From positions 81,181-145,180 of the forward strand of contig PLYC01000007.1 of assembly GCA_003151625.1 (NCBI GenBank): a DNA stretch of 64,000 nt, written 5' to 3'. The translations under genes and the position numbers were made by a program. This document shows positions 1 through 64,000 of this stretch, piece after piece; within the stretch, counting starts at the first letter, position 1; each line of letters starts with the position of its first letter. The notes beneath the pieces are model-generated. The model saw nothing but the letters and a program-made list of their open reading frames with translations. It did no database searches and had not been told where the DNA came from. The stretch is from Candidatus Doudnabacteria bacterium. Lineage in GTDB: Bacteria; Patescibacteriota; Doudnabacteria; UBA920.

Positions 1-43
1 GACTAATGAACACGAATGAGAGACAAATAAACACGAATTAAAA

Positions 44-1891
44 ATGTCAATTTTCAGTAAAATCACCCCGGAAGAACTGGAACAAAAGAAGCAGAATCTT
101 AAACAGGCTGAAACCGAACGCGGTTTGAGCTCCAGTTTAGGCGACTTGGAAAAAACTTATCGCGAAGGTTTAACCACGCTAAAAGATTTAATCGCGCCGG
201 CCGCGCTTAAGTTTGACAGCTCATATTTTGAGCTTAACGGCAAATTCGGCAGGAGCTTTTTTGTCCTGGCTTACCCGAGGTTTTTATCCAGCAATTGGCT
301 GTCTTTTATTATCCAGGCCGAGGGCGCGCTGGATTTGTCCATGTTTATTTATCCAATAGATTCGGCGGAGATTTTAAAAAAACTCAAAAGTAAAGTCGGC
401 GAACTTGGCTCGCAAATGGCCATTAACACGGAAAAGGGCATGGTGCGCGATCCAATGCTGGAAACTGCTTACAAGGACGTGGAAGGTCTGCGGGACAGTT
501 TAATGCAGGGTACGGAAAAATATTTCCGGTTTGCTTTGTATTTTACAATTTACGCCACGGACTTAAAAGAGCTGGATAAATTTTCCAGCACCCTGGAAAG
601 CTCCCTGGGTTCCAAGTTAATTGTAACCAAGCGCGCGCTAATGCAAACCCAGAATGGGCTGAATTCCACTTTGCCTTTGGGTATGGACGAGCTGGATGTG
701 GCCAATAATATGAATACCAGCCCGCTGTCCTCCTGTTTCCCGTTTGTATCTTCGGACTTAACCAGCAACGACGGAATTTTGTACGGCATTAACCGCCACA
801 ACAACAGCCTTATTTTGTTTGACCGTTTTGCCATGGAAAACGCCAATTCCGTGGTTTTTGCCAAATCCGGCGCCGGGAAATCGTATGCCGTAAAATTGGA
901 AGTTTTGCGCAGTTTAATGGTAGGCACGGACGTCATAATTGTGGATCCGGAAAATGAATACCAGCATTTGGCCTCGGCCGTGGGCGGTACCTATTTGAGC
1001 GTGTCCTTAAATTCAGCCTCGCGCATTAACCCGTTCGATTTGCCCGTGGCCATAGAGGGAGAAAGCAATGCCGATGTTTTACGCACCGCCGTTATTAACT
1101 TGCTAGGTCTGTTTAGTCTTATGATAGGCAAGTTAAATCCCACGGAAGAAGCCTTAATGGATAAGGCTCTTTGGCAGACTTTTGCCAAAAAAGACATCAC
1201 TCCCGATTTGGCGGATTTTCGCGGAATGGAATATCCGACTATGAACGACTTGGTAGAAATTTTGAACAACATGGTCGGGGCGGAAAATTTGGGACAGCGC
1301 CTGACCAAATATACCGAAGGCACTTTTGGCGGCCTGCTTAACCAGCAGACCAATGTGGTGTTAAATAATCAGTTGGTGGTGTTTTCCATCCGCGATTTGG
1401 AAGAGGAACTCCGGCCAATAGCTATGTATATTATTTTAAATTATATTTGGAATATTGTGCGCAGTGAACTCAAAAAACGCATTTTGGCGGTTGACGAAGC
1501 CTGGATTTTAATGCAGCACGAAGATTCGGCAAGGTTTTTGTTCGGCATTGCCAAACGCGCGCGCAAATATTATTTGGGTCTGACTACTATTACCCAGGAC
1601 GTGGCCGATTTTTTGGCCAGCCCTTACGGCAAACCCATTGTTACCAACTCCTCCATTCAAATGCTGCTTAAACAGAGCCCTGCGGCTATTAATGTTATTG
1701 CCGAAACTTTCTTTTTAACCGAAGGTGAAAAGTATTTGCTGCTTGAAAGCGAAGTCGGCGAAGGGATATTTTTCGCGGGTCTGAAGCATGCGGCCATTAA
1801 AATTTACGCCTCTTACGTGGAAGACCAAATTATTACCACCGACCCCAAACAGCTTTTACAAATTCAGGACAGCCAGGATAAGCTAAATTAA
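44..1891 (+). CDS. VirB4/TrbE-family type IV secretion / conjugative-transfer ATPase (short form)
   Basis: 615 aa. Walker A motif AKSGAGKS, a later DEAW-type Walker B motif, and the overall VirB4 (DUF87/AAA-10) layout. Immediately followed by a large membrane protein. Confidence 0.7.
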   Translation: MSIFSKITPEELEQKKQNLKQAETERGLSSSLGDLEKTYREGLTTLKDLIAPAALKFDSSYFELNGKFGRSFFVLAYPRFLSSNWLSFIIQAEGALDLSMFIYPIDSAEILKKLKSKVGELGSQMAINTEKGMVRDPMLETAYKDVEGLRDSLMQGTEKYFRFALYFTIYATDLKELDKFSSTLESSLGSKLIVTKRALMQTQNGLNSTLPLGMDELDVANNMNTSPLSSCFPFVSSDLTSNDGILYGINRHNNSLILFDRFAMENANSVVFAKSGAGKSYAVKLEVLRSLMVGTDVIIVDPENEYQHLASAVGGTYLSVSLNSASRINPFDLPVAIEGESNADVLRTAVINLLGLFSLMIGKLNPTEEALMDKALWQTFAKKDITPDLADFRGMEYPTMNDLVEILNNMVGAENLGQRLTKYTEGTFGGLLNQQTNVVLNNQLVVFSIRDLEEELRPIAMYIILNYIWNIVRSELKKRILAVDEAWILMQHEDSARFLFGIAKRARKYYLGLTTITQDVADFLASPYGKPIVTNSSIQMLLKQSPAAINVIAETFFLTEGEKYLLLESEVGEGIFFAGLKHAAIKIYASYVEDQIITTDPKQLLQIQDSQDKLN

Positions 1892-1982
1892 TTTTCAATT
1901 AACAATTTTCAATTTTCAATCAAACCGCGAAATATCGCGGAGCAATTGAAAATTGCTAAATGAAAATTGAAAATTTTTTATT
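1892..1982. terminator. Long imperfect inverted repeat / hairpin between the VirB4-like gene and the giant protein gene
   Basis: caattttcaattttcaat ... ccgcgaaatatcgcgg (perfect palindrome) ... attgaaaattg...gaaaattgaaaat followed by a T-run. Confidence 0.4.
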
Positions 1983-4900
1983 ATGGCAACCCTTACTCCA
2001 ACTCAAAATTCTGCCGATGTTGAAAACCAAAAAGCCGGCGGGCGGGCCGGCGGACAAAATAGCGGCGGCAAGCAGTCTGGAACCTGGTCTATTCCCGGTT
2101 ATTTTTTTCTGGGTAGTAGGAGAATTGCAATAACCGAAATCAGGGTTAATAATGTTTCTATTCATCCTAATAATACTGGAGGGATCCGTCTTAAACACAA
2201 CGATAGAGTAACGTTTATAGGCTCCGGTTTGGAAATTTATAATGAGGCTGGGTTTTTAGGGGAAGGTTCAGGCGCAAGCTTAAAAAATATTTTAATCGCC
2301 CCGGAATCCGGTGGTTCAAAGCTTAGTTTTACGGTCCCGGATTTTGACAATAGCATAAAGGACGGCGGATATTTTTGGTTAAAATTATTTAGTAAAGTCT
2401 CCCGGGCGCAAAAGGTAATTGCGCCTTATTTGGTTTATGGGGTCGAGGAGACAGAAGAACAGAAGAAGCAGAAAAAGATATCAGAAGAAGAGGATAAAAT
2501 TAAAGGCCTAAAAACTGTCTTAACGCCCGGCCCAACGTCTCTGGTAATGGGTGCGATGGGTGGAGTTATCGGAGTGATAGCCAAGGCTACAGCCGGGATT
2601 GGCGGCAAGTCCGAAGCGGACAAAACAACTCCGGGCGGGAGGACAACGGTTCCCGGTGGAAAAGAAGTTGGATTAGGCGGAAAGTCTGGACAATCGGATG
2701 GTAAATCTGCGGGTGGGGCTGGAGCGGTGCCATCACCGGTTTTGGCTGGTCAGGCAGATGACGATTCCGACATGGACGAAGGTGATTTTGAACCTGCCGG
2801 GGAACTGGAAAAACCGGTAGAGACGTTTACGGAAACTTCTCAGCAAAGCGGGGAAACGGTGGCTGATTTTTTGCGCGAAAATTCGCAAATTACAGTGGGC
2901 CCCAAAGTGTTAGCGGCTCTGCAAAGCGGCAAACTGGAAAATTTAACGGAAAGTGAAAAAGTCAGCTTGGAGTCCGTAATTAAATCTGTTGCCTCGGGTC
3001 AGGGCGGCACTCCTTTGGAAGTTATGGCCGCGGCACAACGGGTTATTGAGTCGGTTGCCAGTCAGACAGTTACCAGTCAGGCAGAAAATCAGCCGGAAGT
3101 TAAAGCTGTTGATCAAGCACTTGGTGAAGCAGTAAAACAACCTTTAGTTCAAAGCGAAGTCAAAACATCCGCGGATTCCGGTCAAACCGCGAGCCAAAGC
3201 GCCAAGATTGTAGCAAAATTTTTACGGGAAAATCCCCAAATTAAAGTTGATGCTAAAGTTCTAGCGGCATTGCAAAGTGGCGATTTAAGCAAGTTAACAG
3301 CCCAGGAAGTATCAAGTCTAAAAAGTATAATGAGCGTAATGGCTCAAGGCCAAGGCGAAGCGACAGCTGAAGTAATGGCCGCGGTGCAAATGGTTGCGCG
3401 GGTTGTTACAGGCACAATTTCGGCTACAGTTACCGGAATGGGAGCAGTAAGCGGCACTGTCAGCTCAAAGGCCGTTAGTACGTCGGAAGTTAGCGCTGAT
3501 ATTTCTTCACAAACTTCCGGTGCTGTAAGCGGTACGGCTAAAGTTAGAGGTGGCGCGACATCGCAAATTTCCGGCACAGTAGAAAAAACTGTATCCTCTG
3601 AAGCAGGAGTTAAAACTGGAGGTTCGGTTAAGGTTGAAGGTGGGGCTAAAATTTCCGGACAACAGCAAGCCTCGGCAGGCGGCCGAGTGTCATCTGAGGC
3701 TGAAATAAACGCTAAATCGGAAACAGAAGTTGCCGCTCAAGGTTCGGCTAAGGCTGAAGCCACATCGGAATCCTCGGTTTCTTCCAAGTCCGAAGAGAGT
3801 TCAAAAGTTGGGGCTACAACCAATGCTGAGAAAAAAGTTTCGGGAAGCGAAGGAGGTGAAGTAGGAAAAATTGCCGTTTCCGGAGAATTGGGAACCGAAC
3901 CTAACCAAGTTAGTCCGCAAGGACTCACAGCAGATGGTAAATTGACTGCAGACATCGACACGAATTTAAAATCCACTCTAAAACCGGAAACCGGCGAGGG
4001 TTCAGAGAATTTGGAGGAACCACAGCCGTCTTTGGGAAAAGGCGCGGTTGATGGCATAAGTGTTGAAAAGGAGACTGCAGGCCAGCCTGAGGAAGAAGCC
4101 GCGTCAGAAATAAAAACAACAGCAGTTTCAAAACAAACTCCGGCCGCGACTAAGCCACGGGCTAAATCGGAAGCTGAAATAAAACAGCCGCAGACCGGCG
4201 GGGGAGCTTCGGACATTGCGAAGCGTCTAAAGGAAAGAGGCTTGGAATTAGAATTGACTTTGCGCGGAAAACTTGCCGGGCCGTCTTTAAATGTTTCTGA
4301 TCAAAAGCAAAAACCTGCCGCAGGACAGAAAGGGGAAGGCGCCCCAAGTCAGCAACAGCCGATTCTTTCGAAAACCGGGACATCAAAGGAACGCGGAATG
4401 TCCGCACCATTGGGTGATTTGCCAGGGTCAAATAGGCAAGATGGCCAAGAATCAGCAGGCCGCGCAATTGATTCCGCAAATCGGCCGAAGGAACCGTCGG
4501 CGGGTGATGGGAAAAAATCTCAGGCCGAGGCACAAGATCAGGCGCCTGATGCATCATCGAGCAATGGTGGCGGTGGTTTACCGGGGTCGCCACCCGAAAA
4601 GGGAGAGACGCGAGACTTAGAACCATCAAGCGGATCGGCTTTGCCACCTTCGGAGAGCAATCGCGATCAGGGTAATGTTTTTAAAGATCCAAGAGGTGCC
4701 GGTGATATGTTTGGTGAAGCTTTGAAAGGTGACGTTAGTCCAAACCCCGCTGCTTACCCTACCGCAAGAAGACAGATAGATTTGGCAGGCAAAGGCATTG
4801 GCAAGGCTTCCAGCAAAATTTGGTATTACGGTTTTGGTTCGGCTACGGCAACTTTTTTTACAGGCGCGGATTTTATGCTCGGCGCCGTGGTTATGGATGC

Positions 4901-5198
4901 TTATTGGCTGTTTGGACACAAAAAAAATCCCGAACTGTTTCCCTTAAAAGGATGGCAGAAGGCTGTTACCGTTGCCGCCAATGTTATTCCGCCAATCTTG
5001 ATTATGCTGATTTTTGCTTTAATAATGGCCGTGGGGTGCAACTATCCTTTACCGATTAAAACATCAGCCGGTAATAGTTACCGCCTTACAGTTATTGGAG
5101 CGTTTATTGGCGATGACTGTAAATATTTTGATGTTTCAAATATAACAGCATCAAACACCACTCCCGCCTCAACCCAATCAGGCTCACAAAAACCCTAG
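1983..5198 (+). CDS. Giant repetitive surface/membrane protein (A/S/T/E/G-rich) with C-terminal transmembrane segments; possible T4SS/pilus-associated partner of the VirB4-like ATPase
   Basis: 1071 aa with a low-complexity core. It contains a ~70-aa internal tandem duplication (ADFLRENSQITVGPKVLAALQSGKLENLTESEKVSLESV... then AKFLRENPQIKVDAKVLAALQSGDLSKLTAQEVSSLKSIM...). Two or three hydrophobic helices lie in the last ~130 aa. Confidence 0.6.
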   Translation: MATLTPTQNSADVENQKAGGRAGGQNSGGKQSGTWSIPGYFFLGSRRIAITEIRVNNVSIHPNNTGGIRLKHNDRVTFIGSGLEIYNEAGFLGEGSGASLKNILIAPESGGSKLSFTVPDFDNSIKDGGYFWLKLFSKVSRAQKVIAPYLVYGVEETEEQKKQKKISEEEDKIKGLKTVLTPGPTSLVMGAMGGVIGVIAKATAGIGGKSEADKTTPGGRTTVPGGKEVGLGGKSGQSDGKSAGGAGAVPSPVLAGQADDDSDMDEGDFEPAGELEKPVETFTETSQQSGETVADFLRENSQITVGPKVLAALQSGKLENLTESEKVSLESVIKSVASGQGGTPLEVMAAAQRVIESVASQTVTSQAENQPEVKAVDQALGEAVKQPLVQSEVKTSADSGQTASQSAKIVAKFLRENPQIKVDAKVLAALQSGDLSKLTAQEVSSLKSIMSVMAQGQGEATAEVMAAVQMVARVVTGTISATVTGMGAVSGTVSSKAVSTSEVSADISSQTSGAVSGTAKVRGGATSQISGTVEKTVSSEAGVKTGGSVKVEGGAKISGQQQASAGGRVSSEAEINAKSETEVAAQGSAKAEATSESSVSSKSEESSKVGATTNAEKKVSGSEGGEVGKIAVSGELGTEPNQVSPQGLTADGKLTADIDTNLKSTLKPETGEGSENLEEPQPSLGKGAVDGISVEKETAGQPEEEAASEIKTTAVSKQTPAATKPRAKSEAEIKQPQTGGGASDIAKRLKERGLELELTLRGKLAGPSLNVSDQKQKPAAGQKGEGAPSQQQPILSKTGTSKERGMSAPLGDLPGSNRQDGQESAGRAIDSANRPKEPSAGDGKKSQAEAQDQAPDASSSNGGGGLPGSPPEKGETRDLEPSSGSALPPSESNRDQGNVFKDPRGAGDMFGEALKGDVSPNPAAYPTARRQIDLAGKGIGKASSKIWYYGFGSATATFFTGADFMLGAVVMDAYWLFGHKKNPELFPLKGWQKAVTVAANVIPPILIMLIFALIMAVGCNYPLPIKTSAGNSYRLTVIGAFIGDDCKYFDVSNITASNTTPASTQSGSQKP

Positions 5199-5294
5199 CG
5201 TTCTTATTACAAGCCTAGAGCCATAATATTGCAGGATATCAGCGTATTTTGCTTTAACCGACAAACTGCCGGCTGGCACAAGTTGCTCCCAGCC

Positions 5295-5323
5295 TTGACA
5301 GGTTTTTTAAAATTTTATAAACT
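5295..5323 (+). promoter_or_regulatory. sigma70-like promoter for the AbrB/RelE toxin-antitoxin operon
   Basis: TTGACA, then a 17-nt spacer, then TAAACT. Confidence 0.5.
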
Positions 5324-5326
5324 ATA

Positions 5327-5349
5327 GTTGAACTGTTCAATCGTTCAAC
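5327..5349. promoter_or_regulatory. Palindromic candidate operator (ttgaac-t-gttcaa plus a gttcaac half-site repeat) in front of the antitoxin gene
   Basis: 13-bp perfect palindrome ttgaactgttcaa followed by tcgttcaac. This is the typical position for toxin-antitoxin autoregulation. Confidence 0.45.
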
Positions 5350-5377
5350 TTATCAATTAATCAAAAAGTTTAAATTT

Positions 5378-5665
5378 ATGGTTATTGTTACCGTAAAAAA
5401 TAAATATCAGGTTGTTATTCCACAGAGTTTGCGCAGGCAGGTCGGGGTTAACGTTGGCGATTTAATGGATGCCCAGGTGAAGAAAGGTAAAATAATTTTT
5501 GCCCCAAAAACATTACTGGACCGAGATTTGCTAGATAGTGTGGCCGAAAGTATGGCTGAGTATAAAGCGGGTAAGTTTTATGGTCCATTTGATAACCATA
5601 AAGATTTTATCGCGTCCCTTCATAGGGAAGCAAAAAAACTAAAAAAAGCTCGCAAACAAAAATAG
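5378..5665 (+). CDS. AbrB/MazE/SpoVT-family antitoxin
   Basis: 95 aa. N-terminal swapped-hairpin motif VVIPQSLRRQVGVNVGD. Lies 2 nt upstream of a RelE-like gene. Confidence 0.7.
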   Translation: MVIVTVKNKYQVVIPQSLRRQVGVNVGDLMDAQVKKGKIIFAPKTLLDRDLLDSVAESMAEYKAGKFYGPFDNHKDFIASLHREAKKLKKARKQK

Positions 5666-5667
5666 CC

Positions 5668-5913
5668 ATGAGGCTGGTTTTTACCCCAAAATTTATTAAA
5701 AAGTATGTACAAGCGCCTTCGGAAATTCAACGGGCTTTTGATAAACAAAGCAAATTTTTATTATTCAATATTCGCTACCCTTCTCTTTACGCCAAGAAAT
5801 ATGATGAGAGCGGGGACTTATGGCAGGCGCGGGTTAATCTTGATTGGCGGTTTTATTTTACTATTGAGGGCGATGAGTATCGTCTGCATGATATAAAGGT
5901 TCATTCCAAATGA
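5668..5913 (+). CDS. RelE/ParE-superfamily toxin (type II TA system)
   Basis: 81 aa, with a ...WQARVNLDWRFYFTIEGDEYRLHDIKVH C-terminus typical of RelE/ParE. Tightly coupled to the upstream antitoxin gene. Confidence 0.65.
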   Translation: MRLVFTPKFIKKYVQAPSEIQRAFDKQSKFLLFNIRYPSLYAKKYDESGDLWQARVNLDWRFYFTIEGDEYRLHDIKVHSK

Positions 5914-6086
5914 TTATATTAGAGCGTAGCACGCCAATTTATCGGTTGGGTTATATAAAAAACAGCCCATAAATGGGCACGCTACATTTAGAATGTTATT
6001 AAGTTCCACCTGCCAATTTTGCGGATTGACAAAAATATGCTACAATAATATCAAATTTAGACAATTATTTTCGTAACAAAAATAAA

Positions 6087-7253
6087 ATGAACAAAAAAGC
6101 TATTGCCATTTTGGGGGCCATTTTCCTGTTGATTGTGGGAACTTTGGGATTTTTAATATATTCCAAGTATTCGGGCAGTAAAACTCCAGCCCCGGCTCCA
6201 GCCGCTGTAAATAACAACGCAACATCCACCGATACCAGCCAGCCAACACCAACAAACACAGCTTCCAGCACGCCACAAACCCAAAACAATTCGTCGAATA
6301 TTGTACAACTCACTTCGGATCAAGTTGTCTCGCCGGCATTATTTTTTAACGGCACGGGCATAAGTTATTTCGACCACCAGGGGAATTTGTACCAGGCTAC
6401 TTTACAAAATAATAACGGCCAGTTGCAGTTAACATCAAAAAAACAGCTTGATATACCTTTGAAGCCGGGTATGACTAAAATTTTATGGCCGTCCAAAGGT
6501 AACGACTTTATTGCTCAGTTTACGGATGCCAGCGGCAAAAATACCTGGAGCTACTTTAACAGCAATTCCGGCAGTTATACCAATTTGCCCAGCCAGGTGG
6601 AATCTGTTGACTGGATGCCCACAGGGGACAAAGTTATGTATGTATGGTTGGATAACAACAAGGCCGCTTTAAGCCTGGGAAATCCCGACACCAGTAAACA
6701 TCAAACCCTTGGCGCGATGTGGGAAATCGACGACCAGATACATGTGTCGCCAAACGGTTCGCAAGTGTTATATTTTGAAACCCAAAACACCTCGGCCAAC
6801 AATTTTATTAATTCCGTAAGTTCGGACGGCAAAACGTGGAAAGGGCTGGTAAAAAACGGCCAGAATTTTGGCAGTTTGTGGAGTCCGGACGGGCAAAAGT
6901 TTTTGTTTGGTAAAAAGGATCCCAGCACGCAGAATTATCAGCTTTGGGTCTATAACCTAAATTCCGGGGAAATTAAAAATTTGGGGTTGTTTACAACCGT
7001 GGATAAGGCGGTCTGGGATAAAGACAGTAATGTGATTTATGCCGCGGTGCCGACTTCCGGAATTATTGGTGACAACAGTCTGACTGTTGACAGTTTTTAC
7101 AAAATGGACACTTCCACTTTGGACAAAAAACAATATACTTCCTCGGGCGCTTCCATAGACGGCAGGGATTTATTCTTAAACTCCACGTCGGATAAATTAT
7201 TTTTCAGGAACGCACAGGACGGGGGATTATATTATTTAGACCTCACACAATAG
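6087..7253 (+). CDS. Secreted/membrane-anchored beta-propeller protein (TolB/PD40-like repeats) with a T/S/P/Q-rich linker
   Basis: N-terminal TM helix, a low-complexity linker, and repeated motifs SPNGSQVLYF and WSPDGQKFLF typical of PD40/TolB-like blades. Confidence 0.5.
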   Translation: MNKKAIAILGAIFLLIVGTLGFLIYSKYSGSKTPAPAPAAVNNNATSTDTSQPTPTNTASSTPQTQNNSSNIVQLTSDQVVSPALFFNGTGISYFDHQGNLYQATLQNNNGQLQLTSKKQLDIPLKPGMTKILWPSKGNDFIAQFTDASGKNTWSYFNSNSGSYTNLPSQVESVDWMPTGDKVMYVWLDNNKAALSLGNPDTSKHQTLGAMWEIDDQIHVSPNGSQVLYFETQNTSANNFINSVSSDGKTWKGLVKNGQNFGSLWSPDGQKFLFGKKDPSTQNYQLWVYNLNSGEIKNLGLFTTVDKAVWDKDSNVIYAAVPTSGIIGDNSLTVDSFYKMDTSTLDKKQYTSSGASIDGRDLFLNSTSDKLFFRNAQDGGLYYLDLTQ

Positions 7254-7435
7254 AACCAGTTTGTTTAAATTATAGTTTAGTTTTTTGAATAAGTCTGTAA
7301 ATTTCTAATTATTTTAATTTCTAATTGACCTAAACAAACCCCAATAACTAATGCAATTAGAAATTGGGTATTGGGATTTGTTTAGAAATTAGGTAAATTA
7401 GAATAATTAGAAATTTTTGTTATAGTATAAAATTT
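7254..7435. repeat. AT-rich iteron-like array (aatttctaatt / aattagaaatt x5) around a central hairpin, upstream of radA
   Basis: Two direct and three inverted copies of an 11-mer are arranged symmetrically around ctaaacaaaccccaata...tattgggatttgtttag. Confidence 0.5.
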
Positions 7436-8758
7436 ATGCCCAAGACTCTAACAATTTTCGTTTGTTCTAATTGCCAATACAAAACTCCGCGCTGGCAGGG
7501 GAAGTGTCAGAATTGCGGGCAGTGGAATACTTTGGAAGAACAGAGGCAAATTTCCAATACCAAATTTCAAATGTCAAATGCGATGGCGCCGGTTGATTTA
7601 GCGTCGCTTGATGTGGATCAGAAGCCCCGGATAAAAACGGGTATTGGGGAATTTGACCAAGTGACCGGCGGCGGTATTGTTCCGGGAAGCCTGATTTTGC
7701 TCGGTGGTGATCCGGGCATTGGCAAATCCACTCTGGCCCTCCAGCTGGCAATGAAAATTGATGCGGAAGTTTTATATGTTTCAGGGGAAGAGTCGGTAAA
7801 CCAAATTAAACTCAGGGCACACCGTATAAATAAAGACCATCGGCTCAACGTTCTTGCCGAGATTTCGCTGGAAACAGTTTTGGCCAGCATCGCCGATCAG
7901 CATCCGGAACTGGTTATTGTCGACTCCATTCAGACAATGTACAGCGAGGAGGTCTCCGGCGTGGCCGGCGGAGTCTCCCAGGTTACCAATGCCGTTCAAC
8001 AAATAATGCGCCTGGCCAAGCAAAACCATATTTCTTTTATTGTTATTGGCCATGTTACCAAAGAAGGCTACTTGGCGGGTCCAAAAACCCTGGAGCATAT
8101 GGTGGATACGGTTTTATATTTGGAAGGGGAGAGGTTTGCCGCTTTTAGGATACTGCGTTGCGTAAAAAATCGTTTTGGCACGACTAATGAAGTCGGCGTG
8201 TTTGAAATGGCCGGAGTTGGGCTGGTGGAAGTTAAAAACCCGTCACAGTTATTTTTGGGCGAAGACAGCATAAAAGCCTCCGGAAACATAATTACTTCCA
8301 TTGTGGAGGGCAATCGCGCGTTGCTTTTGGAAATTCAGGCGCTGACATCGGTCACCAATTTTGGCTACCCAAAGCGCACTACGGCCGGGTTTGATTCCAA
8401 CCGCCTCCAATTGCTCACTGCCATATTAGGCAAGCGCGCGGGGCTGAATTTGAGCAATCAGGACATTTATATCAACGTAGTCGGCGGCCTAAAAATAGAC
8501 GAACCCGCGGCCGACTTAGCCGTAGCCTTAGCCATAGTTTCCAGTTTAAAAGATGTGATAATTCAGGACACCGTCGCGGTAGGCGAGCTCGGCCTCTCCG
8601 GCGAACTCCGTTTTGTGCCGAATTTGGAAAAACGGATTATTGAGGCGGAAAAATTAGGATTCAAAAAAATAATTTGTCCAAAAACAAAAATAACAGGAAA
8701 AAATAAAATTGAGGTCATTCAGGTTAAGACTTTGACGGAAGCTATAAGTAAACTGTAG
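7436..8758 (+). CDS. radA: DNA repair protein RadA/Sms
   Basis: N-terminal C4 zinc finger (CSNCQYKTPRWQGKCQNCGQW), RecA-like Walker A GDPGIGKST, KNRFG motif, and a Lon-like C-terminal domain. Confidence 0.95.
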   Translation: MPKTLTIFVCSNCQYKTPRWQGKCQNCGQWNTLEEQRQISNTKFQMSNAMAPVDLASLDVDQKPRIKTGIGEFDQVTGGGIVPGSLILLGGDPGIGKSTLALQLAMKIDAEVLYVSGEESVNQIKLRAHRINKDHRLNVLAEISLETVLASIADQHPELVIVDSIQTMYSEEVSGVAGGVSQVTNAVQQIMRLAKQNHISFIVIGHVTKEGYLAGPKTLEHMVDTVLYLEGERFAAFRILRCVKNRFGTTNEVGVFEMAGVGLVEVKNPSQLFLGEDSIKASGNIITSIVEGNRALLLEIQALTSVTNFGYPKRTTAGFDSNRLQLLTAILGKRAGLNLSNQDIYINVVGGLKIDEPAADLAVALAIVSSLKDVIIQDTVAVGELGLSGELRFVPNLEKRIIEAEKLGFKKIICPKTKITGKNKIEVIQVKTLTEAISKL

Positions 8759-8826
8759 TTGACCCATTTATGGGCTGTCCGATATATTTATTAGATTTTC
8801 CAGGAGATTGTTTCGGGATGTCCTTG

Positions 8827-8867
8827 CAGTTTCCCCTCCCTTTACGGGAGGGGCTAGGGGAGGGTGA
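8827..8867. repeat. REP-like palindromic element, family 1 (cagtttCCCCTCCCtt-N-acGGGAGGGGctaGGGGAGGGtga)
   Basis: Near-identical copies at 56811-56851 and 57465-57505. Variant copies lie in frame inside the PPDK_N gene. Confidence 0.8.
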
Positions 8868-9060
8868 TGAGTTTGCGATACCATATATAAATACAAGGAC
8901 CGAACGCAGCTCCACCACGTTCGGCCCTGTCAGGTTTCGGGAGCCCCTCGGTTCCCAAAACAAGCCTTTAAAAGCAAATTAGTTCACCCTGGAGCTATCT
9001 GTTAGCCGCACGGAGCTGGCGGCTATGGATGCACTAATTGGCTTTATGGGCTGTTGTGGT

Positions 9061-9603
9061 TTACTTACCCAGAAGTATCCAGCTGAACACAGATGGAGCC
9101 GATGGCATACCGCTCCGCACATTTGCCATTACATCTGGTTGATTCCGTAATACAGTTCGCCTTCTTCGTGGCGTTCTTTTGATTCCGAGGCCGTTTTCAA
9201 ACACTTTGGAGGTAGCAGCCGGAACATCTTCCGTTGGCGGTTCCGGTTCTACCCCTGATGCTTCGGCGGCTTTTACAATGTTGTCGCATCTTATACAATA
9301 CTGTGCCCAAGGTGCGGCATCCAGCCGTTTGAGTTGCAGGTCTTCCTTGCAGTGTGAGCATATGCCGTAGCTACCGTCGGCAATACGAGCCAACGCAGCT
9401 TTGACTTCCTGAAGAAGGACGCTGTCTCGTTTGAGGTTGAGGATGGCGAGTTCGCGTTCGCCAGCCAGTTGGACTTCATCGAGGGCATCGGGAACGCTTT
9501 GAATTGCGATCCCTGCCCTATTCCGGGGAGCCAACGAAAAGGATAACACTATCGCTTTGGCTTCCAGCATTGATTTGTATTTGTTGACTTCGGTTTGCGT
9601 CAT
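9061..9603 (-). CDS. DksA/TraR-family C4 zinc-finger protein (with C-terminal extension)
   Basis: CSHC...(17)...CIRC zinc-finger spacing and a preceding coiled-coil region typical of DksA/TraR. Local GC is higher than the surroundings. Confidence 0.55.
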   Translation of the reverse strand: MTQTEVNKYKSMLEAKAIVLSFSLAPRNRAGIAIQSVPDALDEVQLAGERELAILNLKRDSVLLQEVKAALARIADGSYGICSHCKEDLQLKRLDAAPWAQYCIRCDNIVKAAEASGVEPEPPTEDVPAATSKVFENGLGIKRTPRRRRTVLRNQPDVMANVRSGMPSAPSVFSWILLGK

Positions 9604-9716
9604 TTTTTTTCCGATCGGATTTCAACGAAGAGACGCCTGGTTCTAAACCACGCATCCTCCGTCAATTTAGAAAATTATGACATTTTTTATAATATGGTTT
9701 TTGGAATATCCAAAGT

Positions 9717-11954
9717 TTATTCGAAATGTACAACTTTACGTTTAATTTTCTCACTCAACAAAGGATATTTTTTCAAATTTTCATCGTCTTTAAGTAGGTT
9801 AATAGCCTCCTGCCTAGCAGGTTCAATTAGCGACGTATAAGATGGGTCAAAGTATTTAAAATTCCAGCCGGACTGGGTTTGGCCGTAAATTTCGCCAAAG
9901 CCCCGCTGTTTTAGGTCCAGTTCGGCCAGCTCAAAGCCGTCTTGGGTTTTGGTAAAAGCATTAAGGCGGGTGATAGTTTCGTTATTGGCATTATCTTTCA
10001 CCACCTCCCCCCGCTTCGCGGGGTACTCCTCCTTAGAAAAGGAGGAGAGGCTCCGCCTTTGTCCAGATGACGCGGATAACCGCGGAGCTTCCCCTCCTTC
10101 TTTAAGGAGGGGTGGACGCGAAGCGGACGGGGTGGTGTACCCTGAACCGGAATTTAATGATTGGTTCAGGGCTTTAGTCATAAACAAAAAGCAATAGCTT
10201 TGGTGCTCGGCGCGGCCAACCCGGCCGCGGAACTGGTGGAGTTGGGAAAGGCCAAAACGCTCCGCGCCTTCAATTAACATTACCGATGTATTGGGCACGT
10301 CCACGCCAACTTCCACTACAGATGTTGAAACTAAAATTTGGATTTTATTATCCAAAAAATCTTTCATCACACTTTCTTTTTCCGCACCTTTTAGTCTGCC
10401 GTGCATAAGACCAATGTTAAAATTGGGAAAGATTTTTTTTAAAAGGTCGACTTCGGCTTTTGCCGATTTAACGCCCAGTTTGTCCGACTCCTCAATTAAG
10501 GGAGTGATTACAAAGACCTGTCGGCCGGCGGTTATCTGCTTAGCTATAAACTCATAGGCTTTGGCGCGGTTCTCATTTGTTACCAATTTAGTAACTATTT
10601 GTTTGCGACCTAGAGGCTTGGTTTTAATTTGCGAAATATCCAGCTCGCCGTAAACAGCCAATTGCAGAGTGCGCGGAATTGGCGTGGCGGAAAGCGAAAG
10701 CAAATGAGGGACTTTTTTCGTATTTTCAAATAAAGCCGCCCGTTGGTCTACGCCAAAGCGGTGCTGTTCGTCTATAATTACCAAAGCGAGCTTTTTAAAT
10801 TTTATGTTTTTTTGCAACAATGCGTGTGTGCCAATATACAGTGCGGGCATGCCTTCGGCGAGAAGCTTGGTTAATTTGTCTTTTTTTTCCGGTTTGTTGT
10901 TGAGCAGGCAAAAATTTGCCGTAAGCAGAGCACACCTGGTATTAAAATTGGCTGGATTTTCACAAAACATTTTATGGGCGGTTTGGTAGTGCTGTTTAGC
11001 CAAAATTTCCGTGGGCGCCAAAAGTGCCACTTGAAAGCCTTCCGATACCGCCTGCAGGGCGGCTATTAGGGCGACCACGGTTTTGCCGCTTCCAACATCA
11101 CCTTCCAATAGCCGGTTCATAGGCATGGGTTTTTCTAAGTCCTGTAAAATATCCCAGGCGGCCTTTTTTTGTTCGACGGTCAGTTTAAAAGGCAGGCTAT
11201 CTACAAATTGTTTTATAAGTGACTGATTAAATTTAATCGGATAGCTTTGTTTTTTTGCCAACTCCAGTTTATGTTTTTGCGCTAACAGCTGGTTATAAAA
11301 TATTTCCTCAAACGCCAGGCGTTTTTTTGCCTCTGTGACATTCTGCTCGGTTTCCGGGAAATGAGACTGCTTAATAGTTTGCCTAATATCCATCAGCTTT
11401 TGATTTTTGATAATTTCCGCGGGTAACGATTCCGGCACTTCATCGGCAAGTCCAATAACAGAAGCGACCAAGTTGCGGAAAGTTTTTGGGTAAAGGCTTT
11501 GTTTAAGATGATAGAGCGGTACTAATCTGGACGTGTGGATAGGGAAGTCCGATGCCTTTTCGTAAATTGGGTTTGTCATTTGTAAACCAAAGTTGTAATA
11601 GTCCGCCTGTCCGGCTAAAAATATTTCCTCCCCGGCAATTAGATTTTTTGCCAAATACGGCTGATTAAACCAGACAACTTTAATAGAGCCGGTGTCGTCA
11701 CTGACAACGGCCTCGGCCAACATCAAATGGCTTTTAAAAGAAAACCGGCTGCTGATTTGTTTGATTTTTACTTTTAAACTGACGTTTTCGCCGGGCTTTA
11801 AATCGGCAATAACGCGGGTTTGTGAAAAATCCAGGTACCGGTATGGAAAATATAAAAGTAAGTTTTGGACGGAATCAAGTCCAAGTTTTTTTAAAGCCGC
11901 TAATTGCGGCTTTTGAAGTTTGGGAAGATTTTCGATGGGGGAATTGAGCTGCAT
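9717..11954 (-). CDS. recG: ATP-dependent DNA helicase RecG
   Basis: Wedge domain, Walker A GDVGSGKT, and DEQHRFG helicase motifs. It carries a ~50-aa low-complexity in-frame insertion encoded by a palindromic element. Confidence 0.9.
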   Translation of the reverse strand: MQLNSPIENLPKLQKPQLAALKKLGLDSVQNLLLYFPYRYLDFSQTRVIADLKPGENVSLKVKIKQISSRFSFKSHLMLAEAVVSDDTGSIKVVWFNQPYLAKNLIAGEEIFLAGQADYYNFGLQMTNPIYEKASDFPIHTSRLVPLYHLKQSLYPKTFRNLVASVIGLADEVPESLPAEIIKNQKLMDIRQTIKQSHFPETEQNVTEAKKRLAFEEIFYNQLLAQKHKLELAKKQSYPIKFNQSLIKQFVDSLPFKLTVEQKKAAWDILQDLEKPMPMNRLLEGDVGSGKTVVALIAALQAVSEGFQVALLAPTEILAKQHYQTAHKMFCENPANFNTRCALLTANFCLLNNKPEKKDKLTKLLAEGMPALYIGTHALLQKNIKFKKLALVIIDEQHRFGVDQRAALFENTKKVPHLLSLSATPIPRTLQLAVYGELDISQIKTKPLGRKQIVTKLVTNENRAKAYEFIAKQITAGRQVFVITPLIEESDKLGVKSAKAEVDLLKKIFPNFNIGLMHGRLKGAEKESVMKDFLDNKIQILVSTSVVEVGVDVPNTSVMLIEGAERFGLSQLHQFRGRVGRAEHQSYCFLFMTKALNQSLNSGSGYTTPSASRPPLLKEGGEAPRLSASSGQRRSLSSFSKEEYPAKRGEVVKDNANNETITRLNAFTKTQDGFELAELDLKQRGFGEIYGQTQSGWNFKYFDPSYTSLIEPARQEAINLLKDDENLKKYPLLSEKIKRKVVHFE
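9999..10137. repeat. Complex ~139-bp GC-rich palindromic element inserted in frame within recG
   Basis: Outer stem caccacctccccccgcttcgcg / cgcgaagcggacggggtggtg, with internal hairpins (ctcctcctt-agaaa-aggaggag; cccctcctt-cttt-aaggagggg; ccgcgg x2). Confidence 0.75.
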
Positions 11955-12014
11955 ATGCTCATAATTTTTTCTTAATAATGTATGACACTCGCCGGAATTT
12001 CACCCCGCCACCTT

Positions 12015-12091
12015 TGGTGTTCTCAGCGGGAGTCGGACCCACAACCTCAGCCTTCGGAGGGCTGCGCTCTATCCAGTTGAGCTATGAGAAC
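12015..12091 (-). tRNA. tRNA-Arg (anticodon CCG)
   Basis: Folds manually into a cloverleaf: acceptor GTTCTCA/TGAGAAC, D-arm GCTC-AACTGGATA-GAGC, anticodon stem CAGCC/GGCTG with loop CTCCGAA, T-arm GTGGG-TCCGACT-CCCGC, and an encoded CCA. Confidence 0.8.
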
Positions 12092-12162
12092 CGGCAAAGG
12101 TGGCGGGGCGAACCAGCGGCCTTTCCCTGATAATGGGGGGGACGCTCTAATCCACTGAGCTA

Positions 12163-12636
12163 TTAAAACTTCAAATGATGCATAACCTGTTGCACGGCTG
12201 TTGCTTCGGATTCGCTGTGCTCGGGCAAGTATTGTAATAAAAACTCCCTGGCTTCTTCGGGATCCTGATTTTCCAGTTCTAAAATTAAAACGCTGTTAAG
12301 CAGTGCCGAGGTGTGAAAATTAATTGTTTGGTGTCGTTCGTTATGTACAACCCAAAAATATTTGAGTTGTTTGTAAGGATAGGTAATATTGCCAAACCTG
12401 ACTCCCTTGCTGTTTAAATCTATTTCCACTCGTTCCGGCTTTTGGCGGGAGAAAAAAATTATCAACAGTGCCAAAATTCCCAAAGATACGGCGGCAAAAA
12501 TGTCGCTTTGAATAATAATAAAGAAAGCCATTACCATTATTGTTACGGCAATTAGTACTACGTACCAGCCCAAGTTTTTGGGATAATGCTTGAATTCCCA
12601 GGCTTCCCAGGAAAGATTTTGGTTTTCGTTAGACAT
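12163..12636 (-). CDS. Membrane protein with bacterial PH-like (YdbS/YdbT-type) domain; hypothetical
   Basis: 157 aa with two N-terminal TM helices followed by a soluble domain. Confidence 0.4.
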   Translation of the reverse strand: MSNENQNLSWEAWEFKHYPKNLGWYVVLIAVTIMVMAFFIIIQSDIFAAVSLGILALLIIFFSRQKPERVEIDLNSKGVRFGNITYPYKQLKYFWVVHNERHQTINFHTSALLNSVLILELENQDPEEAREFLLQYLPEHSESEATAVQQVMHHLKF

Positions 12637-12733
12637 ATTGTGTTTTTTTGATTAAAATATAAGGAAAGGGTTCCAAAAATCAGGAGCGTAGCGCTGTCTA
12701 ATATCTTACAACTAAAATCTAACATCTATTTTT

Positions 12734-12822
<89 letters not shown>

Positions 12823-12870
12823 GTAAGATTTTATGATGATATTATACCATTATTCCTTTAAAAAAACAAA

Positions 12871-12903
12871 AACAGCCCATTCTCTAGAAAAGGGCTGTTT
12901 TTA
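12871..12903. terminator. Bidirectional intrinsic terminator
   Basis: aaaaaacagccc-attctctagaaaa-gggctgttttt. Confidence 0.7.
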
Positions 12904-13024
12904 ATACACCCATAAATAGCCGATTTGGCTAACAGGGTTTGTTTGTTTTAAAGCTTCCAAAACTGTCGTCCTGAATTTGGGGAAGGAAAATATTCCTTCC
13001 GCCTATTCAGAAAAACAATAGAGC

Positions 13025-14278
13025 CTACTTTACAAATTGTGGACTCGGGGGTTCAATTATAAACGAGCCGGTTACAGTGCTTGTGTCGTTAGCCGCTGTC
13101 GCGTCCGAATTGTTGTGGTAATATTGGGTGCTGCTAGAATTTTGTGAAGAAGGTTTTTTTAAATTTGCACCCGCTAGAGTGGAAGTCGCGGTTGTTGAGG
13201 TTGAACTGCTGGGCGTTTGGGTTGAGACGGCTTTAACCTCTGGCTGGTCGGTGGTGGTCGCTGTTTCAGATTGGTCACTAGAGGTAGCGGTTACAAAAAT
13301 TTGTTGGGCAATAAGTGTATCGTTGCTTTTTTCTCCAACCACGCTAACCTTGTCTCCACCCTGCAAATCGGATGGTAAAAGATTACCGCCGGAGTTATCT
13401 TGAATTGTGGTTTGTGATGTTATGTTAAAAGTAATTTGTTCCACTGTAACGCTACTGCTCGTGGCCTCGCTAATTAAACCAAAAGCCGCCACGGAATTGG
13501 GATCGGAACTTAATTTGGCCAGAGCTTCCTGGTCGTTACTGGCAACGGCTATGGTTTGCTTAATTGCCGAAAGTTTGGCTGTGTCGTTGCCTAAGGCTAA
13601 AAGGGCGCTGTTGGCTGCAGTTTTAATTTGGCTGTCCGGTTTTATCGCGCTTAAAAGGTTTTTTTGCCCCTGAGTGATGCTATCCAAAGAATTTAACAAC
13701 GGATGGCTGTCAGCCGATTTGGGATTTGCCGCCGCTACGGTATTAACTTCCGCCACGGCACTGGTGGTTTGGGCGGAAAGTTCGTTTAAGGCGGCAGTTT
13801 TTTGTTCCGTATTACTGGTAGGGTCGTTAAAAATTTGTTGCGCCGCGCTTAAGCGGTTTTGCGCGATTTGAATTTGCAAGCTGGCTTTTTGGTTTTGGTT
13901 GGAGGCCAAAATTAGTTGGAGATTTTCTTCCTGTTTTTTTAAGGGAAACAAAATTTTGCCGGGAAGACTGTTGGAAGCTTGATACGCGGTAACCGAGAAG
14001 GCGCTTATGAGCAGCATTACCGCCACGCTGACACTTGCAAATTTAGACATATGCAGCCAAGCCAGCCACAACCTTTTAGAAGGTGCCACGGCATATTTAC
14101 GGCGCATTAGCGGCGTAGGAACAATATTTTTTGGCATGGACAGAAGCTTAGAGCTAATATCCAAAAGGGGAGCGAGCTCATTTCTGTATTGGGCAAATTT
14201 AACCAGGACTTCCTCTTTGGGGGAGCCTTTTTTTATCATTTCCAGTGCCTGGTTGTAAATTTCGTCAATGTTAGTCAT
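13025..14278 (-). CDS. Putative anti-sigma factor (single-pass membrane protein, extracytoplasmic S/T/Q-rich domain)
   Basis: Overlaps the upstream ECF sigma gene by 8 bp. It has a short cytoplasmic N-terminus, one TM helix (FASVSVAVMLLISAFSVTAY) and a long extracytoplasmic region. Confidence 0.5.
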   Translation of the reverse strand: MTNIDEIYNQALEMIKKGSPKEEVLVKFAQYRNELAPLLDISSKLLSMPKNIVPTPLMRRKYAVAPSKRLWLAWLHMSKFASVSVAVMLLISAFSVTAYQASNSLPGKILFPLKKQEENLQLILASNQNQKASLQIQIAQNRLSAAQQIFNDPTSNTEQKTAALNELSAQTTSAVAEVNTVAAANPKSADSHPLLNSLDSITQGQKNLLSAIKPDSQIKTAANSALLALGNDTAKLSAIKQTIAVASNDQEALAKLSSDPNSVAAFGLISEATSSSVTVEQITFNITSQTTIQDNSGGNLLPSDLQGGDKVSVVGEKSNDTLIAQQIFVTATSSDQSETATTTDQPEVKAVSTQTPSSSTSTTATSTLAGANLKKPSSQNSSSTQYYHNNSDATAANDTSTVTGSFIIEPPSPQFVK

Positions 14279-14864
14279 TATTCTCGCTATTTTTTTTAAT
14301 AAGCTCCTGAAGTTTAATTATCGCACGATGTTGGATAACTCTTATCGCGCCCTCGTTTTTATGCAAAAGTTCGGCAATTTCATTGTTTTCCAGATCCTCC
14401 AAAAATTTTAATTTTATAACAACCTGTTGTTCCGCGCCAAGTTCTTTAAGTAATTTTAAAAAGACTTTTTGCTGATCCTGTAAATTTACAATGTCAATAA
14501 CATTGGTTTCGTATTCCAGGGTATTTTCGATTTCTTCCAGCGCGACTATGGATTTTTTTTGCCTGTAGTAATCTATAACCAAATTTCGCGCTATTTGGTA
14601 AAGCCATCCTTCAAAGGCACCACTTTCGTTAATTGAGGCAATTTTAGAAAAAGCTTTTAAAAATACATCTTCTGCCAAGTCTTCGGCAACTTCTTTGTGG
14701 CCGACACGGAAGAAAATAAAGCGGTATATCTTTTTAAAAAAAAGATTGTAAATTTCGCCAAATGCCGCTTCCTCGCCCTTTTTTGCCCTTGCAAAAAGCA
14801 GCGCAGTACTATCGGAATGGCTGAAATCTTGGGAGGTAATACTAAAGACGGAATTGATGTTCAT
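14271..14864 (-). CDS. ECF-type RNA polymerase sigma-70 family sigma factor
   Basis: Region 2 (YRFIFFRVGHKEVAEDLAEDVFLKAF) and region 4 HTH (NEIAELLHKNEGAIRVIQHRAIIKL). Confidence 0.8.
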   Translation of the reverse strand: MNINSVFSITSQDFSHSDSTALLFARAKKGEEAAFGEIYNLFFKKIYRFIFFRVGHKEVAEDLAEDVFLKAFSKIASINESGAFEGWLYQIARNLVIDYYRQKKSIVALEEIENTLEYETNVIDIVNLQDQQKVFLKLLKELGAEQQVVIKLKFLEDLENNEIAELLHKNEGAIRVIQHRAIIKLQELIKKNSENND

Positions 14865-15037
14865 TTGTTACAGGTGCTGAATATTAGGCAATAAATAGGG
14901 GATTCTGGCAATAAAGCTTAAATTTTATACCCCTTTGTCCTATTTTACCATATATTACGGTTTTTTGGCTCCTTTAGGCGCAAACGTTGAAAACAATGGG
15001 CACCATCGTGCAGCACAATGTTGCCCATTGTTTAGCG

Positions 15038-16102
15038 CTAAAGCATCGTAATCGGTCTGGACTGGGTAATATAGAATTTCCCGTTTTCAAAAGCCCACTC
15101 AATGTCCTGCGGTTTGCCGTAATGTGTTTCTATATTTTTGCAAATTTTGGCAATTTCCACTATTTGCTTGCCGGTAAGTTTTTGTTTGCCTCCGGTTGCC
15201 TTGTCTAATTTCTTATTTCTATTTCCTGTTTTCTCTCTTACTATGGCAAAAGTTTGCTCGGAAACATTTATGTCCAAAATGGAAAAATTGTTTTTGTGAA
15301 CAATATAAGTGTCCGGAGTAATCATGCCGCCGACAATAGCTTCTCCCAAACCAAAACCGGCTTCCACCACCATTTGGTTCTTGTCTTTGGTTACCGGGTG
15401 CACGGTAAAACTAATTCCGGAAACCTCGCTTTGCACCATCTTTTGCACCACAACCGCCACGGAAATCCTTGTGTTTATTCCCCTCCCTTGCTTGTCCGCC
15501 GTAGCTTTAGCGAAGGAGGGACGGGAGGGGTGGGGGGAGGGTGATTTTTTTGTTTTGTAAAACCCTTTCTCAAAAGCATAAAAAATTGCCCTGGGCGTAA
15601 ATAGCGAAGACCAGCATTTTTTTACACTGGCAATAACATTTTTTTCCGTTACATTCAAATAAGTTTCCAGCTCCCCGGCCCAGGAAGCAACCGATGAGTC
15701 CTCGGCCGTGGCGCTAGATCTAACGGCTACAAACTGGTTTATTCCCCTCCTGCCCGAGGAGGGGTTAGGGGAGGTGGGAGATTTTTTAAACAGCTGATGA
15801 TACGCCTCCATAATCTCTTTCTGCAAATCCTCCGGAATAACCTCATCCAAAATCATCCTGCGGATTTCCGCCGAAGCCTTGTCCACAGAATTAACATCCT
15901 TATGGTTGACTTTTTTCAGCAACGCCTCTATATCCGCCTCAATCTCCGTCTCCTCCAAAAATCTGTCAAAAGCACCCGCAACCACTACAAACCCTTGCGG
16001 CACCGGCAATCCCGCCTTAGTCATTTCCCCGAGCGAGGCTCCCTTGCCCCCAGCAATGTCGACATCTTTTTTTGAAATTTGCCCAAAAGTTTTTATGTGC
16101 AT
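15038..16102 (-). CDS. Stand-alone PPDK_N / PEP-synthase-type ATP-grasp (nucleotide-binding) domain protein, with two in-frame REP insertions
   Basis: GGKGASLGEM motif, VAVRSSATAED, VAVVVQKMV and DIEWAFENGKFYITQSRPIT, which are hallmarks of the PEP synthase / PPDK / rifampin-phosphotransferase ATP-binding domain. Extra segments SPTSPNPSSGRRGIN and KKSPSPHPSRPSFAKATADKQGRGINTR coincide with REP DNA. Confidence 0.8.
   Translation of the reverse strand: MHIKTFGQISKKDVDIAGGKGASLGEMTKAGLPVPQGFVVVAGAFDRFLEETEIEADIEALLKKVNHKDVNSVDKASAEIRRMILDEVIPEDLQKEIMEAYHQLFKKSPTSPNPSSGRRGINQFVAVRSSATAEDSSVASWAGELETYLNVTEKNVIASVKKCWSSLFTPRAIFYAFEKGFYKTKKSPSPHPSRPSFAKATADKQGRGINTRISVAVVVQKMVQSEVSGISFTVHPVTKDKNQMVVEAGFGLGEAIVGGMITPDTYIVHKNNFSILDINVSEQTFAIVREKTGNRNKKLDKATGGKQKLTGKQIVEIAKICKNIETHYGKPQDIEWAFENGKFYITQSRPITML
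15476..15544. repeat. REP family 1 variant (composite with the cgctaaagctacgg hairpin) inserted in frame in the PPDK_N gene
   Basis: ttattcccctcccttg...ccgccgtagctttagcgaaggaggg...acgggaggggtggggggagggtga. Confidence 0.75.
15738..15779. repeat. REP family 1 variant inserted in frame in the PPDK_N gene
   Basis: tttattcccctcc-tgcccga-ggaggggttaggggaggtggga. Confidence 0.7.
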
Positions 16103-16125
16103 AAAATTTTACTAAGCCGCCAAAT

Positions 16126-16548
16126 TCAGTTTTTCGTTAACGTGTAGGACAGGGTTATTGGGTGAATAATGGCGATATTGCGGAAATATTTAAGCTTTAG
16201 AAGATCTTTGTCCATGGTTACAATTAAATCCGCCCCTGAGGCCACGGCACATTCCAGAATTTTGTTGTCTTTGGAATTATTCTTTAAAAAAGTAATTTTT
16301 TCCTCGGGAAACATTAAATTAGGAACTTTTTTTACGAATTCCATAATTTGATTTTTTGTCAGTATGTTGACGATTTTTTCTTCCACAAGCCGTTTTGCGT
16401 TTTTTTCAACTTCTTCTATTATAGCTTCCGAAATAAACAGCGGGTACTCAAATGGCCTGCCCGATATTTTTAAAACCAAATCATAGCAAAAACTCCGCAT
16501 GCCTATGGCCGCAAGGTAGATGTTCGCGTCAAAAACTATCTTAAGCAT
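16126..16548 (-). CDS. PIN-domain toxin (VapC-like)
   Basis: 140 aa. N-terminal MLKIVFDANIY... with conserved acidic residues. Immediately downstream of a small RHH gene. Confidence 0.65.
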   Translation of the reverse strand: MLKIVFDANIYLAAIGMRSFCYDLVLKISGRPFEYPLFISEAIIEEVEKNAKRLVEEKIVNILTKNQIMEFVKKVPNLMFPEEKITFLKNNSKDNKILECAVASGADLIVTMDKDLLKLKYFRNIAIIHPITLSYTLTKN

Positions 16549-16554
16549 ATTGTT

Positions 16555-16794
16555 TTAGCCGAAGAATTTTTGGATATCTTCGTCGGTCTTTATCCCCAGC
16601 TTTTGGAATGCCGGACGCAGTACTGTCTGGATTTCATCAAGCTTTTGCTCAATAAGGTAGCTCCTTAAAGCCTGCTTAACAAGCTGGCTAAAGGTTGTGT
16701 CCTGTTTTATCGCCAATTTTTCAACATCGCTTTTCATATCATTGGGCAGGGAAATGCTGACATTGCTTGTTTGTTTTCTGTTGATAGCCTTCAT
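16555..16794 (-). CDS. Ribbon-helix-helix (CopG/VapB-like) antitoxin
   Basis: 79 aa. The beta-strand SISLPNDM followed by two helices fits an RHH fold. Lies 6 nt upstream of the PIN gene. Confidence 0.55.
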   Translation of the reverse strand: MKAINRKQTSNVSISLPNDMKSDVEKLAIKQDTTFSQLVKQALRSYLIEQKLDEIQTVLRPAFQKLGIKTDEDIQKFFG

Positions 16795-16858
16795 AAAAAT
16801 ATTTTAATAATTATTACACTGTAATAATATCAATATTAGAAATTGTTGTCAACCTACT

Positions 16859-16914
16859 GGTTAACAACTTTAGTATGCCTGAAAGATAGAAAGTTGTTAA
16901 CTAAGTTGTTAACT
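16859..16914. promoter_or_regulatory. Inverted/direct repeats gttaacaacttt / aaagttgttaac / aagttgttaac upstream of the RHH antitoxin gene (candidate operator)
   Basis: Perfect 12-bp inverted repeats plus a third direct half-site. Sits at the standard position for TA autoregulation. Confidence 0.45.
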
Positions 16915-18390
16915 TATTATTTTCCTAACAATTCCTTTATTTGCATCCACTTCCACCAATTCGCCGTCTTTAAAATTTTTCATAGCGTTGTTTAAGGCGA
17001 CAATGCAGGGAATGCCAAATTCTCGGGAAACAACTGCCGCGTGGCATGTTAGGCCGCCGACTTCGGTAATTATGGCCGCCGCGCGTTTCATTGCCGGAAG
17101 ATAATCGGTCGTCGTTGCGTAAGTAACTAATATATCGCCCTGTTTAACTTTGCCGTTGTCTTTGGGGTAGGGGACAATACGGATTTTTCCCGTGGCTTTT
17201 CCGGGACTGGCGCAAACCCCTTTATTTTCATCCCCACCCTGAACTGGCTTTACATAACTTTCTATGTACTTAAAAAGTTTTTCGGTTTCTTTGGCTGTAA
17301 ATTCAATCCGTTTTTGGATTTTTCTGTCAAAGCCCCAACCCGCGTATTTGCCCTTTTCTTGAAGCAGTTTAACGGTATCTATTTTTCCCAGTAAGGCTTC
17401 AATTAGTTCCTGTTCAGTTAAAGTCCGTAATTGATTAACAGACAAAAAAAGCCTTTTTGCTATTTCATCGTATAAAGGCAGTAAATAAAAACTCCCAAAG
17501 CTGACAAAATATTCCGCTTCGTTCCTGGTGTCAATGGCTAACCCAAAATCTGTAAATATTTGCAAGTCTTTGGGTTTAAATTTGTACTTATTAATTAAAT
17601 GTTTGATTTCTCGAGCCCTTATTTTAGTATAGTTTTTTATCTGCCCGTATTCTTTATTCAATAGATTCAAGGGCTTACTTAAGTTTACTTTTAGTTCTTG
17701 CTGGTAGTGTTTGGCTTGCCAAGGTTCGCCAAAAGTGAATACCGGTAACCAGCCAAATTTTTTAGCCAATTTTTTTGAAGCTTTATCTAAAGTTGTTGCA
17801 CCATTTTTTATACATAGTATTTCTTCGGTAACCGCCATTTTTTCTTTTAAGGTGGTTGACACTTCTTGTGGTTTGGTAAGTTTAAACAAAACTTGGTTAT
17901 AATCTTCGGAGCCTCTCCGTAGCCCGTATTTATTAACTAAAACTTTTTCCATTAAAGGTGGCCAGTATTCATCCCCAAGCCACGCGAACTGGTCATAAAC
18001 AGCCAGATGTTGAATACGATCGCGAATAAGGCGGAAGTGTTTAATTAGTTGCCAGTTAGTTAGTTTAGAAAAATCAATTTTTTTTGAAACATCTTTTTTT
18101 GATTTGGGAACCAAATTGTAGAAAGTTTTAAGCTTCTTTTCCATGCCTTTAAAATTTTTTGAAGATATCTTTCCAATCCGATTATGCAAGATCTCCAAAT
18201 AGCTTTTGGGCGTGTACATATGCTGGTAACCGTCAGCCAAAGTATGTATGGCTAAGTTGCCTTTGGGAATGCCAAAAAGCTTTTTAAAGTAATGATTCGT
18301 GTTCTCCCCGTGCCACGTTTCACTGTCCAGAGGCAACAAAGCCCATTGGCCCATTTTTACGACCTTGGTTTTAAAGTAGTGGTGTTTCAT
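16909..18390 (-). CDS. RPH/PEP-synthase-family protein: unknown ~390-aa N-terminal domain fused to a C-terminal PEP-utilizing-enzyme mobile (phosphohistidine swivel) domain
   Basis: C-terminus [26 protein letters not shown]...[10 protein letters not shown] is the PEP-utilizers His domain. No ATP-grasp or TIM-barrel domain is present. Paralogous to the adjacent gene. Confidence 0.7.
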
Positions 18391-19892
18391 AGTTTTTTTA
18401 CTATCCCTTTATTCGCGTCCACTTCCACCAAGTCGCCATCTTTTAAAATTTTAGTGGCGATTTTGGTGCCAATTACGCAGGGGATGCCGAGTTCACGGGA
18501 GACTATGGCGGCGTGGGAGGTTATGCCGCCTTGTTCTGTTACTATTGCTCCTGCCAGCTTCATCGCCGGTACTATATCGGGATCTGTTGCGATTGAAACT
18601 AAAATGTCTCCCTTGTTCATTTTGTGGATGTCCTTGGCGCGCAATATAAGTTTAACAACGCCTTTGGCATATCCCGGCTGGGCGGTTTGGCCTATCAGCT
18701 CTTTTTGGTTTTTATCAAAAATACGGCCTAAATTTTTGGTAAGTTTTTTTAAAGTTGAACCGGTATAAATGGCCTCAAAATCTTTTTCTGTGTAAAGAAC
18801 GCATTCTTTAAACCTATTTTGCAAGTCTTTTTTGCTTAAAATTTTACCTCTCAGCAACGCTTCCTTAACCTCGCCGTAAAGCATAAACTGGACTTGGTAG
18901 CGCGTGCGGTTAAGCCTTTTGGCTATTTCCGGCAATAGGGAAGTGTGCATTGAGTAAAGGCAAAACAGCTGGGCATGGCGGCGCACCAGTTTGGTTAAGG
19001 CAAAACCCTGGGCTGTGGTAAAAAGATTCCGGTATTGTTTGGAAATATTGTATTTTTTGTATATGGCCGCTTGTTTGTTTTTTGCTGATTTTAGTTGAGC
19101 CCTCTCTTTTTTTAATATTCCATTGGCGCTAATGCCGCTTGATGCCAAATCTTGCAGTTCTTTTAGGTAGTGCTCCGGACCAAATGGTTTTACATTCCCC
19201 GCGTAAATATAGCCTAAGTGCCCCCATTTGGCGCTGTGTATTTTTAAAGCCGTCTTAAATTCCTCGTCGGGTTTTTTGAGCGATTTTTTGTATTTATTAT
19301 AGATATTCAAAAAATCCTCCCTCTCCTGGGCGACTATGGTTTTTTGGGAGGGGGTGGTTAAAACAATAAAAGCATTTTCCGCGTCCTGTTTGCTGTCGCA
19401 AACCGAATACAGGTAGCTTTTTAGGTTTTTGGTAAAGTTATTATGGAACATATCTACAGCCACAGGCAGCCAGCCGTAGGTGTAGAGTTTGGTGTGAATT
19501 TTGTCCTGCTCCGCGTAAAGTTCCCAAAGATGCTTATTGGAGTATTTTTGCAATGGCAGTTTGGAAGTTTTTTTAGAAAAATTAATTAGGACGTAAGACC
19601 ATTTTAAAATATTTTCATTTAAATTTTTTCCAAAATTTGGCCTTGTGAGTAAAGCTTTTAGTACGCTCTCGCCGACCAAAAAAGAATCCTTTTCTCCCAA
19701 ATAAAAATCCATATGGAATTTTTTGTAATGGGTGAGGACTTTGCTGTAATTTTTTAGGAATGGGTAGCTGGTGTCGCTGCAAAAAGCCGACATTGGAATT
19801 TGGAAAAAGAACACATCGCTGTCCGGAATTTCCTCGGCCAACAGCCATGGGTCTTTGTCTTGTAAAAATTTTGGGGTGGGAGATTTGGGCAT
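18387..19892 (-). CDS. Paralogous RPH/PEP-synthase-family protein (unknown N-terminal domain plus PEP-utilizer His domain)
   Basis: C-terminus [26 protein letters not shown]...[13 protein letters not shown]. It overlaps the downstream paralog by 4 bp. Confidence 0.7.
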
Positions 19893-19909
19893 AATTGCAA
19901 CTCCATTCC

Positions 19910-20003
19910 GGCGTCATTCTGAGCGAGTGCATCCGAGCGAAGAATCTCTAACAAGAATGAGATCCTTCACCTTTCGGCTGCACTCAAGGTTCAGGATGAC
20001 GCC
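19910..20003. mobile_element. MITE-like nested palindromic element, family 2 (termini ggcgtcaTtctga ... tcaggatgacgcc)
   Basis: ~94 bp. A second copy lies at 60719-60809, with shared termini and inner gaagaatctcta...atgagatccttc...cggctgcactc blocks. No ORF is present. Confidence 0.65.
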
Positions 20004-20055
20004 GAAGTGAGAATAATACGCTATAAATATAGCAATATTAATGATTTTTCGCATA

Positions 20056-20085
20056 TTGACAGGAGAGGCTAAAATATGATATAAT
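20056..20085 (+). promoter_or_regulatory. Consensus sigma70-type promoter (TTGACA-18-TATAAT) reading into the GC-rich island
   Basis: ttgacaggagaggctaaaatatgatataat. Confidence 0.55.
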
Positions 20086-20315
20086 ATTAGGTTATAGCTT
20101 ATGCTATAAATTGCCCATTTTACAGGTTCAGGGCGATTTTTGGCTAACTATAATTCCCTCCTTCGCTAAAGCTACGGAGGGCAAGTGGGTTTTGAGGCTC
20201 TTTAACAATTTGAGGAAAACTTTATTCTCCTTTTGGGGGTACCGACGGCGATTGATTGCTTATGTAATCTGTTGCCATTGGTACCCCGAATTCTGAATTT
20301 CAATAGGAGAAGTTT

Positions 20316-21002
20316 ATGCGGTCCCCCGAAACGGCAGTTGAGATGCAAGAAAAGAAGTTTGAAATTCCGAGCGGCGTCGAGCGCGCCGTTCTAATGATTC
20401 GCCACTCGGTTGCGCCGAAAACGGGCACCGATGGCAACAAGACGCTGACGCTCGACGGCATGTATTTGTGTGAGGCTGTGCGGGAGTTCTACCAGAGTTT
20501 GGTATGTGATATCAGCGTCAGCCTCAACGTGCCCACGGCCTCGTATCACTGCTCTACGTTCCCCAGGTCCATGATGACGGCGTGGGAAATCTTCCGCGTC
20601 CCGAACATCCAGGCCGAAGAGTCGCTCAAGGTCTGGGTCTCGTTGATGTCTATCGACGGAGGCGCGTGGGCCAAGGCGCAGATGGCTGCGGGCAAGAACG
20701 AGCCGACGATGATCCGAGAGTTCCTCGGTGACCAGGGCGTGAGTTTGTGGACTGCCGACTTCGACGACTACCAACGCAACTACACCGAGTTCATTCTCGG
20801 CAACGTCGGTAGCGAAGAAGCTCGCAGAGCCAAGTTCGTGGTTGCGACGTGCCACGAGGCAGGCATTTCGCTGGCGGCCGCTGGTTGTCTGCTTGAGAAT
20901 GAGCTCGGCCTTAATAATTGCGAGGCGGTCCTCTTTTACGTCAGCGGCGGTTACGTCGTCGGTGCCGAGAAGATCGTGCCGGGAAAGGCCTCGGCTCGGT
21001 AA
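20316..21002 (+). CDS. Hypothetical protein in GC-rich island; possible histidine-phosphatase-superfamily member (RHS motif)
   Basis: Local GC ~57% against a ~43% background. AGGAGA ribosome-binding site. N-terminal ...VLMIRHSVAP... loosely resembles the RHG catalytic motif of the PGAM-like fold. The antisense 209-aa ORF is R-rich and is probably a shadow of this gene. Confidence 0.45.
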   Translation: MRSPETAVEMQEKKFEIPSGVERAVLMIRHSVAPKTGTDGNKTLTLDGMYLCEAVREFYQSLVCDISVSLNVPTASYHCSTFPRSMMTAWEIFRVPNIQAEESLKVWVSLMSIDGGAWAKAQMAAGKNEPTMIREFLGDQGVSLWTADFDDYQRNYTEFILGNVGSEEARRAKFVVATCHEAGISLAAAGCLLENELGLNNCEAVLFYVSGGYVVGAEKIVPGKASAR

Positions 21003-21210
21003 CACTACCAAGCGGCACAAGCCGTGTAGTACCCCCTCAGTTTTTCCTCAGCAAAAATCTTCAGATCCATCCCACAGGCGGGCGGCGGAGGTTTCAAGGT
21101 ACACAAAAACCCTTGAACCCTTCCCGCCCGCTTTTTTCATGGACTTTAATTAAAAGATAATATTTTTTTGCCTCTCGGCTACAGCCCGCTACGCGAGCTT
21201 CGCTCGGGAC

Positions 21211-21241
21211 AAAAAAATCTGAACAAATGTTCAGATTTTTT
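21211..21241. terminator. Bidirectional intrinsic terminator beside the tRNA-Ser 3' end
   Basis: aaaaaaatctgaac-aaat-gttcagattttttt. Confidence 0.7.
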
Positions 21242-21333
21242 TGGCGGAGAGGGGGGGATTCGAACCCCCGAAAGGATTTGACTCCTTTACCGGTTTAGCA
21301 AACCAGCGCACTAGGCCTCTATGCGACCTCTCC
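21242..21333 (-). tRNA. tRNA-Ser (anticodon GCT)
   Basis: Acceptor GGAGAGG/CCTCTCC, anticodon stem-loop CTGGT-TTGCTAA-ACCGG, a long variable arm, T-loop GGGTTCGAATCCC, and an encoded CCA. Confidence 0.85.
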
Positions 21334-21459
21334 AGAAATATATTTAAGTTGTGAGATTTAAGATTTGTAATCCACAAATCCATAATATTTTATCAGAATT
21401 ATAAGTTTCTGACAACAGGGCGGATTTGCCAATTAATTAAGCTTTGCTAAACTTTAGGT

Positions 21460-22233
21460 ATGTGGAATGAACACAATTACAATCTAGAAGAAATAAAAGT
21501 TGTGCGGGAGTTTGAATATTTGTATTTTATGTACAATCCCGGCTTTCGGGCTATGTGGCACAATAATTTTGAAGAGTATTTTAAAGGTACACAGGACGAA
21601 AAGTATTGGGAAAAGCGGGAAGAGGAGAGGGAAAAGGAAATTAGGGCGGATGTTGAATATAATATGAGAACCGATCCCGAGTATGCCAGTTGGCGGGCGG
21701 AGTTGGCGATTATTGAGGAAACGTTGTTAGGCGATCCAAATGAGTCCTATATTGCGCAGTCGCGTTGGTTTGAGCGCGAACAGATGATGAAAGAAGCGGA
21801 AAAGGCAGATTGGGAGTATCGTAGTAAACTGGAAAATGATCGTCTTTATAAAATGGCCAAAGATTGGAGTATGTCTTTGCTTAAGGTCGCCGGACCCGCT
21901 TATGAAAAAAATAAGGATATTAACTGGTTTAGGGTTTTAACTAATTGTTTATCGGTTTCCGGAAAAATTGTTTTTGCATCCCGCGAGTTTGGCGATGACG
22001 AGGAAGACGAACTTTACAGTACGCCGGATGATTTTTTGTGGCGGACAGACAGGATTGGTTACATTTTGTCGCTTGCTTCCTTGCAGCGATGTTTGGAATC
22101 GTTCCGAACACTTAAGGAAAAGGATCCAGGCTTGAAGGTTGATAAGTTTATTACCGACAGTTTAACAATGCAAGCCGAATTAATAGACCGTTTAGAAGAA
22201 ATCCAACAAAAATTTTTAAAAAAATATAATTAA
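21460..22233 (+). CDS. Hypothetical cytosolic protein (W/E/R-rich)
   Basis: 257-aa ORF with no recognisable motif. Confidence 0.4.
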   Translation: MWNEHNYNLEEIKVVREFEYLYFMYNPGFRAMWHNNFEEYFKGTQDEKYWEKREEEREKEIRADVEYNMRTDPEYASWRAELAIIEETLLGDPNESYIAQSRWFEREQMMKEAEKADWEYRSKLENDRLYKMAKDWSMSLLKVAGPAYEKNKDINWFRVLTNCLSVSGKIVFASREFGDDEEDELYSTPDDFLWRTDRIGYILSLASLQRCLESFRTLKEKDPGLKVDKFITDSLTMQAELIDRLEEIQQKFLKKYN

Positions 22234-22240
22234 TATATCT

Positions 22241-22266
22241 GTGTCCAATTCTATAGAATTGGACAC
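22241..22266. promoter_or_regulatory. 26-bp perfect palindrome gtgtccaattctatagaattggacac (candidate ArsR-family operator) overlapping the annotated GTG start
   Basis: A perfect dyad immediately upstream of the likely ATG (22277) of the ArsR-family gene. A near-identical dyad lies at 22573-22594. Confidence 0.6.
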
Positions 22267-22276
22267 AAAAAACAAA

Positions 22277-22555
22277 ATGAATAATAAAAATATCCACAAA
22301 TGGTCAAGGATTTTTAGAGGACTGGCTAACCCTCACCGTTTGGAAATGATAAAGCTTTTAAAGAAGAATGGTAAAACCGCGGTTTCGGTTTTGGCCAAAG
22401 AAGTGGGAATTTCCGTAAAAAACACCCCCCGGAATTTAAGAATATTACACGACTTGGAAATATTGGAGTCTTTGGGAAAATCGGACCATATTTTTTATAG
22501 TATTTATACCGGCCTGGATAAAGAAGTGAATTTGATTATAAAAATGTTTGCTTGA
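22277..22555 (+). CDS. ArsR/SmtB-family winged-helix transcriptional regulator
   Basis: LANPHRLEMIKLL matches the ArsR hallmark (LADPTRLxIL) followed by an HTH. The start is more likely ATG 22277 than the GTG at 22241 inside the operator. Confidence 0.7.
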   Translation: MNNKNIHKWSRIFRGLANPHRLEMIKLLKKNGKTAVSVLAKEVGISVKNTPRNLRILHDLEILESLGKSDHIFYSIYTGLDKEVNLIIKMFA

Positions 22556-22572
22556 ATGCTTTAGGCTTTGGT

Positions 22573-22594
22573 ATCCAATTCTATAGAATTGGAT
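22573..22594. promoter_or_regulatory. Second copy of the tccaattctatagaattgga dyad (22-bp perfect palindrome) between convergent arsR-like and comF genes
   Basis: atccaattctatagaattggat. Confidence 0.55.
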
Positions 22595-22605
22595 GCAAGA
22601 GAGTC

Positions 22606-23343
22606 CTAGTCTCTGGCAACGGTAAGGCAGATGACTTTTGCCGCGCCGTTTCTTTTTAATACTTTGGCTGCTTCGGCCAGGGTGGCGCCGGTGGTGGTGA
22701 CGTCATCGACCAGAATGAAGGGGTGATTTAAGACTTCAGATTTATGATTTAAGGCCCAGGGGGACAGCGCGAAGGCTCCGTCTACGTTTTTGAGACGGGC
22801 GTCTTTTTTTAGGTCTTTTTGGGTTTTGGTTATTTTTTTTCTTTGTAAAACATCGGCAACAGGTAAATTTAGCTGTTCCGACAATGAACGACATAAAACC
22901 TCGGCTTGGTTAAAGCCGCGCCAGCGTTTACGGGTACTGTGCAAAGGGACAGGGATCAACGAGATATTGGATATTAGGATATTAGGATATTGGGTTTTGA
23001 GTTGCCCGGCTAAAAGTTTTCCGAGTTCCTCATAAATCCCGGGGAGGAAATTATATTTGCCTTTTATTAATATGTCCGCGACTTTTTGGTCGTGGTAGTT
23101 TAAAAACGATATTAAACCGTCCGCGCCGTGCGGAGTTTGGCAGTGGGGATGGGTAAGGCCAAACGGGGTATTTTTTTGGCAGACAATACAGCGCTGGTGT
23201 TCAAGCTTCCCTATTGTAGACTTACAATCCGCACAAATCCACGTTCCTTCCTCTCCGCAGGCCAGGCAGGAAATAGGGAAGAGGGTGTCAAGGACGAAAG
23301 TTTTAACATCAAGGTATAAAGGTTTTATAAAAGTTTGGTACAT
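22606..23343 (-). CDS. comFC: ComF-family protein (phosphoribosyltransferase-like competence protein ComFC) with N-terminal zinc finger
   Basis: CLACGEEGTWICADC...C-x2-C zinc finger. C-terminal PRTase motif ILVDDVTTTGATL. It contains an in-frame aatatcctaatatc tandem at 22961-22992. Confidence 0.75.
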   Translation of the reverse strand: MYQTFIKPLYLDVKTFVLDTLFPISCLACGEEGTWICADCKSTIGKLEHQRCIVCQKNTPFGLTHPHCQTPHGADGLISFLNYHDQKVADILIKGKYNFLPGIYEELGKLLAGQLKTQYPNILISNISLIPVPLHSTRKRWRGFNQAEVLCRSLSEQLNLPVADVLQRKKITKTQKDLKKDARLKNVDGAFALSPWALNHKSEVLNHPFILVDDVTTTGATLAEAAKVLKRNGAAKVICLTVARD

Positions 23344-23411
23344 TAAAATGAATTATGAAGTAGGAATTATGAATTATGATAAGTAGTTTAATTCTAGCAA
23401 ATTTTTTGAGC

Positions 23412-23452
23412 AAAAGAAAAACCCGCTCCCACCTTAAGGTGGGAGCGGGCTT
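23412..23452 (-). terminator. Intrinsic terminator downstream of the Clp ATPase gene
   Basis: cccgctcccacc-ttaa-ggtgggagcggg followed by a T-run on the minus strand. Confidence 0.75.
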
Positions 23453-23466
23453 GAAAGTTCTGGTGA

Positions 23467-26058
23467 TTACGCGACCGGTACTGCGACTTTTTCCAGCCTT
23501 TGCAGACTAAATACAATCTTATCACCCTTAACATCAGCGCTAATTTTGGATCCGTCCGGGGAGCGGCCGGAGATAATTTTTTCGGCCAGCGGGTCTTCTA
23601 TATAGGTTTGAATGTTTTTGCGAATGAAGCGCGCGCCTTGCGCCGGGTCAAAGCTCTTGTCGGTTATAAATTTAATGACTGCCGGGGAAATTTTCATCTG
23701 CACGTTCTGTTCCAGCAGGCGAGCCTGAAGTTGGGCAATTTGCAGTTGGGTAATTTTTTTAAGCTCTTCAAAGCCCAAGGGACGAAAAATAATAATTTTG
23801 TCTATGCGATTTAGAAATTCCGGTCGGAATTCCTTTTTTAACTCTTCATTAATACTTTCTTTAATATTTTCGTATTCTTTTTCCAGTTTGGCCTTTTGGT
23901 CCGCCACGGCTCGACTGTCGTGTCGAGACGGGTCAATTTTTTCGCTCTTGTCGGCAAATCCAATCTTCGCGGCCTGGTTGGTAAGTTCCTTCATACCAAG
24001 GTTGGAGGTCATAATTATTACCGTGTTGCGGAAAGACACTTTTTTTCCTTCGGCATCGGTTAACTGCCCGTCTTCCAAAATTTGCAGGAAAATGTTAAAT
24101 ACGTCGGGATTGGCTTTTTCTATTTCGTCGAACAAGACTACAGAATAAGGTTTTCTGCGCACGGCCTCGGTCAGCCTGCCGCCTTCGCCGTAGCCAACGT
24201 ATCCGGCCGGAGCGCCAATAAGCCGCGAAACATTGTGTCGTTCCATAAACTCGCTCATATCTACCCGGATAAGCGCGTCCTCGTCTTCAAAAATTTCTGA
24301 CGCCAAAACTTTGGCGGTTTCAGTTTTGCCCACGCCGGTGGGTCCTAAAAATATAAAAGAGCCAAGCGGCCGTTTGGGGTCGGTAATTCCGGCTCTGGAA
24401 CGGCGTACGGCTTTGGATATTTCCTCAACGGCCTCGTTCTGCCCAATAACTTTGGCCTTTAGGATTTTTTCCAAATTAGCCAGTTTGCCAATTTCCGTTT
24501 TGGCCAGGCGGGCCAGGGGGATTTTGGTCATCATGGAAACCGTATGGGCAATGTCCTCCGAAACAATTACGTGTGTCGGGGTTTTTTCTTCCGCGGCCAA
24601 ACCTTTGGCCAGCTGTTCTTTTTGCTTAAGCAGTTTTTCTTCCAGGGTTCTTAAATGCAGGGCGGTGGTAAAATCCTGTCCTAAAACCGCTTTGGTTTTT
24701 TCTTCTTCAAGCGCTGCTAAATCGGCCTCTATTTTTTTTGCAGCTCTAAGCAATTTGCTGTTGGAATTTATGGAGCGCAAAAAGGCCGCGGTTTCATCAA
24801 TCAAGTCCACTGCTTTGTCGGGCAAATAACGGTCTTGGATATAGCGCGATGAAAGTTCTACCGCCGACTTAATGGCTTCATCGGTAATGGTTACGTTATG
24901 ATGCTTTTCGTAATTTTGCCTTAGCCCCTGTAAAATGGCCACGGTTTCTTCTTTGCTGGGCTCGTCCACTATTATGGGCTGGAATCTTCTTTCCAGTGCC
25001 GCGTCTTTCTCTATGTGTTCTTTATATTCCTTTAAAGTGGTGGCGCCAATAGCTTTTAGTTCGCCTCGAGCCAGTGCGGGCTTTAAAATGTTGGCCGCGT
25101 CCAAACTGCCCGTGGTGGCGCCGGCTCCCACCATAGTGTGTAGCTCATCTATAAATAAAATGACGTTTTTGTCGTTTTTAACTTCTTCTATAATTTGTTT
25201 TAGGCGGTTTTCAAATTCTCCGCGGAACATACTTCCGGCAACAATTAAAGCCAAATCCAGCGCCAGGATTTTTTTGTCGAGTAGGGAGTCGGGGACTTCG
25301 CGTTTGGTAATGGCCAAAGCCAAGCCTTCCACAATGGCGGTTTTTCCCACGCCGGCTTCGCCAATTAAGATGGGATTATTTTTGGTTCGGCGATTCAAAA
25401 TGGAAACCAGGCGTTCGATTTCACTTTTTCTGCCAATGACCGGGTCAACCAAACCGCTCAAAGCTTTTTTGGTTAAGTCCGTGGTAAAAAATTCCAAGAG
25501 GCCGCCTTTTTTGGCTTCCGCCATTTTAGGAGGCATCATTGGCCCCGGACCTTCGAAAGGAGCGCTGGGATGACCTTCGTTGCCAACGGGCATTTCCGGA
25601 AACTTGGAAATGTTATCAAAAACATTTGTTAGGTTTTGTTCCAGTTCTAAGATATCTATTCCTAATTTGGACAAAATAACTTTGGCTTTGTTTTGCGGTA
25701 CGGTCAGCAAACCAAATAAAAAATGTTCGGTGCCAATAAATTGGTAGCCGTATTGGCTGGCCACAATGGCCGATTTTTCTATAACTGATTTTAGATTTTC
25801 CGAAAGTACGGGCTTCCAGGAGCTTACAATGTTGTTACTGTTCACAAAGATTAATTCCTGTTTTACTATTTCCGGCGTAAGCTTGGTCTTGGTTAAAATT
25901 TCCGCGGCAAAAGAGCTCTTTTCGGAAATTACGCCGTATAAAAGGTGCTCGGTGCCAATGTGGTCGTGCTTTAGTTCTTCGCTGGCCAATTGCGCCATAA
26001 TAAGGGCGTTTTTCGCCCTTGAAGATAGTCGTTCAAGTATGTAGGTAAAATTTGTCAT
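23467..26058 (-). CDS. ClpB/ClpC-family AAA+ chaperone (two Clp_N repeats, two AAA+ modules)
   Basis: 863 aa. Walker A GEAGVGKT (NBD1) and GPTGVGKT (NBD2), with a middle coiled-coil domain. Confidence 0.9.
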   Translation of the reverse strand: MTNFTYILERLSSRAKNALIMAQLASEELKHDHIGTEHLLYGVISEKSSFAAEILTKTKLTPEIVKQELIFVNSNNIVSSWKPVLSENLKSVIEKSAIVASQYGYQFIGTEHFLFGLLTVPQNKAKVILSKLGIDILELEQNLTNVFDNISKFPEMPVGNEGHPSAPFEGPGPMMPPKMAEAKKGGLLEFFTTDLTKKALSGLVDPVIGRKSEIERLVSILNRRTKNNPILIGEAGVGKTAIVEGLALAITKREVPDSLLDKKILALDLALIVAGSMFRGEFENRLKQIIEEVKNDKNVILFIDELHTMVGAGATTGSLDAANILKPALARGELKAIGATTLKEYKEHIEKDAALERRFQPIIVDEPSKEETVAILQGLRQNYEKHHNVTITDEAIKSAVELSSRYIQDRYLPDKAVDLIDETAAFLRSINSNSKLLRAAKKIEADLAALEEEKTKAVLGQDFTTALHLRTLEEKLLKQKEQLAKGLAAEEKTPTHVIVSEDIAHTVSMMTKIPLARLAKTEIGKLANLEKILKAKVIGQNEAVEEISKAVRRSRAGITDPKRPLGSFIFLGPTGVGKTETAKVLASEIFEDEDALIRVDMSEFMERHNVSRLIGAPAGYVGYGEGGRLTEAVRRKPYSVVLFDEIEKANPDVFNIFLQILEDGQLTDAEGKKVSFRNTVIIMTSNLGMKELTNQAAKIGFADKSEKIDPSRHDSRAVADQKAKLEKEYENIKESINEELKKEFRPEFLNRIDKIIIFRPLGFEELKKITQLQIAQLQARLLEQNVQMKISPAVIKFITDKSFDPAQGARFIRKNIQTYIEDPLAEKIISGRSPDGSKISADVKGDKIVFSLQRLEKVAVPVA

Positions 26059-26145
26059 AGATAGTTGTAAGTTGTATGTTTAAAGTTGTAAGTAAAGCCT
26101 ATCTGCTATACTTAAATTATGTCATACATTAAGATTATAGCAAAA

Positions 26146-26172
26146 TTATCACTCATGTCAATAGAGTGATAA
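26146..26172. promoter_or_regulatory. CIRCE-like inverted repeat TTATCACTC-N9-GAGTGATAA (candidate HrcA operator) upstream of the Clp ATPase gene
   Basis: Same 9-9-9 architecture as CIRCE (TTAGCACTC-N9-GAGTGCTAA), with two symmetric substitutions per arm. Confidence 0.55.
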
Positions 26173-26223
26173 GACGCGGAATTAACGCTGAACTACTGCA
26201 GTTGCTGAAAGGGACGCTGAAAC

Positions 26224-26261
26224 ACAAACTCAGCGACCTAATCAGTGTACATATCAGCGAC
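26224..26261. repeat. Family 3 repeat (inverted orientation): cagcgacctaatcagtgtacatatcagcga
   Basis: Reverse complement of the 26807-26847 copy. Together they bracket recX. Confidence 0.65.
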
Positions 26262-26802
26262 CTATCGGCGGAATATGTATAAACAAAGAAGCAAAACTAA
26301 AGAGCCACAAAACGAACTAAAAGCATACGAGTATGCCGTGTTTTTGCTTTCACTGCAGTTGCGTACGGTCGGCGAAGTAAAAGAGAAAATGGAAAAGCGC
26401 GGGTATGCTTCGAATATTATCGCGCATACGATAACCCAACTGACTGACCAGAAATATTTGAACGACGAACGGTACGCCGAAGTTTATTTGAACAATTTAA
26501 AACAATACAAGCATTTGGGCTACTATGGCATAAAAAGAAAGTTTATGGCCAAGAAATTACCGTCGGAAATAATCGAAAAGGTTTTAAGCGAAGGATTGCC
26601 GCTCGAAGACGAACTAAAAATTGCCAAGAGGCTTTTAAAAAAAGAAGGCGTTGTGGCAAAGGAGTCAGACGATGATTCCGTGGTATCGGATAATTCTTAC
26701 AGAACTTATAACAGCGAACAATCCAAAGACAAACAAAAACTCTCCGCCAAACTAAAAAGCCGCGGTTTCCGCGGCGAGATCATTGCACAGTTATTACGCT
26801 GA
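26245..26802 (+). CDS. recX: RecX-family regulatory protein
   Basis: Three-helix repeat pattern ...AYEYAVFLLSLQLRTVGEVKEKMEKRGY...IIAHTITQLTDQKYLNDERYAEVYLNN... Confidence 0.7.
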   Translation: MYISATYRRNMYKQRSKTKEPQNELKAYEYAVFLLSLQLRTVGEVKEKMEKRGYASNIIAHTITQLTDQKYLNDERYAEVYLNNLKQYKHLGYYGIKRKFMAKKLPSEIIEKVLSEGLPLEDELKIAKRLLKKEGVVAKESDDDSVVSDNSYRTYNSEQSKDKQKLSAKLKSRGFRGEIIAQLLR

Positions 26803-26806
26803 ATAA

Positions 26807-26847
26807 TCGCTGATATGTACGCCGATTAGGTCGCTGAATCTTCAGTT
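26807..26847. repeat. Family 3 repeat: tcgctgatatgtacgccgattaggtcgctgaatcttcagtt
   Basis: A near-identical copy lies at 52996-53036. Inverted copies lie at 26224-26261 and ~27262-27296. Confidence 0.7.
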
Positions 26848-27239
26848 CGCGCTTTGTCGTAGATTACGCGTTTGATTTCAAGTCGCTTGGGTGAAAAATT
26901 TATTAGAAAACCGAGTTTATACTCGGAACCCTTCAAATAATTCCAAAAAGTGGCCTCGTCTTGTTTGTTGACAAAAGGCTTCGATTTTAGTTCCAAGACA
27001 ATTTCATTGTTAACAACTTTGTCTGGAACATAAGTACCAACCTTTTTCCCTTCATAATATATGTTTATTCGTTTCTGGCATTCAACCGTTAATCCTCGTT
27101 TTTCAAGAGCAATAGTAAGGGCGTTGTCCACTATTGATTCTTTAAACATTCCTCGAAATTGCTTCCAGACATCAAAACAGGCTCCTCTAATCTCGTAAGA
27201 CTCCTTTTCATATAAAAAATCTTTAACTAACTTTGACAT
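26826..27239 (-). CDS. GxxExxY-family protein (PD-(D/E)xK-like fold)
   Basis: YEIRGACFDVWKQFRGMFKESIVDNALTIALEKRGL...EIVLELKSK...KLGFLINF matches the GxxExxY family pattern. Bracketed by family 3 repeats. Confidence 0.65.
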   Translation of the reverse strand: MSKLVKDFLYEKESYEIRGACFDVWKQFRGMFKESIVDNALTIALEKRGLTVECQKRINIYYEGKKVGTYVPDKVVNNEIVLELKSKPFVNKQDEATFWNYLKGSEYKLGFLINFSPKRLEIKRVIYDKARTEDSAT

Positions 27240-27306
27240 TCCGCTAGAATTTAACTCTTAGCTTCAGCGACAATATCAGCGTACCTATCAGCGACTGTTC
27301 AGCGGC

Positions 27307-28248
27307 TTATAAATTCATCTCCCTTAATCTTTTAACCCTGTCCGCAATTGGCGGGTGGGTGTTAAATAATCCGGCCAGCCAGCTGCGGGCGCCGTGGGGA
27401 TTTTCCGGGTGGTCGGAGGTGGATTCTTCGCGGTCTTCATGGAAGGGGTTAACTATGTATAAATGCGCGGTGGCGTTGTTGGCTTCCACCAGGGGAGTTT
27501 GGTCGTCGGAAATTTTTTCCAAGGCCAAGGCCAAACCCTCTGGGTAGCGCGTTAAAAGCGCTCCCGAGGCATCGGCTAAATATTCGCGCTGGCGGGAAAC
27601 GGCCAGTTTAATTATTGTGGCTATAAGCGGCGAAAGAATTGCCAAAAGTATGCCGACGGCAAAAAGTATCATCCCAAGGTTGCCGTTGTCTTTGCTATTG
27701 CTTCGGCGTCCGCCAAAAAAAGAAAAACGCAAAAACCAATTGGACATAAGGGCAATCATTCCCACTAATACAACGACCAGCGTCATTAGTCTAATATCAT
27801 AATTTCCAATGTGTGAAAGTTCGTGCGCGGTCACGCCTTCGAGTTCGGTTTTGTCCAGTTTTTGCAAAATACCGGTGGTAAAACAAATCACCGCATGCTT
27901 GGGGTCGCGACCGGTGGCAAAGGCGTTGGGCGCGGGGTCGTTAATAATATAAATTTTCGGCGTGGGGATGCCGGCGGCAATGCAAAGATTTTCTACTATA
28001 TTGTAGAGCTGCTGGTTTGTCGCTCGGTCAACCAACTGTGCCTTGGAAACTGCCAAAGTTATGGAATCGGCAAAGTAATAGGAAAACAGCGCCGAACCAA
28101 CGCTAAAAATAACGGCCAAATATAGAATCGCGTCATTCTGGTAAACCTGCGCAAATACCCAGCCGAGCGCCGAAATCACTATCAAGAAGCTGAATATTAA
28201 AATCCAGCTCTCGCGCTTATTTTTGTTAATGAGATCGTATGTGAGCAT
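27307..28248 (-). CDS. htpX: Zn-dependent protease HtpX (M48 family)
   Basis: HELSHIGNYD (HExxH) and four TM helices. Adjacent to lemA. Confidence 0.85.
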   Translation of the reverse strand: MLTYDLINKNKRESWILIFSFLIVISALGWVFAQVYQNDAILYLAVIFSVGSALFSYYFADSITLAVSKAQLVDRATNQQLYNIVENLCIAAGIPTPKIYIINDPAPNAFATGRDPKHAVICFTTGILQKLDKTELEGVTAHELSHIGNYDIRLMTLVVVLVGMIALMSNWFLRFSFFGGRRSNSKDNGNLGMILFAVGILLAILSPLIATIIKLAVSRQREYLADASGALLTRYPEGLALALEKISDDQTPLVEANNATAHLYIVNPFHEDREESTSDHPENPHGARSWLAGLFNTHPPIADRVKRLREMNL

Positions 28249-28257
28249 TAAGATTAT

Positions 28258-28362
28258 TCAGAAGATTTTTGAAGCTTGATAAAAAAACCATGAGAGCACG
28301 CCAATGATTGCGGCTATAATTATAAGCAACATCCACCAACTTAATTTTGGATTGAGGTTCAT
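28258..28362 (-). CDS. Possible 34-aa single-TM micropeptide between lemA and htpX
   Basis: MNLNPKLSWWMLLIIIAAIIGVLSWFFYQASKIF. Lies 9 nt from the htpX start. The ribosome-binding site is weak. Confidence 0.25.
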   Translation of the reverse strand: MNLNPKLSWWMLLIIIAAIIGVLSWFFYQASKIF

Positions 28363-28425
28363 ATTTTTTATTTACCCTTCGACTCCGCCGCCCTTCTGGC
28401 GGCTTCGCTCAGGGTCAAAGTCCAA

Positions 28426-28971
28426 TTAGAATTGGACTTTGACCGGCTGGGCTTCCGGGCCGCTTTCGTCTATGCCAAAAAAATCTTTTTTGGTAAAGCC
28501 GAACATAGAGGCAAAGAGGTTGGTGGGGAAGACCTGGAGTTTGGTGTTGTAGTCGCGGACATTGCCGTTGTAGAAGCGCCGGGCAGCCTGGATTTTATCT
28601 TCGGTGTCTGTAAGGTCGCTTTGCAATTGCATAAAATTGGCATTGGCTTTTAAGTCCGGGTAAGCCTCGGCCACGGCAAACAAACTTTTTAATGTGCCGG
28701 AAAGCGCGTTTTCCTGTTTGAGTTTATCGTCCATACTGCCTGCGTTCATAGCGGCGCTACGGGCGGCGGTAACCTGCTCAAACACGCCGGCTTCGTGGGT
28801 GGCATAACCTTTTACGGTTGAAACCAAGTTAGGGATTAAATCGTACCTTCTTTTTAATTGCACTTCAATATCGCTCCAGGCTTCTTCTACGCGGTTTTTT
28901 GAGCGCACCAAACCGTTGAACATAAGCACTAAAATAACCAAAATCGCTAAGATTATCCAAACTGCTATCAT
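28426..28971 (-). CDS. lemA: LemA-family membrane protein
   Basis: N-terminal TM helix and a conserved LemA core (...RRYDLIPNLV...), in the conserved LemA-HtpX arrangement. Confidence 0.8.
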   Translation of the reverse strand: MIAVWIILAILVILVLMFNGLVRSKNRVEEAWSDIEVQLKRRYDLIPNLVSTVKGYATHEAGVFEQVTAARSAAMNAGSMDDKLKQENALSGTLKSLFAVAEAYPDLKANANFMQLQSDLTDTEDKIQAARRFYNGNVRDYNTKLQVFPTNLFASMFGFTKKDFFGIDESGPEAQPVKVQF

Positions 28972-29049
28972 ATATTTTATTCGTTTAATGATTAAGTTTT
29001 CCCGCTAAGCGGGATCCGCCTTTGGCGGAAATTATTTACCCGGATTAAT

Positions 29050-29080
29050 TATAGCACAAATCAAATTTTTATGGTATAAT
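29050..29080 (+). promoter_or_regulatory. Extended -10 promoter (TGGTATAAT) for secA
   Basis: tttttatggtataat. The same tttatggtataat box recurs at 49111-49123 and 62975-62985. Confidence 0.5.
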
Positions 29081-29160
29081 TTGGCTACAGAAAAAATACA
29101 AATGTTGCGGAACACTGAAAAAAGTAGTTCTGTAATATTTACATTGTAGTTGAAACAAAA

Positions 29161-31578
29161 ATGGACATACTGGAAAATTTAAAAGAAGGCGCGGATAGGT
29201 ATATAGACGCTTGGGCTTTGGAAGATTTGGAAGACCGGGTAAAGCTAGTGTTAAAAGAGCGCGAGGAGCTAAAAGGCTGGACCGACAAAGAACTCAAGCT
29301 CGCGGCTTTGGCGTTTAAAGAAGATTTGGCAAAAGGCAAGAGCTTGGACAGTTTAGTGGTCGAGGCTTTTGCCGTGGTTAACGAAGCGGCGCGCCGCGCG
29401 TTAAAACAGTTGCCGTTTCCGGTACAAATTTTAGCCGGGTTGGTTATTCACAGCGGCCGGGTGGCCGAAATGAAGGCCGGCGAAGGAAAAACTTTAACCG
29501 AAACCATGCCGGTTTACGCCAACGCGCTTATGGGTTTTGGTGTACATTTAATAACCACGAACGATTACCTTGCCGAACGCGACGCCAAATGGATGGGCAA
29601 GCTCTATAATTTTTTAGGACTTAGTGTGGGTTTTATAACCTCCACAATGAAAAATGACGAGCGCCGTAAAGCTTACGCCTGCGACATAACCTACGTAACC
29701 AACCAGGAGGTTGGTTTTGATTATTTACGCGACAATCTGGTTTTTTCCAGAGCCGAACGAGTTTTGCGCGGCACCCGCCCGCTTTATTTTGGCATAGTGG
29801 ATGAGATAGACAGCATTTTAATAGACGAATCCCGCACCCCTTTGATTATTGCCGAAGCCATAAAAGAAGAAAGAAATTTTTACGACCTGTTTACAAAAAT
29901 CGTGGAAAAATTAACCGAGGACGAAGACTATGTCGTGGATTATCAGGCTAAGCTGGTTAGTATGACTGACGCGGGGTTAAATAAAGTGGAAAAGCTTTTG
30001 GGCGGACCGGTGTTTTCCAAAGACAATCCGATGTATGTATTTTATTTGGATGTTTGCTTAAAAGCCAAAGTGGTTTTTGAAAAAGACCGCGACTATATAA
30101 TAACCGACGGCGAAGTGGATATAGTAGATGAATTTACGGGGCGGGTAATGCCGGGACGCCGCTTTACCGACGGCGTGCATCAGGCCATAGAAGCCAAAGA
30201 ACACGTTAAGGTTAAGGAGGCCGACAAAACGCAAGCCAGTATAACGTTCCAGAACTTTTTTCCAATGTACGAAAAACTTTCCGGCATGAGCGGTACGGTT
30301 ATGCGCGCGCGCGATGAATTTAATAAAGTTTACAAATTGGATGTAATCCAAATTCCAACCAACCGCCCAATTGCCCGCGTAGACCACAACGACTTATTTT
30401 TTAAAACTCAAAAAGGTAAGTTTTTGGGCTTGATCAAAAAAATTAAACAGATTAAACACAAAAATCAGCCGCTTTTGATTGGCGCGCGAAACGTAGAGAC
30501 CGCGCATATGGTGGCGGATCTATTGGAAACCGTCGGGTTTCCTTACCAGCTGCTTACGGCGCAGGATCACCGCAGCGAGGCGGAAAAAATAGCCAAGGCC
30601 GGACAGGAGGGGATGATAACCGTGGCCACCAATATGGCCGGCCGCGGTACGGATATTCTGCTTGGGAGTGGCGTGGAAACTTTGGGCGGGCTGTATGTTT
30701 TGGGAACGGAACGACACGAATCAAGGCGCATAGACGACCAGCTGGTCGGCCGGAGCGGGCGACAGGGGGAGCCGGGTGAAACGCAGTTTTTGATTTCCAT
30801 GGAAGACGAAATAATGCAGTTGTTCGGCAGTGAAAAAATTATCAATACCATGGAGGCTTACGACATTCCGGAAGACGAGTATATTTCCGGAAAAAGCTTA
30901 AACTACGCTTTTAAAAAAGCCCAGGATTTTGTGGAGAGCAAGAATTTAGACAGCCGGCTGTATTTGTACAAATACGACAGCGTGACCAAATTCCAAAGAA
31001 AATACATTTACGCGCTTCGGGATTCATTGCTGGAAAATGAAGCTAATTTTTTGGATTATTTAAAAAAATCCATACGTGAGATTTTAATTGAAATATTACA
31101 AATAGGCGATGCTCAATTAATTTCCGTGGAAATGCTAAAGGTTTTTCACGTGGACGCCAAACCGGAAGAAATTCAGCAGTCGTTAGGGTTAAAAACTGAA
31201 GGTGGTATTGAGGCTATATTAAATGAATGGCTAAACCCTTTTTACAAGGAGCCAGTCGCAATGTCTTTGAATGATGCCGCGCAAAAGCTCGCGGATATTT
31301 TGGAATCGCTAGCTTTAAAAATCCAAAAAGAACCGGAAGTCTATAAAGCCGGGCAGAATTTAATTTTAGAAATTATAGATAACAACTGGAGCGGCCAGCA
31401 GGATTTAATGGACGTGCTTAAACAGGAGGCCGGATTGTTTTCTTACGCTTCGGAAGACCCGCTAATTGAATATATTTTGGAAGGTCGTAAATTGTTTGAA
31501 AGTCTAAAGTCGGACATAAAAAGACAGTTTTTATCCTCCATTTTTTTGCATTTGGAACAAAAGGGTCTCCTGGAGTAG
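29161..31578 (+). CDS. secA: Preprotein translocase ATPase SecA (compact form without C-terminal Zn tail)
   Basis: DEAD motor Walker A MKAGEGKTLT, preprotein cross-linking domain, helical scaffold domain. 805 aa. Confidence 0.9.
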   Translation: MDILENLKEGADRYIDAWALEDLEDRVKLVLKEREELKGWTDKELKLAALAFKEDLAKGKSLDSLVVEAFAVVNEAARRALKQLPFPVQILAGLVIHSGRVAEMKAGEGKTLTETMPVYANALMGFGVHLITTNDYLAERDAKWMGKLYNFLGLSVGFITSTMKNDERRKAYACDITYVTNQEVGFDYLRDNLVFSRAERVLRGTRPLYFGIVDEIDSILIDESRTPLIIAEAIKEERNFYDLFTKIVEKLTEDEDYVVDYQAKLVSMTDAGLNKVEKLLGGPVFSKDNPMYVFYLDVCLKAKVVFEKDRDYIITDGEVDIVDEFTGRVMPGRRFTDGVHQAIEAKEHVKVKEADKTQASITFQNFFPMYEKLSGMSGTVMRARDEFNKVYKLDVIQIPTNRPIARVDHNDLFFKTQKGKFLGLIKKIKQIKHKNQPLLIGARNVETAHMVADLLETVGFPYQLLTAQDHRSEAEKIAKAGQEGMITVATNMAGRGTDILLGSGVETLGGLYVLGTERHESRRIDDQLVGRSGRQGEPGETQFLISMEDEIMQLFGSEKIINTMEAYDIPEDEYISGKSLNYAFKKAQDFVESKNLDSRLYLYKYDSVTKFQRKYIYALRDSLLENEANFLDYLKKSIREILIEILQIGDAQLISVEMLKVFHVDAKPEEIQQSLGLKTEGGIEAILNEWLNPFYKEPVAMSLNDAAQKLADILESLALKIQKEPEVYKAGQNLILEIIDNNWSGQQDLMDVLKQEAGLFSYASEDPLIEYILEGRKLFESLKSDIKRQFLSSIFLHLEQKGLLE

Positions 31579-31585
31579 CAAACAA

Positions 31586-31672
31586 ATTAACACGAATTGA
31601 TTACTAATAAACACGAATGAGCATATCGCATATTCGTGTTAATTAGTTTGCAGTATTCGTGTTAATTAGTTA
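31586..31672. promoter_or_regulatory. Four-site TTAACACGAAT operator-like array (two direct and two inverted copies around gcatatcgcatat) upstream of gatC
   Basis: ttaacacgaat(31589)...taaacacgaat(31610)...attcgtgttaa(31635)...attcgtgttaa(31660). The same 12-mer aacacgaatgag occurs at 9-20 upstream of the VirB4-like gene. Confidence 0.55.
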
Positions 31673-31964
31673 TTATATGAATATGCTAAGTAAAGAAGAG
31701 GTCATAAAAATTGCTAAATTGGCTCGTATTGCGCTAACCGACGAAGAGGTGGAAAAATTTCGGACACAACTTTCCACGGTTTTAGACTATGTGGAAGAGT
31801 TAAAAACTGTAAATGTAGAGGGTTTGGAAGAAGTTTCCCAGGTAACCGGTTTGGTTAACGTCCAGCGCGAGGACAAAGTTGTACAGGCGGAAAATCATGA
31901 AGCGATTTTTTCCCAGGCACCGGAGACGAAAGACGGGTATTACAAAGTAAAAGCAATATTATAA
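31659..31964 (+). CDS. gatC: Asp/Glu-tRNA amidotransferase subunit C
   Basis: LSKEEVIKIAKLARIALTDEEVEKF...DYVEEL. The true start is probably an internal Met (~31683). Confidence 0.85.
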   Translation: MLISYYMNMLSKEEVIKIAKLARIALTDEEVEKFRTQLSTVLDYVEELKTVNVEGLEEVSQVTGLVNVQREDKVVQAENHEAIFSQAPETKDGYYKVKAIL

Positions 31965-32071
31965 TTAAGATCCAAGAAGCAAAGAATCAAGAACCAAACA
32001 CTGCAACTGCAGTTTTGGATCTTGATATCTTGAATCTTGGTTCTTCGTAAGCTCAATTCAAGATTTAAGAT

Positions 32072-33553
32072 ATGGACTTCGCCTATTTATCACTGACAGA
32101 GTTAAGAAAAAAACTTGACCACAAGGAGATTTCTTCGCTTGAGCTTACGCGATACTTTTTGGCGCGCATAAAAAAAAGCGACCTTAACGCTTTTGTTACG
32201 GTAACGGAAGAAGAAGCTTTGGCGGCCGCGAAAGACGCGGACGATTTTATATCCAGTCCCGGTGAGAATCCGTTTTTGTGCGGCATCCCTTACGCTTCCA
32301 AAGACTTATTCTGTACCAAGGGTATTCGCACTACCGCATCCTCTAAAATTTTAGACAACTACTTTCCGCCATACGACGCGACGGTTACAAAAAAACTAAA
32401 TGAACAAAAATCCGTGCTTTTAGGTAAGACTAATTTGGATGAATTTGCGCACGGATCTTCTACCGAAACTTCGGCTTACGGACCTTCCAAAAATCCCTGG
32501 GACAGCACGCGTATTCCTGGCGGTTCTTCCGGCGGTTCTACAGCGGCAGTGGGCGCCGGGCTCTCGCCTTGGGCAACGGCCACGGAAACCGGCGGGAGCA
32601 TTCGCCAGCCGGCTTCTTTGTGCGGTCTTAGCGGATGGAAGCCAACCTATGGACGCGTTTCCCGTTACGGTGTTATTGCCATGGCATCATCGTTAGACAG
32701 CCCGGGAGCGGTTGCTTACAGTGTGGAAGATTTGGCGCGCTTGGCAGAAGTTTTGGCCGGACAGGACGAAAAAGATTCCACTACTAGCCCGGTGGAAGTG
32801 CCGGCATACAGTAAAAAATTATCCGCCGACGTTAAAGGCCTAAAAATTGGCGTACCAAAAGAATACTTTGTGGACGGAATGGAAGACGGGGTAAAGCAAA
32901 GGGTAATGGAAGCCATAAAAGAATACGAAAAAATGGGCGCCAAAATAGAAGAGGTGAGTTTGCCTTACACTAAGTTTGGCTCTTTGGTTTACGCGATTGT
33001 CTGTCCAAGCGAGGTGTCTTCCAATTTAGCCCGCTTTGACGGAATTCGTTATGGCCACTCGACCCGCGAAGCCAAAAATCTTTTGGAAGTTTACGAAAAA
33101 TCCCGCGCTGAGGGTTTTGGCAATGAGGCCAAACGCCGCATTTTAACCGGCACTTATGTTTTGTCTGCCGGATATTACGACGCCTACTATAAGAAAGCGC
33201 AAAAAGTTAGGAGCTTGATTATAAAAGAATTCGCCGAAGTTTTTAAAAAGGTGGATATTCTGGCGTGCCCTTCTTCACCGAACGTAGCCATTAAACTCGG
33301 CCATGCCAAAGATAATCCGTTATTTGGATACATCGCCGACCAGCTAAACATCCCAGGTTCATTGGCAGGTTTGCCGGCTTTATCTATTCCCTGTGGTTTC
33401 GCCCTTCCTGCCGACGGACAGGCAAATTCTTTGGACGGTTTGCCCGTAGGACTTCAGATTATCGGCCCGCAATGGGGCGAACAAAAAACTTTTAACGCGG
33501 GATATGCGTATCAGCAGGTTACGGACTGGCATAAGAAGCATCCGGGGGAATAG
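32072..33553 (+). CDS. gatA: Glu-tRNA(Gln)/Asp-tRNA(Asn) amidotransferase subunit A
   Basis: Amidase signature GGSSGGS and a Ser-cisSer-Lys triad context. Confidence 0.95.
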   Translation: MDFAYLSLTELRKKLDHKEISSLELTRYFLARIKKSDLNAFVTVTEEEALAAAKDADDFISSPGENPFLCGIPYASKDLFCTKGIRTTASSKILDNYFPPYDATVTKKLNEQKSVLLGKTNLDEFAHGSSTETSAYGPSKNPWDSTRIPGGSSGGSTAAVGAGLSPWATATETGGSIRQPASLCGLSGWKPTYGRVSRYGVIAMASSLDSPGAVAYSVEDLARLAEVLAGQDEKDSTTSPVEVPAYSKKLSADVKGLKIGVPKEYFVDGMEDGVKQRVMEAIKEYEKMGAKIEEVSLPYTKFGSLVYAIVCPSEVSSNLARFDGIRYGHSTREAKNLLEVYEKSRAEGFGNEAKRRILTGTYVLSAGYYDAYYKKAQKVRSLIIKEFAEVFKKVDILACPSSPNVAIKLGHAKDNPLFGYIADQLNIPGSLAGLPALSIPCGFALPADGQANSLDGLPVGLQIIGPQWGEQKTFNAGYAYQQVTDWHKKHPGE

Positions 33554-33634
33554 AATTAGGAAGTATGTCCCGCGGAGCGGGATCCGCCTCCGGCGGAAAT
33601 TAGGAATTAAGAAGTATGTCATCCCGGAATTTTT

Positions 33635-34015
33635 TTGTTGAAGTACATAATCAGCCAAAAAATATCCCTGCCTGTGGCAGGCAGGCGAAATCCAGAATAT
33701 ATGAAAGAATTTTTTAGACCAAATTTGTTTAAAATAATTTTTACGCTTATTGGAGTTTTATTGCCGTGGTTATTTGGCCCCTTAAAAGCTGCCTTTCCTA
33801 CATTGCAACCGGTTTTTGATAACTTATTTTGGCTTTACTCAATCCCTTTTTTACCTATAAGTCTAACAATTATTTTTCTTGGATTCAGCAGAGTAGTATG
33901 GGATTTTAGCGCGACAGTTATTTTGTTTGTCGTATCTGTTTTATATTCATATTTGTTAGGTTGTACGGTATATTATTTTAAAAAAAAATATAACCTTTAT
34001 CATGAAAGAATTTAA
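33635..34015 (+). CDS. Small hypothetical membrane protein between gatA and gatB
   Basis: 126 aa with 3 predicted TM helices. Overlaps the gatB start by 14 nt. REP hairpins lie upstream. Confidence 0.3.
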   Translation: MLKYIISQKISLPVAGRRNPEYMKEFFRPNLFKIIFTLIGVLLPWLFGPLKAAFPTLQPVFDNLFWLYSIPFLPISLTIIFLGFSRVVWDFSATVILFVVSVLYSYLLGCTVYYFKKKYNLYHERI

Positions 34016-35564
34016 ATCTTCAAAAGAATACCAGCCCGTCATTGGGTTTGAAATACACGTAGAGCTTGCGACAAAGAGCAAGATGTTTTCTCCGGCCGCG
34101 AATAATCCGGACGAGAAGACGCCGAATGTAAATATTGACGAGATAGTTACGGCCCAGCCCGGGACTTTGCCTGTGGCTAACAAAGAAGCTATTAGGTTGG
34201 CGGCTTTAGTGGGGCTGGCTTTGAATTGTACGATTGATGAATGGAGCAAATTTGACCGCAAACATTATTTTTACCCGGATTTGCCAAAGGGCTATCAAAT
34301 ATCACAGTACGACCAGCCGATATCCAGAGCAGGATATTTGGATATTGAGATATTGGATATTAAGGGGCAGAAAAAAACCAAAAGAATTGGAATCACGCGG
34401 GCTCACTTAGAAGAAGATGCCGGAAAAAATATCCATCCGGAAGGTTTGCCTTATTCGTTGGTGGATTATAACCGTGCCGGTTGCGCTCTGCTGGAAATTG
34501 TTACGGAGCCGGATATAGAAAGTGGGGAAGAGGCTAAGGCCTTTTTAACCGAATTGAGAAATATTATCCGCTATCTCGGTGCTTCTGACTGTGATATGGA
34601 AAAGGGGACTATGCGCTGTGAGCCAAATATCAGCGTTCGAAAACCGGGCGAAACAACTTTGCCAAAGTATAAGTGCGAAGTAAAGAACATCAACTCTTTT
34701 AAATTTGCCGAGGCGGCCATAAATTACGAAATTGCCAGGCATACGGAAATGTTAAAAGAAGGCAAAATGCCGAAACAGGTAACCATGGGCTGGAACGAAA
34801 AAGAAGGTGTAACAGTGGAGCAAAGGGTGAAAGAAGATGCCAACGATTACCGTTATTTTCCGGAGCCGGATTTGCCGGTACTGCAATTTACCAAAGAATA
34901 CTTGGATAAGTTACGAAGCCAAATTCCCGAACTGCCGGCGCAAAAGCGCAAACGCTTTTTGGAAGAATTTGCTTTGCCAGAGGCGGATGTGGAAAATATT
35001 ATAAACTGGAAAGAATTGGCTAGTTATTTTGAGGAAGTTGTCAGCGAAATACAAGAATGGAAATTGGTAGATATTGACCCGTCTCGACTTGGCGGCGCTG
35101 ATAAGCGAGCCGAGGTGGATGGAAATTGGGAAATTAATGGCGCGATAAAACAGGCGGTAAACTGGCTGCTTGGAGATTTTAGCGCGTTGTTAAATGCAAA
35201 GCTTATAAATCCGTCCGACTCCCGTGTTAACCCGGAAAATTTCGCGGAATTAATGAAGTTGATTCTTCAGGGAAAAATTTCCGGCAGCGCGGCTAAAACC
35301 GTGTTTAAAGTAATGTTTGAAAAAGGCGGCGAACCATTATCCATCGTAAACGATTTAGGCCTTCATCAGGTTAGTGACATTGGTGCTATTGAAACCGCTA
35401 TCGATAAAATAATTACGGCCAATGTTAAAGCCGTAACCGACTACAAAACCGGCAACGAAAAATCTTTTGGCTTTTTAGTCGGCCAAACAATGAAAGAGTT
35501 AAAAGGCAAAGGCAACCCGCAGGTAATAAATGAGTTGCTAAAGAAAAAATTAATTACACCATAA
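34002..35564 (+). CDS. gatB: Asp/Glu-tRNA amidotransferase subunit B
   Basis: N-terminal PVIGFEIHVEL and a GatB/YqeY C-terminal domain. Confidence 0.95.
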   Translation: MKEFKSSKEYQPVIGFEIHVELATKSKMFSPAANNPDEKTPNVNIDEIVTAQPGTLPVANKEAIRLAALVGLALNCTIDEWSKFDRKHYFYPDLPKGYQISQYDQPISRAGYLDIEILDIKGQKKTKRIGITRAHLEEDAGKNIHPEGLPYSLVDYNRAGCALLEIVTEPDIESGEEAKAFLTELRNIIRYLGASDCDMEKGTMRCEPNISVRKPGETTLPKYKCEVKNINSFKFAEAAINYEIARHTEMLKEGKMPKQVTMGWNEKEGVTVEQRVKEDANDYRYFPEPDLPVLQFTKEYLDKLRSQIPELPAQKRKRFLEEFALPEADVENIINWKELASYFEEVVSEIQEWKLVDIDPSRLGGADKRAEVDGNWEINGAIKQAVNWLLGDFSALLNAKLINPSDSRVNPENFAELMKLILQGKISGSAAKTVFKVMFEKGGEPLSIVNDLGLHQVSDIGAIETAIDKIITANVKAVTDYKTGNEKSFGFLVGQTMKELKGKGNPQVINELLKKKLITP

Positions 35565-35610
35565 AATCAATTTGGAAGAGGGGACACCTCTTCCATATGT
35601 GAAATGATCA

Positions 35611-35654
35611 ACGCCGCGAGGTGTTCTGCAGAAAGCTTCTGCAGACCTCGCGGC
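35611..35654. other. 44-bp nested perfect palindrome (cgccgcgagg-tgtt-ctgcagaa-agc-ttctgcag-ac-cctcgcggcg)
   Basis: 10-bp outer stem with an 8-bp inner stem. Sits at the 3' end of the minus-strand island gene. Confidence 0.6.
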
Positions 35655-35660
35655 GTTATG

Positions 35661-35993
35661 CTATCGGCGGGTATATTCGATGACATTTGCCACGATGATG
35701 GAACCGCGCCATGTGTGTGTGCTTGGGGCCGGAGTAGCCGGAACTTCCGGTCCAATCTGGCCGGTACATTGCGAGCAGCGGCCGTCGAGAAGCTTTTCCC
35801 GACCCCCACAATTCTCGCAGGGCTCGGGTTGAGTGGCGGCTTCAGAACCGATTCCGCAGGAAAGTTCAAATGCTTCGTCTGTACTCATTTCCGGCGATAT
35901 CGGCACTTCGTTGCCGTCCTTGGATATGTGAAGCTTTCCGTCCGGAGCCAATGTGGCAGTGCCGATTTCCTGGCCACGATATGTAGCTATCAT
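35661..35993 (-). CDS. Hypothetical small protein with Cys-rich motif (CENCGG...CSQC), in a GC-rich insert
   Basis: Strong ribosome-binding site (AAGGAGG 6 nt upstream). Local GC ~58%. Flanked by palindromes and a bidirectional terminator. Confidence 0.5.
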   Translation of the reverse strand: MIATYRGQEIGTATLAPDGKLHISKDGNEVPISPEMSTDEAFELSCGIGSEAATQPEPCENCGGREKLLDGRCSQCTGQIGPEVPATPAPSTHTWRGSIIVANVIEYTRR

Positions 35994-36045
35994 TCGGCCT
36001 CCTTATGGGAGGAAGTATATATAGATGAGTTAAAAGTTGCAAATA

Positions 36046-36082
36046 GAAAAAAGTCCAATAGTCGCGACTATTGGACTTTTTG
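36046..36082. terminator. Bidirectional intrinsic terminator (miaA / island)
   Basis: aaaaaagtccaatagtcgcgactattggactttttg. Confidence 0.75.
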
Positions 36083-36083
36083 A

Positions 36084-37115
36084 TTAAATAAAATTTTTGA
36101 CTAACTTTTGTCCATCAGCTGGTTTTATAATCCATTTAATATTTTTATTTCCTTTCCACCAGGTCATTTGGCGTTTGCTGTAATGTTGGATGGCCAAGAG
36201 TAGCTGCTCAAACATTTCATCGTAGGTTATCTTTTTTTGTAGATAAAGGGCGATGAATTTATACTCCAAGCCAAAGGATTCCAATTTTTTCCAGGACAGA
36301 CCTTGCCTGTGTAATTTTAAAACTTCTTTTACCACTCCTAAACTAAGGCGCTGTTTAAGGCGTTTTTTTATTTTGGCGAACAGTTCTTTTTGCGGGGGAT
36401 TGATGCCAAGCCAAAGTGCATTGTAAGTGGGTAGTGAATAGTGGTCAGTGGATAGTGTCGGTACCGGCTTACCCGTGGTGATCACAATTTCGAGTGCGCG
36501 GATGAGTCGGCGCTTGTTGGATTTGTCTATATTTTTTGCGCGGACAGGGTCGAGCTTTTTGAGCCTCCGATAAAGGTTATCGGCAGATTTTTTTTCGAGC
36601 TTCATCCGCAACTTCAAATTGGGTTTAACGTCGGGAATCATCTGATTATAAACCACGGCGTCTATCCAGTGCGCGGTTCCTCCGCAAAGAATCGGCAGTT
36701 TGCCGCGGGCAAATATATCTTTGATTGCTTTTTTCGCATCACGCTGGAAAAGTGCGGCTGAGTACCGGCGTTTGGGATTTATAACATCTATAAGGTGGTG
36801 GGGAATATTCTTATAAATAAAATACTTGTTAAAATCAGAGCCGTGATTTAAGCTAGTATATACTTTTGATAACTTAATAAATTCATCGCCCGGCGCTGTT
36901 GGCTCGGGATGACGAACGATTGGAAAAGGCTGCCAATTGCCCATCACCTTGCCGGTTCCCAAGTCCATGCCTTTGTATATCTGCCGGCTGTCGCAGGAAA
37001 TTATTTCGCCGTTAAAACGTTTGGCGAACTTGACGGCAAGTTCTGATTTACCCGATGATGTTGGGCCGACGATGACGAAAATTTTGTTCATAGTAAAATA
37101 GGACTTACAGGACAA
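36084..37115 (-). CDS. miaA: tRNA dimethylallyltransferase MiaA
   Basis: P-loop GPTSSGKS and CDSRQIY(K)GMDIGT motifs. It contains a short in-frame simple-repeat insertion (agtggNtag x3, 36426-36457). Confidence 0.9.
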   Translation of the reverse strand: MSCKSYFTMNKIFVIVGPTSSGKSELAVKFAKRFNGEIISCDSRQIYKGMDLGTGKVMGNWQPFPIVRHPEPTAPGDEFIKLSKVYTSLNHGSDFNKYFIYKNIPHHLIDVINPKRRYSAALFQRDAKKAIKDIFARGKLPILCGGTAHWIDAVVYNQMIPDVKPNLKLRMKLEKKSADNLYRRLKKLDPVRAKNIDKSNKRRLIRALEIVITTGKPVPTLSTDHYSLPTYNALWLGINPPQKELFAKIKKRLKQRLSLGVVKEVLKLHRQGLSWKKLESFGLEYKFIALYLQKKITYDEMFEQLLLAIQHYSKRQMTWWKGNKNIKWIIKPADGQKLVKNFI

Positions 37116-37149
37116 ATAAGACTAATATGACAAATAGGTCATCGCTCGG

Positions 37150-37235
37150 TTATTTTTTTTCCGCCGTGTGCCGGCGGTTTTTTTAAGCTTGCGCCGTGAA
37201 GGCGCATTCGCGGGCGTTTTTTTATTTCCCGTTTT
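37150..37235 (+). promoter_or_regulatory. Three consecutive GC-hairpin + U-run elements (attenuator/leader-like) upstream of the 37323 gene
   Basis: ccgccg-tgtg-ccggcgg-ttttttt; gcgcc-gtgaa-ggcgc; gcgggcg-ttttttt. No upstream plus-strand gene exists that they could terminate. Confidence 0.35.
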
Positions 37236-37322
37236 TTGGCTTTTGTGGCAAATTCGTCGCTAATTTTTTTTCTCATATTGTATGATATAATTAATAATAT
37301 TATAACATTAACTAAAAAATAT

Positions 37323-37853
37323 ATGAAAAAAGTAATCATTATCTTAATTGGTTTAATATTAGTAGTCGGAGTTTTTTATGTCTTTAGTAAAAAAGAAGCT
37401 AAGGTTCCGGTAGTGGAAAATTCAACAAATAGTACGACTCCAAATTCTGCTCCAAGTGAGCCTGCCGTACAGCCGCAGGCACAGCCGCAAACTCAAACCA
37501 ATGTCAAAAATACTCCGGGTGCGGATTATACGCCGCCCCAGGCAACCGGAGGCGGGGAGAACGCCGGCTCCAATATTCAGGTTTACGAGGTGGACTTCGA
37601 CGGCACCGCCTATTCGCCAAGCGTCAGCAGTCTTAGGGTTGGGGACTATATTTTTTTTAAAAATAAAAGTTCCGGGAATTTTTGGCCGGTAGCGGGTTCC
37701 GCGAATACCATAGCCGCTTACCCGCAGTTTAACCCAAAAAGCCCCATTGCCGCGGGCGGAGAATATAAGTTTCAGTTTTCCAAAGCCGGCAATTGGAGCT
37801 TTGGCGATAATCTAAAAGCTAACTCGGTTTTTACCGTAAACGTCAGCCAATAA
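37323..37853 (+). CDS. Membrane-anchored secreted protein with a cupredoxin-like C-terminal domain; hypothetical
   Basis: N-terminal TM helix MKKVIIILIGLILVVGVFYVF, a P/Q-rich linker, then a beta-sandwich-like segment (EVDFDGTAYSP...GDYIFFKNKSS...). Confidence 0.4.
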   Translation: MKKVIIILIGLILVVGVFYVFSKKEAKVPVVENSTNSTTPNSAPSEPAVQPQAQPQTQTNVKNTPGADYTPPQATGGGENAGSNIQVYEVDFDGTAYSPSVSSLRVGDYIFFKNKSSGNFWPVAGSANTIAAYPQFNPKSPIAAGGEYKFQFSKAGNWSFGDNLKANSVFTVNVSQ

Positions 37854-37868
37854 ATAAGGCAGCCTTCC

Positions 37869-37911
37869 TTGATGGGCACCATTTGGGGTGGCCCCAGATG
37901 GTGCCCATCAA
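37869..37911. other. 43-bp perfect palindrome (14-bp stem) downstream of the 37323 gene
   Basis: ttgatgggcaccat-ttggggtggccccag-atggtgcccatcaa. Confidence 0.6.
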
Positions 37912-37956
37912 CCATTTCATCCCTTAATTTACCAACCCCAATTGCCGAGGCTGGTT

Positions 37957-37985
37957 TTGCTTAAATGACGATTTTAAGTTATAAT
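37957..37985 (+). promoter_or_regulatory. sigma70-like promoter for holB (TTGCTT-17-TATAAT)
   Basis: ttgcttaaatgacgattttaagttataat. Confidence 0.5.
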
Positions 37986-38020
37986 TTAAGCGTTGAAATC
38001 GGAAAATTTACAATATAGTC

Positions 38021-38872
38021 ATGGAAACTCTAGCGACGGAAATTTGGCAAACTTTTGGACATGGAAATGTAAAATCTATTTTAAATAAGCAACTTGAGGC
38101 AAATAGATTTCCCCACGCTTATTTGTTTGCCGGACCCGGCGGAATTGGCAAAAAAACTTTAGCTTTGGAGTTCGCGCAAAAAGTTTTAGCGACCCGCGTC
38201 TTAACCACGCATCCCGATTTTGCTATTTTGGACGAGCCGGGCGAAATTATTATGGAGACGATTTTGGATTTTATTTCCCGTCTTTCATTTAAGCCGTTTT
38301 TGGCCAAATATAAAATCGCCATAATTAACAACGCCCAAAATTTGAATGTAAAGAGTTCAAACGCGCTCCTTAAAACTTTGGAAGAAGCTTCGCCCAGCAG
38401 TATTATAATTTTATTGGCCGACACTTCCCGTCTTTTGCCAACCATAGTGTCCCGCTGTCAGGTTTTAAATTTTAGCCCGTTCAGTAAAAATCAACTGGAT
38501 GAATTTGCCAAAAGCGCCAGCTTAAAGGTAAGCGAGTCTGTCCAAGATTTGAGTTTTGGCAGTCCGGCCCGTTTGAAGCGGCTGTCGCAAGATAAGGATT
38601 TTTTTATCAGCGAGGAAAAAATTGTTGAAAATTATAAAAATTTTTTAAAAATGCGTTTGGGAGAAAAGCTTATGTCTATAAGAGATTTGGCGGAAATGGA
38701 AACGGAAGATTTGGCGGCAAGCATAACAACCTGGTTGTGCTGGCAAATTTTTCACTTAAACGAAAATCCACAGGCTTTTACCAAAGTTCGGGCGCTAAGC
38801 GATTCGTTGGAAAGTTTGCATCAAAATCAAAATAAAAAATTGGTATTGCAGGGTTTGTTATTAAAAATTTGA
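38021..38872 (+). CDS. holB: DNA polymerase III delta' subunit
   Basis: AYLFAGPGGIGKKTLA Walker A, and a clamp-loader AAA+ fold. Confidence 0.85.
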   Translation: METLATEIWQTFGHGNVKSILNKQLEANRFPHAYLFAGPGGIGKKTLALEFAQKVLATRVLTTHPDFAILDEPGEIIMETILDFISRLSFKPFLAKYKIAIINNAQNLNVKSSNALLKTLEEASPSSIIILLADTSRLLPTIVSRCQVLNFSPFSKNQLDEFAKSASLKVSESVQDLSFGSPARLKRLSQDKDFFISEEKIVENYKNFLKMRLGEKLMSIRDLAEMETEDLAASITTWLCWQIFHLNENPQAFTKVRALSDSLESLHQNQNKKLVLQGLLLKI

Positions 38873-38950
38873 TGCCGCGGTGCATAATGAACCCATCAGA
38901 TTTTGTAATATTTAAATCGCCTAAAATATTATCGTGCCAAAATTAAATAT

Positions 38951-40054
38951 ATGGGAGAAGTAAAAATAAAATTTAGTTGGACTGGCAAAAAATTTATTTT
39001 TATTATTGGGCTGTTGTTATTGTCCGCTTCGTGCAATGTTTTTAGCACACCACCCCAGGCTGGCGTCTATAAAACGTTAAACGGCGGCGTGGACTGGAAA
39101 ACGGCCGATGTTTTAAAAACAGGAACCGGAAGCATATCGACAACTTATATTTCCAAGCTCGGCTTTGATCCATCTAACAGCCAAACGGTCTACGCCGGAA
39201 GTTACAGCAGCGGGTTGTATAAATCGGACGATTCGGCCGCGACCTGGACCAACATTTTGTCTAACATTGAAGTTTACGATTTTGCGGTTGATCCTCAAAA
39301 TACCAAAATAATTTACGTGGCCGGTTTTTACGGCACTGCAGGCCGGGTGGTAAAAACCACGGACGGCGGAGCGAGTTGGAATGAAATTTACCATGAAGGC
39401 AGCAGCTTGAATCCCGTCCGAACAGTCGCACTAAATCCGCAAAATCCTAATCAAGTAGTAATAGGCACAACATCGGGAAGTTTTATTAAAAGTTCAGACG
39501 GAGGCATATCCTGGCAGCTGGTGAATAATTTTAACGACCAAATCAACCAAGTTTTGTGGCAAAGCAACGTGTATGTTTTATTAAAAGATAACGGCCTGTT
39601 TGAATACCCCGACATAAGCGCGACTTCCACCGAGCTGACCAAAAGTTTAAGAAATTCTTTTAATTCGGGCGCAATAGATTATATAGATTATGCCGGAAGC
39701 AGTTCTTCCCTTGGAACTTACCATCAGGTTTATGCGGATCCTTTTACCTCAAGTTTGATTTATTTAACAACCGATAAAGGATTATACAAAAGCCTGGACA
39801 CCGGGCAAACCTGGGTACTGCAGAGCCTGCCTGTCCAGCCGGGGAAAGATCCCGTCCGCGCCATTGCCGTGGCCAGAAATAACAGTAATATAGTTTATAC
39901 GAGCGCAGCGGGCACGGTTTATAAATCTTTGGATGGCGGTCAGACCTGGCAGACCCAAGGGTTAGTCGCCACCGGGTTTGTAAATTTTCTTATAGTAGAT
40001 CCCCAGTTGCCCCAAATAGCTTATTCAGGAATTTATATTGACACTAGTAATTAA
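38951..40054 (+). CDS. Secreted BNR/Asp-box repeat beta-propeller protein (Ycf48/sialidase-like)
   Basis: Six or more S-x-D-x-G-x-T-W repeats (TTDGGASWNEI, SSDGGISWQLV, SLDTGQTWVL, SLDGGQTWQT...). N-terminal signal anchor. Confidence 0.7.
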   Translation: MGEVKIKFSWTGKKFIFIIGLLLLSASCNVFSTPPQAGVYKTLNGGVDWKTADVLKTGTGSISTTYISKLGFDPSNSQTVYAGSYSSGLYKSDDSAATWTNILSNIEVYDFAVDPQNTKIIYVAGFYGTAGRVVKTTDGGASWNEIYHEGSSLNPVRTVALNPQNPNQVVIGTTSGSFIKSSDGGISWQLVNNFNDQINQVLWQSNVYVLLKDNGLFEYPDISATSTELTKSLRNSFNSGAIDYIDYAGSSSSLGTYHQVYADPFTSSLIYLTTDKGLYKSLDTGQTWVLQSLPVQPGKDPVRAIAVARNNSNIVYTSAAGTVYKSLDGGQTWQTQGLVATGFVNFLIVDPQLPQIAYSGIYIDTSN

Positions 40055-40151
40055 TTAATACCGCGGATCCAAACGCGGATGACGACGCAGATCTGACGCG
40101 GAAGATCAGTATCTGCGTTTAATCCGCGCAGCTATCTGCGTTAAATCAGCG

Positions 40152-40715
40152 GTGTATATGATTGATCAAATACTAAACAGCAACAAAGAACATTTTGAAA
40201 AAGCTATGGAGCATTTTTTGCACGAGCTTTCCGGAGTAAGAACTGGGCGCGCGAATCCCGCGCTGCTTAATAGCGTGACTGTTGAATCTTACGGTTCAAA
40301 GTCACCGCTGGAACATGTGGCTTCGGTTTCGGTAAGTGATGCCCGGACTTTGGTTATTAGCCCGTGGGACAAAGGTCAGATTTCTGCTATTGAAAAGGGG
40401 ATTCAACTTGCTAATTTAGGTTTTAATCCCAGCAACGATGGCGTAGTTATTCGCATTAACCTTCCGGCCTTAAACGAAGAACGAAGGAAAGAAATGGTAA
40501 AACTGGTTGGCCAGCTGGCGGAAAAGGGAAAAATCGGCATTCGCAACGCACGCGAAACCACGCACAAAGAAATGAAGAAAGCCGAGGCCGACAAACAAAT
40601 TAGTAAAGACCAGCTTGAAGCCGGTCAAAAAAAGTTACAGGAAGTAGTGGATAAATATAACGAAGAGATAAAGAAGCACGCGGAAGCGAAGGAAAAGGAA
40701 GTAATGACGGTTTGA
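40152..40715 (+). CDS. frr: Ribosome recycling factor
   Basis: Full-length RRF pattern (...LSGVRTGRANPALLNSV...RNARE...). Confidence 0.9.
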   Translation: MYMIDQILNSNKEHFEKAMEHFLHELSGVRTGRANPALLNSVTVESYGSKSPLEHVASVSVSDARTLVISPWDKGQISAIEKGIQLANLGFNPSNDGVVIRINLPALNEERRKEMVKLVGQLAEKGKIGIRNARETTHKEMKKAEADKQISKDQLEAGQKKLQEVVDKYNEEIKKHAEAKEKEVMTV

Positions 40716-40760
40716 TTTTACGGTCTAATTTTAAAAACTTAAAATTAAATTGAAAATAAT

Positions 40761-41381
40761 ATGCCAGAAATTGACAAAGGGGTCATTCCCACAGAATACG
40801 ATTTGAAAAAGGTAACGCCTGAGGAAGAGATTGGCGGTCGTCATCTTGAACAAATACTATTAGAGTGCGGCTCTGATGCCGAAACAGTCGAAAAGATTTT
40901 AAAAGCGATGTCCCAGAAGTTAAAAGATAGAAGATCGCCGATGGTTAATCGTGATGAGGCTAGTCCGCCATTGCCCGAAGTAAAGAGGAAAGATTTGGCA
41001 AGGTTTGAGCAACTGGTCTTGGAAAATATAGATCAGGTTGATTACGATCTTATTATGAAAAAACATAGAAGGTTTAACCCCGATGATACGAAACGAGCTT
41101 TTCAGGAATTGCTTGACAGTAAAAATATACCTATAAAAATAAAAGAAGTTATAATTCCCGAAGATCGAGGAATCATTGAATTCACTTTAGAGGGAGTTGA
41201 CCGGAGTTTTGCTGCGGCGACGCCGAATTCGCCTATTGGGCATGGCCGGGGGCAAGTTTTATTTGAAAGTTCTAGTTATAATAAGGTGATTATAAAAACG
41301 ACAAGATTGGCGCAATTCCGTCCGGAAATTCCCGGCCGCGATTTAGAAGTGGTTGTAAAAGGAAGCGTTGTTAACAGATAA
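40761..41381 (+). CDS. Hypothetical protein
   Basis: 206-aa ORF with no recognisable motif. Confidence 0.4.
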   Translation: MPEIDKGVIPTEYDLKKVTPEEEIGGRHLEQILLECGSDAETVEKILKAMSQKLKDRRSPMVNRDEASPPLPEVKRKDLARFEQLVLENIDQVDYDLIMKKHRRFNPDDTKRAFQELLDSKNIPIKIKEVIIPEDRGIIEFTLEGVDRSFAAATPNSPIGHGRGQVLFESSSYNKVIIKTTRLAQFRPEIPGRDLEVVVKGSVVNR

Positions 41382-41402
41382 TTTTTAAAAATTTTATTCA
41401 GA

Positions 41403-42521
41403 ATGTTTATAACTATTTTAATTTTCATCATAATTCTAGGAATTCTCGTCTTTGTCCACGAATTCGGGCATTTCGTTGTGGCTAAAAAATCGGGGATGCA
41501 GGTGGAGGAGTTTGGATTTGGTTTTCCGCCGAGGATATTTGGCTTCCAGAGAATCGAAGGCAAATGGAAAATTGTTGGGTTAAGAAATAAACAAATTGAC
41601 CCAAGCAAAACGGTTTACTCTATAAATTATATTCCCCTTGGCGGGTTTGTCAGGATTTTGGGCGAGAATAACGACAACGAGAACCACCCGGGAAGTTTTA
41701 TTAACAAAGGTTTTTGGCCGAGGTTTTTTACGCTGGTTGCCGGAGTGGTTATGAACGTAATTTTAGCCTGGGTAATATTTTCGGCCGGCTACACAATCGG
41801 CCTGCCTGTGGCAATAGACAGTTTGGCAGATGTCCCGGCTCACGCCACTCTCACACACCCCCAAACGGCGATTTTGGATGTTACAAAAAATCTTCCTGCC
41901 GACAAAGCCGGAATAAAACCAAACGACATAATTCTTTCATTAGACGGCAAGAGTTTTAATTCCGTTGACGATTTTCAAAAATATATTCAAACGCACGAAG
42001 GATTAAATATAACTTTTGAAGTGCAAAGAGGCGCGGAGCATTTAAGTATTCCGGTTACCCCAAATGTAAACCCTCCCGCAGGGCAGGGCGCTACTGGCAT
42101 AAGTATTTCTTTGCTTGGCCGGCTTAAGTACCCGTGGTATTTGGCCATTTGGCAGGGCGCCGCGGCAACACTCTCCGGCATAGCCTCTATAGTTTATGGC
42201 CTCTATAGTTTATTTTCCCAGCACATGGGTTTTTCTTCCCTGGGCGGACCGGTGCAGATTGCCAAACTTACGGGTCAAGTGGCCGGTTTGGGGTTTGTTT
42301 TCCTAATGCAATTTACGGCGTTTTTGTCGCTAAATTTAGCGGTGCTGAATATTTTACCATTCCCGGCTTTGGACGGCGGCAGGGTAATATTTTTGTTGAT
42401 AGAAACCGTGCGCCGCAAGCGCAACAACCAAAAAGTGGAGCAAATAGTCAACACCGCCGGTTTTGTGTTTTTAATTTTGTTGATGATAGCGGTAACAGTA
42501 CATGATATTATTAGAAAATAG
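41403..42521 (+). CDS. rseP: RIP metalloprotease RseP (site-2 protease, M50) with PDZ domain
   Basis: HEFGHFVVAK (HExxH), a PDZ domain, and a C-terminal LDGG motif. Confidence 0.9.
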   Translation: MFITILIFIIILGILVFVHEFGHFVVAKKSGMQVEEFGFGFPPRIFGFQRIEGKWKIVGLRNKQIDPSKTVYSINYIPLGGFVRILGENNDNENHPGSFINKGFWPRFFTLVAGVVMNVILAWVIFSAGYTIGLPVAIDSLADVPAHATLTHPQTAILDVTKNLPADKAGIKPNDIILSLDGKSFNSVDDFQKYIQTHEGLNITFEVQRGAEHLSIPVTPNVNPPAGQGATGISISLLGRLKYPWYLAIWQGAAATLSGIASIVYGLYSLFSQHMGFSSLGGPVQIAKLTGQVAGLGFVFLMQFTAFLSLNLAVLNILPFPALDGGRVIFLLIETVRRKRNNQKVEQIVNTAGFVFLILLMIAVTVHDIIRK

Positions 42522-42547
42522 AATTTAATTGGGAATGTAAATATTTT

Positions 42548-43177
42548 ATGGATCGCGAAAGAATAGATTTGGAACAGGCACGTAAACAGCAATTTGAGCA
42601 GCTTCGCAATAATCCAAAATTGTTGGCGGCCTTGTTAGAGGAAGTTGGTAGTGAGCAAGAAGTAAAGGTGCATTTGTCCGATGTTGGCGCTCTTAATGGT
42701 ATATCCGGAGTTGAAGCACTAACTTTTAGTAATTCTCGTACAAATTCCAACATTGCCAATTTGATGGAGTATCTTAACGGTCCAATAATTAGTGATAATT
42801 TTAAACAACAATCTGACAGGAGAAAATGGAGAGGGTCTTTGCAGTTCGGTGGGTCATTTTCAAACAGCTCGGTAAACCATCCCGAATTAAATCTTTTAAG
42901 CCCGCAAACTGTGGGAGCGCTGACTCACGAATTTCTTGAAAATAACAAACTTAGAAGAGGCAGAATAGCCTTAACACTTACGTGCCTAAAGGAGGTTATT
43001 GCTATTTTAAAAAATCCTCAAATTTCTGGAAATATAAATCAGATTATTGAAGCTTATAGGAATTATGACAAAATGGATTCTGTGGATAAAATAAAATTAG
43101 TTGAAGGTTTGACCAATTTGATTATTGAAGTATTAAGAATGATAAAAAGTAATTTTAGCCAACATGAAGCAATCTAG
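42548..43177 (+). CDS. Hypothetical protein
   Basis: 209 aa. Overlaps the proS start by 14 nt. Confidence 0.4.
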   Translation: MDRERIDLEQARKQQFEQLRNNPKLLAALLEEVGSEQEVKVHLSDVGALNGISGVEALTFSNSRTNSNIANLMEYLNGPIISDNFKQQSDRRKWRGSLQFGGSFSNSSVNHPELNLLSPQTVGALTHEFLENNKLRRGRIALTLTCLKEVIAILKNPQISGNINQIIEAYRNYDKMDSVDKIKLVEGLTNLIIEVLRMIKSNFSQHEAI

Positions 43178-44405
43178 GTATTTTTTAAAAACCAGCAAAA
43201 CCACTCCAGCTGATGATTTATCCATAAACGCCAAACTTTTAGAACAAGGAGGGTTTGTGCAAAAGGTGCTGGCGGGAGTTTATGATTTTTTGCCTTTGGG
43301 TTTGAGGGTTTTGCAAAAAATTGAAAACATTGTGCGCGGGGAAATGGACAAAATCGGCAATGAAATGTTTATGCCGGTGCTGCATCCCAAAGAAAATTGG
43401 GAAAAGACAGGGCGGTGGAGCGGGCTGGATGTGCTATTTAAAATTAAATCCCAGCATGGCAACGAATATGCCTTGGGACCGACGCACGAAGAAATTGTTA
43501 CGCCCGCAGCCCAAGCCATTATTAATAGCTATAAAGATTTGCCATTGGCCGTGTATCAGATCCAGACCAAGTTCCGCGACGAACCGCGTGCAAAAAGCGG
43601 GCTTCTGCGCGGTCGTGAATTTCGGATGAAAGATCTTTATAGCTTTCACGCGACGGCAGAAGATCTGGACGAGTACTATAACAAAACAGCCATGCCGGCT
43701 TACGAAGCGGTTTATAAACGGCTCGGCCTTGACGCGCTTTTGACGGAAGCCAGCGGCGGAACATTTTCCAAGTACTCACACGAGTACCAGGTGGAGACCG
43801 AAAACGGCGAGGACACAATTTATGTTTGTGAAAAATGCGGCCTTGCTAAAAATAAGGAAATTTTTGAAGAAGGGGCAAAGTGCACAAACTGCGGCAAAAC
43901 CTCCTGGCGAGAGACAAAAGGGTGTGAAGTCGGCAATATTTTTAAGCTGCAGGACAAATATTCCAAAGCTTTTAATTTGCAGTACACGGCGCAGGACGGC
44001 AGCAAAAATATTGTACTTATGGGCTGTTATGGCTTGGGAACTTCCCGTGTAATGGGGGTAATTGTGGAAAAATTCCACGACAGCAAGGGCATAATTTGGC
44101 CCGAGGCCGTGGCGCCGTTTAAAGTGCATCTTTTGGCGCTAAACGGCGCGGAAAAAGAGTCGGGCAAAATTTACGAGTCTTTATTAAATAGCGGCATTGA
44201 GGTATTATATGATGATAGGGAAGTAAGCGCCGGCGCAAAGTTTGCGGACTCGGATTTAATTGGAATCCCTTATCGGGTATTGGTTTCGGCAAAGACTTTG
44301 GATAAACAATCGGTGGAATTTAAAAAAAGGAACGAAACCGAAGCAAAATTAGTTAATATTTCTGACTTGGCCAGCTATATCGGCGCCCAAAACCAAAAGC
44401 AGTAA
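43164..44405 (+). CDS. proS: Prolyl-tRNA synthetase, minimal form lacking the INS editing domain (replaced by a C4 Zn ribbon)
   Basis: Class II motifs (RDEPRAKSGLLRGREFRMKDLYSFH; GCYGLGTSRVMG), a C-terminal anticodon-binding domain, and an inserted CEKCG...CTNCG ribbon. Confidence 0.85.
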   Translation: MKQSRYFLKTSKTTPADDLSINAKLLEQGGFVQKVLAGVYDFLPLGLRVLQKIENIVRGEMDKIGNEMFMPVLHPKENWEKTGRWSGLDVLFKIKSQHGNEYALGPTHEEIVTPAAQAIINSYKDLPLAVYQIQTKFRDEPRAKSGLLRGREFRMKDLYSFHATAEDLDEYYNKTAMPAYEAVYKRLGLDALLTEASGGTFSKYSHEYQVETENGEDTIYVCEKCGLAKNKEIFEEGAKCTNCGKTSWRETKGCEVGNIFKLQDKYSKAFNLQYTAQDGSKNIVLMGCYGLGTSRVMGVIVEKFHDSKGIIWPEAVAPFKVHLLALNGAEKESGKIYESLLNSGIEVLYDDREVSAGAKFADSDLIGIPYRVLVSAKTLDKQSVEFKKRNETEAKLVNISDLASYIGAQNQKQ

Positions 44406-44417
44406 AACAAACAATAT

Positions 44418-44493
44418 CCTAATATCAAAAATATCCTAATATCTTTGAAAGATATTAATAGATATTTAGATATTAGGATATTTAAAAAAACTT
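44418..44493. promoter_or_regulatory. Array of four AATATCCTAATATC sites (two direct, two inverted) between proS and mreB
   Basis: aatatcctaatatc-aaa-aatatcctaatatc...gatattaatagatattta-gatattaggatattt. Related GATATT-rich arrays lie at 59538-59633. Confidence 0.55.
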
Positions 44494-44515
44494 ATCGTGA
44501 CTTAAAAATAGAATT

Positions 44516-45568
44516 ATGTTTGACAATTTTTATAAAAAATTCAGTAAAGATATTGGAATAGATCTCGGCACCGCCAACACGCTCGTTTATGTTAAGGGTA
44601 AGGGGATTGTGATTAATGAACCCAGCGTGGTGGCGGTAAACCAGCGCACCAAGCAAATCCTCGCCATTGGCAACGAAGCCAGGCTTATGGTCGGCCGCAC
44701 GCCCCCGCACATTGTGGCAACCCGGCCGCTTGTGGACGGGGTGATTTCCGATTTTGAAGTTACCGAAGCTATGCTCCGGTATTTTATAGACAAAGTTCAC
44801 GCGCAAACTTACAGTTTTTTGCGCCGCCCCCGCGTGGTTATTGGCATTCCTTCCGGCGTGACCGAAGTGGAAAGAAGAGCCGTGCAGGACGCTGCAATAA
44901 ATGCCGGAGCCGCCCGGGCTTATTTAATAGAAGAGCCTATGGCCGCGGCTATTGGAGCCAGGCTTAATGTTCAGGACGCGTCCGGAAGCATGATAGTGGA
45001 TATTGGGGGCGGCACCACGGAAATTGCCGTTATCTCGCTTGGGGGCATTGTTATCTCCAAAAGCATTCGCATTGCCGGCGACGAAATGAATGAAAATATT
45101 ATCCAGTATGCCCGGGACAATTTTAATTTATTAATTGGTGAGCGCAGCGCCGAGGACGTTAAAATTAAAATCGGCAGCGCCTATCCGCTTGGCCAGCCGA
45201 TTTACGCGCAAATGCGCGGACGGGATTTGGTTTCCGGCCTGCCCAAGGAAGTGACTATTTCCGACACGCAGGTTCGGGAGGCCTTAATGCACAGCCTAAG
45301 AACTATAGTCAATAGCATTAAGGCTGTTATTGAGGAAATTCCGCCGGAATTGATTTCCGACATTTTAGACAAAGGCATTGTGATGGCCGGCGGCGGGTCC
45401 CTGCTACGGGGTCTGGACAAATTGGTCCGCGAAGTTACTTGCATGCCCGTAAACATTGCCGAAGATCCGCTAACCTGCGTGGTGCGCGGGGCCGGAGTCG
45501 TGGTAGAAGATTTGGAAGTATTAAAAGATGTCTTGGTACCCACAGAGTTCGCGAAGATACCAAGATAG
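44516..45568 (+). CDS. mreB: Rod shape-determining protein MreB
   Basis: Actin-fold motif IGIDLGTANTLVYV. Confidence 0.95.
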   Translation: MFDNFYKKFSKDIGIDLGTANTLVYVKGKGIVINEPSVVAVNQRTKQILAIGNEARLMVGRTPPHIVATRPLVDGVISDFEVTEAMLRYFIDKVHAQTYSFLRRPRVVIGIPSGVTEVERRAVQDAAINAGAARAYLIEEPMAAAIGARLNVQDASGSMIVDIGGGTTEIAVISLGGIVISKSIRIAGDEMNENIIQYARDNFNLLIGERSAEDVKIKIGSAYPLGQPIYAQMRGRDLVSGLPKEVTISDTQVREALMHSLRTIVNSIKAVIEEIPPELISDILDKGIVMAGGGSLLRGLDKLVREVTCMPVNIAEDPLTCVVRGAGVVVEDLEVLKDVLVPTEFAKIPR

Positions 45569-45662
45569 AAGCTGTGCCAGACGCAGTACGCAAACGCGGG
45601 GACAAAAACGCCGCGGCGTCTAACACGGCGTTTGCTTACAGCGTTTAATTCAGCTTCTATAT

Positions 45663-46463
45663 ATGAGGTTTATTTACACCAAAGCCTTTGCTATATTTGC
45701 GGCTTGTATTTTAGGGCTCGCGTTTTTGGTATTCCTCCAAATTCGCGGCTGGCTGGATCCGATCCGCATAGCTTTTTTGGAAGCTCCCAGGCCGGTTGTG
45801 GTGCTTGCCAACGATATAGCGCTTCCGGTAAAAACATTTTTTTCCACTATTTACCAGTTAAATAATATCAGCCGGGAAAACAGCCAGTTGAGAGCCCAGG
45901 TAGAGCAGTTGGAAAAAGAATTGGTGGACAGAAACCAGCAAAGTTTGGAGAATGAAGCGTTTCGGGCTGAACTGGGTTTTGTAAAAAATACCACCCAACC
46001 TCTGGTTGCCTGCACAGTGCTTTCGGAAAATTCGTTCGGCCAAACTAATGCTCTGGTTTTAAACTGCGGAACTCATGATGGCGTGGACAACGGCCAGGCG
46101 GTGGTCTCCCAGGGATATTTGGTGGGAAAAATTATTTACGCGGGACCGGACTCCAGTACCGCGCTTTTAATTACAGATTCCAATTTTTCTACCGATGCGC
46201 GCATAAGCCAAACCAACGCCACCGCGTTAGTTAAGGGGTCATTTAATTCCGGATTAATTTTAGACCAAGTTCCTCAAACCTCCGATTTGCAAAAAGGCTG
46301 GCTGGTGGTTACCGCCGGCATTAACGCCAAAATTCCAAAAAATATTTTAATCGGCCAGGTCAGTGATATTTTGTCTTCGGGCAACGACTTATTCAAACGG
46401 GCGGCCGTGCTAAGCCCCATAGATTTTGATAATCTGCAGTTTGTGTTCGTGGTTAAACAATAG
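45663..46463 (+). CDS. mreC: Rod shape-determining protein MreC
   Basis: N-terminal TM helix, a coiled coil, then a beta domain. Position after mreB. Confidence 0.8.
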   Translation: MRFIYTKAFAIFAACILGLAFLVFLQIRGWLDPIRIAFLEAPRPVVVLANDIALPVKTFFSTIYQLNNISRENSQLRAQVEQLEKELVDRNQQSLENEAFRAELGFVKNTTQPLVACTVLSENSFGQTNALVLNCGTHDGVDNGQAVVSQGYLVGKIIYAGPDSSTALLITDSNFSTDARISQTNATALVKGSFNSGLILDQVPQTSDLQKGWLVVTAGINAKIPKNILIGQVSDILSSGNDLFKRAAVLSPIDFDNLQFVFVVKQ

Positions 46464-46466
46464 CAA

Positions 46467-46514
46467 GCATTTAGCGGTTAGCAAAGCAATTTTGCTTGGC
46501 TAACCGCTAAATGC
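46467..46514. other. 48-bp hairpin with a 16-bp perfect stem between mreC and mreD
   Basis: gcatttagcggttagc-aaagcaattttgctt-gctaaccgctaaatgc. Confidence 0.6.
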
Positions 46515-46533
46515 TAAATGCTAAAAGCTTCTA

Positions 46534-47070
46534 ATGAAATATCTCATTTATCTTATAGCTATTATTATTTTATTGGGACTGAATCTTGGTTTGTTTGGAA
46601 GTTTGCAGATTCAAAGCCAAATTCCCAATTTGCTTTTTTTATTAACCTTGTTTTTTTCGCTGGAAAAAAAGGATTACGACTTCTTTTTTGTCGCATTAGT
46701 ATCGGGGCTGTTTTTGGATTTTTATTCTGCCTGCTTTTTTGGGGGGTTCACCGTGTCTTTGCTTGTGGTCTCCCTGTTGGCCCATTTATTTGTCACTGAA
46801 ATTTTGGTAGTGGATATTAATTGGAAAACTTTAAGTTTGGCTTTGCTGACTGCCCTCGTTATTTTTAATTTAATTCTTTGGTTTTATGGATTGGTAATTT
46901 TTAAACTGGGCTTGAACTCCCAGTATTCCGGGATTAAAATTTTTATTTCTCAATTTCCAATAAATTTTTTATACAACTGGGTTATGCTTTACCCTTTGTA
47001 TTTATTTTTTACTTTTTTGCGAAATTTTCTGGACAGAATGAGCGTTCGCCACAGAGGAGTAATAAGATGA
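46534..47070 (+). CDS. mreD: Rod shape-determining protein MreD (polytopic membrane)
   Basis: Five hydrophobic helices, located between mreC and mrdA. Confidence 0.65.
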   Translation: MKYLIYLIAIIILLGLNLGLFGSLQIQSQIPNLLFLLTLFFSLEKKDYDFFFVALVSGLFLDFYSACFFGGFTVSLLVVSLLAHLFVTEILVVDINWKTLSLALLTALVIFNLILWFYGLVIFKLGLNSQYSGIKIFISQFPINFLYNWVMLYPLYLFFTFLRNFLDRMSVRHRGVIR

Positions 47071-47106
47071 TGAGCGGAAATGAAGTCCTAATGAGTATTA
47101 CATTCC

Positions 47107-49062
47107 ATGCAAAATCCTTTTGAAATTTATACTAGCCTAAACGCCGATAACAAAAAAAAGCCTCTGGATTGGGAGGAGTCGGCTGTGGACGCCCAAAGTC
47201 CCGTAGACGATATCCATGACGCCGAACGCAGTGCCCCAAATCCCAGATGGCTGAAGCTTCTTTTGTTTGCCGCGTTGCTATTGCTCGGCGGCAGAATATT
47301 TTTTTTGCAAATAATTCAAGGGGCTAGTTTTCGGCAATTGGCCGATAACAACCAAATTCGCAGCCAGGTGGTTTTGGCGCCGCGCGGTTTAATAACAGAT
47401 TCCGGCGGCCAGGTTTTGGTTCAAAACGCGGCCAGCTTTAATTTAGTGGCTATCCCTTTTGATTTGCCCAAAAATAAGGACGGCCTGCAGCAGGAAGTAC
47501 AAAACTTAGCAAATAATTTTTTGTTAGACCAAAAGGATATAGATAAAAAATTGCAGAGTATAGACAAAAACTCAGTTGATCCGGTTGAAATCGAACAGGG
47601 GCTGACCAATGAACAGAGTATCTTATTTCAAACCATTGCCGGCCAGTTTCCCGGTTTTAAAGCTCAACAAATTCCAATTAGACAGTATCTTGACCCAAAT
47701 GCTTTTGCCGGCGTTTTGGGTTTTACCGGGTTAGTGTCCCCAGGGGATTTAACCGATCAAAATAAAGGTTTGTATGCCACAGTTGATTTTATCGGCAAAT
47801 CCGGCATAGAATCTTCATATGAAAAATATTTACACGGTACAAACGGAGCGGATATTATAGAAGTTGATGCGACCGGAAAATTTTTAAACGATTTGGGCGA
47901 AAACAGTCCCGCCCCCGGCAATAAATTGGTTTTAAACTTGGATAAAGGTCTGCAGGATCGTTTATACCAGGATTTGTCTACCATTAAATCACCCAAAGCG
48001 GCGGCGGTAGCCTTGGATCCACGCACCGGCGCGGTTTTGGCTTTGGTCAGTTTGCCGGGTTTTGACAACAATCTTTTTGCCGGAGGGATTAGCCAGCAGG
48101 ATTATCAAAAACTCATTAGCGATCCAAATTTGCCAATGTTCAATCGCGCGGTGGCCGGCCAATATCCGCCGGGTTCAACTTCCAAACTTATGTCAGCAAC
48201 AGCAGGGCTTTCGGAGGGGGTTATAAATCAAAATACAATTATAGTCGATAACGGCGATTTAGTTGTGCCCAACCAGTATGATTCTACCCAAAAGTATGAC
48301 TTCCGCGGCTGGAAACCCGGGGGGCTTGGTTCTATGAATGTCCGTAGCGCCATTGCCATGAGTTCCGATATATTTTTTTATGAAGTTGCCGGCGGTTCGC
48401 CCAACGGCTCTTTTTCCGGGCTTGGAGCCAATAAGCTGGCGGAATATTTTAGAAAGTTTGGTTTGGGAAAAGTTTTAGGAATAGATATTCCCGGGGAAGC
48501 AACCGGCCTGGTTCCAGACCCTAACTGGAAAATGTCTTATTATAAAAATGACCCTCTTTTAGGCAAATGGTATTTGGGTGATACTTATCATATGGGTATT
48601 GGTCAGGGTTTTGTCTTGGTTACGCCTTTGCAGGTGGCTGAATGGACAGCTATTGTCGCCAACGGCGGCGTGGGCTATGTTCCCCAAATTGCGCAAAAGT
48701 CCGTGGATCAAAATGGCCAGGTGGTCTGGCAAAATCAGCCAAAGGTTTTGGTCTCTAATATCGCTTCGCCTGATGTTTTTAAAATCGTTCAGGAAGGCAT
48801 GCGGCAGACGGTTACGGCCGGAACCGCCAAGCCGTTAAACAGTTTGCCCATTACCTCGGCCGGCAAAACCGGCACATCGCAGTTTGACGGCTCAAACCCC
48901 AGCCTCACTCACGCCTGGTTTACCGCTTACGCGCCCTATGAAAATCCTCAAATAGTGATTACCGTCCTGGTCGAAGCCGGCGGCGAAGGCAACGCCGTAG
49001 CCGAACCGGTAGTCAAAGACGCGCTACAGTGGTGGGCGGAGAATAGGTATAAAAAGAATTAA
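47107..49062 (+). CDS. mrdA: Penicillin-binding protein 2 (elongasome transpeptidase)
   Basis: STSK, SxD/N and KTGT motifs. N-terminal TM helix plus a dimerisation domain. Confidence 0.9.
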   Translation: MQNPFEIYTSLNADNKKKPLDWEESAVDAQSPVDDIHDAERSAPNPRWLKLLLFAALLLLGGRIFFLQIIQGASFRQLADNNQIRSQVVLAPRGLITDSGGQVLVQNAASFNLVAIPFDLPKNKDGLQQEVQNLANNFLLDQKDIDKKLQSIDKNSVDPVEIEQGLTNEQSILFQTIAGQFPGFKAQQIPIRQYLDPNAFAGVLGFTGLVSPGDLTDQNKGLYATVDFIGKSGIESSYEKYLHGTNGADIIEVDATGKFLNDLGENSPAPGNKLVLNLDKGLQDRLYQDLSTIKSPKAAAVALDPRTGAVLALVSLPGFDNNLFAGGISQQDYQKLISDPNLPMFNRAVAGQYPPGSTSKLMSATAGLSEGVINQNTIIVDNGDLVVPNQYDSTQKYDFRGWKPGGLGSMNVRSAIAMSSDIFFYEVAGGSPNGSFSGLGANKLAEYFRKFGLGKVLGIDIPGEATGLVPDPNWKMSYYKNDPLLGKWYLGDTYHMGIGQGFVLVTPLQVAEWTAIVANGGVGYVPQIAQKSVDQNGQVVWQNQPKVLVSNIASPDVFKIVQEGMRQTVTAGTAKPLNSLPITSAGKTGTSQFDGSNPSLTHAWFTAYAPYENPQIVITVLVEAGGEGNAVAEPVVKDALQWWAENRYKKN

Positions 49063-49128
49063 GCAAATTGGTATTTTTTGAAAATGGCTTAATTTTAAGT
49101 ATTTTCAAAATTTATGGTATAATAAATT

Positions 49129-49962
49129 ATGTTAATTGACGGTAAAAAGGTAGCGGCTGAAATTCTGGATCAAGTTAAGAAAGAGGTTGGCGGTCTTCAT
49201 TTTCAACCAGTGTTTTGCGATATTTTAGTAGGGGACGATCCCGCGTCAAAACAGTATGTTGGGATGAAGGCAAAGGCTGCGGAAAAACTTGGGTTTAGGT
49301 TTCGGCCGGCCAATTATCCGTCTGACGTTTCAACAAATTACCTTATTGACGAAATCAAAAAAATTAGCCAGGAACCCAATATGTGCGGTTTAATTGTCCA
49401 GTTGCCATTGCCGTCAAGCATAGACAAACAGGCCGTGTTAGACGCTATTGATCCAAAAATTGACGTGGACTGCACCGGAAAAATTAATACCGATTTGTTT
49501 TATTCCGGAAAGGCGTACGTGGAATTCCCAACTGCCGCCGCTGTGATGGAGTTGCTCGACGACACTAAAATTAATCTTACAAATAAAAAATGTCTGGTCG
49601 TAGGATTTGGCCAGCTCGTGGGCAGGCCGGTGAGTTTTTTATTACAGCAAAGAGGTTTGCATGTGGATGTTGCGCGAAGTAAAACGGAAAATATTTTAGA
49701 GTTAATTAAAAATGCCGATGTCATAGTTTCGGCCGTAGGCAAATCTAAATTAATTACCGGCGAAAAAATCAAGCCCGGGTCAATAATAATCGATGCCGGA
49801 ACTTCGGAGAGCGATGGAGGCATAGTCGGCGATGTGGATTTAGGTTCAGTAAAGGATGTAGCCGGTTTTATTTCCCCGGTGCCTGGTGGGGTTGGGCCAG
49901 TAACGGTGGCGAAGCTGTTGGCCAATGTGCTAAAGGTCGCAAAAAAGATAGTTCAAATTTAA
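49129..49962 (+). CDS. folD: Bifunctional methylene-THF dehydrogenase/cyclohydrolase FolD
   Basis: MLIDGKKVAAEI... a Rossmann-fold GxGxxVG motif, and C-terminal PGGVGPVT. Confidence 0.9.
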   Translation: MLIDGKKVAAEILDQVKKEVGGLHFQPVFCDILVGDDPASKQYVGMKAKAAEKLGFRFRPANYPSDVSTNYLIDEIKKISQEPNMCGLIVQLPLPSSIDKQAVLDAIDPKIDVDCTGKINTDLFYSGKAYVEFPTAAAVMELLDDTKINLTNKKCLVVGFGQLVGRPVSFLLQQRGLHVDVARSKTENILELIKNADVIVSAVGKSKLITGEKIKPGSIIIDAGTSESDGGIVGDVDLGSVKDVAGFISPVPGGVGPVTVAKLLANVLKVAKKIVQI

Positions 49963-50038
49963 CTAATAATAAAATCAGATAGCCGGATTAATCGGAAATT
50001 CCGATTTTCCGACCTCCGATTCATCCGACACTCCGGCA

Positions 50039-50980
50039 ATGTCCGAAACAAACACACAAAATCCAAATATCGGATCGGAAAAACAATACCGCGTGTACCG
50101 GGGTTTTTCCATAGTATGGCTAAAAACCCTGCGGCTTATGAATTTGGTTTTAAATTTTTTTAGCCTAAAACAGCCCACACAATTTTGGGGAATTGTATAT
50201 GACAGCGTCAGCAAACAGCCGCTAGATCCGGTTATAGTTAAATTAATGTATGTGGATGGTCGTGAAGTGGAAACCTGTGTTACCGATATGGCGGGACGCT
50301 ACGGTTTTTTGGCGCGTCCAGGGAAATTTAAAATTTATGTCCGCAAAACCAATTATTTATTTCCGTCCAGGCTGGTCGCGGGCGATTCGGACGGAATTTA
50401 TGTAAATCTCTATCACGGAGAATTTTTTACCTGTTATCAGGACTACGAGGTTGTTGCGCCAAATATTCCCATGGATCCGGCAGCAACCGACTGGAATCAA
50501 ACGGCCAAGCTGGCGGTTATAAATAATTCCCCCTATTTAAAATATCTTTTAAAAATATTAGTGGCCATAATTTTTTGGTTCGGCTTTATTTTGGAAGCTA
50601 TCTTTATTTTTAAAACCTTTCCTCATATCCCAATAATTTTTTACATTATTGCCGGCGTGTATTTATTATTGCTGGGGTTTTCTACAGTTATGCCGGACGC
50701 CAGGCTATGGGGTAAAGTAAAAACCAATATTGTTTTGGCTCAGGGGGAAAGTTTATATTTAGAGTTACGGGATCGCAATTTGTCCGGGATTTGTTTTGGC
50801 AAAGCCAAAGTAAAAGATGATGGAAAGTTCCTTTTAAGATCCAACAAAGGGGATTATAGTCTTTTTGTCAGCAAAATCATTAAAGGAGGGACCGCACAGT
50901 TTTTGGGAAGTACGAAGGTTCGAATTGGGGGGGAAGGGGTGTTTAACGGAACGATATTGGTTAGTTTCCTAAAACCTTGA
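50039..50980 (+). CDS. Hypothetical membrane protein with carboxypeptidase-regulatory-like N-terminal domain
   Basis: GIVYDSVSKQPLDPVIVKLMYVDGREVETCVTDMAGRYGF, followed by two or three TM helices. Confidence 0.4.
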   Translation: MSETNTQNPNIGSEKQYRVYRGFSIVWLKTLRLMNLVLNFFSLKQPTQFWGIVYDSVSKQPLDPVIVKLMYVDGREVETCVTDMAGRYGFLARPGKFKIYVRKTNYLFPSRLVAGDSDGIYVNLYHGEFFTCYQDYEVVAPNIPMDPAATDWNQTAKLAVINNSPYLKYLLKILVAIIFWFGFILEAIFIFKTFPHIPIIFYIIAGVYLLLLGFSTVMPDARLWGKVKTNIVLAQGESLYLELRDRNLSGICFGKAKVKDDGKFLLRSNKGDYSLFVSKIIKGGTAQFLGSTKVRIGGEGVFNGTILVSFLKP

Positions 50981-50999
50981 AATATGTTATAATATCTGT

Positions 51000-51401
51000 A
51001 TGGAAAATTCTGAGAAAAAAGTTTTAGTCGTGGAAGACGACGTTGACTTACGCAATATATTGGTTGACGGTTTAAGCCTTTCTAACTATAAAATTATGCA
51101 GGCAGGCGACGGAGAACAGGCTGTAGAGCTTATTGTAGATTCCCTGCCGGACTTAATTTTGTTGGATTTACTTTTGCCCAAACTTGATGGTTTTAAAGTA
51201 TTGGAAAGGCTTAGGCAGTATCCGGACAAAAATGTCGCTCAAATTAAAGTTGTGGTTTTAAGCAATCTTTGGAGCGACAAAGATATTTTGCGCGCGCAAG
51301 CCTTAAAAGTGGACGAATACTTTGTAAAGGCAAACACTAACTTAGAGGACGTATTTAACAAAGTAAAAATTATTTTAAGTAATACGCGGAATGCCCAGTA
51401 A
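51000..51401 (+). CDS. Stand-alone response-regulator receiver (CheY-like) protein
   Basis: KKVLVVEDD...DLILLDLLLPKLDG...K. Paralogous to the 56317-56754 gene. Confidence 0.8.
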   Translation: MENSEKKVLVVEDDVDLRNILVDGLSLSNYKIMQAGDGEQAVELIVDSLPDLILLDLLLPKLDGFKVLERLRQYPDKNVAQIKVVVLSNLWSDKDILRAQALKVDEYFVKANTNLEDVFNKVKIILSNTRNAQ

Positions 51402-51466
51402 ATTTTTTGGGGTTCGGATGCTGCCAAATGGTCTTTTTGGCTGACATATGGCCGCCTTTTGTCAGC

Positions 51467-51495
51467 TTGACAAAATTAAGCCAGTTTAGTATTAT
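51467..51495 (+). promoter_or_regulatory. Consensus sigma70 promoter TTGACA-17-TATTAT upstream of secE
   Basis: ttgacaaaattaagccagtttagtattat. It is followed by a ggcc-gcaa-gggcc hairpin plus a U-run (51504-51529) that may be a leader or terminator element. Confidence 0.55.
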
Positions 51496-51634
51496 ATTTC
51501 TATAAAGGCCGCAAGGGCCTTTTAAAAAAGACTACAAAAACTGCAGAAGTTAAACACTACAAATGCCTGCAGAAGAAGGCATTGGGCGGTTTCTGTAGTT
51601 ATCTGTAGATTTGTATTAATATTTTTGTAGATAT

Positions 51635-51811
51635 ATGTTTCAATTTTTTGTAGAAGTTAAAAATGAACTGGCCAAGGTAGTCTGGCCAACCCGCAACGAC
51701 ACTTTTAAGTATACGCTCACTGTTATTATTTTCAGTATAGTCATAGCCGCCCTTTTAGGAGCTTTTGACTATCTTTTGTTTATAATTTTCCAGGCAATAA
51801 TAAATAGATAA
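51635..51811 (+). CDS. secE: Preprotein translocase subunit SecE (58 aa; absent from the supplied ORF track)
   Basis: MFQFFVEVKNELAKVVWPTRNDTFKYTLTVIIFSIVIAALLGAFDYLLFIIFQAIINR. This is the canonical SecE pattern, at the canonical position ahead of nusG. Confidence 0.85.
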   Translation: MFQFFVEVKNELAKVVWPTRNDTFKYTLTVIIFSIVIAALLGAFDYLLFIIFQAIINR

Positions 51812-51872
51812 ACACGGATTTTGGTATTGGTGTTAATTGGTTAACTATTCGTGAATATCAGTTTGGTTTTAT

Positions 51873-52418
51873 ATGCTTCCACCTGGACACATTGCCGCCG
51901 GATTTTTAACAGCCGAAGCTCTTTTACACTTTACCCATCCCAGCTTAATCGCGTCCCAGCAAACCCATTTGCTTTGGTGGGGAATGTTCTTTAGTTTTGC
52001 GCCGGACTTGGATATGTTTTACAGCTTCGCCAGGGAAAAGGCCTTTGAGGTGAGAGATTTTAAAAAGAATAACCACCGGAAGTTTATCAGCCATGCGCCC
52101 TTGCTCTGGATGCTGGGCGGACTCGCAATTTATTTTATTAGCGGTTCCGAATATTTTAAAATTCTTGGTTTGCTGTTATGGCTGTGCAGCTGGAGTCATT
52201 TTATTTTAGACTCTATCGAATACGGGATTATGTGGCTGTGGCCGTTTAGCAAAAGAAGTTGGGCGCTAAAAGATCCCGCGGTAGACAAGGAAAACAATGG
52301 TGAAAACTTTTTTAAGTATTGGTTGAATTTTCTTAAGTCTTACAGTAAAACCTGGACATTTTACGCAGAAATAATTATTTTAATATCATCCTTATTTTTT
52401 CTAATTACTATTCACTAA
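51873..52418 (+). CDS. Inner-membrane metal-dependent hydrolase (YdjM/DUF457-like), inserted between secE and nusG
   Basis: MLPPGHIAAGFL... with His-rich TM helices. Confidence 0.55.
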   Translation: MLPPGHIAAGFLTAEALLHFTHPSLIASQQTHLLWWGMFFSFAPDLDMFYSFAREKAFEVRDFKKNNHRKFISHAPLLWMLGGLAIYFISGSEYFKILGLLLWLCSWSHFILDSIEYGIMWLWPFSKRSWALKDPAVDKENNGENFFKYWLNFLKSYSKTWTFYAEIIILISSLFFLITIH

Positions 52419-52437
52419 GCACTAACCACTAACTTTT

Positions 52438-52983
52438 ATGGCCAGACAGCAAGTTACCGGCGAAAGACATTGGTATGTATTGCATACTTACAGCGGATAC
52501 GAAGATAGCGTTGCTTTTAACCTCAAGCAGCGTATTGAAAGCATGGGTATGCAGGACAAAATTTTTGAAGCTATGGTACCCAAGGAAAAAAAGATTAAGA
52601 TTAAAGACGGCAAACGCACCACTTTTGAGGAAAAGATTTTCCCCGGATATGTTTTAATAGATATGATAGTTACCGATGATTCCTGGTATGTTGTGCGCAA
52701 TACCCCTAACGTTACCGGATTTGTGGGCAGCGGTACCATCCCTTCGCCAATAGACGATGAAGAGCTGGCTTATTTGAAAAAGCGCATGGGCGCGGACGAA
52801 CCAAAGTATAAAGTGGAATTCCAGGCAGGGGATTTGGTTAAAATCCAGGACGGTCCTTTTAAGGAATACGAAGGCAAAGTCGGCAGCTTGGATGAACAGC
52901 ACGGCAAAGTAAAAGTAATGGTCACCATCTTCGGTCGCGAAACCCCGGTTGAATTGGATTTTTTGCAGGTTAAAAAAATGTAG
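52438..52983 (+). CDS. nusG: Transcription termination/antitermination factor NusG
   Basis: NGN domain (WYVLHTYSGYE) plus a KOW domain (GDLVKIQDGPFKEYEGKV). Confidence 0.95.
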   Translation: MARQQVTGERHWYVLHTYSGYEDSVAFNLKQRIESMGMQDKIFEAMVPKEKKIKIKDGKRTTFEEKIFPGYVLIDMIVTDDSWYVVRNTPNVTGFVGSGTIPSPIDDEELAYLKKRMGADEPKYKVEFQAGDLVKIQDGPFKEYEGKVGSLDEQHGKVKVMVTIFGRETPVELDFLQVKKM

Positions 52984-52995
52984 ACCGCTGAATAG

Positions 52996-53036
52996 TCTCT
53001 GATATGTACGCTGATTATGTCGCTGAATCTTCAGTT
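52996..53036. repeat. Family 3 repeat solo copy (ctctgatatgtacgctgattatgtcgctgaatcttcagtt)
   Basis: ~90% identical to 26807-26847. Confidence 0.7.
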
Positions 53037-53110
53037 GTCATCCCGGAATTTTTTGCGCTGATGGATATCACAAGCCGCAAAAATATCCGGGAGCTAGAAA
53101 TAAGTAACTT

Positions 53111-53371
53111 ATGAATAAAACATTTTCCAACATCGCGTATATTTGCGGCTTAATTATAGGCTTGGTACTTGTTTACAATAGCGCACTTGCCCAGCCGAAT
53201 ATTGGTAATGGTATTGGAGAGGTGTTTCAGTCACAATTTGACAGAATTTTTGGGTTTGTCATTGGTGGAATAATGATTTTTGCTTTTTCAATATTTTTGG
53301 TCGGTAGAATTTTGGAATCTTATTATAAGAATAAGAAATCAACCGACCAAGAGCAAAAGGTTGCTAAATAA
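53111..53371 (+). CDS. Small hypothetical membrane protein inserted between nusG and rplK
   Basis: 86 aa with two TM helices. Confidence 0.35.
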   Translation: MNKTFSNIAYICGLIIGLVLVYNSALAQPNIGNGIGEVFQSQFDRIFGFVIGGIMIFAFSIFLVGRILESYYKNKKSTDQEQKVAK

Positions 53372-53492
53372 TTTTATTCCTGCTTCATAACTCGCGCTTC
53401 TCGAATTATGAAATTTGAATAAAATATTAATTTAGAGCCAGTTCATGTCCGGTTTGGATCTTGAATCTTGGTTCTTGGATCTTATTACATTT

Positions 53493-53915
53493 ATGGCTAA
53501 GAAAGTAAAAATAGTATTAAAACTCCAGCTTCCTGCAGGCAAGGCTACCCCGGCACCGCCGGTAGGTACGGCTCTTGGGCCTCACGGCGTGAACATTGCC
53601 GCGTTCGTCAAGGAATTTAACGACAAAACCCAAGGCGGGGATATGCTTATCCCGGTCCTTATGACCATTTTTGAGGACAGGTCTTTTAGTTTTATTCTCA
53701 AAACCCCTCCGGCTTCCAACTTAATTATGAAGGCTATTGGTTTGGCAAAAGGTTCCGCGAATCCTTTAACCACAAAGGTCGGGAAAATAACCGCCAAACA
53801 AATTAAGGAAATCGCGGAAAAGAAAATGCAGGACTTAAACGCCAACGACCTCGCCGCGGCCGAAAACATTATCCGCGGGACATGCAGGAGTATGGGTGTA
53901 GAGGTCATAGATTAA
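53493..53915 (+). CDS. rplK: 50S ribosomal protein L11
   Basis: [35 protein letters not shown]... The annotated ORF start at 53445 is too far upstream. Confidence 0.95.
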
Positions 53916-54022
53916 GTAAAATTAATTAAAAATAAATAAAATTAAGTAAAATTAAGTAAAATTTACTGCGGATAATTTTGGTCAATTTTACTTAATCATG
54001 GTCAATTTTATTTAATAAATTT

Positions 54023-54781
54023 ATGGACATCATCTCGTTACTTGTTATTATTTTTGTCTTCATCGTCCTTCCCGGTTTCCGCGTAATTCAGCAGTACCAA
54101 AAAGGCGCGGTGTTTCGTTTCGGCAAAATCACAGGCATTAAAGAGCCGGGGTTGACCTGGATAATTCCTTATATTGAATGGGTAAGAAAAGTGGACTTAC
54201 GAACCATAACCCTGCCTATTCCGCCCCAGAAAATTATTACTAAAGACAACGTTTCCGTGGATATATCGGCTGTGGCTTATTACCAGATTGTCGATGTTGT
54301 TAAAAGCATTGTCGCCATAGAAAACGTAATGTCGGCAATTAACCAAATTTCGCAAACTACCATCCGCAATATTGTCGGCAAGTTCCAGCTGGATGAAATT
54401 CTTTCCGAGAGAGTCACTATAAACCAGGAAATCCGCGATGTACTTGATACTCACACGGAGCCCTGGGGCGTAATTGTTTCGCTGGTGGAAATCAAAGATA
54501 TTGAACTGCCGGAAAATATGCAACGGGCCATGGCCAAGCAGGCTGAAGCCGAACGCGAAAAGCGCGCGAAAATTATTGCCGCCGAAGGTGAATTTTTATC
54601 GGCTCAAAAATTGGCCGATGCCGCGGACGTAATAGCCATGCACCCGATAGCTTTACAGTTGCGCAACCTCCAGACAATGGCCGAGATTTCCGTGGAAAAG
54701 AATTCCACAATTATCTTCCCGGCGCAGTTTATGAGCACTATTGATGATATTAAGAAGTTTTTGGATAAAGAAAAAATATAA
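54023..54781 (+). CDS. SPFH/band-7 (stomatin/QmcA-like) membrane protein inserted between rplK and rplA
   Basis: N-terminal TM helix, the SPFH core (...GAVFRFGK...) and a C-terminal coiled coil. Confidence 0.75.
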   Translation: MDIISLLVIIFVFIVLPGFRVIQQYQKGAVFRFGKITGIKEPGLTWIIPYIEWVRKVDLRTITLPIPPQKIITKDNVSVDISAVAYYQIVDVVKSIVAIENVMSAINQISQTTIRNIVGKFQLDEILSERVTINQEIRDVLDTHTEPWGVIVSLVEIKDIELPENMQRAMAKQAEAEREKRAKIIAAEGEFLSAQKLADAADVIAMHPIALQLRNLQTMAEISVEKNSTIIFPAQFMSTIDDIKKFLDKEKI

Positions 54782-54859
54782 TTAACGATCACAGATCTGG
54801 CACAGATGTCGCTGATTACCGCGATTAGCGCCATCAGCGAAATCTGCGATTAATATTAT

Positions 54860-55195
54860 ATGAGCCTAAAAAAAGCTTATCTCTACCTGGTTTCCACTAT
54901 TGCTTTAGTCATCACGGTCATTGGCGCGATTATGATAATAAATTTGGGGCTTAAAGCCTGGGTCTTTACCAAGGCAGACCAGAATTATTACCCCTACCCT
55001 TGTACCCAGCCTGTAGCTGACGTGAGCGGCAAATCCGTTCCTTGCGATCAGGCAACTATTGACGCACAAAAGAAACAGGCCCAAGACAATCAAGCCTCCC
55101 AAAGGCAAAACACCGCTGCCCAAGCCCTGGCTATGATAATAGTAGCCACGCCGGTTTGGTGGTTCCACTGGAGACTGGCGAAAAGAGAACAGTAA
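54860..55195 (+). CDS. Small hypothetical membrane protein
   Basis: 111 aa with two TM helices. Confidence 0.35.
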   Translation: MSLKKAYLYLVSTIALVITVIGAIMIINLGLKAWVFTKADQNYYPYPCTQPVADVSGKSVPCDQATIDAQKKQAQDNQASQRQNTAAQALAMIIVATPVWWFHWRLAKREQ

Positions 55196-55208
55196 TTTTG
55201 TATAAAGT

Positions 55209-55418
55209 ATGACTTTAGGAAGAGAAACTTTAAACGGAAGTTTGTTTGAGGAATATAAAACTCGGATAGACGCCGCCCAAACCACAGAGGATTTGGCTGA
55301 TATTATTGCCGGAGTTGAAAATCCTGCCGATCGCGAAAAAGTTATGTACGCGGCGGCGAGGAGGCATAATTTAATGTTGACCAGAAAAGTTGAGGGGATT
55401 TTAAAAAATAATAAATAA
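55209..55418 (+). CDS. Small hypothetical protein
   Basis: 69-aa ORF, in the same orientation and tightly spaced with its neighbours. Confidence 0.3.
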   Translation: MTLGRETLNGSLFEEYKTRIDAAQTTEDLADIIAGVENPADREKVMYAAARRHNLMLTRKVEGILKNNK

Positions 55419-55495
55419 TTTGTGGGAGAACCATCACTGGATTACTTTTTTGTAATACAGTAAGATTCATTCGTACCACGAAAGGAAATCATCAT

Positions 55496-56179
55496 ATGAC
55501 AAAAATTGCCAAGAGAGTTAAAGCCAATAACGAGTTGGTTGATGTAAATAAAGTTTACACACCGGAGGAAGCCATTGAACTCGCCAAAAAGACCGCTAAT
55601 ACCAAATTTGTCGGCTCTTTAGAGGTTCATATTCATACGCTAATAGACGCCAAAAAGACTGACCAGTCTGTTCGCGGCACGGTTAGCCTGCCTCATGGTT
55701 CGGGCAAAACCAAAAAGGTCGCGGCCTTTGTTACCGAATCCAAGGAAAAGGAAGCCAAAGACGCAGGGGCGTTTGTAGTTGGCGGCGAAGAACTTATTAA
55801 AAAGATTAAAGAGACTGAAAAAACCGACTTCGACGTTGCCGTGGCGGAACCTGCCTTAATGCCAAAATTAGCCCAAATAGCCAAGATTTTAGGTACCCGC
55901 GGCCTTATGCCCAACCCCAAAACCGGCACGGTAGGAGCCAACGTAGGAGCTTTAATTAAAGAAATTGCCGGCGGCAAGGTCAACTTTAAAAATGACGACA
56001 GCGGTAATATCCATCAAATAATCGGCAAAAGCAACTTTGACAGTAAAGCGCTTTTGGAAAATTTAAAAGTTCTAAATCAAGCCGTACTGCAAAGCAAGCC
56101 AACTACAGTAAAGGGACAGTTTATTGCATCGATTTCAATAAATTCCACAATGGGTCCGGGAATTAAGGTCAAGTTATAA
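55496..56179 (+). CDS. rplA: 50S ribosomal protein L1
   Basis: Canonical L1 N-terminus MTKIAKRVKANNELVDVNKVYTPEEAIELAK. Confidence 0.95.
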   Translation: MTKIAKRVKANNELVDVNKVYTPEEAIELAKKTANTKFVGSLEVHIHTLIDAKKTDQSVRGTVSLPHGSGKTKKVAAFVTESKEKEAKDAGAFVVGGEELIKKIKETEKTDFDVAVAEPALMPKLAQIAKILGTRGLMPNPKTGTVGANVGALIKEIAGGKVNFKNDDSGNIHQIIGKSNFDSKALLENLKVLNQAVLQSKPTTVKGQFIASISINSTMGPGIKVKL

Positions 56180-56208
56180 AGTTTTTAATGTTTTTAAAGT
56201 TATAAAGT

Positions 56209-56249
56209 AAAAAACACTTCCGATGTGTGTGCAATGGAAGTGTTTTTTT
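56209..56249. terminator. Bidirectional intrinsic terminator after rplA
   Basis: aaaaaacacttcc-gatgtgtgtgcaat-ggaagtgttttttt. Confidence 0.8.
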
Positions 56250-56316
56250 GGTATACTATAAAAGGAATAAATGGGTGTTTGAAACTTTATAACTTTACAA
56301 ACTTTATAATTCCCTT

Positions 56317-56754
56317 ATGTTTGATGAAATGTTTAAAAAAGTTTTAATTATAGAGGATGATTTGGATTTTCGCGATTCCCTGCGAGACAGCTTGTCGGCG
56401 CAAAATTTTGCGGTCAGTACGGCTGATGACGGCGAGCAGGCAATGGAGAGGCTGTTGGCGCATAGGCCCGATGTGGTTATTTTAGATTTGCTGTTGCCCA
56501 AAGTCCACGGGTTTGAAGTATTAAAAAGAATTCGCGCCTATCCGGAAGAAATTTTGGCAAAAACGCCGGTGGTAATTTTGAGCAATCTTTCCAGCCAGAC
56601 CGATGTTGAAAAGGGTCAGGAGCTGGGGGCCAATGCCTATTTTGTTAAAAGCCGGACTAAAAATCAGGAGGTGGTAAATAAGGTTAAAGAAATCCTGTTT
56701 GGCAGTGCGAACGTTAAGACCGAAGAAGTTTGGGATTTTACCAAGGACGCTTAA
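56317..56754 (+). CDS. Stand-alone response-regulator receiver (CheY-like) protein, paralog
   Basis: KKVLIIEDDLDFRDSL...DVVILDLLLPKVHGFEVLKRIR... Confidence 0.8.
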   Translation: MFDEMFKKVLIIEDDLDFRDSLRDSLSAQNFAVSTADDGEQAMERLLAHRPDVVILDLLLPKVHGFEVLKRIRAYPEEILAKTPVVILSNLSSQTDVEKGQELGANAYFVKSRTKNQEVVNKVKEILFGSANVKTEEVWDFTKDA

Positions 56755-56810
56755 AAAAGTTTTTATATAAAAATTGATTCCGTTTAGTTTTTTGCCATCA
56801 TGAACCCCTG

Positions 56811-56851
56811 TAGTTTCCCCTCCCTTAACGGGAGGGGCTAGGGGGAGGGTG
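56811..56851. repeat. REP family 1 copy
   Basis: tagtttcccctcccttaacgggaggggctagggggagggtg. Confidence 0.8.
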
Positions 56852-56960
56852 TAATACGATTTGAATAAAGAAAGGTGATGGGGTTTAGCGCAGTCTAAAC
56901 CCCTTGAGCGTGTAACTAACGGCAGAAAAGCTCTGCGGCCATTGGTTACGAAGAGCGAAA

Positions 56961-57179
56961 TCAGCACCAGACGCGTTGCGGTTTGCGGGTCAGTTCTGGC
57001 GGGGGAGTCGGCAGTGGGAGCCTTTTCCGCAGCCGTGTAAGGCGGGCTGTCAGTACGTTGATTTCCACCTGGAGACCTGGGATTTTTTTCGCGTCCCCTC
57101 CCAGACTTTGCGCCTTGAGACGCTCCTTGTGTAGGTCATCAAGGTTTTGTTGAAGAATCTCTACAACTCTTTTTGTCAT
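56961..57179 (-). CDS. Small hypothetical coiled-coil protein in a REP-flanked GC-rich insert
   Basis: 72 aa, with a strong ribosome-binding site (TAGGAGGGGC 5 nt upstream). Local GC ~55%. Confidence 0.4.
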   Translation of the reverse strand: MTKRVVEILQQNLDDLHKERLKAQSLGGDAKKIPGLQVEINVLTARLTRLRKRLPLPTPPPELTRKPQRVWC

Positions 57180-57233
57180 TGCCCCTCCTATGGGTTATTT
57201 TTGCCGGTGACGCCGGGCAATTATGGTTTATGG

Positions 57234-57419
57234 TTAAACTCCGAAAAAGTTCAGTCCGCCTGAGAAGGCGAAAGAATATTCCGCGAAGTTGTTGGCCGCT
57301 TTTTGGGCGGCGGAAACGTTGACGGACGGCTCAACAGCCGTCACTTGGTCGGAACCCGCAACGGAGTTCTTTTCAAGATTTTGGTCTTGGGCCATAATTG
57401 AATCCTGCCTTGTGGGCAA
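57234..57419 (-). CDS. Small hypothetical protein in a REP-flanked GC-rich insert
   Basis: 61-aa ORF with a weak ribosome-binding site. Confidence 0.25.
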   Translation of the reverse strand: MPTRQDSIMAQDQNLEKNSVAGSDQVTAVEPSVNVSAAQKAANNFAEYSFAFSGGLNFFGV

Positions 57420-57464
57420 GAGACTGGTTTTACCAATCTTTTGCCAGCAAAGCGGTTTGTCCTG

Positions 57465-57505
57465 CAGTTTCCCCTCCCTTGACGGGAGGGGCTAGGGGAG
57501 GGTGA
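57465..57505. repeat. REP family 1 copy (followed by a ccgcc-ttcgctaaagctac-ggcgg hairpin at 57533-57560)
   Basis: cagtttcccctcccttgacgggaggggctaggggagggtga. Confidence 0.8.
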
Positions 57506-57593
57506 TTAAATTTAATTAAGCCTTATTCGTTATCCGCCTTCGCTAAAGCTACGGCGGATTGTTGCACTATTATTTTTTAATTAATGTGCAACA

Positions 57594-57624
57594 AAAAACC
57601 CCGAGCCGCTAGGCTCGGGGTTTA
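57594..57624 (+). terminator. Intrinsic terminator
   Basis: aaaaaacc-ccgagccgctaggctcgg-ggttt. Confidence 0.6.
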
Positions 57625-57929
57625 AAAGTTTTAGATTAAACCAAAACTCTTCCCTTGCCTAGTGGCGACGGAATAATAATGCTAATAATTATGCTGGAAG
57701 AGTAGATTTTTTGCATTTGAGGTATTATAGCAAAGCAAAATTTTTTGTCAAATTTTGTTAAATTAAAAAGAAGCAGCCCACTTGCTTCTATTTTTCACCG
57801 TAGAGGCAAACTTTGTGGGCTGCTGGCGTTTCAAAGGCACCACCTCCTTAATGATGGTTTGGCCGCAAGCTGTTAAGCTATGGCTGTTAAGTTTGCGCGT
57901 TAAGGATCATCTTCTGTTAATTGTGATCC

Positions 57930-58154
57930 TTAGGCATTTATACCGAATTTTGTTGGTTCGGTGTGGTTGCCCGGTAAACACAGGGCAATCCTTCCCCATT
58001 TCCTTGTTAGGCAGATTGTATGTCTGCCGTAAGGTTGGTGTGCAAAGTCGCACCGGATGAGCTCGGTTAGTTCATCCGAGCAGATTACTAACACCACAAC
58101 ACCTTGGGCTTGCAATGCGACAAGAAGTTCATCGCACTCCTTGCTTTGGTTCAT
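57930..58154 (-). pseudogene. Possible remnant of an ABC-transporter ATPase C-terminus (truncated fragment with an intact RBS)
   Basis: GGAGGTGG ribosome-binding site 8 nt upstream. ...ELLVALQAQGVVVLVICSDELTELIRCDF... resembles the conserved C-terminal region of ABC ATPases. No Walker motifs or upstream portion are present. Confidence 0.3.
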
Positions 58155-58445
58155 TATCTGCCACCTCCAAGTAATTTAGAATTCATTCCAAACTACTTGC
58201 AAATAACAAACAAAAAACCTCCCCGGTCGGGAGGCAAGTAAGATTATTTTTGTAAACTTCTATAATCTTATTCTCCTAACCGAAAAGACGGACATCTTAG
58301 TAGTCTTAATCATGCTTGTCTTTACGGTTTTGGAGGAAGAATTGGAATTCATTACAGGAATAGTATACGCTGGCCGGCTTTTTGTCAATCAATAAAAATT
58401 GGTGTAGAATAACTTTACACAATTAAGGTATAGTATACATTATTT

Positions 58446-58982
58446 ATGGCAGAAGAACGCAAGCATTTTAGGCCTTCCTGGGATGATTATTTTATGGCTA
58501 TGGTTAAAATAGTGGCCTCTCGGGGCACTTGCGCCCGCCTTTATGCCGGGTCGGTTTTGGTAAAGGATAACCGAATTATTGCAACGGGTTACAACGGGTC
58601 ACCCCCGGGTTTGCCACATTGTGATGACGTAGGGCATCTGTTAGAAGAAGGTCATTGTGTGCGCACCATTCACGGCGAACATAATTCTCTCCTGCAGGCC
58701 GCCAAGCAGGGAGGTGCCAGTACCGACGGTTCAACCATGTATACAAAATACAGCCCTTGCATTCACTGCGCGAAATATGTTATTGCCGCCGGGGTCAAAA
58801 GGGTTGTGTTGGGAAAAGTTTACCGTAATCCGCAGGCTGTGGATATGCTAAAAGAAGCCGGGGTAAACGTTGAGGTTTATGTGGAGAACTCCAAATGGCA
58901 AAAAGAACTTATGCAAATATTTGCAGAGGAAATTCCGGTTAGGGAAAATGAAGGAGAAGTAAAAATTAAGACAGAAAAATAA
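58446..58982 (+). CDS. dCMP deaminase (ComEB/cytidine-deaminase zinc family)
   Basis: HAEHNSLLQAAKQG (H-A-E) and PCIHCAKYV (PCxxC) zinc ligands. Confidence 0.85.
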   Translation: MAEERKHFRPSWDDYFMAMVKIVASRGTCARLYAGSVLVKDNRIIATGYNGSPPGLPHCDDVGHLLEEGHCVRTIHGEHNSLLQAAKQGGASTDGSTMYTKYSPCIHCAKYVIAAGVKRVVLGKVYRNPQAVDMLKEAGVNVEVYVENSKWQKELMQIFAEEIPVRENEGEVKIKTEK

Positions 58983-58985
58983 AGA

Positions 58986-59537
58986 ATGAATAAATTTGTT
59001 ATTGCGATTGTCGGTCTGGCCGGTGCCGGAAAAACCGAAGCTACTGAGTATATTAAAAAAAAGACATCTCTGCCAAAAATATATTTTGGCCAAGCAATAA
59101 TTGATGAAGTCAAAAGGCGGGGAAAGCCGCTCGGCGAAGCCAACGAAAGAATTGTGCGGGAAGAGTTTAGGGATCGTGATAGTTTGGCCGCAATGGCCAT
59201 TGCCAATTTGCCGGCCATAAAAAAAGCTTTTGAAACTTCATCAGTTATTATAGAAAGCTTGTACAGCTGGGAAGAGTTTTTAAAGGTAAGGGAAGAATTT
59301 GGGGAAAGTTTTAAAGTTTTGGCAGTTTTTAGTTCTTACGAAACCCGGGTAAAGAGAATGGCAAATCGGCCGGTTCGGCCTTTGACCGCCGCGGATTTGG
59401 AATCACGCGACAAATCGCAAATAGAAAACTTGCACCAGGCGGGGCCAATTGCTCGCGCTGATTGGACAATTGTAAATGAGGGGAGCAAGGAAGAGTTATA
59501 TGCGGCTATTGATGTAATTTTGAGCAAGTTGCTTTAA
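58986..59537 (+). CDS. P-loop kinase resembling phage-T4 gp1-type dNMP kinase (paralog 1)
   Basis: Walker A GLAGAGKTEA. The C-terminus (...WTIVNEGSKEELYAAIDVILSKLL) resembles the T4 gp1 C-terminus (...NDGSLEELFSKIKNTLKVL). Embedded in the dNTP cluster. Confidence 0.5.
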   Translation: MNKFVIAIVGLAGAGKTEATEYIKKKTSLPKIYFGQAIIDEVKRRGKPLGEANERIVREEFRDRDSLAAMAIANLPAIKKAFETSSVIIESLYSWEEFLKVREEFGESFKVLAVFSSYETRVKRMANRPVRPLTAADLESRDKSQIENLHQAGPIARADWTIVNEGSKEELYAAIDVILSKLL

Positions 59538-59633
59538 AAGATATTGATAGATATTATTGAAATTAGGATATTATCTGAAATTTCATTAATATCTACCAAT
59601 ATCAATAATATCTATAAATATCCATTTGATTAC

Positions 59634-60092
59634 ATGAAAGCCAGGATTAAAAGATTAACCAAAGACATTGAATTACCCAAATACCATACTTCCGAATCCG
59701 CTGGGTTTGATATTGCCTCATCTGTCGATATTACGGTGGCTCCGGGCGCGGTGGTTAAAATACCCACTGGCCTCGTTATAGCGTCTCCAAAGGGGCATTT
59801 TTTGCTTATAGCCGCCCGTAGCAGCCTGTCTTTTAAAAAGGGTTTGGCAATGGCTAACGGTATTGGTATTGTAGACCCGGACTATGCCGGCCCGAACGAC
59901 GAAATCCATATTATTGTCCACAATTTTACAGACCAGCCGGTAGAAGTTAAAAAAGGCGAACGTCTGGCGCAGGGGCTATTTTTAAAAACTGAACAGGCGC
60001 AGTGGGAAGAGGTTGACCAGCTACACAATGTCGACCGCGGGGGGATAGGGAGCACAGGTGGGTATGCGGTAACTGATAACAATAATAATTAA
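59634..60092 (+). CDS. dut: dUTP pyrophosphatase
   Basis: MKARIKRL...SAGFDI...GIVDPDYAG...RGGFGSTG-like motifs. The start was taken at ATG 59634, not the track's 59544. Confidence 0.9.
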   Translation: MKARIKRLTKDIELPKYHTSESAGFDIASSVDITVAPGAVVKIPTGLVIASPKGHFLLIAARSSLSFKKGLAMANGIGIVDPDYAGPNDEIHIIVHNFTDQPVEVKKGERLAQGLFLKTEQAQWEEVDQLHNVDRGGIGSTGGYAVTDNNNN

Positions 60093-60141
60093 CAACATCA
60101 TCGTATTAAATAAATAATGTGTGGTATAGGAGAACCATTTT

Positions 60142-60681
60142 ATGATTATAGGGCTTGTCGGAGAAAAACTTGCGGGCAAAGATACGGTGGCCAATTATTT
60201 GGTTGACAAACATAATGCCTCGCATTTCAGGTTTGCTCATATTCTGGATGCAATTTTAGAAGAGCTAAATTTGGAAATTTCCAGAAAAAATGAGATAGAT
60301 TTAGGCCTTGGCCTGCGAAAAATTTTTGGCGAACACGTTTTGGTAAACGCGCTGGAGCAAAGAGTTAGGCGGTCTCTGTCCAGTTACCGCGTGGTCAACG
60401 GCATTCGTATGGACGAACTTGATGAAGTAAAATCCTGGGGGGCAAAAATTATTTATATTACGGCTCCATTGGAAATAAGGTTTCCCAGATACCAGCAGCG
60501 GCACGAAAAAATCGATGATGGGGAAATGGATTTGGAACATTTTAAACTCCAGGAGCAGGAAGGTCCGACAGAAATGAAAATTCCGGAATTGGGTCAAACC
60601 GCGGATTTCCGGATAGACAACATTGGAACTATAGAGGAGTTGTATGGGAAAGTGGATGGCATTCTAAAAAAATTAAAATAA
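60142..60681 (+). CDS. P-loop kinase resembling phage-T4 gp1-type dNMP kinase (paralog 2)
   Basis: MIIGLVGEKLAGKDTVANYL (GKDT as in T4 gp1 SGKDT). C-terminus IDNIGTIEELYGKVDGILKKLK. Confidence 0.55.
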   Translation: MIIGLVGEKLAGKDTVANYLVDKHNASHFRFAHILDAILEELNLEISRKNEIDLGLGLRKIFGEHVLVNALEQRVRRSLSSYRVVNGIRMDELDEVKSWGAKIIYITAPLEIRFPRYQQRHEKIDDGEMDLEHFKLQEQEGPTEMKIPELGQTADFRIDNIGTIEELYGKVDGILKKLK

Positions 60682-60718
60682 TTTTGGTATTCTAAAGTGT
60701 GTCCGTCCTCGTGACTTC

Positions 60719-60809
60719 GGCGTCTTTCTGAACCCGAATGCATCTGAGGGTGAAGAATCTCTAAATTTTAATGAGATCCTTCGTCGGCTGCACTCCTCAG
60801 GATGACGCC
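60719..60809. mobile_element. MITE-like element, family 2, second copy, immediately upstream of tmk
   Basis: ggcgtctttctga...gaagaatctctaaattttaatgagatccttc...cggctgcactc...tcaggatgacgcc. Confidence 0.65.
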
Positions 60810-60823
60810 GTAAGTGATTTCTT

Positions 60824-61558
60824 ATGCCATTACTTAAATTCGGAAAATCTAAAAAAAAGGAAAACAAGCGTGGGCGGTTTATTGTTATTGACGGCACCGA
60901 TGGCACCGGCAAGGCAACCCAGACTAATCTTTTAGTAGAAGAATTAAAATTGGGCGGTTACGACGTGGAGATGACAGATTTTCCCCAATATGGGACTAAA
61001 TCTGCTGGCTTGATAGAGGAGTATTTAAACGGCAAGTATGGCCAGGTGGGGCCGGAGGCGGCATCTATTTTTTACGCTATAGACAGGTTTGATGCCAGTT
61101 TTATAATTAAAGGATGGCTGGACGCCGGCAAAATTGTAATTTCAAACCGATACGTTACAGCAAATGCCGGGCATCAGGGCGGGAAAATCGCCGATGATAT
61201 AGACCGATTGAAGTTTTTTAAATGGCTGAATAATCTTGAATACAATATTTTTAACATTCCCAAACCAGACCTAAATATTATTTTACACATTCCCGCGGAA
61301 TTAGCCCAACAGTTGGTGGATAAAAAATCCGCGGCCGAAAGGAAGTACGCCAACGGTAAAAAACGCGATTTGCATGAGGCTGACCTTAAACATTTGCAAG
61401 ACGCGGAAAAGGTATATAAAGAAATTGCCAGGCTTTTCCCCAATACCAAACTGGTGGAGTGCGTTACTGAAAATAAACTCCTGACGCCGCAGGAAGTCCA
61501 TAATAAAGTTTGGGACTTGGTGAGAAGAATTGCTCTTAAAGATATTAAACCGCAATAA
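60824..61558 (+). CDS. tmk: Thymidylate kinase
   Basis: FIVIDGTDGTGKATQ P-loop, DRY-like motif, and LID region. Confidence 0.9.
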   Translation: MPLLKFGKSKKKENKRGRFIVIDGTDGTGKATQTNLLVEELKLGGYDVEMTDFPQYGTKSAGLIEEYLNGKYGQVGPEAASIFYAIDRFDASFIIKGWLDAGKIVISNRYVTANAGHQGGKIADDIDRLKFFKWLNNLEYNIFNIPKPDLNIILHIPAELAQQLVDKKSAAERKYANGKKRDLHEADLKHLQDAEKVYKEIARLFPNTKLVECVTENKLLTPQEVHNKVWDLVRRIALKDIKPQ

Positions 61559-61561
61559 TTT

Positions 61562-62374
61562 ATGAAAGTATACTTGGATCTTTTAGAAAAAATTATGAAA
61601 GACGGTGCGCAGAAGCACGACCGGACGGGGACGGGGACGAAATCGATATTTGGGTATCAGATGCGTTTTAACCTTGTCGAAGGCTTTCCGCTGACGACAA
61701 CCAAGAAGATTCATTTAAAATCAATTATTTACGAATTGCTTTGGTTTTTAAAAGGCGACATCAATGTTAAATGGCTAAACGAGCATGGGGTGACCATTTG
61801 GGACGAATGGGCGGACGCTAATGGGGATTTGGGGCCGGTTTACGGAAAGCAGTGGCGGGCATGGAAAGGATATAATGGCGAAACTTATGACCAAATTTCT
61901 TATGTCGTTGACCAGATAAAAAATAATCCCGATAACCGCAGGATGATAGTTAGCGGCTGGAACGTCGCGGATTTACAATCGCTAATTGCCGGTAAAAAAA
62001 CCGCGCCGCCTCCGTGCCACACAATGTTCCAGTTTTATGTGGCCAACAATAAATTATCATGCCAGCTTTATCAGAGATCGGCCGACACTTTTTTGGGTGT
62101 GCCCTTTAATATTGCCTCTTACGCTTTGCTGACAATGATGATGGCGCAGGTTACCGGCAGGGAACTAGGGGATTTTGTGCACACTTTTGGCGACGTGCAT
62201 ATTTATAACAACCATTTTGATCAGGTTAAACTTCAATTATCGCGAACTCCCAAACCGCTGTCCAAAATGAAAATTAATCCGGAAGTAAAAAATATTTTTG
62301 ATTTTAAATACGAAGATTTTACTTTGGAAGGCTATAATCCGGATCCGGGGATTAAAGCCCCGATAGCAGTGTGA
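61562..62374 (+). CDS. thyA: Thymidylate synthase (ThyA, folate-dependent)
   Basis: [17 protein letters not shown] (catalytic Cys), [20 protein letters not shown] (Asn, giving dUMP specificity), ends IKAPIAV. Confidence 0.95.
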
Positions 62375-62466
62375 TACAAATATACTGATGCATGCGGATA
62401 CCTCTGCCCCAATCTGTATTATCAGTATCATCCGTATTTTAATTCGTATATCAGTATCTTATAACC

Positions 62467-62937
62467 ATGATTGCACTTATTGCCGCGGTGGCCAAAAATA
62501 ATGTAATTGGGAGCAAGAACGATTTGCCCTGGTATTTGCCCGAGGACTTAAAACGTTTTAAACAGCTGACTTTGGGTAAAGTGGTGGTTATGGGCAGAAA
62601 AACTTACGACTCGATCATCAGTCGTTTAAAAAAGCCTTTGCGTGGCCGCACTAACATTGTCATCAGCACCCAAAATTTACAATTGCCGGAAGGAGTGGAA
62701 CTTTATCATAGCGTGGATGACGCACTTGCCGCTCATCAGAACCAGGAAATTTACATAATCGGCGGCGAACAAATTTTTAAGCAAAGCCTGAATGTGGCCG
62801 ACACGTTATATATTACCCACTTAAATAAAGACTATGAAGGCGACGCTTTTTTTCCGAAGATAGATGAAAGTTATTGGCAAATGACAGAAGACGAAAAACA
62901 CGAGGGTTATAGCTTTTTAATTTATAAGAAAAAATAG
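62467..62937 (+). CDS. folA: Dihydrofolate reductase
   Basis: MIALIAAVAKNNVIG...LPW...DLKRFKQLT...VVMGRKTYDSI. Confidence 0.9.
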   Translation: MIALIAAVAKNNVIGSKNDLPWYLPEDLKRFKQLTLGKVVVMGRKTYDSIISRLKKPLRGRTNIVISTQNLQLPEGVELYHSVDDALAAHQNQEIYIIGGEQIFKQSLNVADTLYITHLNKDYEGDAFFPKIDESYWQMTEDEKHEGYSFLIYKKK

Positions 62938-63014
62938 TTTTTTGAGTTATTTAAGCTCCTGGATTTCCGGGGGCTTTTTTGGTATAATTTTTAAGCTCTG
63001 GCTCTTCGCGTGTT

Positions 63015-63419
63015 ATGGCTAAAAGCGCGAAGAAGCTTATTTTGTTTGAAGTCAGCCACAGTATTGACGAATCTCTTAAGAGTATTGCAATTATTCAGGG
63101 GCGGTCTGTCTCGGTAGTTATTGCGATCTTGGCAGAGTACGTACTTGATGCTGTGGCAAAAGAGCCGCGCGTGCTAATTCGCTTCCGGGAGTATCGAGGC
63201 GAAAAACCGACATGCTTTGAGGACGTCGGGCTCACAGGAAAGCATTTTAGGCTTTCCATGCAATTAGCTAGCGCCTGCGGATTAACCGTTTCAGAGTTTT
63301 TTTGCCGCCTGTTGGCGGTTGGGATAGAGTTTTGTCCCAAGAGTGGGTCGTGGAATAAGGAGGAAATAATCAGCGCCATTCGCGCTGATTGTGTAATTCG
63401 CTTTTCGCGTCTTGCTTAA
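63015..63419 (+). CDS. Hypothetical protein flanked by short direct repeats (ggggctttttt; gtgttatgg)
   Basis: 134-aa ORF. A TGGTATAAT box lies at 62976-62984. Confidence 0.35.
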   Translation: MAKSAKKLILFEVSHSIDESLKSIAIIQGRSVSVVIAILAEYVLDAVAKEPRVLIRFREYRGEKPTCFEDVGLTGKHFRLSMQLASACGLTVSEFFCRLLAVGIEFCPKSGSWNKEEIISAIRADCVIRFSRLA

Positions 63420-63489
63420 GCCTTCTCTTGTGTTATGGAGGGGCTTTTTTTTGTTGGACGAGTAAGCAAATTTTTGGCATAATGAAGAC

Positions 63490-64000
63490 ATGAATGATCT
63501 TATTAAGCGTCTCGAAAATCTTAAATCCGAAATCTTAAATCTTAAATCTCATTTAAATCTGCCGCAGAAGGAGCAGAAGATTTTGGAATTGGAGGAGCAG
63601 ATGCAGGGGAAGGATTTTTGGGCGGATAATGAGAATGCGCAAAGGGTTAGCCGGGATTATAATCAGCTTAAGAAGTTTTACGATTTTTGGTTGAAACTAG
63701 AAGTGAATATAAGCGAAACTTTGGATTTGGCGAAGGAGAGTGACGCGAAAAAAAACGCTGACGTAGATTATCTTAAGGTTCAAATTGAAAGCTTGGAATT
63801 AGAATATAAGAAAAACCGTTTTGTGGCCTTACTCTCCAAAAAGTACGATGACCATAGTGCGATCTTTTCCATTCACAGCGGTGCCGGGGGAGTGGACGCG
63901 CAGGATTGGGCAAGTATGATATTAAGAATGATATTAAGATATTGTGATATTAAAGGATTTGTTACGGAAGTTTTAGAAATGTCTAAAGGCGAACAGGGCG
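63490..64000 (+). CDS. prfB: Peptide chain release factor 2 (3' end outside the window), no programmed frameshift
   Basis: ...DFWADNENAQRV...HSGAGGVDAQDWASMILRM... matches RF2 (PDFWND...AGSGGTEAQDWASMLLRMY). The frame is continuous from the ATG. Confidence 0.8.
   Translation, partial: MNDLIKRLENLKSEILNLKSHLNLPQKEQKILELEEQMQGKDFWADNENAQRVSRDYNQLKKFYDFWLKLEVNISETLDLAKESDAKKNADVDYLKVQIESLELEYKKNRFVALLSKKYDDHSAIFSIHSGAGGVDAQDWASMILRMILRYCDIKGFVTEVLEMSKGEQG

Follow-up and report, generated by a model that had tools for sequence, protein, structure and literature searches.

The secE, nusG, rplK and rplA genes of a Candidatus Doudnabacteria (CPR/Patescibacteria) genome raise the question of whether a normally contiguous cluster was broken up by recent insertions or has long been inherited in its interrupted form. 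The block considered here occupies positions 51000-56754, on the plus strand, of the window (the whole 64,000-nt stretch of DNA that was analysed). Every named ORF was present at its coordinates, and curated family cut-offs were passed by the two receivers, SecE, YdjM, NusG, L11, stomatin, DUF5671 and L1. All four core genes were recovered by profile matches, on one strand and in canonical order, and their contiguity was broken by YdjM, by a small ORF (p86), and by stomatin, DUF5671 and a second small ORF (p69), which fill the successive spacers. The gene assignments and the interruption described in a sequence-only reading of this locus were therefore confirmed, as was the membrane character of most of the inserts. 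Canonical secE-nusG and rplKAJL-rpoBC clusters (E. coli, Firmicutes) have the same four core genes, order and strand, whereas they lack the five interleaved genes and the flanking receivers seen here. Neither rplJ nor rplL was found after rplA, or elsewhere in the 64-kb window, by tblastn with an approximate L7/L12 query; this query found matches past L1 in 10 non-Patescibacteria loci and, among Patescibacteria, in L063 alone, with rplJ/rplL located 1-6 kb past rplA and mostly within 2 kb.

The flanking genes encode CheY-like receivers, RR1 (133 aa, 51000..51401; PF00072, 65.8 bits) and RR2 (145 aa, 56317..56754; PF00072, 82.6 bits), which share 48% identity across 128 aa (E=1e-42), in agreement with their earlier description as paralogous stand-alone proteins. 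Each consists of the receiver domain alone, without an output domain, and the acidic pocket, phospho-acceptor Asp, and Ser/Thr and Lys positions are present by eye. They share this domain with single-domain CheY-like response regulators, but no histidine kinase or chemotaxis genes adjoin them (neighbours are p313, secE, L1 and small ORFs). The neighbouring p313 gave a weak CarboxypepD_reg match. RR1 probably has its own leaderless transcript, because an exact extended -10 (TGTTATAAT, 50985-50993) lies only 6 nt 5' of its ATG; RR2 is preceded by an extended -10-like box (TGGTATACT, 56249-56257). SecE (58 aa, 51635..51811), which the ORF track had missed, is clearly encoded (PF00584, 68.5 bits; TIGR00964, 61.9 against a cut-off of 27.55), and a YdjM-family inner-membrane protein (181 aa, 51873..52418; PF04307, 66.5 vs 29 bits, residues 1-176) sits between secE and nusG (181 aa, 52438..52983; TIGR00922, 203 vs 135.7).

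Further downstream, rplK encodes an L11 of 140 aa (53493..53915; TIGR01632, 180 vs 141.85 bits). The first ATG of this ORF is at 53445, and the start was revised to 53493 (MAKKVKIV) because the TIGR01632 match begins at ORF residue 19 and relatives align from that Met. An AT-rich long inverted repeat (53921..54016; predicted fold -18.8 kcal/mol, z=-3.8), possibly an attenuator or stability element, separates rplK from a gene for a prokaryotic SPFH/Band 7 protein (252 aa, TM segment at the N terminus, 54023..54781; PF01145, 148 bits). With structural matches to PDB stomatin (E=2e-60), PH stomatin 3bk6 (E=6e-55) and QmcA (E=2e-37), this protein is assigned as a bona fide stomatin orthologue. Stomatin (SPFH1)-NfeD operons are known (Hinderhofer et al. 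2009, PMC2636767), including PH1511/PH1510 and E. coli QmcA-YbbJ; the Doudnabacteria gene encodes the same stomatin-type SPFH protein but has L11 and DUF5671 as neighbours instead of NfeD. No NfeD was found by Pfam searches of all neighbours or with 35 NfeD queries against the window and 80 L11-anchored loci; as a control, NfeD1b, its identity confirmed by Pfam, lay directly 5' of stomatin in 27 of 42 non-Patescibacteria loci. A GC-rich hairpin containing CGCTGA/TCAGCG (54787..54851; -26.1 kcal/mol, z=-4.1) follows the stomatin gene. GC-rich hairpins recur in the leaders of relatives. The next gene encodes a small DUF5671 membrane protein (111 aa, 54860..55195; PF18920, 49.9 vs 28.4) with 225 close homologues, PF18920 being present in all 120 among the matches listed. 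When L11-anchored loci were searched with phmmer, all DUF5671 matches (22/22) fell in or beside the L11-L1 spacer. The last core gene, rplA, encodes an L1 of 227 aa (55496..56179; TIGR01169, 273.6 vs 216.3 bits).

The distribution of this arrangement among relatives bears directly on its age. Doudnabacteria MAGs were the best L11 relatives (74-92% identity within the clade), and members of the NusG cluster were likewise named Doudnabacteria. An L11-L1 spacer longer than 300 nt was found in 23/26 loci of the Doudnabacteria clade, 7/12 of other Patescibacteria and 0/30 of other bacteria (median 34.5 nt in the latter), so that a broken cluster is indeed unusual across bacteria, as had been proposed. 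The order RR-secE-YdjM-nusG-L11-stomatin-DUF5671-L1-RR recurred, with patchy losses, in many independent species-level genomes; L11-SPFH-DUF5671-L1 was identically ordered in L004, L008, L014, L023, L024, L025 and L032, and again in L161, L162 and L166 (DUF5671-anchored look-ups). The sequence-only reading had asked whether the SPFH and YdjM inserts are lineage-wide: stomatin holds the same position clade-wide (76-89% identity), and YdjM orthologues do so in a subclade (16 genome loci, plus L161, L162 and L166), whereas basal Doudnabacteria loci and every other group compared lack YdjM. Loci of the YdjM-bearing subclade also keep a receiver gene 5' of secE, and L1 is followed by a receiver gene in L003-L009, L015, L016 and L166. 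Among other Patescibacteria, a DUF5671-like gene lies between L11 and L1 in L034, L036, L060, L061 and L069. On the upstream side synteny reaches PBP2/FolD, and on the downstream side dCMP deaminase/dUTPase/Tmk.

We consider it probable (roughly 70%) that the block represents the Candidatus Doudnabacteria version of the secE-nusG-rplK-rplA cluster, specific to this lineage and passed on vertically, and thus an old trait with two slots of gene turnover; the arrangement itself is an ordinary lineage-specific variant of the secE-nusG-rplKA neighbourhood. Three membrane-protein genes (YdjM, a stomatin detached from NfeD, and DUF5671) would have become fixed in the cluster long ago. Gains and losses were placed on a quick neighbour-joining tree built from three proteins. 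By this tree, DUF5671 would have been fixed before Doudnabacteria and some other Patescibacteria split, stomatin at the clade's base, and YdjM, together with the receiver 5' of secE, within a subclade; all would later have been lost patchily. Recombination between relatives, rather than loss, could in part account for the patchy presence, and the gene order of L001, described below, also counts against this reading.

Conserved linkage might also reflect function, in that stomatin, DUF5671 and YdjM could work with the translocon or ribosome (e.g., in the quality control of membrane proteins that are inserted co-translationally) and their co-expression be selected, a possibility that we regard as doubtful. 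The linkage is kept over >25 species-level genomes and outlasts local rearrangement (nusG-SPFH-L11 in L027; L1-SPFH in L047, L084 and L086), stomatin matches the ribosomal proteins in its degree of conservation, and 4 of the 5 inserted genes encode membrane proteins. E. coli QmcA, to which the stomatin is related, is also implicated in membrane-protein quality control. However, independent losses of each gene have occurred in many lineages, among them that of L001, the closest species-level relative, where L11 and L1 are adjacent and RR2 is absent. Some loci have stomatin without DUF5671 and others DUF5671 without stomatin, close stomatin homologues (78-80% identity) are found in unrelated contexts (L081, L082, L083, L085), and inheritance alone predicts linkage in a generally collinear 16-kb region.

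Two spacers alone turn over fast, nusG-rplK and DUF5671-rplA, which in the window hold the small ORFs p86 and p69. The former contains different ORFs in different relatives, with opposite-strand genes in L017 and L020. p86 (53111..53371) encodes a small membrane protein (two hydrophobic segments, basic C-tail) and gave no family match in Pfam and curated profile searches. It is nevertheless a real, fast-evolving gene, with a sole homologue (P0148; 75% aa identity, dN/dS 0.19) in an unlike genomic context, and its slot in relatives is filled by small hydrophobic ORFs that are not homologous to it. p69 (69 aa, 55209..55418) is an orphan ORF of no family, with no homologue but itself among 5.8 billion proteins; its position holds an unrelated 84-aa ORF in L167, where the flanks are ~87% identical DNA, and no ORF in L166. 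Directly after nusG lies the repeat previously noted as family 3, a periodic array of four CGCTGA units at 12-nt spacing (52986..53036) that is 92% identical to a copy at 26797-26847 of the window, where the pattern gave 10 matches vs 0.15 expected by chance. The hexamer is genome-specific, and the position of the array is conserved: in relatives, with or without a spacer ORF, this site is also taken by an array, each with its own hexamer. The repeat is therefore not an insertion scar. Of the suggestion that repeats mark insertion hotspots, then, the turnover of small ORFs stands for these two spacers, and the role given to the repeat does not.

Two hairpins also occupy the nusG-rplK spacer. 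Hairpin A (CCCGGAATTTTTTGCG...CGCAAAAATATCCGGG, 53041..53092) is predicted to fold 5' of the small membrane ORF, and this element also precedes the spacer ORF in L002, L008, L009 and L015. Hairpin B (53384..53412), in the rplK 5' region, has an 11-bp covarying stem and an invariant 7-nt loop (CGCUUCU); in the alignment 90% of cells were paired, compensatory changes occurred in 7/11 pairs, and 0/500 shuffles were as good. All covariance-model matches at E<=0.01 fell in the nusG-rplK spacer (1.39 Mb searched), and an Rfam search gave no match. Hairpin B is thus a candidate cis-regulatory RNA of the rplK region. An integron-like or mobile-cassette site, considered for the two slots, was not supported: no recombinase was found among the block genes, the edges of the slots, compared in the window and in L161, L162 and L165-L167, showed AT-rich tandem repeats only and no target-site duplications, and hairpin B also occurs in relatives without a spacer ORF. 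It seems unlikely that the two spacers are dedicated gene-turnover sites, bounded by conserved hairpins (A, B and the L1 site) and swapping small ORFs between close strains by an unrecognised site-directed mechanism, and that hairpin B is in addition a new ribosomal-protein leader controlling rplK independently of L1.

Recent insertion of the whole block at repeat-marked hotspots is very improbable. The orphan p69 with its unrelated counterpart in L167, the differing and partly opposite-strand ORFs between nusG and rplK, the location of p86's only homologue elsewhere in another genome, and the dispersed repeats (CGCTGA arrays, and GC-rich hairpins also found in relatives' leaders) would fit such a history. 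Yet base composition shows no anomaly over the block, arrays follow nusG in relatives without a spacer ORF, and neither target-site duplications nor recombinase genes were seen. The synteny comparison, set beforehand as the refuting test, found essentially what speaks against recent insertion, namely clade-wide order and DUF5671 between L11 and L1 in other Patescibacteria. For the five conserved genes (YdjM, stomatin, DUF5671 and the two receivers), orthologous and in the same positions clade-wide, recent insertion is refuted. A chimeric contig of unrelated pieces, for which nothing specific speaks except that the source is an uncultured-organism assembly, deserves almost no credence, given that many assemblies produced independently in different studies show the same order and that base composition is smooth.

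Under vertical inheritance of the interrupted cluster, the block would most likely be read as one long transcript, which makes the earlier proposal of co-regulation with translation and secretion genes plausible at the level of co-expression. Transcription of the secE...rplA unit would likely begin at a strong sigma-70-type promoter (TTGACA-17-TATTAT, 51467..51495; 11/12 consensus match), after which comes a structured ~130-nt leader (51500-51634; fold z=-4.6). A strong predicted intrinsic terminator after rplA (56209..56249), with a 13-pair stem, a small apical helix and a seven-U run (fold of 56180-56316, z=-4.5), would end it. A consensus scan of the block found no good promoter in between, and together with the folds and the shared strand of all the genes makes co-transcription plausible. 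Were the AT-rich hairpin after rplK to act as a terminator, which it could, rplA would need a promoter, and none was found. The U-less spacer hairpins probably tune the relative amounts of the products.

How L1 synthesis might be controlled is suggested by a putative L1-binding-site mimic (55422..55487, including the Shine-Dalgarno sequence GAAAGGAA). It has the form GUGGGAG-hairpin-UACCAC (55422-55479) and ends 17 nt before the rplA ATG (55496), the Shine-Dalgarno sequence abutting the closing helix. Its 7+6 nt recur identically in the L1 stalk of E. coli 23S rRNA (GGTGGGAGGC...GAAATACCACC; in rrlH, GGUGGGAGGC...AAAUACCACC). The motif was present <=60 nt 5' of rplA in 40/72 loci, which accounts for 41 of the 155 regex matches in 2.8 Mb, and the hairpin between its two halves differs among loci in length and sequence but always folds. 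L1-interacting RNAs precede rplA in several phyla (PMC3616713), directly so in Cyanobacteria, Actinobacteria, Chloroflexi and one of two Firmicute sites. The candidate shares the GGGAG/UACCAC internal-loop stem of known autoregulatory mRNAs (Fu et al. 2013, PMC3616713; E. coli rplK leader; Methanococcus L1 mRNA) but lies three genes past rplK rather than directly 3' of it. No report of such an RNA in Patescibacteria was found in the searchable literature, and no second L1-type site was seen before rplK.

L1 feedback at this locus is thus probably local, on the predicted rRNA-mimic site that overlaps the rplA Shine-Dalgarno sequence. In E. coli, L1 feedback acts on rplK and reaches rplA by translational coupling; with local feedback, rplK and rplA need not adjoin. 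In model bacteria, nusG|rplK is an operon boundary. The gene breaks in this lineage may therefore be tolerated because one falls at that boundary and because the predicted L1 feedback site lies directly before rplA.

Curated profiles placed the ORFs that the sequence-only reading had listed for this block on the plus strand at the positions it had given: two receiver-only proteins, RR1 (51000–51401) and RR2 (56317–56754; 48% identity between the two), flank SecE (51635–51811), a YdjM-family membrane protein (51873–52418), NusG (52438–52983), L11 (rplK), an SPFH/Band-7 protein (54023–54781), a DUF5671 protein (PF18920, 54860–55195) and L1 (rplA, 55496–56179). The 58-amino-acid secE, overlooked by the ORF track, was among the genes so confirmed. 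The L11 ORF has its first ATG at 53445 and its conserved start at 53493. Two further plus-strand ORFs, p86 (53111–53371) and p69 (55209–55418), are without family. The SPFH protein matched a stomatin in the PDB (E = 2e-60) and PH stomatin (E = 6e-55) and is, judged by its sequence, a true stomatin. To our knowledge, YdjM and DUF5671 are families without assigned function, and a literature search for DUF5671 found no paper. At gathering thresholds, Rfam returned three tRNAs and nothing else across the window.

We assessed how unusual this layout is by mapping the window proteins onto 80 loci from an L11-anchored scan with one genome per GTDB species. The nearest loci (92–74% L11 identity) were Candidatus Doudnabacteria MAGs, and the NusG cluster members are likewise named Candidatus Doudnabacteria. 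The spacer between L11 and L1 exceeded 300 nt in 23 of 26 loci of the Doudnabacteria clade, 7 of 12 from other Patescibacteria and 0 of 30 from other bacteria (median 34.5 nt), and the interruption of the cluster first noticed from the sequence is thus real and unusual among bacteria. A secE-nusG spacer of this length (>300 nt) occurred in 18 of the 26 Doudnabacteria-clade loci and in none of the other groups. The broken secE-nusG-rplK-rplA layout is a lineage property. With an L7/L12 query, rplL was absent throughout the 64-kb window and was matched 3' of rplA in a single Patescibacteria locus (L063); with the same query it was found downstream of rplA in ten other loci. In L028, the gene after L1 is another gene, not L10/L12. 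Literature searches on secE/nusG/rplK/rplA gene order, on Patescibacteria and SPFH, and on Doudnabacteria returned nothing on the present arrangement.

The order L11-stomatin-DUF5671-L1 recurs in L004, L008, L014, L023, L024, L025 and L032, and look-ups anchored on DUF5671 rather than L11 found it identical in L161, L162 and L166 (the first two with a receiver and secE upstream and YdjM 5' of nusG, the L166 locus beginning at YdjM). Gene order stays collinear over approximately 16 kb, with PBP2/FolD at one end and dCMP deaminase, dUTPase and thymidylate kinase at the other. When gains and losses were placed on a quick three-protein tree, stomatin stood beside L11 from the base of the Doudnabacteria clade onward, YdjM and an upstream FolD-p313-receiver block (p313 being the gene upstream of RR1) defined a subclade, and each inserted gene was patchily absent across the clade. 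In the nearest species-level relative (L001), L11 adjoins L1 and RR2 is missing. In other lineages the stomatin gene stands at nearby positions, in L027 (nusG-SPFH-L11) and in L047, L084 and L086 (L1-SPFH-dCMP deaminase); it lies in unrelated contexts in L081–L083 and L085. More distant Patescibacteria (L034, L036, L060, L061 and L069) carry DUF5671-like membrane genes between L11 and L1, some duplicated in tandem. A metagenome scan anchored on SPFH returned for the most part other phyla, and only six close relatives. These patterns fit inheritance accompanied by loss and local reshuffling better than obligate functional coupling. The invasion by non-ribosomal genes proposed earlier was not borne out, the same gene order recurring across the clade; the sequence-only reading had itself named an interrupted order shared throughout the phylum as speaking against recent insertion, and at clade level this is what was observed. 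The block is a known cluster in a form typical of this lineage, with two small variable slots added.

Stomatin occurs without DUF5671, and DUF5671 without stomatin, in some loci, and the two are therefore not an obligate pair. SPFH1 genes were reported in an operon with NfeD in 229 of 353 cases (PMC2636767), and in our control set NfeD1b lay immediately 5' of stomatin in 27 of 42 non-Patescibacteria loci. In contrast to this usual stomatin-NfeD operon, the Doudnabacteria stomatin has no NfeD neighbour: neither the window nor any Doudnabacteria locus contained one.

The nusG-rplK spacer, one of the two slots, is hypervariable: in some relatives it is empty, in others it holds small ORFs (soluble and unrelated, or hydrophobic), and in yet others opposite-strand genes. 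Among 5.8 billion proteins, p86 had one match, a homologue at 75% amino acid identity (dN/dS 0.19) on another contig in a different context, and we regard p86 as a real gene; p69 matched only itself. Neither had a homologue by phmmer among all ORFs of the 80 loci. Because hairpin A (53041–53092) precedes and hairpin B (53384–53412) follows the small ORF in the window, L002, L008, L009 and L015 alike, some spacer ORFs may be very diverged positional orthologues. All-against-all BLASTP of these ORFs gave 26–28% identity over hydrophobic segments (E ~1e-3; the database was tiny and composition was left uncorrected), at which diverged orthologues and composition effects cannot be separated. At the DUF5671-rplA spacer, L167 (88% and 86% identical to the window DNA in DUF5671 and L1) has an 84-amino-acid ORF at the p69 position with no similarity to p69, and L166 has no ORF. 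Neither duplications nor a recombinase were seen at the slot boundaries. The suggestion of insertion hotspots thus holds for these two spacers, which alone turn over small ORFs, and fails elsewhere in the block.

The repeat noted after nusG was confirmed as an array (52986–53036) of four CGCTGA units with a 12-nt period; a 92% identical copy lies at 26797–26847 and more copies lie around recX and a PD-(D/E)XK gene. Relatives also have an array 3' of nusG, built in each from a hexamer of its own (CACAGA, CTACAGAA, CTACGGAA). Since it is present both with and without an ORF behind it, an insertion scar was rejected. Elsewhere in the window, CGCTGA arrays of alternating orientation (26203–26275, 26797–26847, 27264–27293) flank recX (26245–26802) and the PD-(D/E)XK_3 nuclease gene (26826–27239, minus strand). 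Their 12-nt spacing directly past stop codons may resemble that of a Rho-utilisation site.

Upstream of a structured secE leader is a near-consensus promoter (TTGACA-17-TATTAT, 51467–51495), rplA is followed by a strong U-run hairpin (56209–56249), and no promoter of comparable quality was found in any spacer between; secE to rplA would on these grounds form one long transcription unit, in which spacer hairpins lacking a U-run may serve as processing or stability elements. RR1 and RR2 each have their own extended -10 box. Exact boxes of this type (TGnTATAAT) at 49115–49123 (FolD) and 50985–50993 (RR1) end 5–6 nt 5' of the ATG, which suggests that the present genome has leaderless mRNAs. Short G-poor tandem repeats stand in place of a Shine-Dalgarno sequence before rplK (53455–53490, TCTTGG...) and secE (51575–51632, CTGTAG...), filling the final 30–50 nt before the start codon; relatives have repeats at the same positions, each with its own unit.

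Directly 5' of rplA (55422–55496) lie GUGGGAG, a hairpin, UACCAC, a Shine-Dalgarno sequence and the ATG, and both conserved strands of this rRNA mimic recur unchanged in the L1 stalk of E. coli 23S rRNA. Of 72 loci, 40 had the motif ≤60 nt 5' of rplA; a regular expression for it had 155 matches in 2.8 Mb, 41 of them at this position. It matches the published L1-interacting RNA, which, depending on the phylum, lies before rplA or before rplK and in E. coli acts via rplK-rplA translational coupling (PMC3616713). Were L1 feedback to act at this candidate site on rplA itself, rplK-rplA adjacency would be dispensable and intervening genes would therefore be tolerated, a plausible reason for the layout. 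Rfam at E ≤ 5 over 50900–58500 gave no match at the L1 site or hairpin B.

In hairpin B (flanks 53378–53425) an invariant CGCUUCU loop caps an 11-bp stem, 7 of whose 11 pairs show compensatory changes; a conserved TTTAGAATAAAAT follows. The hairpin was also found in L002–L016 (not in L001), L022, L166 and possibly L060, and matches to its covariance model in 1.39 Mb (E ≤ 0.01) were confined to the nusG-rplK spacer. Our guess is a cis-regulatory element of rplK. A sigma-70 promoter was rejected by eye (no properly spaced -35, and covariation favours RNA), and, as to an L1 or L11 rRNA mimic, the sense strand showed no likeness; the loop complement, AGAAGCG, may resemble the 23S H43 loop. A different structured element lies immediately 5' of the rplK ATG in L001, L005, L009, L012, L025 and L166, and a third kind before rplK in L017–L020.

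The otherwise empty 1.7 kb that separate RR2 from the dCMP deaminase gene hold small minus-strand ORFs at 56961–57179, 57234–57419 and 57930–58154, two with GGAGG ribosome-binding sites; none matched Pfam, and the first and third, the two looked up, were singleton clusters. A GC-rich hairpin repeat brackets the first two. These short repeats form two families, TTTCCCCTCCC...GGGGAGGG and CCGCCTTCGCTAAAGCTACGGCGG, at 56809–56852, 57463–57506, 8825–8868 and 15736–15779, and at 57534–57557, 20157–20180 and 15496–15519; since near-identical copies lie within rplK or rplA leaders of L166 and of L003, L012, L162 and L167, they behave like small mobile REP/MITE-type elements. A candidate small RNA or leader (~57588–57716, minus strand) has a perfect promoter (TTGACA-16-TATAAT with TG, 57751–57724), a strong intrinsic terminator (57623–57596) and an internal CUCUUCC/GGAAGAG complementary pair; the syntenic positions of L009 (13895–14085) and L015 (5350–5535) hold it with 73–75% conservation, and every Rfam match was sub-threshold. 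Beyond lies a compact deoxynucleotide-metabolism block (58446–62937: dCMP deaminase, two P-loop kinases, dUTPase, thymidylate kinase, ThyA, DHFR), much of it (dCMP deaminase, kinases, dUTPase, thymidylate kinase) syntenic clade-wide, with dCTP deaminase and ThyX instead in L161 and L162.

These findings alter no major concept. The overlooked secE and the true L11 start provide positional markers for annotating Doudnabacteria, and testable points are offered by a stomatin that lost its NfeD partner, a DUF5671 gene widespread in Patescibacteria between two ribosomal stalk-base proteins, and an undescribed covarying hairpin 5' of rplK. One of the most conserved bacterial clusters has a stable alternative layout across a CPR clade, and a predicted L1 feedback site at rplA would give a concrete reason for its tolerance.

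Follow-up and report, generated by a model that had tools for sequence, protein, structure and literature searches.

Bacteriophage T4 dNMP kinase (gp1; PDB 1DEK; PF21448; phrog_139) is a 241-aa enzyme in which a P-loop kinase core is joined by a helical domain, about as large, that shapes the pocket for the dNMP. Its residues N223, G225, S226, L227 and L230 make up the ATP-adenine site (PMC10653934), and phosphorylation of dGMP is annotated on the T4 record. Herelleviridae phages of Bacillus carry short (~200 aa) dNMP kinases of the same phrog_139 group (e.g., BCP8-2 gp047), encoded between thyA and folA; no biochemical characterization of these short kinases was found in the literature. In the DcdV/AvcD dCTP deaminases of phage defence, an N-terminal kinase (PLK) domain is fused to a deaminase domain, and deamination of dCMP/dCTP by DcdV requires both domains (bioRxiv 10.1101/2021.03.31.437871). 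Finally, the archaeal UPF0200 proteins (Sulfolobus SSO1041, PDB 3LW7/3H0K, AMP-bound; Pyrococcus PF1294) are single-domain proteins whose genes adjoin those for LigT, a CCA-adding enzyme and an RNA-binding protein/PF01877.

The locus considered here lies in a 64-kb window (the whole stretch of DNA that was analysed) and encodes two small kinases, K1 and K2, within a single chromosomal operon for thymidine-nucleotide synthesis in a Doudnabacteria-like Patescibacterium. As with gp1, these kinases are found beside a dCMP deaminase, ThyA and DHFR.

Organization of the operon

Seven co-oriented genes occupy positions 58446-62937 of the + strand, where the original prediction had placed them, in the order dCMP deaminase (dcd), K1, dut, K2, tmk, thyA and folA. 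The intergenic gaps range from 3 to 142 nt, and a strong terminator follows the cluster.

58382..58410, + strand, promoter-like site, TTGTCA-17-TAGAAT, 36 nt 5' of the dCMP deaminase start codon (consensus match only)
58446..58982, + strand, dCMP deaminase of the ComEB/DCTD type, 178 aa; PF00383 83.8 bits, TIGR02571 149.6 bits (under its cutoff), phrog_174
58986..59537, + strand, K1, P-loop kinase of the SSO1041/UPF0200 fold, 183 aa, beginning 3 nt past the deaminase stop codon
59634..60092, + strand, dUTPase, 152 aa from ATG 59634; PF00692 89.6 bits
60142..60681, + strand, K2, P-loop kinase with a GKDT P-loop, 179 aa, directly upstream of tmk
60824..61558, + strand, thymidylate kinase Tmk, 244 aa; PF02223 77 bits, PRK07933 117.6 bits (under its cutoff)
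61562..62374, + strand, thymidylate synthase ThyA, 270 aa; PF00303 402.9 bits, NF002497 464 bits (above its cutoff of 327)
62467..62937, + strand, dihydrofolate reductase FolA, 156 aa; PF00186 181.2 bits
62953..62976, + strand, intrinsic-terminator-like hairpin, 10-bp stem then a T run, 16 nt 3' of the folA stop codon

The reading of this cluster as a dTTP-synthesis module was borne out by the family models and catalytic motifs of Dcd, Dut, Tmk, ThyA and FolA, and these five pathway enzymes are themselves ordinary. The deaminase carries the zinc motifs HxE (HGE, residue 76) and PCxxC (PCIHC, residue 104) and matches the housekeeping ComEB model across its full length. ThyA has its catalytic Cys in PPCH at residue 150 and the dUMP-specifying Asn in PFN at 181-183 and, with folA alongside, is the canonical dUMP methylase that had been predicted. 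By family assignment, Dcd would convert dCMP and Dut would convert dUTP to dUMP, ThyA would methylate dUMP to dTMP while FolA regenerates tetrahydrofolate, and Tmk would phosphorylate dTMP to dTDP; the operon as a whole would thus lead deoxycytidine and deoxyuridine nucleotides to dTDP/dTTP.

Comparison of K1 and K2 with known kinases

K1 and K2 are small single-domain P-loop phosphotransferases of the SSO1041/UPF0200 fold. They share 27% identity (BLASTP E=1e-5), their profiles can be aligned over the full length (hhalign E=7e-14), and their AF2 models have pLDDT values of 90.5 and 92.4, respectively. Both retain the P-loop Lys and lid arginines; the invariant residues are K13, R48, R59, R89, R113, R116 and R120 in K2 and K16, R58, R62, R121, R124, R128 and R131 in K1.

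Both proteins had been described from the sequence as T4-gp1-type kinases with a GKDT-type P-loop and a common C-terminus. The C-terminal motif is indeed common to K1 (NEGSKEELYAAIDVILSKLL), K2 (NIGTIEELYGKVDGILKKLK) and gp1 (NDGSLEELFSKIKNTLKVL); in gp1 it is the ATP-adenine site, and it is therefore uninformative on dNMP specificity. The GKDT P-loop was present in K2 (GEKLAGKDT) but not in K1, which has a standard GLAGAGKTE. Likewise, family-level kinship to the phage dNMP kinases held for K2 but not for K1. The DNMK model PF21448 matches K2 with 32.9 bits (cutoff 27.1), but over residues 2-47 only, and has no match in K1; precomputed PF21448 matches are found on most K2 homologues and on no K1 homologue. 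The phrog_139 profile scores gp1 at 222.6 bits, the BCP8-2 kinase at 180.9 bits, K2 at 69.8 bits over residues 1-178, and K1 at 31.3 bits at its N-terminus only.

The P-loop kinase core is common to gp1, K1 and K2, and to this extent the proposed comparison stands, but a gp1-type two-domain architecture was rejected, as the helical second domain is missing from both operon kinases. Profile alignment to gp1 covers only 33-59 columns (for K1, 33 C-terminal columns). Beyond the core, K1 resembles gp1 in the C-terminal motif only, with Tyr93 in place of a contact Arg. In K2, which carries that motif in the form N-x-G-[ST]-x-E-E-L, the dNMP-contact residues R177 and E181 of gp1 recur as R89 and E92, both invariant, and the hydrophobic pocket L32, A33, I36 recurs as F31, A32, I34. 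In contrast, K37 and D175 are replaced by L35 and G87, and R197 is not conserved. These losses, that of the pocket-building domain, and an Asn (N86) at the position of the Walker-B-like acid of relatives count against a deoxynucleotide role for K2.

The short Herelleviridae kinases are closer to K2 in size and align with it over its full length (hhalign E=1e-11, 30% identity), although the identity by tblastn is 27-28% and K1 can be aligned only across its P-loop region. Similarity to the UPF0200/SSO1041-like fold is significant and full length for both operon kinases at the sequence and profile levels (profile E=7e-13 and 4e-10), with equal size and the same single-domain architecture, but the identity is 21-27%. 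SSO1041 is the closest solved structure and is itself without an assigned function. Orthology to SSO1041 and PF1294 by shared genomic context was considered and failed, their neighbours being RNA-processing rather than dTTP genes. As originally noted, neither kinase resembles Cmk, Gmk or Adk: both fall under threshold on these models, K1 with trace scores for Adk (16.3 bits) and archaeal Cmk (16.2 bits) and K2 with no match to any of the three.

Genomic context and proposed roles

The Patescibacteria family that includes K2 is large, with 154 clusters (50% identity) at E<=1e-30 and 1649 at E<=1e-10, and is tied to tmk and the thymidylate genes. In all 33 informative genome loci, tmk directly follows K2, and loci of a second type (Type B) retain K2-tmk without K1, dcd and dut. 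More distant K2-type genes lie in clusters such as dcd-thyX-K2-tmk/dut, dcd-K2-thyX-tmk-mazG and rplA-dcd-K2-...-tmk-dut; K2 thus persists in dTTP operons with ThyX in place of ThyA, and K2-dUTPase fusion proteins were also found (P0282/P0391).

K1 is associated with the deaminase. Of the 18 K2-anchored genome loci with K1, 16 have a dCMP deaminase upstream of it, and in the related locus L005 this place is taken by a divergent deaminase, whereas K1 is absent from all 16 K2-anchored loci with a dCTP deaminase instead. An independent K1-anchored scan gave 67 informative loci, with the deaminase directly upstream in 32 and directly downstream in 19 (51/67 adjacent; 16/67 without an adjacent deaminase). 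Elsewhere, the K1-deaminase pair adjoins folA, thyA and glyA. In deeper Patescibacteria, dcd is followed by a K2-type kinase and not K1; therefore, the two kinases do not divide the work in the same way everywhere.

Judged by sequence, K1 is a homologue of the DcdV/AvcD kinase domain: its residues 3-162 match positions 154-316 of the PADLOC dCTPase model with 39.5 bits (E=8e-11), and phrog_9198 and NF041025 match both K1 (NF041025, 31.3 bits) and Dcd, which resembles the deaminase domain. K2 has no match to the PADLOC dCTPase or NF041025 models. As in DcdV/AvcD, kinase and deaminase are closely coupled, being adjacent genes here and inherited together, in one order or the other, in many bacteria. 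A fused DcdV/AvcD polypeptide was rejected, however, since the two are separate open reading frames, here with the deaminase first and in a housekeeping operon, and remain separate even in the 19 loci with the DcdV domain order.

Combined, these results favour, with a probability of roughly 55%, one chromosomal operon leading to dTDP/dTTP in which K2 is a tmk-linked dNMP kinase and K1 the partner kinase of the deaminase, and which is ancestral rather than a recent phage import. Both K1 and K2 are most likely deoxynucleotide kinases. The conserved context of K2 suggests that it phosphorylates a dNMP other than, or besides, dTMP, as the canonical Tmk adjoining it makes a dTMP-kinase role redundant; by analogy to the phage dNMP kinases, dGMP or dCMP would be the likeliest substrates, and a role as the dTDP-to-dTTP enzyme appears less likely. 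From its own context, K1 may be a free-standing counterpart of the DcdV/AvcD kinase domain that cooperates with the dCMP deaminase in handling deoxycytidine nucleotides, either interconverting dCMP with dCDP where the dC and dT routes branch or letting the deaminase use phosphorylated deoxycytidine.

Patescibacteria are thought to depend on the nucleic acids of other cells, and gaps in their nucleotide salvage have been reported, such as a guanylate kinase missing in some lineages. K1 and K2 are conserved, unannotated and clonable candidates for such missing steps and are integrated in the thymidylate operon, K2 invariably accompanying tmk and K1, in most loci, the dCMP deaminase. They also give a first pathway context to kin of the UPF0200 family, which is structurally solved but functionless, and the K1-deaminase pairing suggests a source for the kinase-deaminase architecture of DcdV/AvcD.

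A sharper form of the preferred explanation is non-orthologous replacement, in which K2, K1 or both would supply a missing guanylate kinase, cytidylate kinase or nucleoside-diphosphate kinase step. The strong conservation of K2 across the lineage (55-85% identity) and the dGMP activity of gp1 are in its favour, and a search of the 64-kb window and of ~500 kb of flanking sequence from related loci found no gmk, cmk or adk. A missing gmk has been reported in Microgenomatia (PMC9166423) and in the cultivated strain OT8 (bioRxiv 10.64898/2026.06.21.733656), but these reports come from other classes, and OT8 has both Adk and Cmk (bioRxiv 10.64898/2026.06.21.733656), and the replacement is a doubtful candidate. 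If true, a K2 substitution would close a reported gap in nucleotide metabolism in these reduced genomes. Similarly tentative is a joint version, in which dcd-K1 would be a free-standing housekeeping form of DcdV/AvcD, found in many bacteria with either gene first, with the kinase controlling or feeding the deaminase at the point where dC and dT metabolism branch, and K2 would be a Patescibacteria-wide substitute for a missing guanylate/dGMP or dNDP kinase.

Origin of the operon and other assignments

The original prediction had called the module unusual and possibly acquired from a phage, with two duplicated T4-gp1-type kinases that would have a gp1-like specificity (dGMP, dTMP, modified dCMP). 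This reading can draw on the K2 score above the DNMK gathering cutoff, the GKDT P-loop and C-terminal motif that K2 has in common with gp1, their joint membership of phrog_139 and the thyA-kinase-folA order of the Bacillus phages. Additionally, P. putida has a genomic island whose gp1-like kinase takes the place of Tmk (PMC10653934). As a recent event, however, phage capture fails: the GC and tetranucleotide composition of the cluster is close to that of the rest of the window, the order rplA, response regulator, operon, prfB is kept wherever the locus is fully informative in a set of 35 species-level Patescibacteria genomes, and no close relatives were found in IMG/VR. Identity of K1 and K2 to phage kinases is 22-29%, and the different P-loop of K1 and the single-domain form of both kinases also oppose capture of a duplicated gp1-type pair, which is improbable. 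The operon was already present in the ancestor of this lineage and has been inherited vertically, and an ancient exchange of kinases between phages and bacteria, in either direction, may have taken place.

Slightly less probable still is that K1 and K2 are dephospho-CoA kinases, or other non-nucleotide small-molecule or RNA kinases that lie in the operon by chance. The JGI annotation names both as dephospho-CoA kinases, CoaE structures take second rank in the structure comparison for K2, and genes for RNA repair are neighbours of the UPF0200 genes in archaea. The CoaE identity was rejected, as all CoaE scores are under the curated cutoffs with partial coverage (K1, PF01121 22.5 bits, cutoff 27; K2, TIGR00152 18.7 bits, cutoff 65.55). 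The genomic context is one of deoxynucleotides and not CoA, and the kinases stay with tmk, dcd, dut and thyA/thyX across deep divergence, after ThyX has replaced ThyA, and in gene fusions.

That dcd and K1 are the two halves of a DcdV/AvcD-type anti-phage dCTP deaminase, acting as a toxin in defence rather than as a housekeeping pair, is very improbable: the PADLOC dCTPase and NF041025 matches to both proteins and the 19 metagenome loci ordered K1 then dcd would fit, but the scores are 67 and 31 bits against a whole-protein cutoff of 400, the deaminase is of the ordinary ComEB/DCTD type, the pair sits inside a core operon (dut, tmk, thyA, folA) at a fixed chromosomal site or elsewhere beside folA, thyA and glyA, and no toxin-antitoxin arrangement or antitoxin RNA was evident at dcd-K1.

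A minor observation concerns the start of dut, whose longest open reading frame begins at TTG 59544. Family alignments and orthologues favour ATG 59634: the PRK00601 alignment begins at residue 31 of the long frame, and the L005 orthologue begins with the Met that corresponds to this ATG.

Operon layout and pathway enzymes

The seven-gene cluster described in the original prediction was matched exactly: seven consecutive ORFs occupy 58446-62937 on the + strand in the order dcd (dCMP deaminase), K1, dut, K2, tmk, thyA and folA, where K1 and K2 denote two small P-loop kinases. Features within and around the cluster are as follows.

57590-57751, - strand: promoter-terminator pair 1
58217-58388, - strand: promoter-terminator pair 2
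58382-58410: promoter-like site ahead of the first operon gene
58986-59537, + strand: K1, 183 aa
60142-60681, + strand: K2, 179 aa
62953-62976: terminator with a 10-bp stem, after the last operon gene

The intergenic gaps measure 3 nt (dcd-K1), 96, 49, 142, 3 (tmk-thyA) and 92 nt, and the stretch is most simply read as a single operon. The dut ORF could be extended to a TTG at 59544; orthologues and family alignments begin at the ATG at 59634. Five of the seven ORFs were assigned unambiguously by profile searches, including a ThyA with the catalytic Cys (PPCH) and the dUMP-specifying Asn (PFN), in agreement with its proposed identity as a canonical thymidylate synthase.

Profile matches of the five pathway enzymes
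dCMP deaminase: PF00383, 83.8 bits; ComEB-like end to end; zinc motifs HxE and PCxxC
dUTPase: PF00692, 89.6 bits
Thymidylate kinase: PF02223, 77 bits
ThyA: 402.9 bits; NF002497, 464 bits, exceeding its cutoff
DHFR: 181 bits

With these five enzymes, the route by which dCMP and dUTP would be converted to dUMP, dTMP and dTDP, with folate recycling, is established, and the dTTP operon itself is an ordinary pathway.

Downstream of the terminator, a 134-aa ORF with no family match (63015-63419), whose slot holds unrelated small ORFs in orthologous loci, precedes the N-terminus of release factor 2 (prfB; 63490-64000, cut by the window end). Upstream of the operon, 1.2 kb are free of long ORFs and carry the two minus-strand promoter-terminator pairs. 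Pair 1 has a perfect TTGACA-16-TATAAT promoter with an extended -10 TG (57751-57724) and a terminator with a 12-bp stem (57623-57596), giving a predicted transcript of ~120 nt. An Rfam search of the ORF-free region 57100-58500 returned sub-threshold matches only, mostly to a terminator; both units are candidate small RNAs.

Sequence and fold of the two kinases

K1 and K2 share 27% identity and align over their whole length at the level of family profiles (E=7e-14), and their AlphaFold models are confident (pLDDT 92.4 and 90.5). Because the P-loop Lys is kept in both families, along with several arginines of the lid and NMP site, both kinases look catalytically competent. The GKDT-type P-loop originally attributed to both is present in K2 (GEKLAGKDT) and not in K1 (GLAGAGKTE). 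The proposed C-terminal motif is real in K1, K2 and gp1, the dNMP kinase of bacteriophage T4; because the equivalent gp1 residues (N223, G225, S226, L227 and L230) bind the ATP adenine (PMC10653934), it is a marker of the kinase clade and not of dNMP specificity.

In profile searches, K2 scored 69.8 bits end to end against phrog_139, the phage dNMP-kinase family holding gp1 (222.6 bits) and the ~200-aa kinase of the Herelleviridae Bacillus phage BCP8-2 (180.9 bits). It also matched Pfam DNMK (PF21448; 32.9 bits, cutoff 27.1) over residues 2-47 only, and NCBIfam PRK08356 ("hypothetical protein") end to end under the cutoff. Apart from the deaminase-linked models treated below, K1 matched only generic AAA_17/AAA_18 models, phrog_10255 and phrog_139 (N-terminal part). 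Archaeal UPF0200 is the closest solved structure to both kinases: Sulfolobus SSO1041 (UPF0200, "AdkA-like") was the top PDB-sequence match of each (K1 E=2e-5, K2 E=5e-3), and gp1 was matched by K2 only (E=0.013, three short pieces). Profile comparisons aligned K2 with the BCP8-2 kinase end to end (E=1e-11), with SSO1041 over 159 columns (E=4e-10) and with gp1 over 59 C-terminal columns only; K1 aligned with SSO1041 over 158 columns (E=7e-13) and with gp1 over 33.

The two-domain gp1 builds its dNMP pocket with a helical second domain (PMC10653934), for which K1 and K2 are too short, so the architecture of neither fits the proposed "T4-gp1-type" label. Kinship with gp1 holds in part: K2 is related, at a distance and as a single-domain protein, to phage dNMP kinases, and K1 is a UPF0200-type kinase. 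Among the gp1 contact residues of the core domain, R177 and E181 correspond to the invariant R89 and E92 of K2, which also keeps the hydrophobic positions L32, A33 and I36, whereas gp1 K37, D175 and R197 are not kept; K1 has a Tyr at the R177 position.

The Sulfolobus SSO1041 orthologue (locus L044) neighbours a 2'-5' RNA ligase (LigT), a CCA-adding enzyme and a PF01877 RNA-binding protein, of which only the last recurs beside Pyrococcus PF1294 (L045), where ProRS is also near. This hints at an RNA-related role for archaeal UPF0200, and the structural match therefore transfers no function to K1 or K2. Annotation of either kinase as dephospho-CoA kinase (CoaE) was rejected, with scores under curated cutoffs and the wrong context. 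The literature searched held no paper tying dNMP kinases to Patescibacteria and none on UPF0200, SSO1041 or PRK08356. Overall, K1 and K2 are uncharacterised members of a known superfamily in an unusually clear and conserved context.

Conservation and origin of the locus

Homologues at 55-86% identity all came from Patescibacteria MAGs, the named ones mostly Candidatus Doudnabacteria, and K2 was present in 35 genomes in a scan of species representatives. Typing the flanks of the K2 loci by tblastn gave three layouts. In Type A (17 loci and the window), rplA and a response regulator precede dcd-K1-dut-K2-tmk-thyA-folA, followed by prfB; one of these loci, L005, has a divergent deaminase and a ThyA-like gene. 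Type B (14 loci) is likewise framed by rplA and prfB where the flanking sequence extends far enough, and contains a dCTP deaminase, folA(-), thyA(-), CYTH(-), usually HD/YfbR(-), K2 and tmk, with K1, dcd and dut absent. In Type C (2 loci), a dCTP-deaminase-like gene is followed by dut-K2-tmk-thyA-folA.

Type B (e.g., L016:52-5097, L018, L021 and L022) is a second conserved Patescibacteria layout at the same chromosomal slot, with a larger deoxynucleotide-metabolism neighbourhood. Its ThyA is long (329-348 aa, - strand), a NUDIX gene (-) follows folA(-), and the HD-domain gene ahead of K2-tmk encodes a YfbR-like 5'-deoxynucleotidase (-).

The window lies on a contig of 424,907 bp, and the operon is typical of the window in GC content (0.41-0.47 vs 0.442 +/- 0.045) and tetranucleotide distance (0.159 vs 0.155 +/- 0.013). 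Composition and synteny thus speak against recent horizontal transfer. Pattern-based scans of IMG/VR, which distant relatives would escape, found no close relative of K1 or K2, and GenBank phage homologues of the kinases are 22-29% identical. From these results, the suggested acquisition from phage is unsupported as a recent event, and the finding is not the proposed phage-derived duplication of gp1. An ancient exchange between phage and cell may have taken place, in either direction.

Genomic context of K1

K1, and not K2, matches the kinase region of models for DcdV/AvcD, the anti-phage dCTP deaminase (residues 3-162 against positions 154-316 of PADLOC dCTPase, 39.5 bits; NF041025, 31.3 bits), and the C-terminal region of these models is matched by the neighbouring dCMP deaminase; phrog_9198 matches both proteins. 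In DcdV/AvcD, a P-loop kinase is fused to a dCMP deaminase, and deamination of dCMP and dCTP requires both domains (bioRxiv 10.1101/2021.03.31.437871). Among the K2-anchored genome loci, 18 contain K1, and in 16 of these a ComEB-type dCMP deaminase lies upstream. Of the remaining two, L005 has a divergent deaminase ahead of K1, and L015 is a contig of only 4 kb that shows no deaminase. The 16 loci with a dCTP deaminase instead all lack K1.

Because this set was chosen through K2, a second, K1-anchored sample was drawn from metagenomes (80 loci, 36-71% identity, 13 too short for judging). The dCMP-deaminase gene lies directly upstream of K1 in 32 loci and directly downstream, as a separate ORF in the DcdV domain order, in 19 (among L087-L104, L113 and L118; e.g., L090:5001-6137 and L092:4992-6013, where the stop and start codons overlap). 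Sixteen loci have no adjacent deaminase, although it is one gene away in 5. The two pairs examined, L090 and L092, have un-Patescibacteria-like surroundings, where putative genes for a TonB-type receptor and a corrinoid adenosyltransferase were read from the sequences without a family search. Another locus places dcd-K1 beside folA and thyA (tblastn); its downstream ORF, as read from the sequence, resembles glyA.

The kinase-deaminase pair therefore appears widespread as a two-gene module. In a broad spectrum of bacteria, K1 is the separately encoded partner of dCMP deaminase, and the pairing offers an evolutionary link to DcdV/AvcD. Reading dcd-K1 as a split defence toxin was rejected, the pair being embedded in a housekeeping operon.

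Genomic context of K2

The tmk gene follows K2 in 33 of the 33 loci with room to tell, with one ORF inserted between the two genes in L005. A K2 profile search of 1.84 billion representatives returned 154 clusters at E<=1e-30 and 1649 at E<=1e-10, and all 152 proteins checked scored far higher with the K2 model than with the K1 model. Three more distant members were located in context, as dcd-thyX-K2-[tmk/dut fusion], rplA-[X+K2]-dcd-K2-thyX-tmk-mazG and nusG-rplK-rplA-dcd-K2-(M23)-tmk-dut; K2 therefore keeps to thymidylate genes even where ThyX replaces ThyA. Herelleviridae phages carry a K2-like kinase between thyA and folA. Combined, these associations are strong evidence for a role of K2 in deoxynucleotide, specifically thymidylate-linked, metabolism.

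Gene fusions also occur inside the same pathway: P0282 and P0391 (376-378 aa, Logan assemblies) are fusions of a K2-type kinase and a dUTPase, and at L041:8557-9759 a Tmk-dUTPase fusion adjoins a K2-type kinase and ThyX.

Proposed roles of the kinases

We infer that both kinases work in the dTTP pathway as nucleotide phosphotransferases. The K2 substrate would most likely be a dNMP other than, or besides, dTMP, with dGMP and dCMP as candidates by analogy to gp1 (annotated in the T4 record for dGMP, dTMP and hydroxymethyl-dCMP); phosphorylation of dTDP would be less likely. K1 could be expressed together with the deaminase as a reversible dCMP/dCDP kinase at the dCMP branch point, splitting deoxycytidine between dCTP and dTTP. 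Alternatively, it could be a DcdV-like partner enabling the deaminase to act on phosphorylated dC, which would explain the interchange of dcd-K1(-dut) and dCTP deaminase between Type A and Types B and C. Both models fit the data.

The gmk gene has been reported missing in some Patescibacteria (PMC9166423; bioRxiv 10.64898/2026.06.21.733656). The window and ~500 kb of related flanks, a scale too small to be informative, held no gmk, cmk or adk; the P-loop ORFs of the window and 35 related loci, besides K1, K2 and Tmk, were MiaA and FtsE only. As candidates for filling gaps in CPR nucleotide salvage, K1 and K2 lend themselves to testing.

A divergent ThyA homologue

At L005:6238-8262 (contig CAZQFQ010000003.1), within the same rplA to prfB synteny as the window, the thyA slot encodes a diverged member of the ThyA family (280 aa, sharing 31% identity with the window ThyA). 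Next come genes for a dCTP-deaminase-fold protein and for a zinc deaminase that is likewise divergent; folA is kept, and no canonical thyA is present within 10 kb. The homologue retains the catalytic Cys and has Asp (LGCPHDVAGF) in place of the dUMP-specifying Asn, the dCMP-specific state seen in T4 dCMP hydroxymethylase. This CPR chromosome may encode an enzyme that methylates or hydroxymethylates dCMP, or a route from dCMP through 5-methyl-dCMP to dTMP; this Asp variant may be more unusual than the main finding.
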